Virus record (IMG/VR): IMGVR_UViG_3300018073_000007
Location: 1-48,754 of that record
Source: a virus
Taxonomy: Duplodnaviria; Caudoviricetes
Reading direction: 5' to 3' (one strand)
Length of the DNA stretch: 48,754 nucleotides
This document shows positions 1 to 48,754 of the stretch, in pieces. The notes beneath the pieces are model-generated. The model saw only the letters and a list, made by a program, of their open reading frames with translations. It had not been told where the DNA came from and did not search any database. Position 1 is the first letter of the stretch, and every line of letters begins with the position of its first letter. Position numbers and translations under genes: made by a program.

Positions 1-1
1 C

Positions 2-1876
2 TACGTCCGTGGCTCGACCAGCACCCGCACCCAGCAGACGGCCATCCGATATCCGACGACCCTGCCGGGGTGGACTCCGTCTGGCGTCGGCAAGGGCGGC
101 CTCTACGCCCAGCCGATCAACTACGACACCATCGAGATCGAGTGGAACATCCCGCCGCAGCTGATCGTGAACCCGACGTGGTCCGAGGTGGCGATCATCC
201 GCGCCTCCATGGGCTACCCGGCCACGGTCAACGACGGCCAGGCGATCATGCGGATGACCAAGGCCGGCCTGTATCCCAGCGGCTACATCTACAGCGACCT
301 GTCCACCATCGTGGACTACACGATCACGGGAGCGACCAACGCCACGCCGATCGTGGTCACCACCTCGGACCCCCACACCTTCGCCGTCGATGACTTCGTC
401 CTCGTCCGAGGGGTGGTCGGCAACACCAAGGCCAACGGTGCCTTCTTCGTCCAGGCGGTCACGGCGAACTCGATCACCCTGCGCGACTCGGCCGGCAACG
501 CTGCCTACACGTCGGGCGGGACGGTCACAGCGTACGACCCGATGAAGAACACCGAGTTGATGACGCCCAACCAGTTCGACCCTCGCCCTCCCGAGACGTC
601 GGCTGCTCCGGGCCTGACCCCGGGGCGCTGGTACTACTACGCCCTGTTCTTCAAGATCGGCTTCGACTGGGTGCGCTCGGCGGTCCACTCCTGCCTGATC
701 CCGCGCAACTTCCACCACGCCGAGCACCTGTGGAACGGGCTGCCTCCGTACTACCGCTACCTGGACGACCAGCAGCGCGGTGGGACCAACGGTGGCGACC
801 TGAAGCGCTGGCTGCAGATCTACGGCTACGAGTTCGACATGACCCGTGAGTACGTCGAGTCGTCGCTCGACATGTACCACACCGACTTCACCCCGATGCC
901 GCTGCTGCGTCGTATCGGAGACAACTTCGGCGTGCCATATGAGCCAGGGCTGGGCGACTACTCCTACCGAGCACTGGTCAGCAAGATCGGCTTCCTCTAC
1001 CGCGGCCGGGGCACGGTCGGTGGCATGAGGTCGCTGATCAATGCTGCCGCCAAGTGCGACTGCGACGTCACGCAGTCGGGCAACGTGATGATCCTGCCCG
1101 ACGACTCCGAGTTCATGAACGGCACCGGCAACTGGGCCGGCATCCACGACCTCACCTACCCCAAGCCCACCGGCTCGGGCATCCCGGCCAGCCCAGCGAG
1201 CTACGACAAGATCTTCTTCACCAACGGGACGTACGGGTTCGCCCCAGGGCCGGTCACCGGCAAGGGGATGATGCACGTCTACACAGCGCCGGCCGACGCC
1301 ACCGTCGACCTGCTGATCACCTGTGGCGACGGCAAGAAGGCCAACCAGGCACCCAACCCCCCGCTGGAAATCTTCCCCTTCGACGTGGGCACGCCGTGCG
1401 ACCCCGGTGACGTCTTCACCTTCACCATCTCCTGCGCCACCGAGTTCACCGGCCCGGGGATGCAGCCCTACCTGTTCTTCTTCTCCTCAGGTGGCCGGCC
1501 TGGCGACTTCATCAGCATGGCCGCGGGCCTGGCGGCGACTCCCGCACTCACCGGGGGAGTGAGCAACTGGGCACCAGCCACGGTGACCGGCACCGTGCCA
1601 GCCAACGCCGCCTGGGTGGTGCCGGCCATCGCCATCGTGGGCCGGGTGACCGGAACCAACACCAGCCGTTCGCCCTACGTCCACTTCTCCGGGGCGTCGC
1701 TCTACCGTGTCGGCAGCGCTACGACCGTCTCCTCCGACCTGTTCGTGGCGACTCTGTCCCTGACTGGTCCAGCCGGCACCCACCCAGGTGGACCCACCGA
1801 CACCGGAGCCGAACTGGTCGGGCCGGCACGCACCAGCCCGGCGTTCGATCCCTTCTACCTTGGAGACGAAGAGTGA
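2..1876 (+). CDS. Baseplate/tail protein (P2 gpI-like tail domain, FCCH-like beta insert); 5' end outside window
   Basis: Frame is open from base 2. LWNGLPPYYR..D...LKRWL..YGYEFD and LYRGRGT..G segments are typical of baseplate tail-I proteins; ITGATNATPIVVT..H beta module. Confidence 0.7.
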   Translation, partial: YVRGSTSTRTQQTAIRYPTTLPGWTPSGVGKGGLYAQPINYDTIEIEWNIPPQLIVNPTWSEVAIIRASMGYPATVNDGQAIMRMTKAGLYPSGYIYSDLSTIVDYTITGATNATPIVVTTSDPHTFAVDDFVLVRGVVGNTKANGAFFVQAVTANSITLRDSAGNAAYTSGGTVTAYDPMKNTELMTPNQFDPRPPETSAAPGLTPGRWYYYALFFKIGFDWVRSAVHSCLIPRNFHHAEHLWNGLPPYYRYLDDQQRGGTNGGDLKRWLQIYGYEFDMTREYVESSLDMYHTDFTPMPLLRRIGDNFGVPYEPGLGDYSYRALVSKIGFLYRGRGTVGGMRSLINAAAKCDCDVTQSGNVMILPDDSEFMNGTGNWAGIHDLTYPKPTGSGIPASPASYDKIFFTNGTYGFAPGPVTGKGMMHVYTAPADATVDLLITCGDGKKANQAPNPPLEIFPFDVGTPCDPGDVFTFTISCATEFTGPGMQPYLFFFSSGGRPGDFISMAAGLAATPALTGGVSNWAPATVTGTVPANAAWVVPAIAIVGRVTGTNTSRSPYVHFSGASLYRVGSATTVSSDLFVATLSLTGPAGTHPGGPTDTGAELVGPARTSPAFDPFYLGDEE

Positions 1877-3339
1877 GTCACTACTTCACCTCGGCCTTCC
1901 TCTCCACGTTGAAGGCGGGCTGGGCCGGGGGCAGCGTGCAGATGTACCTGTTCCCCAAGGCACCGGCGCTGGTCTACGGCGAGGGCGACGGTGCAGCAAC
2001 GACCACGGCATATGCCGGTATCAACAAGGTCCCCACACTGGTCAACAGCCTCGGGTGGGGCAGCACCTACGTCGCTGGCCCTGCCCTGACGGTGACCGTC
2101 TCCACGGTCGGCTCCCGTCATGTGGCCGAGATCGCCCTGTCCTCTCGCTTCGTGATCCCACCTGGGACGGTGACGACACCAGTGCAGGCGATCGGCTTCG
2201 CTCTCGACGTCGGCGCACCAGCGTCCGACAACCTGATGTTCGTCACCGACGCCGGGTTCCTGGATCCCCCTCTGCTGCACGCCAGCGATGGCGTGGTGCC
2301 GGCCGTCGACACCACACTGTCCAGCAAGCGGGTGCTGTTCTACTGGGACGATGTGTCGGCCGGCGCTGACGCCGCCACGATGCCCAACGCCTCCACAGGC
2401 ACGCTGCTGGTCGAACGGGCGGCGGTCCCCTTTGAGACGGCGCGCACCCAGCACGTCTGGATCTACCCCCAGCGGCTCAACCTGGTCCCCAACCCGAGCT
2501 TCGAACAGACGACGAACTTCTGGCGTAGCAACGGCTCGATCGCCCGGGTCGCAGAGGCCCCGCCTGGTGCCGGCACGAACTGCGGCCGGGTCACCGGCAC
2601 CACCCTGCCCCTGGTCCTGGAGAGCGACATCTTCCCGCTGCTCTACGGCCGGCGACGTGAGAGCGGCCTGACGATCCAGATGCAGGTGCGTGGTGCCGGC
2701 ACCTTGAAGGTCGGGCTGATCACCTGGGACGCCGACTACCGCGTGACGATGGCGAACTGGGGCTACGAGCCACTGAGCGATGGCGAGTGGACGCCGTCGT
2801 GGCCGCTCGGCAGCGGCTTCACCCACGTCCGCACGATCCGCGACATCGGTGAGGCTGTGTCGGGGATGCTGCGCCTGGAGTTCATGCCCTACGACACCTC
2901 CATCGGCAGCGGGGTCTTCGACGTCGACCAGGTGTGCGCGGAGCCGGGGAACCTGCCCGACAACGGCAACGACTGGCCCTACTTCGACGGCGACACCAAG
3001 TACGGGGCGCATGAGGACTTCAGCTGGTACGGCGGCACGGCCAACGCCCACGCCAGCTACAGCTGCTGGTACAACCTCCGCAACTCCACCTTCGGCCGGC
3101 TGTTCGCCTGGAAGGTGGACGCCTCGACGCCGCTCACCGATGCCGAGGCGGCGAAGCAGGGGCTGGCGTACCAGTGGGTGCCGGCCGGCATCCAGGTCCA
3201 CGGCCACCTCGACGTGCTCTACCCAGGGGACCCGATGTGGAACGAGCCGCGCCCCCTGGTGCCCTATGCCGGCCCGGTGCTGCCGTACCTCACGCCGGCA
3301 GCACCGAGCGAACAGAACATCGTGTCACCCTGGTCGTAG
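1873..3339 (+). CDS. Tail/baseplate structural protein with carbohydrate-binding-like domain
   Basis: GTGA overlap with upstream stop; RLNLVPNPSFE motif of CBM-like phage tail domains. Confidence 0.6.
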   Translation: MSHYFTSAFLSTLKAGWAGGSVQMYLFPKAPALVYGEGDGAATTTAYAGINKVPTLVNSLGWGSTYVAGPALTVTVSTVGSRHVAEIALSSRFVIPPGTVTTPVQAIGFALDVGAPASDNLMFVTDAGFLDPPLLHASDGVVPAVDTTLSSKRVLFYWDDVSAGADAATMPNASTGTLLVERAAVPFETARTQHVWIYPQRLNLVPNPSFEQTTNFWRSNGSIARVAEAPPGAGTNCGRVTGTTLPLVLESDIFPLLYGRRRESGLTIQMQVRGAGTLKVGLITWDADYRVTMANWGYEPLSDGEWTPSWPLGSGFTHVRTIRDIGEAVSGMLRLEFMPYDTSIGSGVFDVDQVCAEPGNLPDNGNDWPYFDGDTKYGAHEDFSWYGGTANAHASYSCWYNLRNSTFGRLFAWKVDASTPLTDAEAAKQGLAYQWVPAGIQVHGHLDVLYPGDPMWNEPRPLVPYAGPVLPYLTPAAPSEQNIVSPWS

Positions 3340-3432
3340 GGCAGGTGGAAAGGCCAGCGGCGGACCAGCCTTCCCACCCCGGGAGGAAGAGGGCGGAATC
3401 TCTCCCCCGCCGCCAGCCCTAAGGCTGGTGAA
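3340..3432 (-). ncRNA. Candidate structured small RNA (possible pseudoknot)
   Basis: Stems 3344-3353/3369-3378, 3353-3363/3407-3417 and 3413-3418/3423-3428; the mismatches become G-U pairs on the minus strand; minus-strand ATGCCT-17-TAGAGT at 3466-3438. Confidence 0.4.
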
Positions 3433-3458
3433 CCCTCACTCTACAGAATGTGACATCG

Positions 3459-4304
3459 TCAGGCATTCACCAGCGCATCAGCCGTCTCGGCCGTGATGAC
3501 ACGCGCCGTGACCAGCCCGCCCGAGATGATGATCAGCATCGCCGGGGCCGACAGTCCCGCCGCCTGAGTGACGGGCGGCAGGTTGCTCACCGAGGCCAGG
3601 ATCGATGGCTCCTCGGGACCCGTCTCGTCCTCCAGTGGCTCCTCGGCACCCGACGCGCCGGCATCGGCGGTGAGGATGGTGGCGATCATCGTGTTGATGC
3701 GCGTCCGCGGCGGGAAGGTGATGTCCAGGCCCTGGGCGTAGGCGATCAGCTCCTCACGGTTCATCTCGTCCAGCTTCTCGGCCAGCGACTGGGACTCGGC
3801 CTCGTCCTCGATCTCGTCCTCGTCGGCGTGGTCCTCGCCGTCGTCGGTCATATCGACCACGACGAGGCCGTCGTTGAGGGCACGCACGACGTAGCCGGCC
3901 TCCTGCACGGCAGCGCCGACGTCGTTGAGCCAGCGGTCCTCTTCGGCCGAGAAGTCGTCGCTGACGAACAGGGCCAGCAGCTGGGCCGTCTCGCCCTCCT
4001 CCGGTCCCTCCTGCATCATCTTGACGACGCCGGGAGCGAGGCGCTTGACCGGCGTCACCTCCTGGGACTCCTCGTCGTACATGGGGTCGTAGTCGGTGCC
4101 GTCGCTGACGAGCGAGTACCACACGTCGTTCTTGACCAACCAGGCCACCAGTGCCTTGTCGGTGGCGGTCGGCTCGGCCTTGGCCTGCACGACGAACCAG
4201 AAGTTGTCGTTCGTCTCGCGTGCCTTGTCCCAGAGGTCCTGGAGCGAAGCGGTCAGTGCCTTCACCGGCATCTCGCCGGCTCCTAGCACAAGATTCATGG
4301 TCAC
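3459..4304 (-). CDS. Acidic hypothetical protein with Rho-N/HeH-like helical domain
   Basis: AAGGAGG SD; LDEMNREELIAYAQGLDI motif; D/E-rich linker. Confidence 0.75.
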   Translation of the reverse strand: MTMNLVLGAGEMPVKALTASLQDLWDKARETNDNFWFVVQAKAEPTATDKALVAWLVKNDVWYSLVSDGTDYDPMYDEESQEVTPVKRLAPGVVKMMQEGPEEGETAQLLALFVSDDFSAEEDRWLNDVGAAVQEAGYVVRALNDGLVVVDMTDDGEDHADEDEIEDEAESQSLAEKLDEMNREELIAYAQGLDITFPPRTRINTMIATILTADAGASGAEEPLEDETGPEEPSILASVSNLPPVTQAAGLSAPAMLIIISGGLVTARVITAETADALVNA

Positions 4305-4582
4305 AATGGCCTCCTTGGCCCGGTTCGGTTAAGGACTTGCACCCTAACAAAGTCCGTGAGCACCAGCAGCAAGTCCATGACCAGGCCTAACGCGACGGCT
4401 CCCCCACCTATCCCCACTCCCTGCCACCAGTGGTGCCAGTCATAGAGGCATATCCAGGCGACCCCCAGCACCGCAGCGGTGGCACGCCAGGCCCATCCTG
4501 GCATCTCCAGCCACGACTCAGCGAGCAGGATGGCGAGCCAGACAGCGAAGATCCCGAGAAGCATCCGGGGAGCCTTACACAC
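4301..4582 (-). CDS. Small membrane protein (about 3 TM segments)
   Basis: Hydrophobic Trp-rich helices; 4-nt overlap with downstream gene; start uncertain. Confidence 0.65.
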   Translation of the reverse strand: MCKAPRMLLGIFAVWLAILLAESWLEMPGWAWRATAAVLGVAWICLYDWHHWWQGVGIGGGAVALGLVMDLLLVLTDFVRVQVLNRTGPRRPL

Positions 4583-4607
4583 GTATCGGTGTTTCTTTCT
4601 CCTTAGG

Positions 4608-4636
4608 TTGACGCCCTTCTACCCAACTGGTACCGT
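4608..4636 (+). promoter_or_regulatory. SigA-type promoter
   Basis: TTGACG-17 nt-TACCGT upstream of the 4671 start. Confidence 0.7.
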
Positions 4637-4670
4637 CCCCGCACCGAATATCTCACTGAAGGAGAGACAC

Positions 4671-5402
4671 ATGACCACATCCATCACGATCCCGCAGGAG
4701 GTGATCGAGAAGGACCAGAAGCTGGAGGTCAGCGCCGAGCGTTCCTCTGAAGCGCTCGCCAAGTACCGCTGGCAGCAGACCCTCGATCCGGCTGGGCCGA
4801 TGTACAAGTTCCGCGCCTACGCCCGGGCGGTCGGTCGCAGCGATGCACTGATCCGCAAGTACGCCAAGGGCTACGACGAGTGGGTGCGTACGAATCGTAC
4901 GCACTCCCTGACCGACGCCATGGAGTTGGCGGCTCTGGAGTCCGAGAAGGCCGACGTTGCAGAGGCCGTGGCCTCTGCGGAAGGTGTCCCGATCACCCAG
5001 GTCACGCACCGCCGTGGCGCTTCCTCTCTCGCCAACACCACCGAGACGGCGCGCTCCCGTGCCCAGCGCAAGGGGACCAGCGTGGTGGACGAGGCAAAGG
5101 ACATTGCCGAGCGCCGCCGCCAGACCCGGGAGATGACTCAGCGCCAGAAGGCGCAGAAGGCCGAGGCCAAGTCCATCCGCTTCGTGGAGATCGAAGGCCA
5201 CCTGGCCTACGCCCAGCGCCGTCTCCAAGATGCTCTGCAGGCTGCCCAGGACGTCGGGTTCTCCGACGATGAGATGGAGTTGCTCCGCTCCTCCCTCGAC
5301 AAGATCCGGGCGCTGCTCAACCTTCTCGACCTCCGCATGGCCGGGACGCTCAACGTCGACTGGGACGGTGAGTTGCAGAAGATCACAGGAGGAGCAGCAT
5401 GA
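4671..5402 (+). CDS. Helical/coiled-coil protein, C-terminus resembling DUF6192
   Basis: GAAGGAG SD before ATG 4671 (ORF-track start is too far upstream); ends FSDDE...VDWDGELQKI. Confidence 0.75.
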   Translation: MTTSITIPQEVIEKDQKLEVSAERSSEALAKYRWQQTLDPAGPMYKFRAYARAVGRSDALIRKYAKGYDEWVRTNRTHSLTDAMELAALESEKADVAEAVASAEGVPITQVTHRRGASSLANTTETARSRAQRKGTSVVDEAKDIAERRRQTREMTQRQKAQKAEAKSIRFVEIEGHLAYAQRRLQDALQAAQDVGFSDDEMELLRSSLDKIRALLNLLDLRMAGTLNVDWDGELQKITGGAA

Positions 5403-5824
5403 GCGTTCGTGAGACGCGACGCGACGAGTTGTGGGACTACCTCGTCAACCACCCGGAGGGGGCCAACATCAACCAGATGATGGTGGCCCTCGGCTTCCGG
5501 TACAACGAGGTGCGAGCGGCGATCTTCGATCTGCGTAACTTCCTCGGGGACTATGACAGCATCAACGTGCCGTGTGATCCGGCCGGCCACCGCTCTCAGT
5601 GGATCTACCGCATCGTCGGCACCCTGGACGAGGTGCGCGGCTGGTCGTCCAACCGTGTTCGTGACGCTGAGACACGCGTCCGCACCATGCAGGCGATGCT
5701 GACCTCGATCGTGCGGGCGACGAACGCTCGCACCGTCGAAGGCCGCAAGGCCCGCACCATGGAGACGGCCCTTCGCCACCTGGTGGAGGACCTCGACAAT
5801 CTGGCAGCTGACTCGGCAGCCTGA
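5399..5824 (+). CDS. Putative winged-helix DNA-binding protein
   Basis: ATGA overlap, GGAG SD; LWDYL..HPEG.....M...LG.....VR.AI..LR pattern. Confidence 0.7.
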   Translation: MSVRETRRDELWDYLVNHPEGANINQMMVALGFRYNEVRAAIFDLRNFLGDYDSINVPCDPAGHRSQWIYRIVGTLDEVRGWSSNRVRDAETRVRTMQAMLTSIVRATNARTVEGRKARTMETALRHLVEDLDNLAADSAA

Positions 5825-5845
5825 TCGCCTGGGAGGGTGAGCAAG

Positions 5846-5875
5846 GAGCGGCCCTTCGGGGCCGCTCTTTCGCGT
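5846..5875 (+). terminator. Intrinsic terminator
   Basis: GAGCGGCCC-TTCG-GGGCCGCTC hairpin followed by TTTCGCGT. Confidence 0.85.
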
Positions 5876-5905
5876 TTCAAGCCAACGGTGGTACGATATG
5901 CACTT

Positions 5906-6172
5906 ATGGCACCAACAACCACGAAGACCAAGCGGGCCGCTCCCGCACCGACCAAGGCCCCGGCACGCAAGATCGCCGCCAAGAAGGCACCCGCAGCGCC
6001 GGCACCGCCGCCCCGAGCCACCCTCAACGGCGACTCCGAGGAGCCGCTCATCCGGGTGGCGTTCAGCGCCGAGGACCTGACCAAGCTGGTCGACCACCTC
6101 GACGGCTGGTCGGACTCCATCGCCTACCGCTTGAAGATGCGCCTGGCGAAGCACCAGGAGCGCTGGGGCTAA
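5906..6172 (+). CDS. Small protein with Lys/Ala/Pro-rich N-terminus (probably leaderless)
   Basis: TACGAT -10 box at 5892-5897, 8 nt before ATG; histone-like KKAPAA tract. Confidence 0.6.
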   Translation: MAPTTTKTKRAAPAPTKAPARKIAAKKAPAAPAPPPRATLNGDSEEPLIRVAFSAEDLTKLVDHLDGWSDSIAYRLKMRLAKHQERWG

Positions 6173-6219
6173 CATCCCCACTTCCCCCCACCGAACCCGA
6201 CAAACAAGGAGGACGCCCC

Positions 6220-6900
6220 ATGAGGGACGCCACACACATCAGCATCATCATCGACCGGTCTGGTTCGATGGAACCGATCCGCCACGACGCCGAGGGAGCG
6301 ATCAACCACTTCCTCTCCGAGCAGCAGAAGGTCGAGGGCGACTGCAGCTTGCTGCTCGCTGACTTCGACGGCGAGGACCCGTTCCACGTCATCCACGACG
6401 GGCCGCTCGGGGAGTTCGGTCAGTACCGCCTCTCGCCTCGCGGCAACACCCCGCTGCGCGACGCGGTCGGCCGGATGCTCATCGTCACTGGCCTCCGGTT
6501 GGAGGGCCTGTCCGAGGACTATCGCCCCGACAAGGTGATCATCGTCATTCAGACGGACGGTCAGGAGAACGCCTCCCGCGAGTACACCTGGGAGCAGCTG
6601 ACGGCCAAGATCAAGACGCAGACCGAGGTCTACAACTGGCAGTTCATCTTCCTCGGCATGGGTGCCGACTCCTGGGACCAGGGCACCCGTCTCGGCGTCC
6701 AGAACATCGTGCGCTCGGCCGGCACGGGTGCAGCCCACGTCAACACGTACGACACCATGTCCACGATGTCCACGGCCTACCGCGGCGGCATGACCCACGA
6801 CATGGCGGGCATGCGCGTGACGGTCGACTCGGCCGGCAAGGTCTTCAACGAGGCCGGCGAGGAGATCGACCCGAAGACGGGCAAGGTCGCCACCGCCTGA
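6220..6900 (+). CDS. von Willebrand factor A domain protein
   Basis: MIDAS DRSGSM, GNTPLRDA and IQTDGQEN motifs; AAGGAGG SD. Confidence 0.92.
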   Translation: MRDATHISIIIDRSGSMEPIRHDAEGAINHFLSEQQKVEGDCSLLLADFDGEDPFHVIHDGPLGEFGQYRLSPRGNTPLRDAVGRMLIVTGLRLEGLSEDYRPDKVIIVIQTDGQENASREYTWEQLTAKIKTQTEVYNWQFIFLGMGADSWDQGTRLGVQNIVRSAGTGAAHVNTYDTMSTMSTAYRGGMTHDMAGMRVTVDSAGKVFNEAGEEIDPKTGKVATA

Positions 6901-6923
6901 TATCGCCATATCCCCGGAACGTC

Positions 6924-6956
6924 AAGAGGCCCCCCTTTCGGGGGGCCTCTTCGCGT
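6924..6956 (+). terminator. Intrinsic terminator
   Basis: AAGAGGCCCCCC-TTTC-GGGGGGCCTCTT hairpin. Confidence 0.8.
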
Positions 6957-6999
6957 GCGTTACTCTCAGCGGTGGAGCCAACAGAAAGTAGGAGCAGCC

Positions 7000-8067
7000 G
7001 TGACAACAGTAGCAGTCCAGATCAGCAGCTTCAAGCGGCCGAGTGAGATACCCAAGCACACCTGGCGGCACCTGCTGTCGGTCCTGCGGGCGCTGACCAA
7101 GTACCTGCCCGACCCCTACCCATCCACGCGGGAGCTTGCGCGCCGGGTCAACCTGGACCAGTCGACGGTGTCCCGGTTGCTCATCCGAGCCGAGGAACTG
7201 GGGTTCATCCACCGCACCCCGAGGGTCACTGCGACCGGCCACCAGAGCTACTCGTATGCCCTGCTCTTCGATGCAAAGCGCGATGCAAATGCATCAGAAG
7301 AAGAACGTTCTTCTCCTACGGAGAAGAACTGGTCGTCGTATGGGCCTGCGGCCCACCAGAACCCCCACGTCCGCAAGGTGAACCGCTGGACGGGGGCGTG
7401 CTGCGTCTGCAGCTTCCCCGTCCAGCCCAAGGAGGGGTGGCTCCACGGCAAGCTGCCTGTCCACCGCGAGTGCGACCAAGGGAGGCCCGATTTGAAGTAC
7501 GAGCGCGAACATCAAGGGGACTTGAACCCTTCGGGGGTGATCGGGGAGGACCCCACCTCGGCCCCTGTGGGTGCCGGCGATCGGCCCGGGACGGTTCTGG
7601 CCCGCCAGTTCGACACGCTCTGGTACTCCGAGGTCATCCCCCACTACCCGCTCTGGAAGAGCCACCGCCCCAGCCATCGGGGACCGGCCTCGGGCTACAT
7701 CGACACGATGTTCTTGAAGCACGGGTACACCCCCGAGCACGTCGAAGCGATGTTCATGGCGTTCTTCGATGACCTGGCCGACCCGCACTCAACGCTTGAA
7801 CTGCGCGATGGGCAGACCCCCTGGCAGCTGTTCACCGGGTGGTGGGGCACCACCGAGGTGCCCGACCCGGCGATCGATCGGGCGCGGCGCGAGGAGAACC
7901 AGCGTCTCCACGACCAGTTCGAATCCCGGATCGCTGCCGAGAAGCCGGCGATCGATGCCGCTCGCGCTCGTCTCGCAGCCCTGCCCGAGGGCGAGGTGGG
8001 TGACCCCGAGGACTACCGCCTGGTCGGCTGGGGGATGCCGGTGTACAAGAAGCGCAAGTTTGGTTGA
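7000..8067 (+). CDS. HTH-containing putative replication initiator
   Basis: AGGAG SD before GTG 7000; YPSTRELARRVNLDQSTVSRLL..AEELGFI HTH; lies upstream of dnaB. Confidence 0.7.
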   Translation: MTTVAVQISSFKRPSEIPKHTWRHLLSVLRALTKYLPDPYPSTRELARRVNLDQSTVSRLLIRAEELGFIHRTPRVTATGHQSYSYALLFDAKRDANASEEERSSPTEKNWSSYGPAAHQNPHVRKVNRWTGACCVCSFPVQPKEGWLHGKLPVHRECDQGRPDLKYEREHQGDLNPSGVIGEDPTSAPVGAGDRPGTVLARQFDTLWYSEVIPHYPLWKSHRPSHRGPASGYIDTMFLKHGYTPEHVEAMFMAFFDDLADPHSTLELRDGQTPWQLFTGWWGTTEVPDPAIDRARREENQRLHDQFESRIAAEKPAIDAARARLAALPEGEVGDPEDYRLVGWGMPVYKKRKFG

Positions 8068-8070
8068 GGG

Positions 8071-8099
8071 TTGCGCCGGCAACCGCGATGTATTACGGT
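8071..8099 (+). promoter_or_regulatory. SigA-type promoter
   Basis: TTGCGC-17 nt-TACGGT. Confidence 0.55.
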
Positions 8100-8105
8100 T
8101 CGGAG

Positions 8106-8207
8106 TCCCATAGCTCGGCCCCCCGGTGGGGGGTACCGATGAGGCTTCGCTGAAGCGGAACCTCATCGGGGGGACGGACTGGGGCACAATCCAACGAGGC
8201 TATGGGA
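8106..8207 (+). ncRNA. Candidate multi-stem structured RNA or 5' leader
   Basis: Closing stem 8106-8114/8199-8207 encloses hairpins 8118-8134, 8136-8169 and a weak 8176-8192. Confidence 0.55.
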
Positions 8208-8239
8208 GCAGCTGCCGATGACCCTTCTACGCGTTCGCC

Positions 8240-8665
8240 ATGGAGCACGGTGACTTAGCCGTCTCTGTACGGCCGCACTACATCGTCGTTCTGGAAGGCG
8301 TGCTCGTCACCGTCGAGAAGGTGGAAGACGAGAAGCGCCATCGGTGGAGTCACCCGCACTTCACCACCCACTGGCACTGGCTTGATACGCCACTGCGCCG
8401 GCTCGCCACCAACAAGCGGCGCTTCCCCGACTTCGGGGCAGAGATCGTCACGTTCATCAGCGAGGAGGCAGCCGACCAGGCTGCGGCGTTCCTCGACGCG
8501 ATGCCCCTGCCCTACGACTCCCTGCAGTACGTTTCTCTCGATCAGTTCTGCTCCTTGCTGCCGTATCGAGAAGGTCTGCAGGTCGTCTACGACTCCGACC
8601 CACAACGCCTTGATCGCTACGGCCAGCTGGGCCGCGAAGTGATCCGGGGAGAGGACTACACCTGA
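8240..8665 (+). CDS. HAD-fold-like protein with degenerate motif I
   Basis: IVVLEGVL in place of hhhDhDGhL; later VVYDSD. Confidence 0.55.
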   Translation: MEHGDLAVSVRPHYIVVLEGVLVTVEKVEDEKRHRWSHPHFTTHWHWLDTPLRRLATNKRRFPDFGAEIVTFISEEAADQAAAFLDAMPLPYDSLQYVSLDQFCSLLPYREGLQVVYDSDPQRLDRYGQLGREVIRGEDYT

Positions 8666-8666
8666 C

Positions 8667-9935
8667 ATGGACGTACAGCGGGGGCTGCTGTCGAAGCTGA
8701 TCCACGACCAGGCCATCGCCATCGCGGTGGCCGGCAAGATCACACCGGACTTCTTCTCCGACGATCGATATCGCCGGGTCTACGAGTACCTCACCGAGCA
8801 CTGGCGTCGGTACGGCCAGCCGGCCGACCTGGAGGTGATGAAGGACAAGTTCCCCTCGTACGACTGGCCGGTGTCACCGCTGCCCTTGGCGTTCTTCCTC
8901 GACGGACTGCGTCAGCGCCGCAAGCGTTCCATCACCACCGAGATGCTGACCGAGGCCATCACCCTGCTCAACGCCACCGACGAGCCAGGCTCTCTCGACT
9001 CCATGCTCGACGTGATCAAGCAGGGCCTGCTGCAGGTGGCTCGCGAAACCAACGCCGCTCTCGACCTGGACCTCACCGACCAGCGAACAGGGCTGCTGGA
9101 CACGATGGAAGATCGGCGCTCCGATCCCGGCTACCTGCGCGGCATCCCGACCGGCTTCCAGGGCATCGACTACGTCACGGGCGGGCTGCAGCCCGAGCAG
9201 TTCGTGGTCCTGATCGGCTTGCCCAAGGCCTTCAAGAGCGCCACCCTGCTCGCCATGGCCAAGCACATCCACGCCCAGGCCAAGGTCCCGCTGTTCATCG
9301 GTTTCGAGATGTCCAACGCCGAGCAGCACGACCGCTTGATGTCTCTCTACTCCAAGGTGTCGCTCACCAAGATCCTCAACGGGACGATCAACAACCGCGA
9401 GTACAAGGCGATCGATGATGCCCTGCGGAACCTGGAGTCGATGCGCTCGTTCATCACCTCGGCCGACCTGTCGGGCATGACCATCTCGGGGCTGCAGGCC
9501 AAGATCATGGACTACCGCCCCGACGTGGTGCTCGTTGACGCGCTGTACCTCATGCGCTCCGAGACACCGAAGATCGAACAGGGGTCAGCCCAGGCGCTGA
9601 CCGAGATTGCACGCGGGTTGAAGGAACTGGCGCAGTCCCAGTCCATCCCGATCATCGGGACCACCCAGGCCACGATGACACGTTCGAAGGGCGGGCTGAC
9701 GATGTTCAGCCCCATGTACACCCAGGCGTTCGGCCAGTCGGCCGACGTCCTGCTCGGCGTCGAACGTGTCGATGAGTCCGAGTCCGACCAGTCCGCTGTC
9801 ACTATCCGAATGAAGGTGCTTGCCTCGCGTTCCGGCCCCCGTGCCGAGACGATCCTCCGCTGGGACTGGTCCCGCGGTCAGGTCAACGAGATCCCGCCGG
9901 CCGAGTTCAAGGAACCGGAGCATGCCCTCAATTGA
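8667..9935 (+). CDS. dnaB: DnaB-like replicative helicase
   Basis: GIPTGF..ID..TGGLQ, FEMS, VLVDALYLM, LKELA, QSAD and SRSG motifs. Confidence 0.93.
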   Translation: MDVQRGLLSKLIHDQAIAIAVAGKITPDFFSDDRYRRVYEYLTEHWRRYGQPADLEVMKDKFPSYDWPVSPLPLAFFLDGLRQRRKRSITTEMLTEAITLLNATDEPGSLDSMLDVIKQGLLQVARETNAALDLDLTDQRTGLLDTMEDRRSDPGYLRGIPTGFQGIDYVTGGLQPEQFVVLIGLPKAFKSATLLAMAKHIHAQAKVPLFIGFEMSNAEQHDRLMSLYSKVSLTKILNGTINNREYKAIDDALRNLESMRSFITSADLSGMTISGLQAKIMDYRPDVVLVDALYLMRSETPKIEQGSAQALTEIARGLKELAQSQSIPIIGTTQATMTRSKGGLTMFSPMYTQAFGQSADVLLGVERVDESESDQSAVTIRMKVLASRSGPRAETILRWDWSRGQVNEIPPAEFKEPEHALN

Positions 9936-10851
9936 TCTCTTCCAGGTACTAGAGGACCTCGGGGTCCAGCGTCTACGAGACGGGACGAAGGAGATATCGG
10001 GCGCGTGCCCGATGCATGAGGAACGCACGGGCAAGCCCGACGTCCACCCATCGTGGTCGATCAACAAGGTCACGTTCCTCCACCACTGCTTCGCCTGCGG
10101 CTACTCCGGCACGCTGACCGGCCTGCACACTGACATATTGGGATATGCCCCCGAAGACTTGGAGATGGATCTCAAACACCAGTCGCTGGTGCGGCGCTGG
10201 GACGAGGCCCGTGCCGAGCCGCAGAAGGTGGTGGTCCCACTCCTGCATCGGCTCACCGACTTCACCCTCTTCAACGTCTTCCGGGAGGTGCCACGCCGCT
10301 TCATGGAGCGGCGCTTTCTTCGGCGGGAGGCCCTCGACGCCTACGGAGTGAGGTACTCGGCCGACACCAAGCAGGTGGTGCTCCCGATCAGGACACCGGA
10401 CGGTGAGTTGCTCGGTGCCCAGTACCGACAGGCCGGCAGCGTGCTGACCCTCCCCGAGGGAGTCCCCAAGTCGACCACCCTGTTCGGTTACTCTCTCATC
10501 CAGTCCCATGACCAGGCAGTACTCGTTGAATCACCCCTCGATGCGGTGCGTCTCTTCGGCCTCGGGATCCCGGCTGTCGCTTCACTCGGGGCCTGGGTAT
10601 CGAAGGACCAGGCCCGCCTTCTCTCACTGGCCTTCTCGACCGTCTACCTGGCCCTCGACAACGATCAGGCCGGCCACGACGGAGCGGAGATCCTGGGGCC
10701 GATGCTGCGCCGCGGCGGCTGCGCTGTGGTCCCTTGGCGCTACGACGGCCTGGTGGATGAAGACGGTGCTGCAGCGAAGGACGTAGGCGACGTCGCTGAC
10801 GATGACATGCTCCTGGCCTCATGGGCCAGTACCCGACGCCTCGGACTGTGA
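9922..10851 (+). CDS. dnaG: DNA primase (CHC2 zinc finger + TOPRIM)
   Basis: CPMH...HCFAC; VESPLDA; LALDNDQAG; GGAG SD before ATG 9922. Confidence 0.92.
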   Translation: MPSIDLFQVLEDLGVQRLRDGTKEISGACPMHEERTGKPDVHPSWSINKVTFLHHCFACGYSGTLTGLHTDILGYAPEDLEMDLKHQSLVRRWDEARAEPQKVVVPLLHRLTDFTLFNVFREVPRRFMERRFLRREALDAYGVRYSADTKQVVLPIRTPDGELLGAQYRQAGSVLTLPEGVPKSTTLFGYSLIQSHDQAVLVESPLDAVRLFGLGIPAVASLGAWVSKDQARLLSLAFSTVYLALDNDQAGHDGAEILGPMLRRGGCAVVPWRYDGLVDEDGAAAKDVGDVADDDMLLASWASTRRLGL

Positions 10852-11291
10852 TCAACGGCGACTACGTACCGGGCACCCCCTTCAGGAATGGGGAGTCTTG
10901 CACCCTATGTCGTCAGCGCGTCCAGGTGTACCGCCGCACGCTGTATCACGTTCCAGCACGCATGCTGATCGTCCTCTACAACATCGACCCGTTCGATTAC
11001 AGCTACGTCCCGCCGCTCTGCCTCAGATACAACCTGCCAGGCGGTGACGCCACGATGAGTCATCACTGGGGGCTGATCGAAGCGCAACCAGGCGAGCGTG
11101 CAGATGGCTCCAACCGTGTCGGCTTCTGGCGGCTCACCAGGGACGGGCGTGACTTCGTCACCGACACGGTCGACGTGGAGAAGTACGCCTTCGTGTACAA
11201 CCAGGAGTGTCTTTCTCTAGGAGGTCCAGTGTGGACCATCCGTAACGCTCTGGGCACCAGGTTCAACTACGAGGAGTTGATGGGTGGGTAG
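10848..11291 (+). CDS. Hypothetical protein (CxxC + winged-helix-like)
   Basis: GTGA overlap; HWGLIE...GFWRLTRDG. Confidence 0.7.
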   Translation: MINGDYVPGTPFRNGESCTLCRQRVQVYRRTLYHVPARMLIVLYNIDPFDYSYVPPLCLRYNLPGGDATMSHHWGLIEAQPGERADGSNRVGFWRLTRDGRDFVTDTVDVEKYAFVYNQECLSLGGPVWTIRNALGTRFNYEELMGG

Positions 11292-11300
11292 AGTGACACA

Positions 11301-11567
11301 ATGGTGATCACCAAGCTGGAAGCGAACGACGACGGCACGTACACGGCGGTCTACGAGTGGGTCATCCACCGTTTCCTCCTGGACGACGGCCGCACCATCG
11401 ACGTCCACGCTCCCTACGACGACTCGGTCCTGCGGGAGGCGGTGCGGAAGCACGCTGGTGCCAAGGCCATCGTCGGCGTAGCCCACGTCAAGCCCGAGCC
11501 GCCGCCCATCATCGCCCCGGCCAAGCGGGTGCCGGCGAAGAAGATCGGCCAGCGGCGGGCAGGCTAG
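11301..11567 (+). CDS. Hypothetical protein (probably leaderless)
   Basis: TAGAGT 6 nt before ATG; typical codon usage. Confidence 0.7.
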   Translation: MVITKLEANDDGTYTAVYEWVIHRFLLDDGRTIDVHAPYDDSVLREAVRKHAGAKAIVGVAHVKPEPPPIIAPAKRVPAKKIGQRRAG

Positions 11568-11571
11568 AGCC

Positions 11572-13119
11572 ATGGACCTTCGGCCCTACCAGGTGGAGGG
11601 GGTCGACCGCATCCTGGAGCGGCACTGCATGCTGCTGGCGATGGTGATGGGGTCGGGCAAGACCGTCACCTCGGCGGTCGCCGTGCGCCGGCTGCGTCAG
11701 CAGCGGGTGGTGACCAACGGAGCGGTGTTCGCCCTGAAGTCCACCAAGTACCAGTGGGTCCGGGAGATCGCCAAGGTCGACCCCCGAGCCAGGGTCCAGG
11801 TGATCGAAGGCGACAAGCGCCAGCGGATATCGGGATATCGCCGCGCCCACCTGTTCAACTACACGATCCTCCACTACCAGTGCCTTGTGCATGACTGGGA
11901 GGAGATCAAGGAGCTACTGCCGGTCGACTTCCTCATCTTTGATGAGGTCACAGCGTTGAAGGGCTTCGCCTCCAAGACCTCCAAGCGGTCGAAGGTCCTG
12001 TCCAAGAAATCCACAGTGCGCCTCGGACTCTCTGGACAACCTGTGGAGAACCGGCCCGAGGAGCTTTACTCGTTGATGGAGGCGATCGATCCTTCGGTGC
12101 TGGGCACCTTCGGCCTCTTCGATCGCACGTTCATCGTGCGCGATGGCTGGGGGAGGCCTACTCGCTACCGCAACCTTCACCTGCTCGCCGGCCGGCTGGG
12201 GCCGGCGATGTTCCGCAGGACCCGCGAGGACATCGCTGAGTGGCTCCCCGAGAAGATCGACATGGAGATGCCAGTCGTCCTCGACCGCGTCACCATGCGC
12301 CTCCACGACATCGTGCGGCGGGACCTGAGCGAGGCACTGGACAAGGCCATCGCTGCCGGCATCGGTGGGTACTTCGACGTCAACGCCCACTACGGCCACG
12401 CCCCTGCCGAGGGCAGCGAGGCACTGGGTGCGGTGATGAGCCGCCTGCTCGCCATGCGGATGCTCTCCAGCCACCCACGCCTGCTGCGCTGGTCGGCCGA
12501 CGAGTTCGACTCCCCCCTCACCAAGATGGGGAGCCAGTACGCCAACGAGATGAAGCAGGCCGGCCTGCTGGACAACCTCCCCCTGGAGAACGCCAAGCTG
12601 GACGCCCTGGTGGAGACGGTTAGTGAAATCCTCCACGAAGCCCCTGATCACAAGGTCGTGATCTTCTCGTTCTTCAAGCCGATGCTGGCGATGATCGGCC
12701 AGGCCTTCGTCAAGCTGAAGATCCCCTTCACCACCCTGACCGGCGACATCACCTCGGCCCAGGAGAGGGACCGCCGCATCGAACGGTTCAACAACGACCC
12801 GGCCTGCCGCATCTTCCTGTCCTCTGACGCCGGGGCCTACGGCATCAGCCTCGGCAAGGGGAGCCACCTCATCAGCTACGACCTCCCCTGGTCGGCCGGC
12901 GCGCTGGCCCAGCGGGTCGCCCGCATCGACCGCACCGACTCGGCCTTCAAGCAGATCCGCATCGTCTACATGTACGGCCAGGGCACGATCGAGCAGCGCA
13001 TGTACGAGATGCTCCAGCAGAAGGCCAAGGTCGCCCGGGCCTTCATCGACGGCGAGTTCGACAAGGGCGGCGTGCTGAAACTGGACCTCCAGTCCCTGCG
13101 GGAGTTCCTCGACGGCTAG
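11572..13119 (+). CDS. SNF2-family helicase
   Basis: LRPYQ, MGSGKT, DEVT, SGQPVEN, YDLPW and QRVARIDR motifs. Confidence 0.92.
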   Translation: MDLRPYQVEGVDRILERHCMLLAMVMGSGKTVTSAVAVRRLRQQRVVTNGAVFALKSTKYQWVREIAKVDPRARVQVIEGDKRQRISGYRRAHLFNYTILHYQCLVHDWEEIKELLPVDFLIFDEVTALKGFASKTSKRSKVLSKKSTVRLGLSGQPVENRPEELYSLMEAIDPSVLGTFGLFDRTFIVRDGWGRPTRYRNLHLLAGRLGPAMFRRTREDIAEWLPEKIDMEMPVVLDRVTMRLHDIVRRDLSEALDKAIAAGIGGYFDVNAHYGHAPAEGSEALGAVMSRLLAMRMLSSHPRLLRWSADEFDSPLTKMGSQYANEMKQAGLLDNLPLENAKLDALVETVSEILHEAPDHKVVIFSFFKPMLAMIGQAFVKLKIPFTTLTGDITSAQERDRRIERFNNDPACRIFLSSDAGAYGISLGKGSHLISYDLPWSAGALAQRVARIDRTDSAFKQIRIVYMYGQGTIEQRMYEMLQQKAKVARAFIDGEFDKGGVLKLDLQSLREFLDG

Positions 13120-13122
13120 AAG

Positions 13123-13151
13123 TTGATTCCTGCCCACTTGTGCCCTAGAAT
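13123..13151 (+). promoter_or_regulatory. SigA-type promoter for a leaderless gene
   Basis: TTGATT-17 nt-TAGAAT, 6 nt before ATG 13158. Confidence 0.7.
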
Positions 13152-13157
13152 GGTGGC

Positions 13158-13643
13158 ATGCCAACCAAGCGCCCGCGACAATCCACCCTCGACCTAGAGA
13201 CAGAGGTAGGCGACTACCTGCAGAACCGGTCGATGCGCGAGCGCTCCGAGTACCGCGAGAAGAAGGGCAAGGAAGCCCTCATGGGCGTCCTAGAGCAGGC
13301 CGGCGAGCTACAGGAGGGTGGTCACCGCATTCTCCGACTGACCGAGCCGGTGCCCTACGCCGAGTACAAGGGCGGCAAGGCCAAGGACCGCAAGGTCACG
13401 GCCATCCGCCGCGTCCGTCGCTCATCCCAGCGGCTCAACGAGGTCGCTGCCATGGCGCTGTTGACACGCAAGAACCTCCTGGCGGAATGCACCCGCACCG
13501 AGGTGGTGCTGGACGAGGACGCACTGCTCGCTGCCATCTTCGAAGGCAAGCTGACCGACGCCGAGGCGTCTTCGATCTACGACGAGAGCGAGAACTTCGC
13601 CTTCTTCCTGGTCGATGACGACGACCCCGACGACGCTGACTAA
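13158..13643 (+). CDS. Hypothetical protein
   Basis: Long ORF with phage codon usage; acidic C-terminus. Confidence 0.8.
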   Translation: MPTKRPRQSTLDLETEVGDYLQNRSMRERSEYREKKGKEALMGVLEQAGELQEGGHRILRLTEPVPYAEYKGGKAKDRKVTAIRRVRRSSQRLNEVAAMALLTRKNLLAECTRTEVVLDEDALLAAIFEGKLTDAEASSIYDESENFAFFLVDDDDPDDAD

Positions 13644-13672
13644 CACCCCCCAAGCTCCCGAAAGGAGGAACC

Positions 13673-13861
13673 ATGCCCCGTCCCAAGACCTACGACACCG
13701 AGCGCGTGCAGATCCAGGTGCGCCTGCCGGCACCCCTGTTGGCACGCCTGGACAAGGAGGCGAACCGTCGCGTCGTCTCCAAGACCCTCCTGGTCGAGCG
13801 CGCTCTGGAGATCTCGCTTGACGAATGGGAGGACGAGAAGAGTCTTGCCTCTAGTTACTAA
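13673..13861 (+). CDS. Ribbon-helix-helix DNA-binding protein
   Basis: IQVRLP..L..RLD..A.....SKT.LV..AL pattern; GGAGG SD. Confidence 0.8.
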   Translation: MPRPKTYDTERVQIQVRLPAPLLARLDKEANRRVVSKTLLVERALEISLDEWEDEKSLASSY

Positions 13862-13874
13862 CGTGGGGTAGTGT
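13845..13874 (+). promoter_or_regulatory. SigA-type promoter
   Basis: TTGCCT-18 nt-TAGTGT. Confidence 0.5.
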
Positions 13875-13908
13875 CACACTCCCGTGACCACACCTACGAG
13901 GTAACACA

Positions 13909-14256
13909 TTGAGCGAGACGATCTCTGATCTGGAAGGCCTCCTTGGGGAGGCCTTCCAGACCACCGTCGACCATGAGCACCAGGGCTACCTGCGCTGCAA
14001 CACGTTGGGCCATTCGTGGTTCGACTACGACAGCAACTGGACACCCATGTTCGGAGTCCCCCTCACCCTGCGCTGTGAGCGCTGTGGGATGGAGCGGCGG
14101 GACTCGATCAACCACTACGGCGAACTGCTCAATCGCCACTACACCCGGCCCCCCGGCTACCAGTACGCCAAGGGCACCCGTCCGACGCGCAGTGAGTTCC
14201 GCGTCATGCTCATCACCCAGCGCATCGCTGAGTCCAAGAAGCGTCGTCGCAAGTGA
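13909..14256 (+). CDS. Zn-binding hypothetical protein
   Basis: CNTLGHSW...CERCG; TTG start. Confidence 0.7.
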   Translation: MSETISDLEGLLGEAFQTTVDHEHQGYLRCNTLGHSWFDYDSNWTPMFGVPLTLRCERCGMERRDSINHYGELLNRHYTRPPGYQYAKGTRPTRSEFRVMLITQRIAESKKRRRK

Positions 14257-14660
14257 GCAGCAACTACCTCAACGTCCCGGAGCAGCTTCCCTGCCCGCAT
14301 TGCGATCGGGTGTTCCCCAACGCCCAGGCCCTGTCCGGGCACGCCATGTCCCACGTCGCAGCCGACCCCTGCCCGGAGTGCGGACGCGACGACTTCAAGT
14401 CCAAGAACGCCCAGTCCCGTCACCGCTCCCAGGAGCACGGCGTGGTGCCGGCGTACCGTGCCGGCAAGCCGGCGAGCAACGGCAAGATCGGCCGGCCTCG
14501 GCTGGCTCGCGTCGACACCGAGGTGTCTGCCGATGACATCTTCCAGTCTGTCGTACAGTCGCTGTACCCCGGGGGACAGATGCCGACCTGGGCCATGACC
14601 CCACTGGTGCAGTGGCGTGAGGCCACCCGAGCAATGCTGGAGCGCGTACAGAGTGAGTGA
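14253..14660 (+). CDS. Protein with two C2H2 zinc fingers
   Basis: CPHC..F.....L..H...H and CPEC...F........H....H. Confidence 0.8.
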   Translation: MSSNYLNVPEQLPCPHCDRVFPNAQALSGHAMSHVAADPCPECGRDDFKSKNAQSRHRSQEHGVVPAYRAGKPASNGKIGRPRLARVDTEVSADDIFQSVVQSLYPGGQMPTWAMTPLVQWREATRAMLERVQSE

Positions 14661-15117
14661 CTCGTCGGTCGACCGTCTCTTTGGTGACCTGGACTACCCC
14701 GGCCGGCGCAAGCCGGTCAACCGTGGCAAGAAGGAGACGACCCCCACCGATAGCCCGATATGGGATGGACACCCCACCGATGGGGTGGTAGAGGGCAAGG
14801 TCGTCCAGTTCTTCCCCATCTCAGCGCTCGCCAAGGCGCTGGGCTACAGCCAGAACTCGATCCGTCTGTGGGAGACGCAGGGCCTGCTCCCTCGGTCCCC
14901 GTACCGGTCCCAGCCCACCCGGGCCAAGCCGGGTGCGAAACATCCGACGAAGGGGCGTCGGTTGTGGACACGGGAGCAGATCGAATGTATCCTTCGGCTC
15001 GCTGACAAGCACAAGGTGATCCTCAACAGGCACCCACCGACACGCTCGTTCGCACTTGAAGTAGGCCAAGCGTTCGCTGCGCTCCAGGCCGATCACGACA
15101 CATCGAAATCGAGGTAG
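14653..15117 (+). CDS. MerR-like HTH DNA-binding protein
   Basis: ISALAKALGYSQNSIRLWETQGLLP...RRLWT. Confidence 0.8.
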   Translation: MSDSSVDRLFGDLDYPGRRKPVNRGKKETTPTDSPIWDGHPTDGVVEGKVVQFFPISALAKALGYSQNSIRLWETQGLLPRSPYRSQPTRAKPGAKHPTKGRRLWTREQIECILRLADKHKVILNRHPPTRSFALEVGQAFAALQADHDTSKSR

Positions 15118-15122
15118 CTCAC

Positions 15123-15848
15123 ATGCCATCCAAGCGACCCCCAGCCCCGCCGACCCTCGCGGAGCCGCCTGAAGAGGACGACGAGTCCTCACAACCGCCT
15201 CGCAAGCGTGCGGCTGACCGGTCCTCGCCTCCTGCTGGGGGTGATGCTCACGACGCCCTGCGTGGTGGTTGGGGCGGCTCCCAAGAGGTGATGGACTCCA
15301 CGTCCACCTTCGCCCAGGGCTTCCGCCCCGAGGAGCGCAGCCAGATCATCGCCTTCGCGGAAGAGGCCCCGTACATCGCGTATCGCCGGCACTGGGTCGA
15401 CCGCCAGACCAAGGAGGGCAAGAGCACCCGCTCGTACGTGTGCCTGCAGACGGTGGGCGAGGAGTGCCCGCTGTGCGAGGTGGGCGTGCGTCCCCAGGCA
15501 GTGTCGGCCTTCAACGTATTCCTCCTCGACGCCAACGGCGACATCTCGCTGAAGTCCTGGGATGTGGGGGCACGCCTGTTCGGTGTGCTGAAGTCCTACG
15601 CCAACGACGCCAAGATCGGGCCGCTGACCAAGGGCTTCTTCCTGGTGAACAAGTCGGGCCAGAAGCAGTCGACGCAGTACAACGTCAGCCCCATCAAGCG
15701 CACCGCGTTGACCGAGGACTACGACACCCCGGTCCCCGACGAGGATCGCTTGAAGTCGTTCAAGCTGTACGACAAGACGGTCCTGCAGATCCCTCCTCGC
15801 AAGGAGTTGAAGGAGATCGCAGACGAGATGATGGACGACTACGAGTAG
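15123..15848 (+). CDS. Single-stranded DNA-binding protein, T4 gp32-like
   Basis: HWV..C...CPLC zinc site, OB-like core, acidic tail; adjacent to polA. Confidence 0.7.
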   Translation: MPSKRPPAPPTLAEPPEEDDESSQPPRKRAADRSSPPAGGDAHDALRGGWGGSQEVMDSTSTFAQGFRPEERSQIIAFAEEAPYIAYRRHWVDRQTKEGKSTRSYVCLQTVGEECPLCEVGVRPQAVSAFNVFLLDANGDISLKSWDVGARLFGVLKSYANDAKIGPLTKGFFLVNKSGQKQSTQYNVSPIKRTALTEDYDTPVPDEDRLKSFKLYDKTVLQIPPRKELKEIADEMMDDYE

Positions 15849-17880
15849 GTATCCGCACGTCCTTCTCACCGCGGAGGAAGTCAGGGGGGCTGTCGACCTC
15901 CTCCGCGGTGAGTCGATGTTCGTCATCGACCTGGAGACGACTGGCCTCGACACCCAGACCAACGAGATGGTGTGGTGCGGCCTCGGCTGCACCGCCCAGT
16001 CGTTCCTGATCCCCTGCGGTCACCCCAAGGGGGTCAGGCTCACGGTGGGAGGCAAGGCCAAGACGCCGGCCTCGGTGCTTTGGAACGACGAGCGCGGCCT
16101 GACCCCGACCGGCAAGCCGTCGATGCGGATGGTCGAGCACGTTGTGCCGGCGACCTACGCCCCGCCACCCAAGCAGCTGTTCCCCTACCAGGTGGCCGAG
16201 TTGATCGAACCCCTGCTGTTCAGCGACCGGGCGAAGCTCAACCACCACCTGAAGTTCGACCTGGAGACGATCGCCAAGTACTACGGCAAGATCCCACCTG
16301 GTCCCTACCACGACACCCTCGTTGTGCAGCACGTCATCGATGAGTCACTCCCTCAGTACGGGCTGAAGGAGTTGACGATCGACTGGTTCCAGCCGAAGGA
16401 CCGCAAGAAGTGGTACCCGTCGATGGGCAAGGCCGGCATCGAACGCTTCGGCCTGGATGAGATCGCCTCGTACCTCAACAAGGACCTCACCTACACCCGG
16501 TACCTCTTCACCAGGCTGTGGCCCAAGCTGATCCGCCGCGGCCTGCTGAAGGTCTACGACTTCGAAATGAGCATGTACCCGGTGCTCATGGACATGGAGT
16601 CGGCCGGCTTCCCGATCGACCTCACCGCGATGGAGAAGGTGGGCGTCGAGTTGACCGACTCCATCGCCCGGATCGAGAAGGAGGTGGGCGAGTTGATCGG
16701 TGACGAGATCCCGATGACCAACCTCGCCACCAAGCGCTACGTCCTGTTCGGTGAGGTGGAGAAGGGCAAGGAGACGCCGGTCGGTGTCAACGGTCACCCA
16801 TTGGAGCCTCAGGGCCTGGTCCCCCTCAATCGCACAGCCAAGACTGACGTCGCCCAGGTGAACAAGGCGGTGCTGGAGCGCTACGCCAACAGCAACGAGG
16901 TGGCCCGCCTGTTCCTGGAGTGGTCGGCCTACGAGAAGCTGCGCGGCACCTTCGTCGTCGGCTTCGACAAGTACCTGTCGCGCCGGGACTCCGACCTGCC
17001 CCGGCTGCACACCAGCTTCAAGCAGCACGGCACGGTGACCGGCAGGTTCTCAGCGGAGAAGCCCAACCTCCACCAGATCCCGAAGTCTTCGGTCATTCGC
17101 GAGTTGTTCATCGCCGGTCCAGGTCACGTCCTCATCGTGGCCGACTACGACCAGATCGAACTGCGCGTGGCCGGCTACGAGTCGGGCGACCCCAACATGC
17201 TGGTCGTCTTCAAGCGGGGTGACGACGTCCACAAGCAGGCCGCGGCAGCCATGTGGAACATCCCCCTCACCAAGGTCACCGACGAGCAGCGGGCGGTCGG
17301 CAAGACCCAGAACTTCGCCATCATCTACGGGGCCGGCGTCAACAAGATCGCCTACGTGGCCAAGTGCTCCAAGCGTCGGGCGCAGAAGCTCATCGACGGC
17401 TACTACGAGATGTTCGGCGGGCTGGAACCCTGGAAGAAGCGGGTGCTGTACGAGGCCCGTGACCGTTGCGACCCGACCAGCCCCTCGACCGACCCACCTA
17501 CGATCATCATCCCCCCCTTCGGCAGGCTGCGCCGGCTCCCTGACCTGATGAACTACTACAAGGGCGAGGAGTGGATGCGCTGGCGGGCCGAGCGCCAGGC
17601 CATCAACGCCCTCGTACAGGGGTTCGCCAGCTACATCACCAAGATGGCGATGCTGGACATGCACAAGTGGATATCGGGATATCCAGCGCAGATGGTGCTG
17701 CAGGTACACGACGAGATCATCGTGCGGTGCGAGGAGGCCTACGCCGAGGAGGTCCTCGGGCTGGTGTCCCACACCATGTCCAACGTCCGTGCTCTCGACG
17801 GGTCACCCATCCTGGGCGAGGTCCCGCTTATCGTTTCCAGCAAGGTCGGGTACTCCTGGGCTGCAGCGAAGGGGAAATGA
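15841..17880 (+). CDS. polA: DNA polymerase I (family A, 3'-5' exonuclease + polymerase); first ATG at 15916, probable true start ACG 15841
   Basis: DLETTG, TGRFS, PNLHQIP, ADYDQIELR, KTQNFAIIYG and QVHDE motifs. Confidence 0.93.
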   Translation, partial: TSRYPHVLLTAEEVRGAVDLLRGESMFVIDLETTGLDTQTNEMVWCGLGCTAQSFLIPCGHPKGVRLTVGGKAKTPASVLWNDERGLTPTGKPSMRMVEHVVPATYAPPPKQLFPYQVAELIEPLLFSDRAKLNHHLKFDLETIAKYYGKIPPGPYHDTLVVQHVIDESLPQYGLKELTIDWFQPKDRKKWYPSMGKAGIERFGLDEIASYLNKDLTYTRYLFTRLWPKLIRRGLLKVYDFEMSMYPVLMDMESAGFPIDLTAMEKVGVELTDSIARIEKEVGELIGDEIPMTNLATKRYVLFGEVEKGKETPVGVNGHPLEPQGLVPLNRTAKTDVAQVNKAVLERYANSNEVARLFLEWSAYEKLRGTFVVGFDKYLSRRDSDLPRLHTSFKQHGTVTGRFSAEKPNLHQIPKSSVIRELFIAGPGHVLIVADYDQIELRVAGYESGDPNMLVVFKRGDDVHKQAAAAMWNIPLTKVTDEQRAVGKTQNFAIIYGAGVNKIAYVAKCSKRRAQKLIDGYYEMFGGLEPWKKRVLYEARDRCDPTSPSTDPPTIIIPPFGRLRRLPDLMNYYKGEEWMRWRAERQAINALVQGFASYITKMAMLDMHKWISGYPAQMVLQVHDEIIVRCEEAYAEEVLGLVSHTMSNVRALDGSPILGEVPLIVSSKVGYSWAAAKGK

Positions 17881-17895
17881 GTTACTATCATCACC

Positions 17896-18096
17896 ATGCC
17901 AACTCAGGTGCAAGTGGCGACCGTGGCTGATCAGATCATCGGCCTTGCCGATGACTACGCCCGCTCGATCATCTCCACTGCTCTCAATCCTGCCGGCCTC
18001 ACGGCCCAGGATCTGCAGGAGCGTGTCTCTGGTGCCATGTTGATCTTCCTCTCCGATGCCATGGCCCTGGCAACAGTGGCCGAAGCTCTGGCATGA
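17896..18096 (+). CDS. Small hypothetical protein (probably leaderless)
   Basis: TACTAT 7 nt before ATG; ATGA overlap downstream. Confidence 0.6.
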   Translation: MPTQVQVATVADQIIGLADDYARSIISTALNPAGLTAQDLQERVSGAMLIFLSDAMALATVAEALA

Positions 18097-18476
18097 GCGA
18101 TTCCTCCGGGTGGTACGCCCGCAAGTTCGGCGGGCAGCGCCAGCAGCCGGCGCGCCCCCAGCCCCAGCAGCCTCCTCCTGGCTATGTCCCGGGTGGCTAC
18201 CCACAGAACCAGCAGTTCCAGCAGCCGCAGCAGCAGGTTCAGCAGGCACCGCCCAAGGTGACGATCGACAACCTGTGGGGGGCGATGACGACCTGGCGGG
18301 GCGGCAAGGCCCACAAGATCGACGCCGAGCCGTGCCCTGAGTGCGGGAGCAACCGCTACTACAGCAGGACCGGGGAGGGCGTTCGTCGCGGCCCTCCACC
18401 GGCTCCGCACTGCTTCGACTGCGGGTACAACGGGATGTTCCAGCAGGGGATGGCCTCGTCCTGGCAACCCGGCTGA
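18093..18476 (+). CDS. Gln/Pro-rich protein with zinc ribbon
   Basis: QP-rich N-half; CPECG...HCFDCG. Confidence 0.8.
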   Translation: MSDSSGWYARKFGGQRQQPARPQPQQPPPGYVPGGYPQNQQFQQPQQQVQQAPPKVTIDNLWGAMTTWRGGKAHKIDAEPCPECGSNRYYSRTGEGVRRGPPPAPHCFDCGYNGMFQQGMASSWQPG

Positions 18477-18493
18477 AATAACACATTCATGAG

Positions 18494-18586
18494 TTGCGTA
18501 TCCGCCTACGCTTCGATAACTTTGGCACCGAAGACGGGTGAGGGAGAGCGACGGCGGAAGCTGCTCCTTCACCCGTCCTTTCTGTT
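18494..18586 (+). promoter_or_regulatory. recA promoter and structured leader
   Basis: TTGCGT-17 nt-TAACTT; 12-bp stem 18533-18544/18566-18577 followed by CTTTCTGTT. Confidence 0.55.
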
Positions 18587-18595
18587 GGGGGACAC

Positions 18596-19654
18596 ATGAC
18601 CACCGCCGTGGACGCACTGATCGCTCAGGTCAACAAGGAGATGAAGGCCGAGGTGCTGGTGTACGCCAGCGAGATCCCGACCTTCCGCCGAGCCACCACT
18701 GGCTCACTGTCGTTCGACCTGGCCCTCGGTGGGGGCTGGCCGCTGAACGTTTGGAATGAGATCATCGGCCTGGAATCCCACGGCAAGACGGTCATGGTCC
18801 TGAAGACCATCGCCGCCAACATGATGATCAACCCGGACTACCAGGTGCTGTGGGTTGCCTCGGAGGACTTCAACAAGGAGTGGGCCGAGGAGCTTGGCGT
18901 CGACACCACCCGCGTGGTGCTGGCCCTGACCAACGTGATGGAGGACGCCTACACGATCATGCTGGAAGCCCTCGACGCTCAGTCGGTGGACGCCATCGTG
19001 CTGGACTCCTACCCGGCTCTGATCCCCAGCGGTGAGGGCGAGGGGGCGATGGGCGATTCGCTCCCTGGCCTGGGTGCTCGCCTCACCAACAAGCTGATGC
19101 GGAAGTCACCCAAGTCCCAGCGCCGCACCGTGGACGAGCGCGACTGCCTGTGCCTCATCATCAACCAGTGGCGGGACCGCATCGGGGTGATGTACGGCGA
19201 CCCTCGGACCACCCCAGGTGGGAAGGGCAAGAACTTCAGCTACTTCATCCGCGTCGAGGTGGTGCGCGACGAGTGGCTGCTGGATGCCGGCAAGAACAAG
19301 GTCGGCCTCGTCATCAAGGCGCTGGCGATGAAGAACAAGACGGCCCCGCCGATGCGTGTCGGCGTCACGCCCTTCTACTTCACCAACTACGGACCCTTCC
19401 AGAAGGGCGACTACGACCTGGCGTCCCAGCTGTGGGCGATCGCCCTGACCTACGACATCATCACCCGGCAGGGTGCTTGGTACCACTACGCCGGCCAGAA
19501 GTGGAACGGCAAGGAGCCAGTGCTGGCCTCCATGCGTGAGGACCTGGACCTGCAGGCCACCATCGAAGACGAGGTCCGCAAGCTGGTGCTCGGTGACACC
19601 CCGCCGCCACCTCCACCCCTACCCACCAAGAGCAAGAAGGTGAAGAAGGCATGA
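18596..19654 (+). CDS. recA: RecA-like recombinase
   Basis: TGSLSFDLALGGG, GLESHGKT, VLDS, INQWR, TTPGG and KNKTAPP motifs. Confidence 0.95.
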   Translation: MTTAVDALIAQVNKEMKAEVLVYASEIPTFRRATTGSLSFDLALGGGWPLNVWNEIIGLESHGKTVMVLKTIAANMMINPDYQVLWVASEDFNKEWAEELGVDTTRVVLALTNVMEDAYTIMLEALDAQSVDAIVLDSYPALIPSGEGEGAMGDSLPGLGARLTNKLMRKSPKSQRRTVDERDCLCLIINQWRDRIGVMYGDPRTTPGGKGKNFSYFIRVEVVRDEWLLDAGKNKVGLVIKALAMKNKTAPPMRVGVTPFYFTNYGPFQKGDYDLASQLWAIALTYDIITRQGAWYHYAGQKWNGKEPVLASMREDLDLQATIEDEVRKLVLGDTPPPPPPLPTKSKKVKKA

Positions 19655-19926
19655 GCACGCTGCTCGAAACCACTGACGCGATGGTGTGGGCCGAGGAGTT
19701 CTGCCGCATCTTCGATGGCTACGACATCAGGAAGGAAGAACTGGAGGGAAGGACGACTCCCTGTGTCGACCCGGGAACGATGGTCGGCTGGTTCGCCAAT
19801 GCCATGGCGGTAGCCGAGCGGGAGGCCACTCAGAAGCTCTGCCCGCATCCCACGACCGAGCGCAGCGAACTCTCGGAAGACCTGGTGACGTGCGTGAGGT
19901 GCGGCAAGATTTGGAGTAGGGCATGA
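19651..19926 (+). CDS. Hypothetical protein
   Basis: DAMVWAEEF...MVGWFANAM; ATGA overlaps at both ends. Confidence 0.75.
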   Translation: MSTLLETTDAMVWAEEFCRIFDGYDIRKEELEGRTTPCVDPGTMVGWFANAMAVAEREATQKLCPHPTTERSELSEDLVTCVRCGKIWSRA

Positions 19927-20147
19927 CGGCGCGACGGTTCGAACTGCACCGCGACGAGGACGTCACCGGCATCTCGGGGACCGGCGTCGTGGCCGAGGGC
20001 ATCCTCTTCTCTGACGACGTGGCCGTGCTGCACTGGGTCAGCCAGTGGCCGTCAAGCGTCGTCCACTACGAGAAGGGCATGGAGTCGATCGAACACGTCC
20101 ACGGCCACGGTGGCAAGACTCGGATCGTGTGGCTGGACGATGAGTGA
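19923..20147 (+). CDS. Hypothetical protein
   Basis: RDEDVTGISGTGVVAEG...HGHGG; coupled overlaps. Confidence 0.8.
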   Translation: MTARRFELHRDEDVTGISGTGVVAEGILFSDDVAVLHWVSQWPSSVVHYEKGMESIEHVHGHGGKTRIVWLDDE

Positions 20148-20280
20148 TGACCCACGCCCCGAAGACTGCACCTGTCCGTGGTTCGGTGACACAGGTGGCT
20201 TCCGCATCGCTGACTTGACCTGCCCTGTCCACGGCATCGACGGCACCGATCCAGGTGACGGCTACTGGGATGAGGATTGA
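20140..20280 (+). CDS. 46-aa Cys/His peptide (not in ORF track)
   Basis: MSDDPRPEDCTCPW...CPVHG...; overlaps both neighbours. Confidence 0.6.
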   Translation: MSDDPRPEDCTCPWFGDTGGFRIADLTCPVHGIDGTDPGDGYWDED

Positions 20281-20570
20281 AGGAGTGGGAGAAGGAGGAG
20301 CACCGCCTGGCCAAGCGCCGTGGCGGTGTCCGTCAGCCAGGCAGCGGCAGCGGATGGTCCAAGCGCAACGACGTCCGGGAGGCCGGCGTGTTATGGGAGC
20401 AGAAGACCACCGGCAACCGCCAGTACACGATCAAGGAGGACGACTGGGAGGCGCTCCGCAGGCACGCCCTGATGGACGGTCGGATACCAGCACTGCACAT
20501 CACACTGGGCAAGAAGAAGCGTCGCCTGGTCCTGATCGAAGAGGATGACTTTGCCCCGGGAGATCCGTGA
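20277..20570 (+). CDS. PD-(D/E)xK nuclease, Hjc-type Holliday junction resolvase-like
   Basis: E...A......PGSG.....ND.......EQKTT. Confidence 0.75.
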   Translation: MKEWEKEEHRLAKRRGGVRQPGSGSGWSKRNDVREAGVLWEQKTTGNRQYTIKEDDWEALRRHALMDGRIPALHITLGKKKRRLVLIEEDDFAPGDP

Positions 20571-21543
20571 CTCAGCACTGCAGCGACTGAAGGGGACGTA
20601 CAAGTCCAGCAGTGGCCTGCTGCTCCCCCAGGTGGAGCGCCACGTCATGAAGACGGCGACGGGTGGCCGGCCCGACGACCACTCGTCCAAGCACATGCAC
20701 CCCAGTGACATGGCGAAGACCGACTGGTGCGGCCGGCACGACTACTACGCCATCACCGGAGCGCCGGTCGGCAAGGTGTCCAAGGCCAACCCCAGCTTCA
20801 GGATGAGCAACGTCTTCTCCGAGGGCCACGCCATCCACGCCAAGTGGCAGCAGTGGTTCTGGGAGATGGGCGTGCTCGTCGGCTGGTGGCACTGCATGTC
20901 GTGCGGCCACCAGTGGTACGCCATGTCCCCAGCGGAGTGCCAGTTCTGCCAGAGCCTGCGCCTGGAGTACAAGGAGTACCCGCTGCGCCACAACAACTTC
21001 ATGGTGGAGGGCCACGCCGACGCCGCCGTCCACCTCCCCGAGGACAAGGCGCTGGTGGAGATCAAGAGCATCGGCCTGGGCACCCTGCGGTTCGAAGCAC
21101 CCCGGCTCTACCAGCAGTACCTGGACGGCAAGCCGGCCGAGGACATCTGGTTCTCCATCAGCCACCCCTTCGGCTCCCACATGCGACAGGGTCAGCTGTA
21201 CCTGTGGATGGCGTGGCCGGCGTACGAGCGCATCATCTTCGTGTACGAGAGCAAGTTCACGCAGGCGACCAAGGAGTTCGTGGTCGACTACAATAAGTCA
21301 TTCATCGCTCCCGTCCTGGAGACGGCGAAGGATGTGGCGCAGGGGATTCGTGCCGGCATCGCACCGGATAGGCCGATATGGGCCAAGGCACCGGGCGACA
21401 AGGTCTGCTCCTCCTGCGTGTACCGGAGCACATGCTGGGAACTGGAGGAGAACCATGCCGAAGTCGAAGCGCCCGCCCCCGCCCGGGTCCAGCGGTCCAA
21501 GCTTGGCAAACGTCGAGCCACTCTTCGGGCGACCGCAGTTTGA
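20545..21543 (+). CDS. Cas4-like PD-(D/E)xK exonuclease
   Basis: HPS..WC, GHAD..EIKS, QGQLY and C-terminal CxxCxxxxxC. Confidence 0.85.
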   Translation: MTLPREIRDSALQRLKGTYKSSSGLLLPQVERHVMKTATGGRPDDHSSKHMHPSDMAKTDWCGRHDYYAITGAPVGKVSKANPSFRMSNVFSEGHAIHAKWQQWFWEMGVLVGWWHCMSCGHQWYAMSPAECQFCQSLRLEYKEYPLRHNNFMVEGHADAAVHLPEDKALVEIKSIGLGTLRFEAPRLYQQYLDGKPAEDIWFSISHPFGSHMRQGQLYLWMAWPAYERIIFVYESKFTQATKEFVVDYNKSFIAPVLETAKDVAQGIRAGIAPDRPIWAKAPGDKVCSSCVYRSTCWELEENHAEVEAPAPARVQRSKLGKRRATLRATAV

Positions 21544-21946
21544 TATCCCGGAGATCCCTCCCGATCTGACCGGCGTCGATGACACCACGATGATGGCGCT
21601 GTTCAGCCAGTTCGTGCAGTGGCAGAACTACGCCGCCTACCAGTTCGCAGAGGCCGAGGTCGCAGAGGAGAAGGCCGAGGCCACCGTCAAGCGGATGGAG
21701 GCCGAGCACATGGTGATGAACTGGGGTGCGGCCAAGGACAAGGTGACCCTGTCGCGTGCCCAGCAGGCGACGGACCCGGCGATCGACCGGGCCAAGCAGG
21801 ACTTGCTCGTCGCCTATGCACAGCGCAAGCTGACCGCTGTGGTGTACGGCAACTGCGAGCGCTGCGCCCAGCTGATCTCGCGTGAGTTGAGCCGTCGCCT
21901 CGGGCGTGACCCGGTGGAGCGTCGTTCGATGCGCTGGTCCCCGTGA
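21455..21946 (+). CDS. Helical hypothetical protein (possible recombination mediator)
   Basis: GGAGGAG SD; ISRELSRR motif; lies between the nuclease genes. Confidence 0.7.
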   Translation: MPKSKRPPPPGSSGPSLANVEPLFGRPQFDIPEIPPDLTGVDDTTMMALFSQFVQWQNYAAYQFAEAEVAEEKAEATVKRMEAEHMVMNWGAAKDKVTLSRAQQATDPAIDRAKQDLLVAYAQRKLTAVVYGNCERCAQLISRELSRRLGRDPVERRSMRWSP

Positions 21947-22479
21947 CCCGCGGCACCAGGGTCTTGGGCATCGACCCCGGGTTGACGGGAGCGCTCGCCT
22001 TCCTCCACACCGAGAGCGGTGCCGTCGAGGAGCTAGAGGACATGCCGCGGCTCGGCAAGATCGTCAACGCCGCGCTGCTGCCCCGTTTGATAGAGGGATA
22101 TGGACCGGTCCTCGTTGCGGTGGTCGAGCAGGCTCAGATCATGCCCCGCGTGGGTGCCGGTGCAGAGCGGAGCCGCGGTACCGCTGGGGCCTTCAACTAC
22201 GGCGTGAACTACGGCATCATCGTCGGCACCCTGGCGACGCTGGAGATACGCACCGTCTACGTCTCGCCCTCGGTGTGGAAGCGCAAGGCCAGCCTCACCT
22301 CGGACAAGACGCTGTCTCGTCGGCGTGCCAGTGAGCGCTGGCCGTCTCGGGCCGACGACTTCAAGCGGGTCAAGGATGATGGCCGCGCCGAGGCTGCACT
22401 GCTGGCGGCGTGGTGGATGAGCGAGAACGGTGAGCAGCTGCGCCGCAGCAAGAAGCCACCTCCGCTGGCCCTCCACTGA
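21943..22479 (+). CDS. ruvC: RuvC-like Holliday junction resolvase
   Basis: LGIDPG, VVE, PSVWK and DGRAEA motifs. Confidence 0.85.
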   Translation: MTRGTRVLGIDPGLTGALAFLHTESGAVEELEDMPRLGKIVNAALLPRLIEGYGPVLVAVVEQAQIMPRVGAGAERSRGTAGAFNYGVNYGIIVGTLATLEIRTVYVSPSVWKRKASLTSDKTLSRRRASERWPSRADDFKRVKDDGRAEAALLAAWWMSENGEQLRRSKKPPPLALH

Positions 22480-22520
22480 TACGGTCGGTTCCCAGGTCAA
22501 CGACCTGAGGAGCACTCGCC

Positions 22521-22928
22521 GTGGATGATCCGATCGTGGATCGCTGGAACCTGGTCACGCCAAGCGTGGCACCACCCAATCACCGACCCCGTCGACCGCG
22601 TCCCGAACCTGGTCCTGCCGAGCGAGCCATGTTCTCGCGCCTCGATCCCGACGAGGACACCGAGGGCCTCATCATGGTCAAGGGCACGACCACCCCGCAG
22701 TCGCTCGCCTTCGCCATCCAGGGCTACATCTTCAACGACCTGAAGATGCCGACGATCCGGGCCATCGGTGCCGGCGCAGTCGGTCAGGCCTGCAAGGCCA
22801 TCGCCATCGCCCGGGGCTACGTCGCAGTGCGTGGCGTCGACCTCGGCTGCGCCATCGGGTTCGACAACGTCCCAGGTGACAACGGCGGGGAGATCAGCGC
22901 CCAGACGTTCCGCCTCTACATGAGGTAG
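22521..22928 (+). CDS. spoVS: SpoVS-family (Alba-like) protein
   Basis: IRAIGAGAVGQACKAIAIARGYV signature. Confidence 0.85.
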   Translation: MDDPIVDRWNLVTPSVAPPNHRPRRPRPEPGPAERAMFSRLDPDEDTEGLIMVKGTTTPQSLAFAIQGYIFNDLKMPTIRAIGAGAVGQACKAIAIARGYVAVRGVDLGCAIGFDNVPGDNGGEISAQTFRLYMR

Positions 22929-22930
22929 CG

Positions 22931-23455
22931 ATGGCGACCTTCCCCGGTCTGTACCGAGCCAAGGCGGTGAAGATCGAGACGGCAGCAGTGACCGTCCAGA
23001 TCCCCCAGGTCTACGGCGAGGCCGGCGTCATCGTCACCGAGTTCGTCGGAGCACGACCTACTGCCGTGGGCATGGGGTGGGTCACGTTCCGTAGTGGGGA
23101 CCCTGCCTTCCCGGTGTGGCACGGCGAGACAGGTGGCGGTGGAGGTGGCGAGGCCACCAATGGCCTGCCAGCTGGCGGCACTGCCGGCCAGGCGCTGACC
23201 AAGATCGACGCCACTGACTACAACGCCCAGTGGGCGACGCTCTCGGGTGGTGGTGGCGGTGCTCTGGCCTACGTCCACAACCAGTCGACCTCGGCGTCGA
23301 CCTGGACGATCGACCACGGTCTTACCTTCCGCCCCAACGTCACCGTGGTCGACAGCGCTGGCGACGCGGTCGACGGGAACATCACCTACCCCCTAATCAC
23401 CCGAGTCGTCTTGACTTTCAGCGCTGCCTTCAGCGGCATCGCGTACCTGTCATAG
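22931..23455 (+). CDS. Structural protein: gp5/VgrG-like OB N-terminus + fibre-type C-terminal domain
   Basis: GLYRA..VQIPQV..WVTF..GDP.FPVW; GLPAGGTAGQAL.K; WTIDHGL...P.V. Confidence 0.6.
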   Translation: MATFPGLYRAKAVKIETAAVTVQIPQVYGEAGVIVTEFVGARPTAVGMGWVTFRSGDPAFPVWHGETGGGGGGEATNGLPAGGTAGQALTKIDATDYNAQWATLSGGGGGALAYVHNQSTSASTWTIDHGLTFRPNVTVVDSAGDAVDGNITYPLITRVVLTFSAAFSGIAYLS

Positions 23456-23464
23456 GAGAACGCC

Positions 23465-24712
23465 ATGGCCCGCAAGTTCCTCACCGCCATCGACCTGGCC
23501 AAGAACGAACTCCAGAACGCCGTCGTCCAGAACCTGGGGTCGGCCCCATCGGCACCGGTCAAGGGTCAGATCTACATGGACTCCACCGGCAACATCCTCT
23601 ACTGGTACAACGGCTCGGGCTGGGTCGCTGCTCAGGGTGGTGCCGGTGCGGTCCCTGCCACCACAGTCACCCAGTCGACGGTCAGTGATACCAGCGTCGT
23701 CGGTGTCGCTACCACCTACGCCCGTGAAGACCACAAGCATGGGCGTGAGGGTTTCGGCTCGGTCACAGCGCAGACCACGTTCGGTGCGGCCAGCAGCAAC
23801 GGTGCGTCGACCAACGTTCCCCGCGCCGACCACACCCATGGCACGCCTGCCCACGATGTCACTGCTCACCAGTTCCTCAAACTCAGTGACTTCTCATCGC
23901 CGAACACCTCGGTCAGCTTCGCCAGCCAGAAGATCACCAGCCTGGCGACGCCCACCAACTCGACCGACGCAGCGAACAAGGCTTACGTCGACAGCCTCGC
24001 CGCTGGGCTGGCCTGGGTTGCACCTGTTCGGGCGACGACGACGGCCAACATCACCCTCTCGGCCCCGCAGACCATCGATGGCATCTCCATCGTCGCCAAC
24101 GACAGGGTGCTCGTCAAGAACCAGACGTTGGCCCAAGAGAACGGCATCTACCTCTGCGCCGCTGGTGCGTGGACGCGAACGACCGACGCCGATGCCGCTT
24201 CCAAGTTCCCCAACATGTCGCTGATGGTGGCGCTGGGCACCACCCAGGCCGACACTGGCTGGACCTGCACCGCTGACCTACCGATCACGCTGAACACGAC
24301 CCCTCTCCCCTTCGTCCAGTTCAGTGGAACGAACACCGTCGTCGCCGGCAACGGCCTGCTGGCATCCGGCCCCATCTTCAACGTGATCAACGTTGACGGC
24401 AGCCTCAACATCGGTGCCGACTCCGTGTCGGTGGCGTACGCCGGCACCGGCTCTGCTACTACTGCAGCACGCAGTGACCACACCCACTCCATCTACACCC
24501 GCAAGTACGCCGACTTCGCCATCGGCGGGGCGACATCTCAGGTGGTCACCCACAACCTCAACTCACGGGACGTGACCGTCAACGTGTACCGCAACACCAC
24601 ACCATGGGACACCATCGAGTGTGACGTCGAGCGCACGACGACGCAGACCGTCACGCTGCGCTTCGCCGTCGCCCCGTCAGCCAGCGAGTACACCGCGGTG
24701 GTGGTTGGGTGA
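23465..24712 (+). CDS. Fibre/decoration structural protein
   Basis: DAANKAYVD, RVLVKNQT..ENGIY and AREDH.H motifs. Confidence 0.75.
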   Translation: MARKFLTAIDLAKNELQNAVVQNLGSAPSAPVKGQIYMDSTGNILYWYNGSGWVAAQGGAGAVPATTVTQSTVSDTSVVGVATTYAREDHKHGREGFGSVTAQTTFGAASSNGASTNVPRADHTHGTPAHDVTAHQFLKLSDFSSPNTSVSFASQKITSLATPTNSTDAANKAYVDSLAAGLAWVAPVRATTTANITLSAPQTIDGISIVANDRVLVKNQTLAQENGIYLCAAGAWTRTTDADAASKFPNMSLMVALGTTQADTGWTCTADLPITLNTTPLPFVQFSGTNTVVAGNGLLASGPIFNVINVDGSLNIGADSVSVAYAGTGSATTAARSDHTHSIYTRKYADFAIGGATSQVVTHNLNSRDVTVNVYRNTTPWDTIECDVERTTTQTVTLRFAVAPSASEYTAVVVG

Positions 24713-25557
24713 GCCGTAAGTCTCTCGTTCCGATCCAGCTTCCCGCCGACCCCACAGATCCACTGGAGGCTGCGACCAAGCAGTACGTCGACGCGCATGC
24801 TGGTGGGTCCACCGATGTCGTGTGGGTGGGCACCTCTGCGCCGCCCGATCCGAACATCGAACTGTGGTATGACACCGACGAGACGGCCGGCGTTGCGCTC
24901 GACCAGCCCACTGCTGACGCTCTCTACGTCAACACCACCGGGGACACGCTGACCGGGCCACTGACGTTGGCGGGCAACCCTGCCTCTGCTCTGCAAGCGG
25001 CGACCAAACAGTACGTCGACTTGGGGATCAAGTGGGACGTGATCCCTGTCGCTGACCGATGGGTGACTCCCGGTGGGGCGGGCGGCACTGCCTCCTGCTC
25101 GTCGGGCTATCCGCAGTGGATCCCAGTGTTCTGCTCGCCTTGCACGATCAACGGCCTCGGTATCGAGGTGACGACGGCGGGCGCGGCGGCGACGACGATC
25201 AACCTGGCAATCTTCTACGAGCACCCGACGCTGGCGCAGCCGTACCAGAAGCTCGCTGAGTGTGTGACCACAGTGGCGGGCGACTCGCTCGGGTGGAAAT
25301 CCGCAGCGATGACCCCCACCGCCTGGCCTGGTGGGCGTATGTGGCTCGGCTGCGTGCCCAATGGTGGCAACCCAGTCTTGCGTGGCGTCACTGGTTTCGG
25401 TGAGCCGTGGGTCATGTTCGACGTGGCCCAGGTGCCACCCAACCTGACGTATCGATCGTGGACGTACGTGATGGGGGCGACGTGGCCGGCCTACCTGCCG
25501 ACGACTCTCGGCCTCGCCGCTGGAGCCAACCCTAAGATCGCCTTCAAAGTCGCATGA
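24709..25557 (+). CDS. Tail fibre-like protein
   Basis: AATKQYVD twice; YVNTTGDTLTG. Confidence 0.7.
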   Translation: MSRKSLVPIQLPADPTDPLEAATKQYVDAHAGGSTDVVWVGTSAPPDPNIELWYDTDETAGVALDQPTADALYVNTTGDTLTGPLTLAGNPASALQAATKQYVDLGIKWDVIPVADRWVTPGGAGGTASCSSGYPQWIPVFCSPCTINGLGIEVTTAGAAATTINLAIFYEHPTLAQPYQKLAECVTTVAGDSLGWKSAAMTPTAWPGGRMWLGCVPNGGNPVLRGVTGFGEPWVMFDVAQVPPNLTYRSWTYVMGATWPAYLPTTLGLAAGANPKIAFKVA

Positions 25558-25964
25558 TCTACACCCAGGAGAGCACCGATCTTGACGGGGTCGTCACCAT
25601 CACAGCATGGGATCTCGACACCAGCACTGTGACCGTCACTGTTGACGGTGTGGTCACAGTGCAGCGGCCGATGAGTCCTGAGGAGATCACCTACTGGCAG
25701 CCACACGCCGCGACCATTGAAGCCGAGGCCAACGTTTCCAAGATGACCACCGAGTCAGCAGATGCCGTCGACAAGCTGATCCTGGTCATCGAGAACCTCA
25801 ACGCCATCACCGCCATGACGAACGCATCGATCAACCAGAATCCTGCGGCGACCATCAAGGCCGTGGCCCGTGAGTTGAAGACCGTGGCTCGCCAAGTGAA
25901 CCGTGAGGCGAGAATGACATCCGGCGAGACTGACGACACGTACACCGGTCCAGAGGGGGCGTAA
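25554..25964 (+). CDS. Hypothetical protein (possible fibre chaperone)
   Basis: Coupled between two fibre genes. Confidence 0.65.
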   Translation: MIYTQESTDLDGVVTITAWDLDTSTVTVTVDGVVTVQRPMSPEEITYWQPHAATIEAEANVSKMTTESADAVDKLILVIENLNAITAMTNASINQNPAATIKAVARELKTVARQVNREARMTSGETDDTYTGPEGA

Positions 25965-26935
25965 TGGCGGGAGCACTAAAGGTTCGCACCTCTACTGGTC
26001 CTGACGTTTGGACTGTCGTCCCAGGTGGTGGCCTGGATCAGGCCACTGCCGACACTCGCTACGTCAACCTTGCTGGCGGCACGATGACCGGTGCGCTGAT
26101 GCTCCCGACCTCCCAGGGCACCACCGGTTACGAAGCGATCAGCTTCAACTTCGCCCAGGGCACCTACGTCAACCTCGGTGGCGACACGATGACGGGTCTG
26201 CTGACTCTCTCGGGCGCTCCCTCGTCCAACCTGCACGCAGCGACGAAGCTGTACGTCGACACTGTCGATGCCAAGCGCCTCGTCCCGACAAGCATTGGGT
26301 ACTCAGCTGATGGCACCTGGACGAAGCCGGCCAACCTGGTCTACGTCACCGTCGAGGTGATCGGTGCCGGTGGCGGGAGCGGTGGCTGCCCTCTGACTGC
26401 AGCCTCTCAGGGAGCGGCGGCTGGTGGCGGTGGTGGTGGTGGGTACTCCCGCAAGAGGATCATGGCGGCGACCCTCGGGGCGACCGAGACAGTCACCGTT
26501 GGTACCGGTGGGACCGCTGGGACCACGACTACCGCTGGAGGTACGGGGGAGACTTCCTCGTTCGGGGCGCACTGTTCGGCTACCGGTGGTGCCGGCGGTG
26601 CTTTCGGTGTGGTGAGGGCGGAAGGCTGGTGCGCCAACGGTGGCAACGGTGGGACCGGTTCGGGTGGTGACATCAATGTCGCCGGGGGCGCTGGCGAGTC
26701 CGGTATTGTGCAGAACTTCGCTGCCATGTGCAGGGCGAGGGGTGGCACGGCTGGCATGGGATGGGGGACACCAGGTGACAACGGCGGGTCTACGGCGGGG
26801 TCAGCCGGTGTCACCGGCAAGACGTATGGTGGTGGCGCTGGCGGGGCGTTCAGCTGTCAGAGCCAGGCAGCGGCCAAGGCTGGCGGTCTTGGCGGTGGGG
26901 GCCTCGTCTTCGTTACGAACTGGGTGTGGGCATGA
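25964..26935 (+). CDS. Glycine-rich tail fibre protein
   Basis: YVNL.G.TMTG repeats; GAGGGSGG glycine-rich domain. Confidence 0.75.
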   Translation: MAGALKVRTSTGPDVWTVVPGGGLDQATADTRYVNLAGGTMTGALMLPTSQGTTGYEAISFNFAQGTYVNLGGDTMTGLLTLSGAPSSNLHAATKLYVDTVDAKRLVPTSIGYSADGTWTKPANLVYVTVEVIGAGGGSGGCPLTAASQGAAAGGGGGGGYSRKRIMAATLGATETVTVGTGGTAGTTTTAGGTGETSSFGAHCSATGGAGGAFGVVRAEGWCANGGNGGTGSGGDINVAGGAGESGIVQNFAAMCRARGGTAGMGWGTPGDNGGSTAGSAGVTGKTYGGGAGGAFSCQSQAAAKAGGLGGGGLVFVTNWVWA

Positions 26936-27204
26936 GTGATGATGCTGCCGGCGACGGCCTGGAGAAGCTGTCGAACGAGCAGCTGATTCGTCTCCTTCGA
27001 CGCGCTCTCAACACGCGGGAGCAGCTGTCCCACCAGATCGGTGCCGTCTTCGCTGAGAACGTGGACCTGCGCGGTGTGATCCAGGAGCAGTCAGCAGAGA
27101 TCGAACAGCTGCGCGCCCCGCCCGATGTGGAACCCCACCCCGATGTGGAACCCCACCCCGATGTGGAACCCCACCCCGAGGTGTTGGGCGACGTAGCCTC
27201 GTAG
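26932..27204 (+). CDS. Small coiled-coil protein with (PDVEPH)x3
   Basis: ATGA overlap; heptad pattern. Confidence 0.65.
   Translation: MSDDAAGDGLEKLSNEQLIRLLRRALNTREQLSHQIGAVFAENVDLRGVIQEQSAEIEQLRAPPDVEPHPDVEPHPDVEPHPEVLGDVAS
27121..27174 (+). repeat. 18-bp tandem repeat, 3 copies
   Basis: CCCGATGTGGAACCCCAC three times, then a partial copy. Confidence 0.95.
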
Positions 27205-27206
27205 TG

Positions 27207-27542
27207 ATGGCTGCTCATGAGAGCCTGAGCGACGTGCAGTTTGAGTACCGGCACTACCCGCCGTCCGAATCAGGTATCTCATTCGATCAGCACAAGGTGA
27301 TCGCCAAGCGTGCCGGCAGCGAGGTCGGCCACATGTCGTGGAGCCACAAGGGAGTCCACTTCATCCAGGCCTTGGAACCTCGACGTGGCATCGGCACGGC
27401 CCTTTGGAACGAAGGACACCGCCTGGCCTCCGAGAACCCGGGGATCGTCAAGCCTGCTCACAGCGCTGACAGAACCGATTCCGGTGATGCCTGGGCACGT
27501 AGTGTTGGTGGGCGACTCCCACGACGTAGGAAAGAGGCGTGA
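27207..27542 (+). CDS. GNAT-fold-like small protein
   Basis: RRGIGTALW resembles the acetyl-CoA-binding motif A. Confidence 0.6.
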
Positions 27543-28264
27543 TGGCCCGAGGACTGAACACCGCCCTCCATCCCAACCGGCAGGTCGGTCGCGGAGCATT
27601 CCCGAAGGGAGCAGGGGACCCTCGCCCTCCCGGCCCGCCTCCTGGTGACATGAACACGCCAGAGGACCTGGCGTCCTTCATGGCGTCGGGTCGGTCGACC
27701 TCCCCCGACATGCGGGGCGCGTACGTTGGTGGTCTGGCCGGCACGGGTGGTGCCATGGCCTCCAGCCCTCATTCTGTCGGCCAGGCCGGGATACCTGGGT
27801 GGGGCGGCGCTGCTGCTGGCAGTGCCAGTGGCTTAGGTGGTGGCTTGGGCGGCAGGAACGGCATGTTCGGTGCTGGGGCGATGGCGGGCACGGGCAACGG
27901 CACCCAGGCCACTCCAGGCCACGCCACCCCACCACTCACGGCTGGCGGATTGCCGGGGACGGGCGGGGCGACGAACACCTCCGGTCCTCTCACCGTTTCC
28001 GGTGGGATCCCCAAGTCATCCGCGAACGCTCCCTCATCACTACCGCCTGGAGGTGCCCCCATGGCAACACAGCCCGCTCAGTTCTCCCCGTACACCGTCC
28101 AGAGTGGTGACACACTGTGGGACATCGCTGAACGGACGACGGGCAGCGGGCAGAACTGGCGTGACATCTACGAGGCCAACCAGGGTGTGATCGGTGGCGA
28201 TCCGAACCTGATCATGCCGGGTCAGCAGTTGAACCTGAGCAGCGGGTTGCCGCAGACACGGTGA
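27542..28264 (+). CDS. Gly/Pro-rich protein with C-terminal LysM domain
   Basis: [13 protein letters not shown]...W..IY.AN...PNLI.PGQ.L. Confidence 0.88.
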
Positions 28265-28272
28265 CGTGACCG

Positions 28273-28839
28273 ATGGCCCAGCAGTCATACCAGGACTGGT
28301 ACCGGAACAACACCTACCCGGCTGGCACCGCGCCCTTCCGCGTCGCTGAGACATTCGGGCCGGCACCTCAGGGCCACGACCCTCTCGACAACCTCCGCAT
28401 GTACTGGCGGCGCACGCCAGAGGCCACCTACCCTGACGGCTACCTGGGGACGGTCCCCTCCCGCCGTGGGGACCGTCTCTTGGATGGACTGAAGTCCCGC
28501 GCCACCAATCGGCCGACGACCCGGGGCGTCCACAAGGGCGAGCGCATCGACTCCAGGGACTACCACTGGCCGGCCGAGTTCAACCTGTGGACCGGGCTGC
28601 AGTACCAGGCGGCGGGCATCAAGTTCTTCCCGCCTGGCATCGGCCAGTTCCTCCAGGATGAGCGGTACCCCACCGACCGGCGCAACGTCGGTCCTCGTAG
28701 TGTCCCGACCGGCAACCGCAACGCCAACACTGGCGGCGCACCCGGTGGTCCCGATCGCCGGCCTGTTCTGATAGGTCAAGCCCCTCCGTGGGGCATCCGT
28801 TCAAATCCAGGTATGGCCGTGCCATATCCAGGGAGGTAA
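28273..28839 (+). CDS. Hypothetical phage protein
   Basis: YPDGYLGT..SRR.DRLL..RGVHKGERID block; typical codon usage. Confidence 0.8.
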   Translation: MAQQSYQDWYRNNTYPAGTAPFRVAETFGPAPQGHDPLDNLRMYWRRTPEATYPDGYLGTVPSRRGDRLLDGLKSRATNRPTTRGVHKGERIDSRDYHWPAEFNLWTGLQYQAAGIKFFPPGIGQFLQDERYPTDRRNVGPRSVPTGNRNANTGGAPGGPDRRPVLIGQAPPWGIRSNPGMAVPYPGR

Positions 28840-28842
28840 GTC

Positions 28843-29436
28843 ATGCCAGAGAACCTTGGGGCGGCCTACGGGATGAGGTCCACTCGCAAGCAGGACCCGA
28901 CGTCACACTTTCAACCCCGGCCCAACGGGCCAATGACACCAGGTGGTCCCAACATGCAGGGACCATGGCCTGGGTTGAGCGGCGGCACCAAGGGTCCAGG
29001 TGGTGGCGGGTTCGTGGGCACGATGCCCACCGTGGGCGGGACGCCCAAGTACCAGCCTCGCGTCGGTCAGGGTGGCGTCGGTCAGCCCGGTGGCATGATC
29101 CCGCCAGGCGGGTACCCGCGCAACGGTGGCGTGCCAGGTGGTGGGTTCGTCAGCGGTGGCACCAAGTCCCCCCGTCCCCGCGGCGGCGGGTACGACGGCA
29201 GCGGGATCAACCCAGGCGGCGGCATCATGAACCCGCGGCCCACTCCTGGGATGAACTCCGGTGGTGGCATCATGAACCCGCGGCCCACCTCTCCTCCAAG
29301 CGGGCCAATCATGGCTCCTCCCAGCGCTGGTGGACCGCGTGTGGGTGGCGGCAAGCAGCCAAGGCCGCTCGGTTCGATGCCCATGCCCAAGGGCGGAGGC
29401 ATGTTGCAGCCGAAGCTGCCAAGGGTCAAGCGATAG
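28843..29436 (+). CDS. Gly/Pro/Met-rich basic low-complexity protein
   Basis: GGAGG SD; GGGIMNPRPT twice. Confidence 0.7.
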   Translation: MPENLGAAYGMRSTRKQDPTSHFQPRPNGPMTPGGPNMQGPWPGLSGGTKGPGGGGFVGTMPTVGGTPKYQPRVGQGGVGQPGGMIPPGGYPRNGGVPGGGFVSGGTKSPRPRGGGYDGSGINPGGGIMNPRPTPGMNSGGGIMNPRPTSPPSGPIMAPPSAGGPRVGGGKQPRPLGSMPMPKGGGMLQPKLPRVKR

Positions 29437-29481
29437 GGCGATATCACCTGGCCAAAGGACCTGATCTCGTAAGGTAGTGCC

Positions 29482-29580
29482 ATGAGCGATGCACCTGACG
29501 ACGACACCGTCGATGAGGGTGAGATCCCTGACGAGGAAGTCACGGACCCCTACGACCCCCTGGAACCCGACGAGTCCTGA
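29482..29580 (+). CDS. 32-aa acidic micro-ORF coupled to endolysin (not in ORF track)
   Basis: TAAGGT 6 nt before ATG; stop TGA shares a base with the lysin ATG. Confidence 0.55.
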   Translation: MSDAPDDDTVDEGEIPDEEVTDPYDPLEPDES

Positions 29581-30629
29581 TGGCCGTCACCTACCCGGAC
29601 GGCTACAACAGCCCGCCGACGCAGCGGACCATCGAAGAGGTCTTCGCCCGCGCCTCGGTGAAGATGCTCCACCCCGAGTACAAGAAGCGCTGGCATGGGC
29701 TGATGCTCGCCAGCGAGGGCAAGCTCGGCATCGGTGGTGCCGGCCGCTCGACGGCCCAGCAGCAGGCGGTGTTCCTCGACCGCCACTACGTCGTGACCTC
29801 GGGCGGCTGCTGCATGTGGCAGGGCAAGCGCTACCAGCTGAAGAAGGGTGCGGCCCACGCTGCGCCGCCGTTGCGCTCGTTCCATGAGAACATCGTCCAG
29901 GGCTACTCCGCTGCGGTCGATGCTGTCGGTGACCTGAAGTGGGCGGCGCTCAACTGCGAGCGGTTCGGGCTGGAGCAGGCCACCTGGGGTGGCGAGGTGT
30001 GGCACTTCCAGTTCACCGAGTTCCCGCACAGCGTGTCGGCGTGGATCAAGGCCGGGTCGCCACCGCCGATGAAGTGGGCGATCCCACTGCCGCCGCCGAC
30101 CACGACTCCACCTCCCACCACGACGCCGCCGCCGACCACGACACCGCCGCCCACCACCAACTGGGCCACCGACCTGATGAACAAGATGCCCGTGCTGAAG
30201 AAGGGAAACCAGGGCGTGCCGGTCAAGCGCTGTCAGCACTTCCTCGCCCTCGCCGGCCAGATGGACCCGGCCAACATGGGGAACTTCGACGGCGTGTTCG
30301 GCTCAGGTACCGAGAGCGCGCTCAACCGCTTCCTCGCCACCAAGGGTGCCCAGCAGGACGGCATCTGCGACCGCGACTGCTGGGACTGGTTCATGGAGGC
30401 CGGCAATGGCATCCCCAACCTCGTCAAGGGCAGCACCGGCATGGACGTGCAGCGCATGCAGCGCATGCTCTCGGCCAACGGGAAGATGGACCCCTCCAAC
30501 CGGGCCAACTTCGACGGTGTGTTCGGTAGTGGGACCGAGACGGCGCTGAAGTCCTTCCAGTCGTCCAAGGGACTGACCGCCGATGGGCAGTGCGGCCAGA
30601 AGACGTGGACGAGTCTGCTGAACGGCTGA
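29580..30629 (+). CDS. Endolysin: M15-type Zn peptidase, Pro/Thr linker, two peptidoglycan-binding domains
   Basis: RS..QQ, SFH...AVD and EVWH; (PPPTTT)n; DGVFGSGTE.A twice. Confidence 0.9.
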   Translation: MAVTYPDGYNSPPTQRTIEEVFARASVKMLHPEYKKRWHGLMLASEGKLGIGGAGRSTAQQQAVFLDRHYVVTSGGCCMWQGKRYQLKKGAAHAAPPLRSFHENIVQGYSAAVDAVGDLKWAALNCERFGLEQATWGGEVWHFQFTEFPHSVSAWIKAGSPPPMKWAIPLPPPTTTPPPTTTPPPTTTPPPTTNWATDLMNKMPVLKKGNQGVPVKRCQHFLALAGQMDPANMGNFDGVFGSGTESALNRFLATKGAQQDGICDRDCWDWFMEAGNGIPNLVKGSTGMDVQRMQRMLSANGKMDPSNRANFDGVFGSGTETALKSFQSSKGLTADGQCGQKTWTSLLNG

Positions 30630-30844
30630 CGACCTTTGAGGTCTACTTCACGATCCTGCGTCGCTTCGTCGTGTTCGGCCTCGGCTGCTGGGTCATCGGC
30701 AATGCCTTGGTGAACCCGGAGGAGCGCCTCGGTCAGTTGGCGGTCGGCATGGTGATGGTCGGCGTGCTGCCGATTGAGAACATCTTCTCCTGGAAGGTCA
30801 GCCGACGTGTGACCGAGGTGGAGGAGAAGCCTCATAGCGCTTAG
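30626..30844 (+). CDS. Two-TM membrane protein, holin candidate (start uncertain: 30590, 30605 or CTG 30626)
   Basis: Directly follows lysin; two hydrophobic helices and a charged C-terminus. Confidence 0.55.
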   Translation: MTTFEVYFTILRRFVVFGLGCWVIGNALVNPEERLGQLAVGMVMVGVLPIENIFSWKVSRRVTEVEEKPHSA

Positions 30845-30890
30845 GGCCTGAGTGATACCGTTCGATCAGTCATCCCTGAAAGGAACCTCC

Positions 30891-31076
30891 ATGAGCGATC
30901 CCGAGCCGAACGAAGAAGGCGAAGCGGAAGCAGTCACCGCCGTCCCAGCGGGGTACATCCCCGAGTCCTCTGCAGCCCTTGGCGAGACGGTCGTTGACGG
31001 TGACATCGTCATCGCTGACGCCGAAGGCAACCCAGTCGAGGTCCAGGAACAGCCTGGGACCGAAGACGACGACTGA
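30891..31076 (+). CDS. Small highly acidic protein
   Basis: AAGGA SD before ATG 30891; no Lys or Arg. Confidence 0.65.
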   Translation: MSDPEPNEEGEAEAVTAVPAGYIPESSAALGETVVDGDIVIADAEGNPVEVQEQPGTEDDD

Positions 31077-31090
31077 GTCGGAGATGATGG

Positions 31091-31501
31091 GTGGCCGTTC
31101 GCGTCGATAGGGAGGTCTTCGACCCCACCGCGGTCGCGAGCGGCTCGTCCTCCGGTGCCCAGATCATCGAGGACGGCGTACGCCAGAATCCTTGGCAGCC
31201 CCGCCCTTTCGCCACCAAGAACGAGTTCGTCGTCTCGGAGGCGCTTCGGCTGATGTCGATACCAGCCGAGGAGATTCGCCAGATCAGGCCAGTCGTGCCA
31301 CAGCAGCTGTTCCCGCCCACCGAGGGCTACGACCACCCACCGCTGACGATCGATGACATCTTGGACACCAACCGCTGGGAGCCTCAGTACCGCAGCTGGG
31401 TGTCGGGGATCACCCGTCAGCCGCGTCGGGTCGACTTCGTAGAGGACATGTGGTCGGGCACCCTCCGAGGCTTCACCGCCTCACCCAACCCTGCTGGATA
31501 A
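31091..31501 (+). CDS. Hypothetical protein
   Basis: GGAG SD; fills the operon. Confidence 0.7.
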   Translation: MAVRVDREVFDPTAVASGSSSGAQIIEDGVRQNPWQPRPFATKNEFVVSEALRLMSIPAEEIRQIRPVVPQQLFPPTEGYDHPPLTIDDILDTNRWEPQYRSWVSGITRQPRRVDFVEDMWSGTLRGFTASPNPAG

Positions 31502-31511
31502 GGAGATATCC

Positions 31512-31763
31512 ATGGCCGTCAATGACAGTCGCAGCATGATCGCTGACTTCCACCAGGGAGTCATCGACAACACCTACATGGCGATCGTCCCCAACCGGGG
31601 CAACGTCGAGATCCCGCCGTACGACCGCAAGACGTGGCCGACCTACCTGCAGGCCGAGAAGCACGTCGACCCGCCGTTCCTGGAGGCCCACCTCGGCCGC
31701 GCCCTGCTGCCACGCGAGGCCCGCAACGGCGATCAGGACCCCAGCGGCGACCTTCGCTACTGA
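31512..31763 (+). CDS. Hypothetical protein (MAVNDSRS N-terminus)
   Basis: AAGGAG SD. Confidence 0.8.
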   Translation: MAVNDSRSMIADFHQGVIDNTYMAIVPNRGNVEIPPYDRKTWPTYLQAEKHVDPPFLEAHLGRALLPREARNGDQDPSGDLRY

Positions 31764-31766
31764 GCC

Positions 31767-31973
31767 ATGACCAAGCGACAGGACGCGTTCCTTGTTGGAA
31801 CAGGTGCCGAGCCACCTGAGACGTTCTGCTGCGCTGAATGCGGCTATCAGTCCGCCAACCGCAAGAACTTCCGGCGTAGTGAGGACGGTGAGGCCCGTAC
31901 CTGCACCACCGGGCACTACGAGAAGAACGGCGAGTTGAAGCGCCAGAAGAACGCCTACGCGAGGCCACGCTGA
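31767..31973 (+). CDS. Small Zn-binding protein
   Basis: CAECG...CTTGH. Confidence 0.7.
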   Translation: MTKRQDAFLVGTGAEPPETFCCAECGYQSANRKNFRRSEDGEARTCTTGHYEKNGELKRQKNAYARPR

Positions 31974-32194
31974 TGGCTGACTCCAGCGGCCCGTATGATC
32001 CTTCGGGAGCGCTGACCCACCTGGTCACGCACTTCCAGAGCCGATCCATCACCGCCGATCACTTGGAACGAATGCATCCCTCCGTGCGCGACCACTACGT
32101 CAAGATGGCAGGCCTGAACTCCATGGCGATGTCCGAGCAAGGTTGGAGCGCCGTGATCGACCACATGCGAAGGGGAAAGTCATCCCACGGTTAG
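31973..32194 (+). CDS. Hypothetical protein
   Basis: TGATG coupling. Confidence 0.65.
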   Translation: MADSSGPYDPSGALTHLVTHFQSRSITADHLERMHPSVRDHYVKMAGLNSMAMSEQGWSAVIDHMRRGKSSHG

Positions 32195-32772
32195 TCACCT
32201 GTCACCTTTGCAAGGTCCTGCAGCGGATGCCCGACGTGCCCACAGGCGTGCCATACGTGCCGGCGCGCCTGGAGTGGAAGGACGGGGCCGACTACGTCTA
32301 CAAGGACCCCGACACCAACCTCGCGGTGATGGTGCCGGCGTACGACCCCGTGCTGGAGGACTTCGTCACCCGGCACCAGCACGGCCAGGACGACTCGATC
32401 TTCATCAACGGCGCGATCCAGGTTTGGAACATCGACCAGGACACTTGGAACGCCGTGGACGTGGTCAAGCAGATCAGCCAGGAGCTTCACGACCAGACCA
32501 ACACCTGGTACGAGGACCGCGACACCTATCGCGAGGGCGCGACGGCCTGCTACAACGACCACGGCAACCCGACCACCGACACTGGCTGTCCCGACTTCAT
32601 GGAAGACTCCAAGCGGATCGGTGACACCCACTACCGCGACGACGACGGCCATCGCCGGCAGATCCCTCGCCGGCACCAGATGTACCTGTGCCACTTGTGC
32701 CCCTACTACCAGAGCTACGTCCTGGTGGAGATGCGGCGCAAGTCGGGCGTCTACAAGGAAATCAACCGGTGA
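32182..32772 (+). CDS. Cys/His-rich hypothetical protein (start ATC 32182 or TTG 32143)
   Basis: RLVTCHLCK...CYNDH..C.D...YLCHLCP. Confidence 0.75.
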   Translation: MPRLVTCHLCKVLQRMPDVPTGVPYVPARLEWKDGADYVYKDPDTNLAVMVPAYDPVLEDFVTRHQHGQDDSIFINGAIQVWNIDQDTWNAVDVVKQISQELHDQTNTWYEDRDTYREGATACYNDHGNPTTDTGCPDFMEDSKRIGDTHYRDDDGHRRQIPRRHQMYLCHLCPYYQSYVLVEMRRKSGVYKEINR

Positions 32773-32775
32773 GCC

Positions 32776-33705
32776 ATGTCGGCCAACGAGCACCTTCAGC
32801 CCCGCCTCTTCGATCCAGGTCCGAAGAGGCCACTCTCCCCTGAGGAGAAGGGGCCGAGTGCGTGGTACGAGCACCACGCCGCTGAAGGCACCCTGGCGCA
32901 CCACGCCACCTTCCGTGACGACTGGCGCAGCGCCCCGACTGTCCACGCCGGCACGATCGGCCAGGCCTCGTACCGTCTCGATTCGGTCGCTACCACCCTG
33001 AAGCATTCGCCGCTTCAGGCCCAGTCGTACTACGACGCCAGCACGCCCGAGGACGGCTACGACGACGATGGTGGCGACGAGGAGCCGATCACCCACACCG
33101 GCCGGGTGTACGCCTTCCGCATGTCCGGTGGCGTCCACTCCAGCGTGATGAGCGACAAGGACGTCAACGACGCCGACTACCTCCACCAGCTGCACAGCGG
33201 AGCCGAGGACTGGGAGATCAGCCGCTCGGTGAAGGAGTCGCTTGGAACGGCAGGGTTCCACCTCCAGCAGCAAGTCCAACACTTCCCCGAAGACGAGCTA
33301 CCGGAGACGACGGCGACGAAGGCCTTGGAACGAGGCAAGGCGCTGCCATATCGCAATACGGTGGAATCCGAACCGAACATAGCTGCCGAGCGGGAACCCG
33401 CAGGGCCGAGAGAGTCACCCCTCGTGCCTCGTCAGTCGGTGCGGACCTGGGAGGACGACGTGCTCGCCAATCCGCACGCCTCGGAGTTGGCGCAGAACTA
33501 TGCCCGCCAGCGCGTGGAGAACCGCTCGGCTGGGTCGGTGGCGTTCCCCTCCACGAAGGTGACACCAGGCAGCGGTAGTACACAGGCTCCGCTGGATCAG
33601 TCGTTTGGCGGCTTCAAGACGTTTGGCGGTTCCACCAAAGTGACCAAGCCCGGGCGTCGCACGCTCAACCAGATGCAGTTCACCATCGATCCGGCCAACA
33701 AGTGA
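32776..33705 (+). CDS. Hypothetical protein
   Basis: 309-aa ORF; HAGT..QA..R motif; coupled to next gene. Confidence 0.8.
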   Translation: MSANEHLQPRLFDPGPKRPLSPEEKGPSAWYEHHAAEGTLAHHATFRDDWRSAPTVHAGTIGQASYRLDSVATTLKHSPLQAQSYYDASTPEDGYDDDGGDEEPITHTGRVYAFRMSGGVHSSVMSDKDVNDADYLHQLHSGAEDWEISRSVKESLGTAGFHLQQQVQHFPEDELPETTATKALERGKALPYRNTVESEPNIAAEREPAGPRESPLVPRQSVRTWEDDVLANPHASELAQNYARQRVENRSAGSVAFPSTKVTPGSGSTQAPLDQSFGGFKTFGGSTKVTKPGRRTLNQMQFTIDPANK

Positions 33706-34151
33706 CCGGCATCGTCGTCATCACCATCGAGGGCGTGCTCGCCAACAGCGACGACCTTCGACAGGCCCAGCCGACCAAGCAGGCCAAGTTGATCTACGAC
33801 GGTCTGCGGTCCCAGCACAACACGCTCCTGCTGACCCGCGCCACCGAGGACATCGCCAAGTGGTGGCTGAAGCGCGAGTACATCCTTCAGTGGTCTTCAG
33901 TGCTGTCATATCCCGCTACCACGGCGTTCACCTGGGAGGCCTGGAAGTTGGACCAGCTGCGCGGCCTGCTCGCTGAAGGCTGGGAGGTGTTCGCCTTCGT
34001 CGACCGGTCGCCCGATCTCGTCGAGGAGGCGGTCAAGCTCGGAGTCATGGGGTTGTGCGTGTCATATCCGCATATGCCCCTCGGCTGGCGCGAGGCTGGA
34101 GTACCCCGGAGCTGGGAGGACATCGTGACTACAGTTGACTCTCAGCCGTAG
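33702..34151 (+). CDS. HAD-fold-like protein with degenerate motif I
   Basis: VITIEGVL, LLTR, WK and FVD correspond to HAD motifs I-IV but the nucleophile Asp is missing. Confidence 0.65.
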   Translation: MTGIVVITIEGVLANSDDLRQAQPTKQAKLIYDGLRSQHNTLLLTRATEDIAKWWLKREYILQWSSVLSYPATTAFTWEAWKLDQLRGLLAEGWEVFAFVDRSPDLVEEAVKLGVMGLCVSYPHMPLGWREAGVPRSWEDIVTTVDSQP

Positions 34152-34160
34152 GAGGTTGAC

Positions 34161-35369
34161 ATGGGCTTAGGCGACTTCTTGGGTGGTGCAGCCGAGTCAG
34201 TGGGTCACTGGGTCGGTGGTGTAGCTGAAGGTGTCGGGACCGTCGTCACCCACCTGGACGACATCGCCCGTGGTGCTGCCTGGGCCGTCAACCCGACCCA
34301 CTACGACGACATCGCCCGGGGCGTCGGCAACGCTGCCGAGTTCGTCGGTGAGCACCCCGGCCAGATTTGGGACACCGGCTTCGAAGTCGGTCGGTACCTC
34401 GTCAAGGATCAGCTGCTGGATCCGAAGAACCTTCTCATCAACGCCGGCATGATCGGGTTGAGCGCTGCCACGGCCGGTGGTGCGTCGGGCATGATGGCCG
34501 CTCGGGTCGCCAACTGGACCCGCGAGGGCGTGGAGGCCATCCGTGGTGTCCGCGGCATCGAAGAGGTCGCCAGCGGTGCTCGGGCCATCGAAGGAGGCAT
34601 CGGTGCGGCCGAAGCGGCCGAGGCTGCCTCTACCGCTGCTCGCTCGGCCGGCCGGGTCGAGGGCTTCATGCAGCGGGCCGACAAGCTCCTGGGTGGTCCC
34701 GGGATGGGGGAGCGAGCACGCGAGCGGCTGACCGGTGAGGCGTACGGCCTCGTCAACCGCAGTCGCAACGCTCTGGCAGCGAACGTGGCCGAGCGGGGTG
34801 GACTCGCCGGCCAGATCGCCTCCCAGTCGATCAGCGTCGGCAGGGCACGGCCGATCATCGAGGGCAGCCGTGTCGGTCAGGGCGTCTCCGACGTGATGTG
34901 GCTGAACCGCCAGAAGGATCGCATCGAGAGCACGGCCGGCACGGTCAGCAAGCTCGGCCAGGAAGGCCGCGACCTCACCCAGGCCGTCACCAATCCGCTG
35001 GGCTTCGGCCTCCGCAAGGCCAAGGAGCACGGTTACGACGTCGAGGGCATGGCTCGCGAAGAGATTGGGAAGCTGGGCGAGAAGGCGGCGATGAAGGCGA
35101 TGAAGGGCGGCAAGCAGAAGCCCAAGCGCCCATCGGCATATGGGGATATGGCCGGTGGCGGTGGCGGTTACGCCCACTACTCGGCGGCCGACGGCGGGGC
35201 CGTCGGCGGAGCCGTCGGCGGCACGGCCCGGGTGACTCATGAGGGTGAGGAGACGTACTCCTCGCAGATCAACCCGATGGCCGGCCGGCGTCGCAGCAAC
35301 TTCTACGCCGGCACCAACGAGACGTACGGCGGTCAGCAGGCCGACCGTGACGAGTTGCTGGGCGTCTGA
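34161..35369 (+). CDS. Gly/Ala-rich helical protein (possible virion/ejection protein)
   Basis: GGAGG SD; TH.DDIARG repeat; amphipathic helices. Confidence 0.75.
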   Translation: MGLGDFLGGAAESVGHWVGGVAEGVGTVVTHLDDIARGAAWAVNPTHYDDIARGVGNAAEFVGEHPGQIWDTGFEVGRYLVKDQLLDPKNLLINAGMIGLSAATAGGASGMMAARVANWTREGVEAIRGVRGIEEVASGARAIEGGIGAAEAAEAASTAARSAGRVEGFMQRADKLLGGPGMGERARERLTGEAYGLVNRSRNALAANVAERGGLAGQIASQSISVGRARPIIEGSRVGQGVSDVMWLNRQKDRIESTAGTVSKLGQEGRDLTQAVTNPLGFGLRKAKEHGYDVEGMAREEIGKLGEKAAMKAMKGGKQKPKRPSAYGDMAGGGGGYAHYSAADGGAVGGAVGGTARVTHEGEETYSSQINPMAGRRRSNFYAGTNETYGGQQADRDELLGV

Positions 35370-36340
35370 TGGTCACCCCCTCACAGCAGGCCTACGACAT
35401 CCAGCGCGCCCGTGAGCGCGCCAAGACCCAAGGCCACGCTGATCGTCGTGCCATCGACGCCGACTACCGCAGTCAGGCAGCCAAGGCCAAGGCCAAGGCC
35501 AAGGCCAGGGGAGCCAGGAAGGGCTTCTGGGAGGGCCGGCCCAACGACGAGGGCACCGGCTGGATGAGCACCCAGCGCGGCGCTGCCGAGGGCCAGGCTT
35601 CCTGGACCAAGGTCCATCCGGGCCAGGCGGCTCGCCGGCCCAACGAAGTCGGCTTCCTCACCGGCAAGGTCTTCGGGATGATCCAGGATCGCCTCGACCG
35701 GCCCAAGACCAGTTCGGGGCTGCAGGCCGGTCAGGGTCAACCGCTACCGCCTCCGGTGATGCCACCGGGACTCCCTCCTCGCGCACCTGCCGGGGGCGGT
35801 AGCCCAGCTGGGGGCGGCAGCCCTCCTGCTGGTCCCCAGCTGGGTCAGCCGATGAAGCACCACTGGCTCAACGTCAAGCCCAGTTCGGGCCTGCCGGCCG
35901 GTGGCGGCGGGCCGTCACCAACGGCCGGCGCTCTCGGCACAGGGCAGCTAGGGCTGCCCTGGGGTGGTCGCCAGCCAGGCCAGCAGCGCGTGCTCACCGG
36001 TCAGCGCCCCCGCGGTGCTCTTGGAACAGGATCGCCAGCGCTCGGAAGGGGACCAGTGATCGACACCACGGCTCGCGACTCACCCAGCAACTACGGCAAC
36101 AAGTCGCCCGTGCTGGAGTTCGATGACGCTCCTGCTGACTCCGAGCACATGCGCTGGGCCAAGAAGGCCGGCGAGCGCGTGGCCTTCGCTGTCGACCCCG
36201 CCAACAAGATCCCGCTGGTCGACTCGCGGCTGGAGGGCACCAACCGTGGTGAGGCGCAGAAGGCCAAGTACAACGCGGCGTGGGCGAAGTCCGGGACCAG
36301 CATTCCCTCGGTCCACGGTGACGAGCCTCTCGAATACTGA
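35369..36340 (+). CDS. Basic Gly/Pro-rich low-complexity protein
   Basis: TGATG coupling at both ends; (AK)n tract; PAGGG repeats. Confidence 0.75.
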   Translation: MVTPSQQAYDIQRARERAKTQGHADRRAIDADYRSQAAKAKAKAKARGARKGFWEGRPNDEGTGWMSTQRGAAEGQASWTKVHPGQAARRPNEVGFLTGKVFGMIQDRLDRPKTSSGLQAGQGQPLPPPVMPPGLPPRAPAGGGSPAGGGSPPAGPQLGQPMKHHWLNVKPSSGLPAGGGGPSPTAGALGTGQLGLPWGGRQPGQQRVLTGQRPRGALGTGSPALGRGPVIDTTARDSPSNYGNKSPVLEFDDAPADSEHMRWAKKAGERVAFAVDPANKIPLVDSRLEGTNRGEAQKAKYNAAWAKSGTSIPSVHGDEPLEY

Positions 36341-37713
36341 TGCAGCTGTTCTTCGCCGGGGCCGAGGTCCCCTCTCACCTCAACGTGCTGCGCCAGTGCG
36401 GCGTGCAGCGCGTCGCGGTGAGCGTCTCCAACCTGGCGCGCAACTCTCACGACCTGGAGCACTGGGCCTCGCGTGATCGCCTCGGTGGGCTGGAGTGGGT
36501 GCTCTACGCCGATGGTCCCAACGTCCCGGTGGGGCCGGCGCTGGAGGTCCTCCACGGCGCTGAAGTGCAACCAGAGATCGTCACCGGACCCATATCGTGG
36601 TATGAGACGACGTGGTTGTCGAACAGCGATCTCCTGTTCCTGCCGATCTGGGACGCCACCGATCCCACCGTCCTGCGGGACTACACCGAGAACTACGACG
36701 GCGTCACCCTGCCGGATTCCGTGGTCGACAACCCAGTGGCCGTGCGACAGGCCCGGGCGTCGGTCAAGCGGCTGGGCCAGCTGGCGGCGCTCACCGGGCG
36801 GTCGAAGGGGATCGAGCGTTTCGACACCCTTGTATCGAGCGCCTGGTGGGCAGTCCAGAAGTACGGCGAGACGCAGGTGTGGGCAGCCAACCGACTGGTG
36901 CGGCTCAACGCCGAGGACAAGGCCAACAAGCGCGCCCGCTACGCCGAGGCCATCGCAGCGATGGGCGTCAACATGGACAAGATCGCCGTCGATGACCCGA
37001 CCGAGACGGTCACTCTGGCGGTGCGCTCCTGGCAGGCCTTGGAACAGCATCTGACCACCTCTCCGCACTCTCTGGCGGTCGTTCCCGACCAGATAGTTAC
37101 CAATGGGCGTGCTCAGTCAGTGCGACCAGTCCAGGTCACCCCACCAGACGAAGTTGCCAATGGGGTGGACCAAAGCCGGCACCTGGTGTTGCCAGTGATC
37201 GGAATGACCAGGCATGGCGTGACAGGCCACGACGCTGACGGCAACGAGTTCGAAGACAGCGTCTCCACGATCGACGTGAAGCCCGAGAGCCTGCGCCAGT
37301 GCAACACCTGCGCCCTCGCTCTGACCTGTCCCAGCCACTACCCAGGTGCCGCCTGCAGCTACCAGATCCCTGTCGAGATCAAGACGAAGGTGCAACTGGT
37401 CAACGTGCTCCGGGCCGTGGCCGAGATCCAGACCCAGCGCGTGCTCATGGGCCGGTTTGCCGAGGAGATCCAGGGCGAACCCAATCCAGACCTGGGCAAG
37501 GAGATGGACCGGCTGTTCGCGATGGTGGAGCGCTGGCGCGCCATCGAAGACACCCGAGACACCATCAAGATGACCTTGGAGTCCAAGGGCGACACCCGTG
37601 CGGCGAACGGTGTGCTCTCTCGGCTGTTCGGCACCCAGGTGGGCCAGAACGCCATCCTGTTGGAGGAGCCGATCGACTCCAACGACATCATCGACCAGAT
37701 GACCGAGGACTGA
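36340..37713 (+). CDS. TGT/DpdA-like TIM-barrel (degenerate) + Cys cluster + helical domain
   Basis: Alternating beta/alpha N-half; FDTLVSSAW..YG; CNTC-x5-C-x8-C. Family call is tentative. Confidence 0.5.
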   Translation: MQLFFAGAEVPSHLNVLRQCGVQRVAVSVSNLARNSHDLEHWASRDRLGGLEWVLYADGPNVPVGPALEVLHGAEVQPEIVTGPISWYETTWLSNSDLLFLPIWDATDPTVLRDYTENYDGVTLPDSVVDNPVAVRQARASVKRLGQLAALTGRSKGIERFDTLVSSAWWAVQKYGETQVWAANRLVRLNAEDKANKRARYAEAIAAMGVNMDKIAVDDPTETVTLAVRSWQALEQHLTTSPHSLAVVPDQIVTNGRAQSVRPVQVTPPDEVANGVDQSRHLVLPVIGMTRHGVTGHDADGNEFEDSVSTIDVKPESLRQCNTCALALTCPSHYPGAACSYQIPVEIKTKVQLVNVLRAVAEIQTQRVLMGRFAEEIQGEPNPDLGKEMDRLFAMVERWRAIEDTRDTIKMTLESKGDTRAANGVLSRLFGTQVGQNAILLEEPIDSNDIIDQMTED

Positions 37714-37923
37714 GTTCAGTACCCCGATTGACGGGTCCCCGCCCTCCGCAGGGTGGGCGCCGGCGCCGAACATACGTTTGTCCCTTGATGGTCTACCAGG
37801 ACCTACGCCCTCTTACCTCGGTATGCCGGCGCATAACGCCTGACGCGTTTGCAGGCCCCGAGGGGCATATCGCCATATCCCAGGGGCTAGTTACCAACGT
37901 GCCGCCCGGCGGGGCGGACAGGC

Positions 37924-38373
37924 TCAGGCGCTCTTGACCTTGGGCTTCACGACGCGGCGGGCGTGAACCAGGTTGCCGTTGATCGGCTCGGCCGGCGCTG
38001 CGGGAACCACGGGAACTTCGCCCGTCTTCGCGGCGCGGGTGGCTGCACGCTTCTCCTTGGCCGCGGCCTTCTTGGCCTCGGCGGGACCAGCAATGTCGGT
38101 GCGCTGGATCACCAGGAACCCCGGCCCGGGCTGCCCGCACTTCTTGCAGATCACGTCGCTGTCGATGTGGCGCAGCTTGATCTTGGCTCCCCGGTTGGTC
38201 GCCCGTGTCCTGATGATCCGTTCCATCATCAGCGGGTGGCCGGGGAAGTCGACCCCTTGTTCCAGCTTCCAGATGTCCCCGTCGAACCAGTCGTCCCAGG
38301 GGTAGGTGTAGCTCCCGTCCGTACGACGCGGGCTTGACGACGCGAAGTCGAACTCTTTGAGCTTCTCGGACAT
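37924..38373 (-). CDS. Hypothetical protein, possibly DNA-binding
   Basis: GAGGAG SD before ATG 38373; YPWDDWFDG.IW.L..G.DF; basic tail. Confidence 0.75.
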   Translation of the reverse strand: MSEKLKEFDFASSSPRRTDGSYTYPWDDWFDGDIWKLEQGVDFPGHPLMMERIIRTRATNRGAKIKLRHIDSDVICKKCGQPGPGFLVIQRTDIAGPAEAKKAAAKEKRAATRAAKTGEVPVVPAAPAEPINGNLVHARRVVKPKVKSA

Positions 38374-38420
38374 GACACTCCTCAGTGGCGGTGGTGTGTT
38401 ACCCGTCACAGGGTAACGAC

Positions 38421-38987
38421 TTACACCTGGACGACTGTCATCTGGATGTAGAAGAAGATCGGCAGCAGGACCGAGGAGATGAGCAGCACCCACGGGATGC
38501 GGCCGAGCATCTTGTGGACCGGGCTGACCAGCCGGTAGAAGAAGCGGTGCTTGAACATGCTCTTGTCGACCAGCTGGCAGTAGGCGATGGCGAGTGCCGG
38601 CGTGACTACGAAGGTCTGCAGCAGCCAGCACCAGTGGATGATGGTCGGGTTGTTGGGCACATGCATCCCTGACGAGTCACGCAGTGACGTGAAGGGGTTG
38701 GTGTCCGGGTGGCCGATGCACAGAATCACGATCCACCACCAGACCACGGCTGTGCCCCACACCTTCCACATGGCCGACAGGAGGACCGCCTTGCCGGCAG
38801 CCAGCTGCCAGTCGCCTGTGCGCTCGTACCAGTTGCGGCCGATCCGCAGCATGACCGGGCCGAAGATCATCGACCAGATGGCGGCGCGGAGCTTGCGGAA
38901 CGCACCAGGCGTGAAGTACGGCTCCTGTCCGGGTCCGTTGCCCCAATGCTCGGGTGGTGCGTCTTGCCAGGCTGGCTGAATGCTCAT
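38421..38987 (-). CDS. Multi-pass membrane protein
   Basis: AAGGA SD; about four hydrophobic segments. Confidence 0.75.
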   Translation of the reverse strand: MSIQPAWQDAPPEHWGNGPGQEPYFTPGAFRKLRAAIWSMIFGPVMLRIGRNWYERTGDWQLAAGKAVLLSAMWKVWGTAVVWWWIVILCIGHPDTNPFTSLRDSSGMHVPNNPTIIHWCWLLQTFVVTPALAIAYCQLVDKSMFKHRFFYRLVSPVHKMLGRIPWVLLISSVLLPIFFYIQMTVVQV

Positions 38988-39024
38988 GGTCGGTCCTTAG
39001 TTTGTGGGGATTCCTGCTGACTAA

Positions 39025-39054
39025 ATCATACCCCCATCGAGTAACACATTGCAA
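39025..39054 (-). promoter_or_regulatory. SigA-type promoter (leftward)
   Basis: TTGCAA-18 nt-TATGAT on the minus strand. Confidence 0.65.
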
Positions 39055-39101
39055 CGCCTTACACCTGCTTGGAACACCTGTCGGTGATAATCTCCGCGCT
39101 T

Positions 39102-39380
39102 GTGAGTGGATCCCCACCAGATCGGGGCAACGACCCCAATCGCCGGCCAGTGCAGCCCCTGAACATGGTCAGGGGAGGGGGGATTTGCGACCCAGGTGAG
39201 AAGGGTGGGCACATCATCAAAGGATCGATGAAGCCGGCCGTGTGCATGCCCAACGTTGGAACAGACACCCGGCCTCGGTGGAAGCAGGCCGGCCAAGGTG
39301 TCAGCCCGCCATCACGGCACACGGTTCACTTCCTGCAGCACCGCAAGGGCGGCACGCCCTACGGCAAGCCGAATCGATAG
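39102..39380 (+). CDS. Possible small basic Pro/Gly-rich protein
   Basis: Fills the gap; stop overlaps the SD of the next gene; start uncertain. Confidence 0.4.
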   Translation: MSGSPPDRGNDPNRRPVQPLNMVRGGGICDPGEKGGHIIKGSMKPAVCMPNVGTDTRPRWKQAGQGVSPPSRHTVHFLQHRKGGTPYGKPNR

Positions 39381-39391
39381 GAGCTTGGAAC

Positions 39392-40336
39392 ATGGGATGG
39401 GGAACGCCACCGAGTTGGGGCAGCAACAGCAGCAAGAAGAAGACTGCGTCCACGATCAAGAAGAAGACCTCCCAAGGGGGGATGGCCGGAGAAGGCAAGA
39501 CCCCGGGAGGTCACGCCAGCGGCTCGGGCGGCGGTAAGGGGTCTTCCAACGGTCAGGGCGGCATGCCCTACAGCAACCCGTGGACGAAGTCGCCGCCGCC
39601 CAAGAGCAGCGGCGGTGGCTCCTCGGGTGGCGGCGGCGGTAGCTCCGGTGGCGGCTCTGGTGGTGGAGGCGGCGGTGGAGGAGGAGGAGGCGGCGGCGGT
39701 GGAGGCGGCGGTGGCCCTCGGATCGCCACCACGATGTACGCAGGCGTGAAGGCCAACACCAAGATCGACGCCGGCACGGGCAGCAAGATCGTCAACAAGG
39801 CCTTCGTCGCCCCGAAGTACAAGGCGGCGACCCAGGCGACGATCCACGACGCGCCCGAGAACGCTCACGCGCCGGCCGGCACCAAGAAGCTGTCCGACAC
39901 CTCGGATATCACCTACTACCGCAAGCCGGCCGCTGCGGTGACGCCGGCTGCACCCGTGGCACCCATCGGTGGGTACGCCCCCAACGGTGCCAACCGGTCG
40001 ACCCTGCAGCTTGGCTCCCTCCCGAGGGCCGGCTCGTCGCCCACCTTCCATCCAACAGTCATCCCGGCCCTTGGAACGGCTCCCTCCTCATCGGTCGGCG
40101 GGTCGCCTTCGTTCTCTCCGATGACCCAGCCGCGGCGTACGTTCGCCCCCAGCCGAGGTGTTGGAACAGTCGGTGGCAGCAAGTGGAACGGTGGCGTTGG
40201 CGGCAATGCTGCGACTAGCCCAGGCGGCGGATGGTCCCACCAGATCACACCTGGACCACCCTCTGTCGGCCCACGCATGGCGCACGACCTGGGTCCAGTG
40301 CGCTCCTACAAGGCAGGCCGCGGCTTCGGCCTCTGA
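39392..40336 (+). CDS. Basic Gly/Ser/Pro-rich protein with poly-Gly tract
   Basis: AGGAG SD; long Gly run with mixed codons at about 39659-39714. Confidence 0.75.
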   Translation: MGWGTPPSWGSNSSKKKTASTIKKKTSQGGMAGEGKTPGGHASGSGGGKGSSNGQGGMPYSNPWTKSPPPKSSGGGSSGGGGGSSGGGSGGGGGGGGGGGGGGGGGGGPRIATTMYAGVKANTKIDAGTGSKIVNKAFVAPKYKAATQATIHDAPENAHAPAGTKKLSDTSDITYYRKPAAAVTPAAPVAPIGGYAPNGANRSTLQLGSLPRAGSSPTFHPTVIPALGTAPSSSVGGSPSFSPMTQPRRTFAPSRGVGTVGGSKWNGGVGGNAATSPGGGWSHQITPGPPSVGPRMAHDLGPVRSYKAGRGFGL

Positions 40337-40494
40337 TGCAGGCCACCGCGGGGTCCCCGGTCAAGGTCATCTGGACGGTCAACGGGGTACAGCACGACCA
40401 TGTGCTGTACCACAGCTGGCCCGAGCCGAACTGCGCCTGGGACTGCTGCTGCCATCGACCGCCAGAGTTGAACCATAGGGAGATACCGAAATGA
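40336..40494 (+). CDS. Small Cys/His-rich protein
   Basis: TGATG and ATGA coupling. Confidence 0.5.
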   Translation: MQATAGSPVKVIWTVNGVQHDHVLYHSWPEPNCAWDCCCHRPPELNHREIPK

Positions 40495-40721
40495 CAATGC
40501 TCGGAACCATCGTCGCCGAGATCATGAACAGCCCCGACTTCGCCGAGATCATGTTCTTGGTGGCGTTCATCCTGTTCATCATCGAGTTCGTGCGACTGCT
40601 CGCCTTCGGGCGTACGCCGAACGGGGCACCAGGGTGGGGCTACCACTGGCTGCTGGTGGTCGCCGGCCTGGCCTGCGTGGCGCTCGGCCTGCTCGCTCTA
40701 CCGAGCGGGGCAGCGCCGTGA
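40491..40721 (+). CDS. Two-TM membrane protein
   Basis: GGAG SD; two hydrophobic helices. Confidence 0.7.
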   Translation: MTMLGTIVAEIMNSPDFAEIMFLVAFILFIIEFVRLLAFGRTPNGAPGWGYHWLLVVAGLACVALGLLALPSGAAP

Positions 40722-40816
40722 TCCCGCTACTCGCTGCCGGCCTCTACATCGGCGGCGGTGTCCTGCTGCTGATCCTCATCATCATCGTCGTCGTCCTGCT
40801 GCTGCGGCGCGCCTAG
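40718..40816 (+). CDS. 32-aa single-TM peptide
   Basis: GTGA overlap; YIGGGVLLLILIIIVVVLLLRR. Confidence 0.6.
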   Translation: MIPLLAAGLYIGGGVLLLILIIIVVVLLLRRA

Positions 40817-41029
40817 GTCAACGAACGAGTCGCATCGGCACAAGCGTGCCGGCGCACCGATGGTCGCCGGGAACATGCACAGGGTCAGGCCACCGATGTG
40901 GTCGTCAATGTCATGCCGGCATGTGCCGCACGGCACAAGGGGTTCGTCAGAGGCACGCTCTGCGAGCCACAGCAGCACGCGGCGGTGCTGTTCCAGTTGA
41001 TCGGCTGCTGAGTCCCTCGGCACCTTCAC
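40727..41029 (-). CDS. Small Cys/His protein (probably leaderless)
   Basis: TACCGT 7 nt before GTG; CGTCRH...H...C...CRC. Confidence 0.5.
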   Translation of the reverse strand: MKVPRDSAADQLEQHRRVLLWLAERASDEPLVPCGTCRHDIDDHIGGLTLCMFPATIGAPARLCRCDSFVDLGAPQQQDDDDDDEDQQQDTAADVEAGSE

Positions 41030-41041
41030 GGTGCCCACGGT

Positions 41042-41073
41042 ACGCGAAAGCCCCCGGCCTTTCGGCCGGGGGC
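41042..41073 (-). terminator. Intrinsic terminator of the vWA gene
   Basis: Minus strand GCCCCCGGCC-GAAA-GGCCGGGGGC then TTTCGCGT. Confidence 0.85.
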
Positions 41074-41097
41074 ATATCGCCATATCGGGGGGACCAC

Positions 41098-43194
41098 TCA
41101 GGCCATCTGCAGCAGCAGTCCCTCTAGCAGCCAGGGCAGTTCATCCAGGTTGGTGACCGGGAAGCTGTCGGGGCAGCCGTAGGTCCGCAGCTTGTCCGTA
41201 CGAGCGTTGGCCTTGGTCGGGTTGCCGGGGGCGTAGCCGACGCCCATCAGGATGCGCCCGTCAGCGGCGTACGGGGCGAGCGTGCGACCGCCGAACCCCG
41301 CCCACACGCCATCGGTCATGATGAGCACCAGGTGGCGCACCTTGCCGAACCGCTGGTTGTCCAGGTCGGCCAGCGCCCATGACGGGTCAGTGTTGCCGGT
41401 GCAGGAGATGGTCGGCAGCACGTCGCCGGCCTCCTCCTCGCCATCCCACAGCACCTTGGCGTCGTCGTCCCACAGCACGACCGTGCAGGGAATCTCCAAC
41501 CGGTCGCAGGCCTTCTTGGTGGCGTAGCCCACCCGGGCGAGGTCCAGGCGGTTGCTGCTCATCGAACCGCTGTAGTCCAGCAGGACCGACACGGCCAGGT
41601 TGTAGCCAGGCACGTCGTCATCGACCCACTGCTTGAAGAACTCCATGTCCCCCGGCTGGCGGGTCATGTAGCGGCCGACGTTGAGGATGCCGGAACGCTG
41701 TCCCTCCACCCACGCCGGCATCCGATCCATCGTCGCCTGGTTGAACGAGCCGACCAGGTCATCGGCCAGCGCCTCGGCGGCGATCATGTGATCGGCGTTG
41801 GTGTCGGGGATCAGTTCGTAGGGCATCAGCTTGGAGCCACGGCGGTCCAGGGCGTCGTTGTAGGCGTCCACGTCAGCGTCCAGCGCCCGATCGTTGTACC
41901 GATCCTCCTCGGCCTTGGCGATGGCCTCGTTGAGGTCATCCTGGGTCAGGGAGTGGTCGGCCTCCTCCTCGCTGCGTGCGCCGGCACCGTGCCCCTCGGC
42001 ACCCTGGCTGCTGCCGTCGTCGCTCGTCTCATCGCCGTCGAGGTCGGAGTCGCCATCGTCGTCGCCTTCGCCGGCCTCCTCGCCTTCTTCGCCACCAGCG
42101 CCGGCTGGGACGTCCTGGTCGCCTTCCTCGTCCCCCTCGGAGCCAGCGCCGGCACCTTCGTCCTCGCCGGCCTCGTCCTCGTCGTCCTGGGGGGCGCTGC
42201 CGATGGCCTCGCCGGCTTCGTCCTCGTCCTCGTCCTCGTCCGCATCCATCGTCGGATCGACCGGGATGCTCATCTTCTCGGAGGAGTCGGGACCGCGCTG
42301 CTCGCCAGTCTCCGGGGTGGTGCTCGTCTGGAACCGGTGAGTCTCGGCAGCCTCGGGCAGGGTCAGTTGAAGCTGCTCGGTGAGGTCAGCGAACCAGGCG
42401 ACGGCGTTCCACATCTCACGGGGCGTGGTCGCCTTCACATAGCGGTCCACGCAGACTTCAATGTCCTGGGTCAGCGCCTCGCTGAACCGAGCCACGAACG
42501 CCTCGCGGCAGGCGGTGCGAATGTGCTTGGGGAGGTACCGACGCCACACCAGCAGCGGGTAGTTGCCGGTCGCCTTGTCCACGGTGTTGAGCAGTTCGCA
42601 CAGCACCATCGGCACGAAGAACGCCGCCTTGCGCGGGCTGTCACTGACCACCGCAGTCTCCATGCGCTGATCCTCTAGAGCGTTCCAGGCCCGCTGCAGC
42701 TTGCGGAGTTCCACGCCCGTGCGATCGTCGCGGTCGCAGACCATCGTCCGCAGTTCGGGGAACGGGATGGTCCAGCGAATGTGACCACCTTCGTGGTACA
42801 TCAGGCCACGCAGCACCGCCGCCATGACCCGAGGGTCCGGGTCGGTGTGGTAGCGGACGTGGATGCGCTTGAAGTCGGTCCAGGCTTCCAGCCGCATGTC
42901 CTCCATCGTTGGCAGGACGTCGATGAACGGCGTGATGTTCTCCGATGCGAGCGATCCCACGATGCTGTTGAGCAGTCCACGCTGGACGGCTGCACGCTCG
43001 GGGATGCCGACGCTGCGGTTGTTGAGGCTCTCCTCCCACTCCGCACGCGCCTTGCGCTCGGTGAGCATCGCTTCGGCAGTACGAGCGGCCTCCTCGGCCA
43101 TGCGCTCGCGGCCGGCCTTCATCAGTTGCCGGCCCATCTCGGTGGTGGGGGGAAGGCGCTTGCGCGTCTTCTTGGGTGCGGGTTGTGTGGTCAC
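41098..43194 (-). CDS. CobT-like protein: HEXXH metallopeptidase-like domain, acidic linker, vWA domain
   Basis: YHEGGH, NALEDQRME; D/E/G-rich linker; LLDYSGSM and MTDG; GTG 43194 is 7 nt from a -10 box. Confidence 0.85.
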   Translation of the reverse strand: MTTQPAPKKTRKRLPPTTEMGRQLMKAGRERMAEEAARTAEAMLTERKARAEWEESLNNRSVGIPERAAVQRGLLNSIVGSLASENITPFIDVLPTMEDMRLEAWTDFKRIHVRYHTDPDPRVMAAVLRGLMYHEGGHIRWTIPFPELRTMVCDRDDRTGVELRKLQRAWNALEDQRMETAVVSDSPRKAAFFVPMVLCELLNTVDKATGNYPLLVWRRYLPKHIRTACREAFVARFSEALTQDIEVCVDRYVKATTPREMWNAVAWFADLTEQLQLTLPEAAETHRFQTSTTPETGEQRGPDSSEKMSIPVDPTMDADEDEDEDEAGEAIGSAPQDDEDEAGEDEGAGAGSEGDEEGDQDVPAGAGGEEGEEAGEGDDDGDSDLDGDETSDDGSSQGAEGHGAGARSEEEADHSLTQDDLNEAIAKAEEDRYNDRALDADVDAYNDALDRRGSKLMPYELIPDTNADHMIAAEALADDLVGSFNQATMDRMPAWVEGQRSGILNVGRYMTRQPGDMEFFKQWVDDDVPGYNLAVSVLLDYSGSMSSNRLDLARVGYATKKACDRLEIPCTVVLWDDDAKVLWDGEEEAGDVLPTISCTGNTDPSWALADLDNQRFGKVRHLVLIMTDGVWAGFGGRTLAPYAADGRILMGVGYAPGNPTKANARTDKLRTYGCPDSFPVTNLDELPWLLEGLLLQMA

Positions 43195-43201
43195 GGGTAT
43201 G

Positions 43202-43299
43202 ACACTACTCCCCAGGTGCAGGGGACGCAACCCACAAATCCCCAGGTATGGGGGTTTCTGCACGAATCTGGTTGCAAGGGCCGGCCGAGGGTGTAATGT
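43202..43299. promoter_or_regulatory. Divergent SigA-type promoters
   Basis: Minus TTGCGT-17-TAGTGT (43230-43202); plus TTGCAA-16-TAATGT (43272-43299). Confidence 0.7.
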
Positions 43300-43342
43300 C
43301 TCTCTCACCGAACCACCCGCTCCCCGAAAGGCAGCACCTCTA

Positions 43343-44671
43343 ATGGCATCAGCCGAAGCCCTCCGACCCGGATTCCAGTACCGGGTTGTCTCTGGCCCAC
43401 TCCTGGGCGAGACAGTCACCGTCATCACCAACAAGGTGTTCCCTGACTCCGACCCACGCCGCCGCAAGGTGACCGTGGAGTTCGATGGCAGCGTCGCCTA
43501 CGTCCTGCCCCGTGTCCTGGCCGACGAGCCAGAGGCGAGCGTGTCGGATGACACACAGTCCTCCTCAGGAGACGAGCCGGCACCGGTCGACACACCCGAG
43601 CAGGCGCAGATGAAGGCGCTGTCGCTGTCGACAGCCGCCAACCCGATCACCGACCCGATGGACCCACGCCTGGACCACCTGCGTCCGCTGGTGGGCCGCA
43701 ACAGCAAGATCGGCCGGTACATCGCCCGCACCATGAAGAACGGCAAGAGCGACACCGAGGTGCTGCTGGGCTACGCCAGCGACGAGCACCGTGTCGACAA
43801 CAACGGGTACCCCGTGCCCTTCGCTTTGAAGGGACCGACGCAGTCGGGCAAGACGCTCGCCATCCAGGTGCTCGCGGTCAAGTGGGCCGAGATGCTGGGG
43901 CTGCCCAAGCCGATGCCGATCTTCACTCTCAGCGGCTCGGCCGGCGTGACCGACTTCGACTTCTTCGGTCAGCCGACGTCGATGGTCGATGAGCGCACGG
44001 GCCGCGACCGCATCGTCCACCTCCCCGGCACGGTCGAACTGTGGGCGCAGTCGGGCGGCATCCTCTATGTGGACGAAATCAACGCCATCCCGCCCCGCTA
44101 CGCCATCAGCCTCAACCCGATCCTCGACCACCGCCATGAGTTCACGAACCGCGGCAAGGCCGTGGTGAAGGGCGGCTGCGTGATGGCCGAGGTGGTCAAG
44201 CTGCACGAAGATTGCTGGCCCGTGACCACCTACAACGAGGGATACGAGGATATGGCGAAGATGAACAAGTCACTTCACCAGCGCTTCGACCACATCTTGT
44301 GGGACTACGACACGGTGGTGGAGCACACGCTCATCAAGAACGAGAACCTGCACCGCCTGGCCGAGGCGTTCCGCCTGGCCTACCAGAACCGCAAGATCAA
44401 CATTCCGGTGTCCACGGCTCTGCTGCAGCGCATCCAGCGCAACATCACGGTCCAGGGCGTGGAGATGGCGATGGAAATCTTCCTCGGCATGTTCGATGAG
44501 CGCCACCGTCCGGTGGCGTCGGAAATCCTCGACGCTCAGTCGATCACGGCGGCGCTGCTGGAAGATGAGAAGCAGGCCCGCTACAACGCCGAGCAGGCGG
44601 CGGCGCAGTTCGCACCGCCCGCCGATCCCGCCAACGATCCGCTGGCCCAGGCTCTGGGCCAGAGCGTCTGA
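43343..44671 (+). CDS. MoxR/CobS-like AAA+ ATPase
   Basis: GPTQSGKT, ILYVDEIN, sensor N and LHQRF; AAAGG SD before ATG 43343. Confidence 0.88.
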   Translation: MASAEALRPGFQYRVVSGPLLGETVTVITNKVFPDSDPRRRKVTVEFDGSVAYVLPRVLADEPEASVSDDTQSSSGDEPAPVDTPEQAQMKALSLSTAANPITDPMDPRLDHLRPLVGRNSKIGRYIARTMKNGKSDTEVLLGYASDEHRVDNNGYPVPFALKGPTQSGKTLAIQVLAVKWAEMLGLPKPMPIFTLSGSAGVTDFDFFGQPTSMVDERTGRDRIVHLPGTVELWAQSGGILYVDEINAIPPRYAISLNPILDHRHEFTNRGKAVVKGGCVMAEVVKLHEDCWPVTTYNEGYEDMAKMNKSLHQRFDHILWDYDTVVEHTLIKNENLHRLAEAFRLAYQNRKINIPVSTALLQRIQRNITVQGVEMAMEIFLGMFDERHRPVASEILDAQSITAALLEDEKQARYNAEQAAAQFAPPADPANDPLAQALGQSV

Positions 44672-44889
44672 TGACCATGATCGGAGCCACCCGCGAAGGG
44701 CGGGTGGCTCCGGTGTTCCACCACCGCGACCACTACACCTCGGCCGGCCGGCCCAAGCGCCCCCTCACCAGGGAGCAGGCCGAGGCGATTGCCGAGCGCC
44801 ATCCAGTGCGTGCGTACCGGTGCCCACAGTGTGACGAGTATCACACTGGACACCTCAGTAGGCCAGTTGCTGTTACTGCCCATTCGTGA
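44671..44889 (+). CDS. Small Zn-ribbon protein
   Basis: AYRCPQCDEYHTGH. Confidence 0.7.
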   Translation: MTMIGATREGRVAPVFHHRDHYTSAGRPKRPLTREQAEAIAERHPVRAYRCPQCDEYHTGHLSRPVAVTAHS

Positions 44890-44930
44890 TTGAATAACCC
44901 CACCCCACCAACCCGGAAGGACCAACCACC

Positions 44931-45737
44931 ATGTTCACCTCACTCGCTGGAATGCCCACCAGGGCCACGTCCAGCATCACGCTCTCGGCTCTCATGCTGA
45001 ACGTGCCGCTCGGCATCTACACCTCCACCGAGGAGACGCGAGTCCCCCGCAAGGAGTTCTTCAACGGCGATGCCAGCATCCCCGTGGGCCGCTCTCCGAT
45101 CCGTCAGGACACGGGCGAGGTCATCCACCAGACCGACGTGGTCCGCATGGCGCAGGCCAGCAATGGCACCTGGGTCGAACTGACCGACGACGAGATTGCC
45201 GCCTGCACCGCCCCCAAGGGCGTGGCCGAGGTCGTCAGCTTCGTGCCGGTCAAGGAGTTCGGCTCCTACCTCACCGAGAAGCTGTACCAGGTGCGGCCCA
45301 AGGTGGAGAAGGGCAAGCCCAACCGTGCGGCTGTCCAGGCGCTCGCTCTGCTGTTCGCCGGCATGAAGGCCCGCAAGGTCGGAGCGCTCGTCCAGTTGGC
45401 GATGCGTGGGCCGGCTCGGTACGCCATCCTCACCAGCGAGGGCGACCTGATGATGATCCTCACCGCCGACGCCATCCGCAAGCCGATCCCGCTGGACGAC
45501 GACTTCAAGTTCACCAAGCCCGAGGTCGAGATGGCGACGAACCTCATCGACGCCATCGGCGTGGACGCTCCGATCATCACCGACGACACCGCTCCGGTGG
45601 TGCAGGAGTACGTCGACGCGAAGGCCGGTGGGGCACCCACGGCCAAGGTCACGCCGCCTGCGGCGATCGACAACCTGATGGAGGCCTTCCAGGCTTCCAT
45701 CGACGCCGCCAAGGCCGGCAAGGGCAAGGCGGCGTGA
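44931..45737 (+). CDS. ku: Ku-like DNA end-binding protein
   Basis: ITL..LNVPL, VELTDDEI, FVP, EVEMA.NLI and NLMEAFQASI. Confidence 0.85.
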   Translation: MFTSLAGMPTRATSSITLSALMLNVPLGIYTSTEETRVPRKEFFNGDASIPVGRSPIRQDTGEVIHQTDVVRMAQASNGTWVELTDDEIAACTAPKGVAEVVSFVPVKEFGSYLTEKLYQVRPKVEKGKPNRAAVQALALLFAGMKARKVGALVQLAMRGPARYAILTSEGDLMMILTADAIRKPIPLDDDFKFTKPEVEMATNLIDAIGVDAPIITDDTAPVVQEYVDAKAGGAPTAKVTPPAAIDNLMEAFQASIDAAKAGKGKAA

Positions 45738-45928
45738 TGACCCACTTCTCCAACGACGGTCAGGTCACCCTGTGTGGCCTGGCCGTCGCCGGCATCATCC
45801 TCAAACAGCCACGCGAGCCTGAGTGCCGAGTGTGCAGCGATGCACACGCGGCCAATGGCTGGACCTTCCCACTCCCCGACAACGTTGTGTCGAATGACAC
45901 ACCCGACACCTCAGGTGGTCAGTCATGA
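45737..45928 (+). CDS. Small Cys/His protein
   Basis: H...TLCG...CRVC; coupled to neighbours. Confidence 0.6.
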   Translation: MTHFSNDGQVTLCGLAVAGIILKQPREPECRVCSDAHAANGWTFPLPDNVVSNDTPDTSGGQS

Positions 45929-46278
45929 GCGCCAGCCGGCTCTCCTACGTCATCAGCCATGAGGCGCACTACAAGAGCGTCGTCAAGGGCCGTGAAATCA
46001 ACGTCCACCGCGAGGCGCTGACCGAGGACGGCAAGCACGACGGCGTCTATTGGGAGTTCGGTTTCGAGTGGCACGACCTTCCCAGCCACGGTGACACCCC
46101 GCAGTTGAGGATGTTCGATGACTCCTGGGCGGCATTCGCAGAGGTGCCTGAACTGTTCGCCGCACTGGCCCGTCGTCACACGGCGGATGGCAACAACGTG
46201 AGCATGCCCCCGGCTGCTGTCGCAGCACTGCTCGACAGTCTCGGCTTCACCGACGTCACCCCGAGGGTGGAGTCATGA
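45925..46278 (+). CDS. Hypothetical protein
   Basis: EF..EW..L....P.L..FDDSW.A..LGF.D.T. Confidence 0.75.
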   Translation: MSASRLSYVISHEAHYKSVVKGREINVHREALTEDGKHDGVYWEFGFEWHDLPSHGDTPQLRMFDDSWAAFAEVPELFAALARRHTADGNNVSMPPAAVAALLDSLGFTDVTPRVES

Positions 46279-46541
46279 GCGTCACCATCGGCTACCGCAT
46301 CCAGGTCCGCAACAAGAGCGACGAGTGGGTCAGCTACAGCAGCGACGTGGCCTGCACCTACCCCACCCACGCCGAGGCGTCGGAGACGCTCACTCGCATC
46401 GTGGCCCGGGCCAAGCCAGGCGTCTACGACGGCCGGCTACGCATCCTCGAAATCAACGTGACCACGCGGGTGGTCGAGAGCGTACGGTCCACCACCAGTG
46501 TGTCACTTGACACAACCGACACCTCAGGAGGGGCGTCATGA
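46275..46541 (+). CDS. Hypothetical protein
   Basis: ATGA overlaps at both ends. Confidence 0.7.
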   Translation: MSVTIGYRIQVRNKSDEWVSYSSDVACTYPTHAEASETLTRIVARAKPGVYDGRLRILEINVTTRVVESVRSTTSVSLDTTDTSGGAS

Positions 46542-47203
46542 CCACCACCACTACCAAGGCACCAACGGCGATGAACCGCATGGAGCGCCTGGCCTACCGA
46601 GGCCCGGAGTTCGATCAGGACGGCGTGCTCGTCCAGCGCTTCACGGTCGGCGGCGAGAACGAGTCGTTCGGAGCGTTCCTCGCCAACCTGCAGTACGCGG
46701 CGCACGGCCGGCCCTGCAACCCTGGTGAGTACGCCAAGCTGATCGTGGACGACACGCTCTGGATGAGCGACACCACGGCCGAGCGCCACGACCACCTGTT
46801 GGCCGTCGCTGCTGCCGACCTGTACGGCACCAACCTGGTCAACACCACCGGCCTGGTCAACGGGCTGGGCATGGGGTGCGTGGTCGGAGCCTTCCTGGAC
46901 GTGCTCTCGCACGTTGACGTGGTCGAACAGGACCAGCGCATCATCGACACCATCGGTGCGTGGTTCGTGCAGGAGTACGGCGATCGCATCACCATCCACC
47001 AGGGTGACGCCTACACCATCAAGTGGCCCAAGGGCCAGAAGTGGAACGTCGTCTGGCACGACATCTGGCCGAGCATCAGCGCCGACAACCTCCCCGAGAT
47101 GACCACGCTGCACCGTCGCTACGGCGGGCGCAGCCAGTGGCAGGGTTCGTGGTGCCAGCGTGAGTGCCGGCGTCATCGCGACCGGCCGATGTGGGGGTGG
47201 TGA
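46538..47203 (+). CDS. Class I SAM-dependent methyltransferase-like (spermidine synthase-like fold)
   Basis: WMSDT..E, GLGMG, VDVVE, GDA and WHDIW. Confidence 0.8.
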   Translation: MTTTTTKAPTAMNRMERLAYRGPEFDQDGVLVQRFTVGGENESFGAFLANLQYAAHGRPCNPGEYAKLIVDDTLWMSDTTAERHDHLLAVAAADLYGTNLVNTTGLVNGLGMGCVVGAFLDVLSHVDVVEQDQRIIDTIGAWFVQEYGDRITIHQGDAYTIKWPKGQKWNVVWHDIWPSISADNLPEMTTLHRRYGGRSQWQGSWCQRECRRHRDRPMWGW

Positions 47204-47205
47204 CG

Positions 47206-47475
47206 ATGAGCTACCGCTGCAACGAGTGCGACACCATCCACGCCACGATGTACGAGGCCAGTCAGTGCCATTGGGGCATCGGCGGCGTGGTCGAGTTCGA
47301 CCCCCGCAACAACCCCGAGGACGCCTACCTGGCGTTCATGGGCATGGGTGAGAGCGAGTGGCAAGGGCTGCTCCGCTCACTGCTCAGTGGTGGCGTGCTG
47401 CAGCCGGCCGAGCAGATCGGGTTCGAACGGGCGCTCCTTGGCCCGGATAGTAGAGATGCGAGGGACAGGACATGA
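47206..47475 (+). CDS. Hypothetical protein (CxxC)
   Basis: YRCNEC...CH. Confidence 0.6.
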   Translation: MSYRCNECDTIHATMYEASQCHWGIGGVVEFDPRNNPEDAYLAFMGMGESEWQGLLRSLLSGGVLQPAEQIGFERALLGPDSRDARDRT

Positions 47476-47630
47476 GCAGCGCAGTCGAATACGTGGTCCA
47501 GTTCGATGAGAACGTCAGCCAAGACTTCCCCTGGCTGGTCGTTCTGGACGGCGTGGTCATAGACCGATATGCCTACGAGGACGAGGCCCAGGAGGCCTGC
47601 GACCGCTTCAACATGCTGGGTGAGCCGTGA
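47472..47630 (+). CDS. 52-aa acidic protein (not in ORF track)
   Basis: MSSAVEYVVQFD...LGEP; ATGA overlap. Confidence 0.6.
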   Translation: MSSAVEYVVQFDENVSQDFPWLVVLDGVVIDRYAYEDEAQEACDRFNMLGEP

Positions 47631-47695
47631 TGTGGCTCGGCATCGGGTGCATGGCGTTCATCGTGGTCTGCTTCGTATCGGTGGTGCGGCGATGA
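47630..47695 (+). CDS. 21-aa hydrophobic peptide (not in ORF track)
   Basis: MWLGIGCMAFIVVCFVSVVRR; coupled at both ends. Confidence 0.5.
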   Translation: MWLGIGCMAFIVVCFVSVVRR

Positions 47696-47853
47696 GCGTC
47701 TACGAGGACGGGTACAACGCTGGCGTGCTTCGCAGCGAGGACGACACCTATGACGTTCGCTGGGACTTCGCTGACGCTGCCAAGGCCGGCGTGTTCGCTG
47801 AGTTCAAGCGAGGGTTCGATGACGGGTTCGATGGAAGGGAGCCGCAGCCATGA
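47692..47853 (+). CDS. Small acidic protein
   Basis: YEDGY..G and F.RGFDDGF; coupled. Confidence 0.6.
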   Translation: MSVYEDGYNAGVLRSEDDTYDVRWDFADAAKAGVFAEFKRGFDDGFDGREPQP

Positions 47854-48098
47854 TGAGCGAGTGCGACTGCGAGTGGCAGACCGTGCGACCGGACGAGGAC
47901 CAGACTGTCGTCTGGCACCACGTCTGCTCACGGGTGGCCGGCCATCGTGAGGCCCATATCTGCCTATGCGGTGAGACGTGGCCTCCGGTCGGCACCAGTA
48001 CGGAGGGCCGTGACTGGCTCCGTTCGATGCTCTCGCAGTTCCGCCTGGTGACCGATGACACACCCGACACCTCAGGAGAGAACGATGCCCAGGCGTAA
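47853..48098 (+). CDS. Small Cys/His protein
   Basis: HVC....H...HICLCG. Confidence 0.6.
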   Translation: MSECDCEWQTVRPDEDQTVVWHHVCSRVAGHREAHICLCGETWPPVGTSTEGRDWLRSMLSQFRLVTDDTPDTSGENDAQA

Positions 48099-48285
48099 GA
48101 CGCAGCACTGGTACAGCCGGCGCACCGCCAACGATGCGCCGGCACACGTCAACGACATGGCGGCGACGCTGGAATCAGCGTGGGCCGATGGCTACAACAG
48201 CGCTGTCCAGGCCTACATGGACGAGGTGCGCGAGGTCATGCGTGCCGAGGGCGTGGACGTGGACGGCTCATGGATGACGCGATGA
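48085..48285 (+). CDS. Hypothetical protein
   Basis: AGGAG SD supplied by the repeat. Confidence 0.6.
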   Translation: MPRRKTQHWYSRRTANDAPAHVNDMAATLESAWADGYNSAVQAYMDEVREVMRAEGVDVDGSWMTR

Positions 48286-48551
48286 CAGCCGGAGAAGCGC
48301 TGACTGAGCGTGGCGCATATTGGGGCATGCGGTGCTTCAACGCTCTCAGCAAGGAGCAGCAGCGCTTCCTGGTGATGGAGGGCTATGTGCCTATCGGACA
48401 GGTGCCGGCCGGCACCTGTCCCAACCCGGCCGAGCTAGAGGTCACCACGATGTACGACCTGATGCCCGGGCCGCGCTTCTACTGCCTGGCCTGCGCCGTG
48501 GAGCACTTGCGGACTCTGGACGTCGAGGGCGAGTACGAATCCCTCACCTGA
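48282..48551 (+). CDS. Hypothetical protein (Cys motifs)
   Basis: ATGA overlap; YCLAC. Confidence 0.6.
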   Translation: MTAGEALTERGAYWGMRCFNALSKEQQRFLVMEGYVPIGQVPAGTCPNPAELEVTTMYDLMPGPRFYCLACAVEHLRTLDVEGEYESLT

Positions 48552-48553
48552 CG

Positions 48554-48582
48554 TTGCACGTTTGTGCCCACTGGTGTACGCT
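48554..48582 (+). promoter_or_regulatory. SigA-type promoter
   Basis: TTGCAC-17 nt-TACGCT. Confidence 0.65.
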
Positions 48583-48625
48583 GAGTATCACACCGGGCGA
48601 CACGCCCACGAACAAAGGACCAACA

Positions 48626-48754
48626 ATGAGCCAGCGAGAGATGGACCCCCAGGAGACACGCCGGCAGATCGGCATGATGAACGTCCTGGCGATCAGCGGT
48701 GGACGGGTGGTGCTCGACACGCCCGAGGGTGAGCGGTACGCCGACATTCTGCTC
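48626..48754 (+). CDS. Hypothetical protein, runs off window
   Basis: AAAGGA SD; MSQREM..QIGMMNVLAISGGRV. Confidence 0.7.
   Translation, partial: MSQREMDPQETRRQIGMMNVLAISGGRVVLDTPEGERYADILL

Follow-up and report, generated by a model that had tools for sequence, protein, structure and literature searches.

What acts on a seven-base word that a phage repeats exactly, on one strand of its chromosome, through genes of both directions? How small terminases tell phage from host DNA is an open question (PMC9611059), as is the reason for single-strand nicking at fixed words in some phages (PMC3517423). Here, we define an exact 7-base word, TTGGAAC, along with its strand polarity, the domain that holds it and a candidate for its reader. 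The window analyzed, meaning the whole stretch of 48,754 nucleotides, is a portion of a BRock-like myovirus genome of roughly 115 kb.

The TTGGAAC array in the window

Exact TTGGAAC occurs 16 times on the + strand of the window and never on the − strand (100 dinucleotide shuffles: mean 2.61, maximum 7). A word count confirmed every + position given in the preliminary description, namely 15 copies within a domain at 27372..40167 and a lone copy (16080..16086) in the DNA polymerase gene, which is at background level. That description also spoke of strand polarization; the + excess is real, but the zero on the − strand is chance level rather than depletion (1.1–1.3 expected, P(0) 0.24–0.32).

The domain copies are unevenly spaced, with two at 27.4 kb, a 4.4-kb gap and 13 in 31.8–40.2 kb, all on the + strand. 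Sites 27372 and 27404 (27372..27410) lie in ORF 27204-27542, of which the copy in the relative G009 (76% identical, outside the domain) lacks both. Six sites (31795, 32063, 32424, 32445, 33242 and 33325; 31795..33331) cover all three codon phases in ORFs 31767-31973, 31973-32194, 32143-32772 and 32776-33705. They are followed by one site in ORF 35369-36340 (36021..36027) and one within gene 36340-37713 (37039..37045), and the right edge is sharp, with an intergenic site at 39069 and sites 39256, 39385, 40071 and 40161 in ORF 39242-40336 (39069..40167).

The enrichment persisted under the codon-preserving shuffle that had been proposed as a check: 15 copies were observed in 27000-40400, against a mean of 2.2 and a maximum of 6 in 1500 within-gene synonymous shuffles, which hold the one intergenic site fixed. 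The excess withstood codon nulls at the gene, domain and genome levels, and TTGGAAC was the top 7-mer of the domain (log10 P −7.6; best 7-mer over 30 shuffles, −3.9). In + genes of the domain, 14 of 26 synonymous opportunities were realized, with 0.6 expected. As had been noticed at the outset, the 14 intragenic sites among the 15 are spread over all three phases and use rare codons (TTG, GAA, GGA, CTT, GTT); the domain is slightly richer in rare codons than elsewhere.

Two further features of the preliminary description, an 18-bp repeat and a trailing purine, do not belong to the element. The repeat, at 27121 and thought to extend the array, is a tandem repeat within coding sequence, and its GTGGAAC shows no enrichment (14 on + and 21 on − in core regions of 10 genomes). 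The purine follows 14 of the 15 domain copies here and is not kept in relatives (4 of 8 in G001, 12 of 29 in G012).

A polar DNA word in one phage clade

The phages that carry the array are uncultured soil phages of one clade. Eleven of its 13 members bear TTGGAAC on the same strand, mostly at non-homologous sites, and none of 34 outgroup loci exceeds two copies. Pooled over 13 of the 17 analyzed genomes (G006, G013, G014 and G016 excluded), 114 of 266 opportunities in + genes of the domain were realized (11.4 expected), compared with 26 of 563 outside it (24.2 expected), and in the near-complete genomes G007–G011 the word was at background beyond the domain. These figures suggest that, over many kilobases, a single cis-signal can occupy about half of the synonymous sites open to it.

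Of TTGGAAC and its 21 one-letter variants, only the word itself (122 vs 5, core regions of 10 genomes) and, weakly, TTGGAAG (33 vs 10) were skewed between strands. The word's positions turn over: across eight conserved genes, 14 of 21 alignment columns hold TTGGAAC in one genome only, and the column of site 37039 holds it in 6 of 13 genomes. Outside the word, no conserved column was found from −45 to +54 (113 sites), nor any helical phasing between neighboring sites (Rayleigh R 0.09, 62 spacings), nor a clear difference from controls in RNA hairpin context.

Minus-strand genes of the domain, several of which are conserved families found on that strand in 4–8 genomes, separate chromosome strand from gene sense. 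In these genes, 28 of 67 opportunities for TTGGAAC on the chromosomal + strand were realized (2.3 expected), vs 1 of 37 in the mRNA sense (2.6 expected). TTGGAAC is found in every phase, in genes of either strand and in intergenic DNA, and since it stays on + within minus-strand genes, it is a DNA-polarity signal. The codon null, the recurrence in relatives and the chromosome-strand polarity agree with the oriented cis-element array over coding DNA that was originally proposed, and TTGGAAC is a sequence-exact, chromosome-polarized DNA word under selection across a 15–25 kb region. The functions suggested for it fared differently: packaging is favored, RNA-level antitermination is disfavored because the word remains on + inside minus-strand genes, and a Chi/KOPS-like role is disfavored because it is restricted to one region.

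Gene 36340-37713 lies at the middle of this region. Density peaks in the 2-kb bin that contains it (1.12 per kb, 14 genomes), and the realized fraction around this gene is 52% at −6 to +8 kb, 17% at −20 to −6 kb and 3% further upstream (11 genomes). In four of six relatives spanning the region (G008, G009, G011 and G015; not G002 and G007), a tight same-strand cluster, comprising eight copies within about 110 bp in G011, lies close to the inferred end of the genome, in the 3′-terminal part of the Ku operon and just ahead of a non-coding gap with promoter-like sequence. Past that end, none of 105 opportunities was realized vs 2.9 expected, an avoidance that is not significant (P 0.056). The array is absent from G006 (2 of 27 opportunities), which has a homologue of gene 36340-37713, as do outgroup phages without the array; no convincing replacement word was found in G006, G016 or 86 kb of GiJojo.

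Several other searches and candidates yielded little. No nucleotide match to 27.0–34.9 kb was found among 50,697 phage records, no Rfam family or tRNA in the window and no terminal repeat in the contig. In the openly accessible literature searched, we found no report of TTGGAAC in phages or of heptamer arrays in packaging, and among the titles listed for strand bias and nicks none was relevant. GAGTTGA in 1–27 kb, considered as a second array, proved to be Glu-Leu codon pairs, and CTTMATA of an outgroup clade, considered as an analogue, occurs across the whole genome, always in frame 0 and in the sense of the gene. ECF-type promoters have a GGAAC −35 box; this reading was rejected, as the 113 sites showed no second (−10) box and scattered distances to the next start.

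The gene at the density peak

The gene at the density peak (36340..37713, +; 457 aa) is a candidate small terminase and a candidate reader of TTGGAAC. Its product comprises an N-terminal TGT/DpdA-fold barrel, a beta-hairpin, a Cys4 motif, a helical hairpin and a C-terminal strand/helix. The barrel matches TGT (Foldseek E 1.6e-6), and no HTH was predicted in the protein, the N-terminal domain being this TGT-type barrel. The catalytic Asp pair of DpdA comprises a DSG motif and a D-S-x-[ST]-W nucleophile. The corresponding motifs in the window are LYADGP and DTLVSSAWW: the nucleophile Asp is missing here and throughout the BRock-like family, and DSG is eroded too in the TTGGAAC clade, whereas the BCD7 and BS162P1 homologues retain the nucleophile and have both motifs intact. 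No preQ0 genes were found within the window. Judged by its motifs, the protein is likely an inactive DNA-modifying enzyme.

The C-terminal module (predicted helices 350–378 and 383–403, then strand/helix) is a separate gene in BS162P1. In small terminases, a helical-hairpin core leads into a stalk and a flexible tail, and ring oligomers stimulate TerL. The module weakly matches PHROG terminase-small-subunit families (10 of 48 members, best E 0.0055), as does a further homologue (E 0.00049). No Pfam or PDB sequence match to a terminase small subunit was found. The model of the module had no Foldseek match in the PDB at E ≤ 0.001, no TerS among the matches listed from PDB Foldseek and BFVD, only generic hairpins (Z ≤ 7.8) and no TerS among the best 50 matches in VIA, and no named match in the ESM Atlas. 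The same module occurs in BCD7, joined there to a DpdA that seems active and is encoded within a complete preQ0 cluster, and given this fusion it may be a DpdA accessory domain. No gene labeled TerS was found beside TerL in G008, GiJojo or BCD7. We tentatively infer that the module is a TerS core. The findings also suggest that the genes annotated as dpdA-like in BRock-type phages are inactive and perhaps encode the missing small terminase. A small gene nearby (37924..38337, −), present in 11 clade genomes and absent from the outgroup G016, is an alternative candidate reader, with a weak structural lead to DUF7303/Alba-like proteins.

What the array may do

Our best reading, to which we give a probability of roughly 40%, is that the TTGGAAC copies together form a polar array, dispersed over the region, for recognition in packaging. 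The word would be read by packaging proteins of the phage itself, probably the TGT-fold, TerS-like protein of gene 36340-37713, and would label DNA near the inferred end as the phage's and fix the direction in which it is packaged. Many weak sites may load several TerS rings close to the gene that encodes them, and the tight cluster farther toward the end may help pass DNA to the large terminase. The gene's homologues in BRock and GiJojo start 16–17.5 kb from the record end, and BRock carries a 221-bp terminal repeat (PMC7453282). In P22, pac lies inside the terS gene (PMC9611059). Counted against packaging are the weak TerS identity, the gene without the array in G006 and outgroups, the lack of a cluster in G002 and G007, the single and longer form of known pac sites, and the short terminal repeats, rather than headful ends, of the nearest cultured relatives. 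It is a rather doubtful proposition that a dead 7-deazaguanine transglycosylase barrel has replaced the small-terminase HTH and, so that the phages recognize their own DNA for packaging, reads a dispersed, directional 7-base barcode in synonymous positions of the genes that happen to lie near the packaging gene.

The main rival, possible though unlikely, is that TTGGAAC is what a site-specific nickase recognizes, one strand of the virion DNA being interrupted there as in tf, T5 and phiKMV. The sharp one-letter specificity, the chromosome polarity, the concentration in one genome part and the short terminal repeats of BRock all fit such phages; tf, whose terminal repeats are short, has 14 sites with a single consensus on one strand, 11 of them in one half of its genome (PMC3517423). 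However, nick positions are similar among phages of the LUZ24 group (PMC3517423), whereas two-thirds of our columns (14/21) are single-genome; nicks as crowded as the sites of the G011 cluster would also be unusual. Among the 64 window ORFs and the 114 of 165 G008 genes that were scanned, which include several nucleases of other kinds, no nickase family was recognized. Nicking could itself serve packaging or ejection and is compatible with the packaging reading.

Two other roles appear improbable. As polar roadblocks or terminators (stoperator-like or Nun-like), the sites would dampen transcription running rightward through the late block, along with its read-through into convergent genes. This suits the high density near the 3′ end of the + block, the cluster at the close of the Ku operon ahead of the promoter-like gap, and the sites in minus-strand genes, which could act on antisense read-through. 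Yet the remaining + operons, structural and replication blocks among them, show background levels, the word keeps its orientation whichever way the genes point, no hairpin context is shared, and seven bases are few for a repressor site. A role in replication or recombination close to the end of the genome, be it as Chi-like sites where the phage's RecA and its Cas4-like exonuclease load or as helicase/primase sites, is also hard to favor. The window does encode RecA, the Cas4-like exonuclease, two resolvases, Ku, DnaB and DnaG, and the distant relative BCD7 has an evenly spaced one-strand heptamer genome-wide, but primase or KOPS-type signals should span the replicon, of which TTGGAAC spans about a fifth; mirror-image enrichment past the inferred end is lacking (9 observed on − vs 5.6 expected), and the peak falls on the DpdA-like gene rather than on replication genes. 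That the pattern simply follows from codon choice, amino-acid content or a local bias in mutation is largely refuted and very improbable, for although G006 is presumably viable without the array and the domain uses rare codons slightly more often, the excess outlasts all three codon nulls, ignores phase, gene strand and gene boundaries, and is not shared by one-letter variants save TTGGAAG.

Comparison with known systems

L5 stoperators, Chi and KOPS resemble the array in that each is a set of asymmetric words with an orientation, imposed over the local sequence. The orientation of L5 stoperators follows the direction of transcription, whereas that of TTGGAAC is independent of it, as the minus-strand genes show (28/67 vs 1/37). 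The skew of Chi and KOPS runs along the whole replicon; TTGGAAC, in contrast, is confined to one region and does not follow whole replichores.

Phage DpdA/DpdA2 (PMC6884629; BCD7 gp021) share with the protein of gene 36340-37713 the TGT fold, PHROG 887 and a C-terminal Cys4 plus helical module. In contrast to them, the BRock-like family as a whole lacks the nucleophile Asp; in this clade DSG is no longer intact either, and the window yielded no preQ0 genes. One-strand nick sites are characterized by physical, ligase-repairable nicks in virion DNA and a phage-encoded nicking function. The tf/LUZ24 group, T5 and phiKMV (PMC3517423) are alike in their short exact consensus, about 8–14 copies or more, unevenly placed on one strand, and in being lytic, with short terminal repeats and a proposed link to packaging; unlike in those phages, TTGGAAC positions turn over, density peaks on one gene and some relatives have tight clusters. 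The pac signals of P22 and SPP1 (PMC9611059 and PMC13595956) are likewise asymmetric and linked to a gene that they occupy or adjoin, the protein of which is predicted to have a helical hairpin at its core. There, however, pac is one 22-bp site, compared with dozens of 7-bp sites over 15–25 kb without conserved flanks here, and direct terminal repeats are borne by the nearest cultured kin of our phages. TerS has an N-terminal HTH, in place of which the protein of gene 36340-37713 has a TGT barrel.

Results

TTGGAAC occurred 16 times on the + strand of the window and not once on the − strand, and the coordinates in the preliminary description were all correct. Of the 15 copies in the domain (27372..40167), 14 were intragenic, where they occupied all three codon phases and used rare codons, as had been described. 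The enrichment survived the codon-preserving shuffle proposed at that stage: 1500 within-gene synonymous shuffles yielded a mean of 2.2 and a maximum of 6 copies in the domain, and domain-wide and genome-wide codon pools yielded expectations of 1.6–1.7. The empty − strand, which had also been pointed out, is true by count but at chance level (P = 0.24–0.32), so the pattern is a surplus on + and not a shortage on −. Separately, in each of the three parts of the window GCCGGC was about twofold commoner than codon-shuffled nulls predict, and an 18-bp coding tandem repeat of 3.5 copies (27121–27183) had two copies fewer in a related strain (run X12).

We counted every opportunity for a synonymous change to create the word, using a simple self-trained gene caller (64 of 69 hand-picked window genes recovered) and pooling 13 of 17 genomes; G006 (no array), G016 (outgroup), and G013 and G014 (poor gene calls) were left out. 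Within the domain, + genes realised 114 of 266 opportunities (11.4 expected). In its minus-strand genes, several of which are conserved families, the chromosome-+ word was present at 28 of 67 opportunities (2.3 expected), whereas the mRNA-sense word was present at 1 of 37 (2.6 expected). TTGGAAC is thus a DNA-polarity signal, and the proposed oriented array laid over coding DNA holds. Outside the domain both strands were near background (26 versus 24.2 expected, and 30 versus 21.9), so the enrichment is not genome-wide. In the cores of 10 genomes, strand skew (+/−) was 122/5 for TTGGAAC and weak for TTGGAAG (33/10), and apart from TTGGAAG none of the 21 one-letter variants tested with the word was skewed; no flanking box was found among 113 sites. 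On synonymous-site conservation, another suggested check, the sites proved to turn over between genomes: across eight conserved genes 14 of 21 alignment columns had the word in a single genome, although two columns of the PHROG-887 gene (36340–37713, +) have it in 4 and 6 genomes. A mobile gene that lies within the domain in the window has two sites there; its G009 copy, 76% identical and located outside the domain, has none (a single pair).

Among relatives oriented as the window, +/− counts were 8/1 (G001), 12/1 (G002), 13/1 (G003), 20/3 (G004), 11/0 (G005), 14/1 (G007), 28/11 (G008), 20/5 (G009), 26/5 (G011) and 5/8 (G010, domain truncated); G006 was exceptional (2/1). A tree built from 47 distinct PHROG-887 proteins (loci ≥10 kb) placed all 11 loci with at least five + copies in one 13-member clade (support 1.0), which also holds the weak L046 (3/1) and L018 (G006); none of the 34 loci outside it had more than two. 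The array-bearing loci are a single clade and not independent origins. G006 has lost the array yet retains the gene, so the one may disappear and the other persist. G006 keeps the clade gene order, with neither the array nor a substitute word detected.

When 14 genomes were aligned on the start of 36340–37713, TTGGAAC density climbed from about −20 kb, reached its maximum (1.12 per kb) in the bin containing this gene, and dropped past +8 kb. The realised fraction (11 genomes) was 3% at −40 to −20 kb, 17% at −20 to −6, 52% at −6 to +8 and 14% at +8 to +18; beyond +18 kb, 0 of 105 opportunities were realised (P = 0.056). A tight same-strand cluster lay at the Ku-operon end in four of six genomes spanning it (G008, 7 sites in 0.64 kb; G009, 6 in 0.31 kb; G011, 8 in 0.11 kb; G015, 3 exact copies in 0.07 kb) and was absent from G002 and G007; the window ends short of this position. 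A few kb past the cluster point (+17 to +23 kb), a long gap without coding sequence was present in six genomes and contained an element common to them (G002 29422–30294; G007 12017–13400; G008 104456–105398; G009 57962–59010; G010 2997–3820; G011 81509–82893; G007, G009 and G011 numbered on the reverse strand). The gap is conserved, contains G/C runs and follows the second helicase gene. Its position matches the record ends of the Streptomyces myoviruses GiJojo and BRock, whose homologous gene starts 16–17.5 kb from one record end; the GiJojo terminase gene starts 24.6 kb from the opposite end, and a direct terminal repeat of 221 bp is described for BRock (PMC7453282). The gap is a candidate terminus or origin, and from its position we infer a genome terminus. 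Contig breaks within 10 kb of the gene were downstream in 20 and upstream in 4 of 55 viral loci, weak evidence, given that these loci share ancestry and that assemblies can end at repeats as well.

The window makes up an entire contig, in which no terminal repeats were found, and near-complete uncultured relatives are 107–118 kb, so the window is less than half of a genome. It encodes baseplate proteins, DnaB, DnaG, SNF2 helicase, PolA, RecA, a Cas4-like exonuclease, resolvases, SpoVS, tail fibres, LysM, lysins, PHROG-887 (queuine tRNA-ribosyltransferase-like), vWA/MoxR and Ku. A 19-base element ending CCTCAGG (45897, 46510, 48058) lies directly upstream of small Ku-operon genes. TAACACA/TATCACA words and a CRP-like TGTGA-N6-TCACA box occur in the window (13872, 13902, 18479, 39042, 44830–44845, 48586) and in G004, G005, L027 and L029; they are strongly over-represented in relatives and are likely operators or promoter elements. 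Unrelated ORFs share an M-x-A-x-[ED]-[HN]-L-x-P-x-[QL]-F-like N-terminus (window 32776, 27204; G009 77213, 77593; G016 88535–96527), possibly a capsid-targeting signal.

Among annotated sequences, the PHROG-887 gene is closest to those of BRock, GiJojo and kin (23–26% identity). Its AlphaFold model (111 sequences, mean pLDDT 79) predicts a barrel (1–240) matching tRNA-guanine transglycosylases, followed in order by linker, beta-hairpin, Cys4 segment, a pair of long helices and a tail of poor model quality. The nucleophile Asp motif of TGT/DpdA is missing from all aligned BRock-like members and the DSG motif is additionally lost in the array clade, whereas both are retained by homologues in phages BCD7 (Bacillus) and BS162P1 (Bacteroides). 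The C-terminal module, stand-alone in BS162P1, resembles in layout the hairpin core, stalk and tail of small terminases (TerS; PMC9611059). Its matches to PHROG TerS families were weak (in 10 of 48 members, with a best E of 0.0055), as was that of homologue P0207 (E 0.00049). No labelled TerS was found next to the large terminase gene in G008, GiJojo or BCD7, though unlabelled small genes are present there. Three observations count against a TerS reading: no HTH was found in the product, neither PDB nor Pfam lent support, and in BCD7 the same module is part of a DpdA inside a complete preQ0 cluster.

Distant phages had other strand-biased words. In BCD7 (NC_019515.1, whole record) all 28 copies of GGTGATC fall on a single strand, and their spacing is regular (mean 3.3 kb, CV 0.44, minimum 1764 bp; none of 5000 random placements was as even), with 17 of 21 GATC inside this word in the 50 kb examined; as nearly all genes lie on that strand, DNA and RNA polarity are inseparable, and this cultured phage makes its array testable. 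Five genomes of an outgroup clade (G017–G021; L057, L060, L066, L068, L088) carry CTT[A/C]ATA(CC) 31–47 times on one strand versus 1–3, and homologous positions hold the A variant in some genomes and the C variant in others; every coding copy is in frame 0 (38/38, 35/35) and several intergenic ones lie 23–35 bases upstream of starts, a promoter-like arrangement.

Discussion

Whatever reads TTGGAAC must act on DNA, sense polarity and discriminate to a single letter, and regional density counts, not individual site position. Among the functions first suggested, we tentatively favor packaging recognition by a TerS-like protein (probability roughly 0.4), because density peaks on the TerS-like gene, the region adjoins the inferred end, and P22 pac lies within P22 terS (PMC9611059); the other readings rank lower. 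One-strand nick sites, compatible with packaging, are a doubtful but serious rival: the nearest published pattern is phage tf, whose 14 nick sites on one strand, 11 of them in one half, are likewise one-stranded and uneven (PMC3517423). Polar transcription roadblocks are unlikely, and replication or recombination signals quite improbable. A by-product is very improbable.

Neither TTGGAAC in a phage nor the combination of heptamer and packaging had a match in the literature searched, which covered few subscription journals; the accessible main text of PMC6884629 mentions neither BRock nor BCD7. There is a real chance that the array represents an unprecedented mode of genome self-recognition. 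Set beside known systems, it is a variant of one-strand or packaging signals, so far undescribed.
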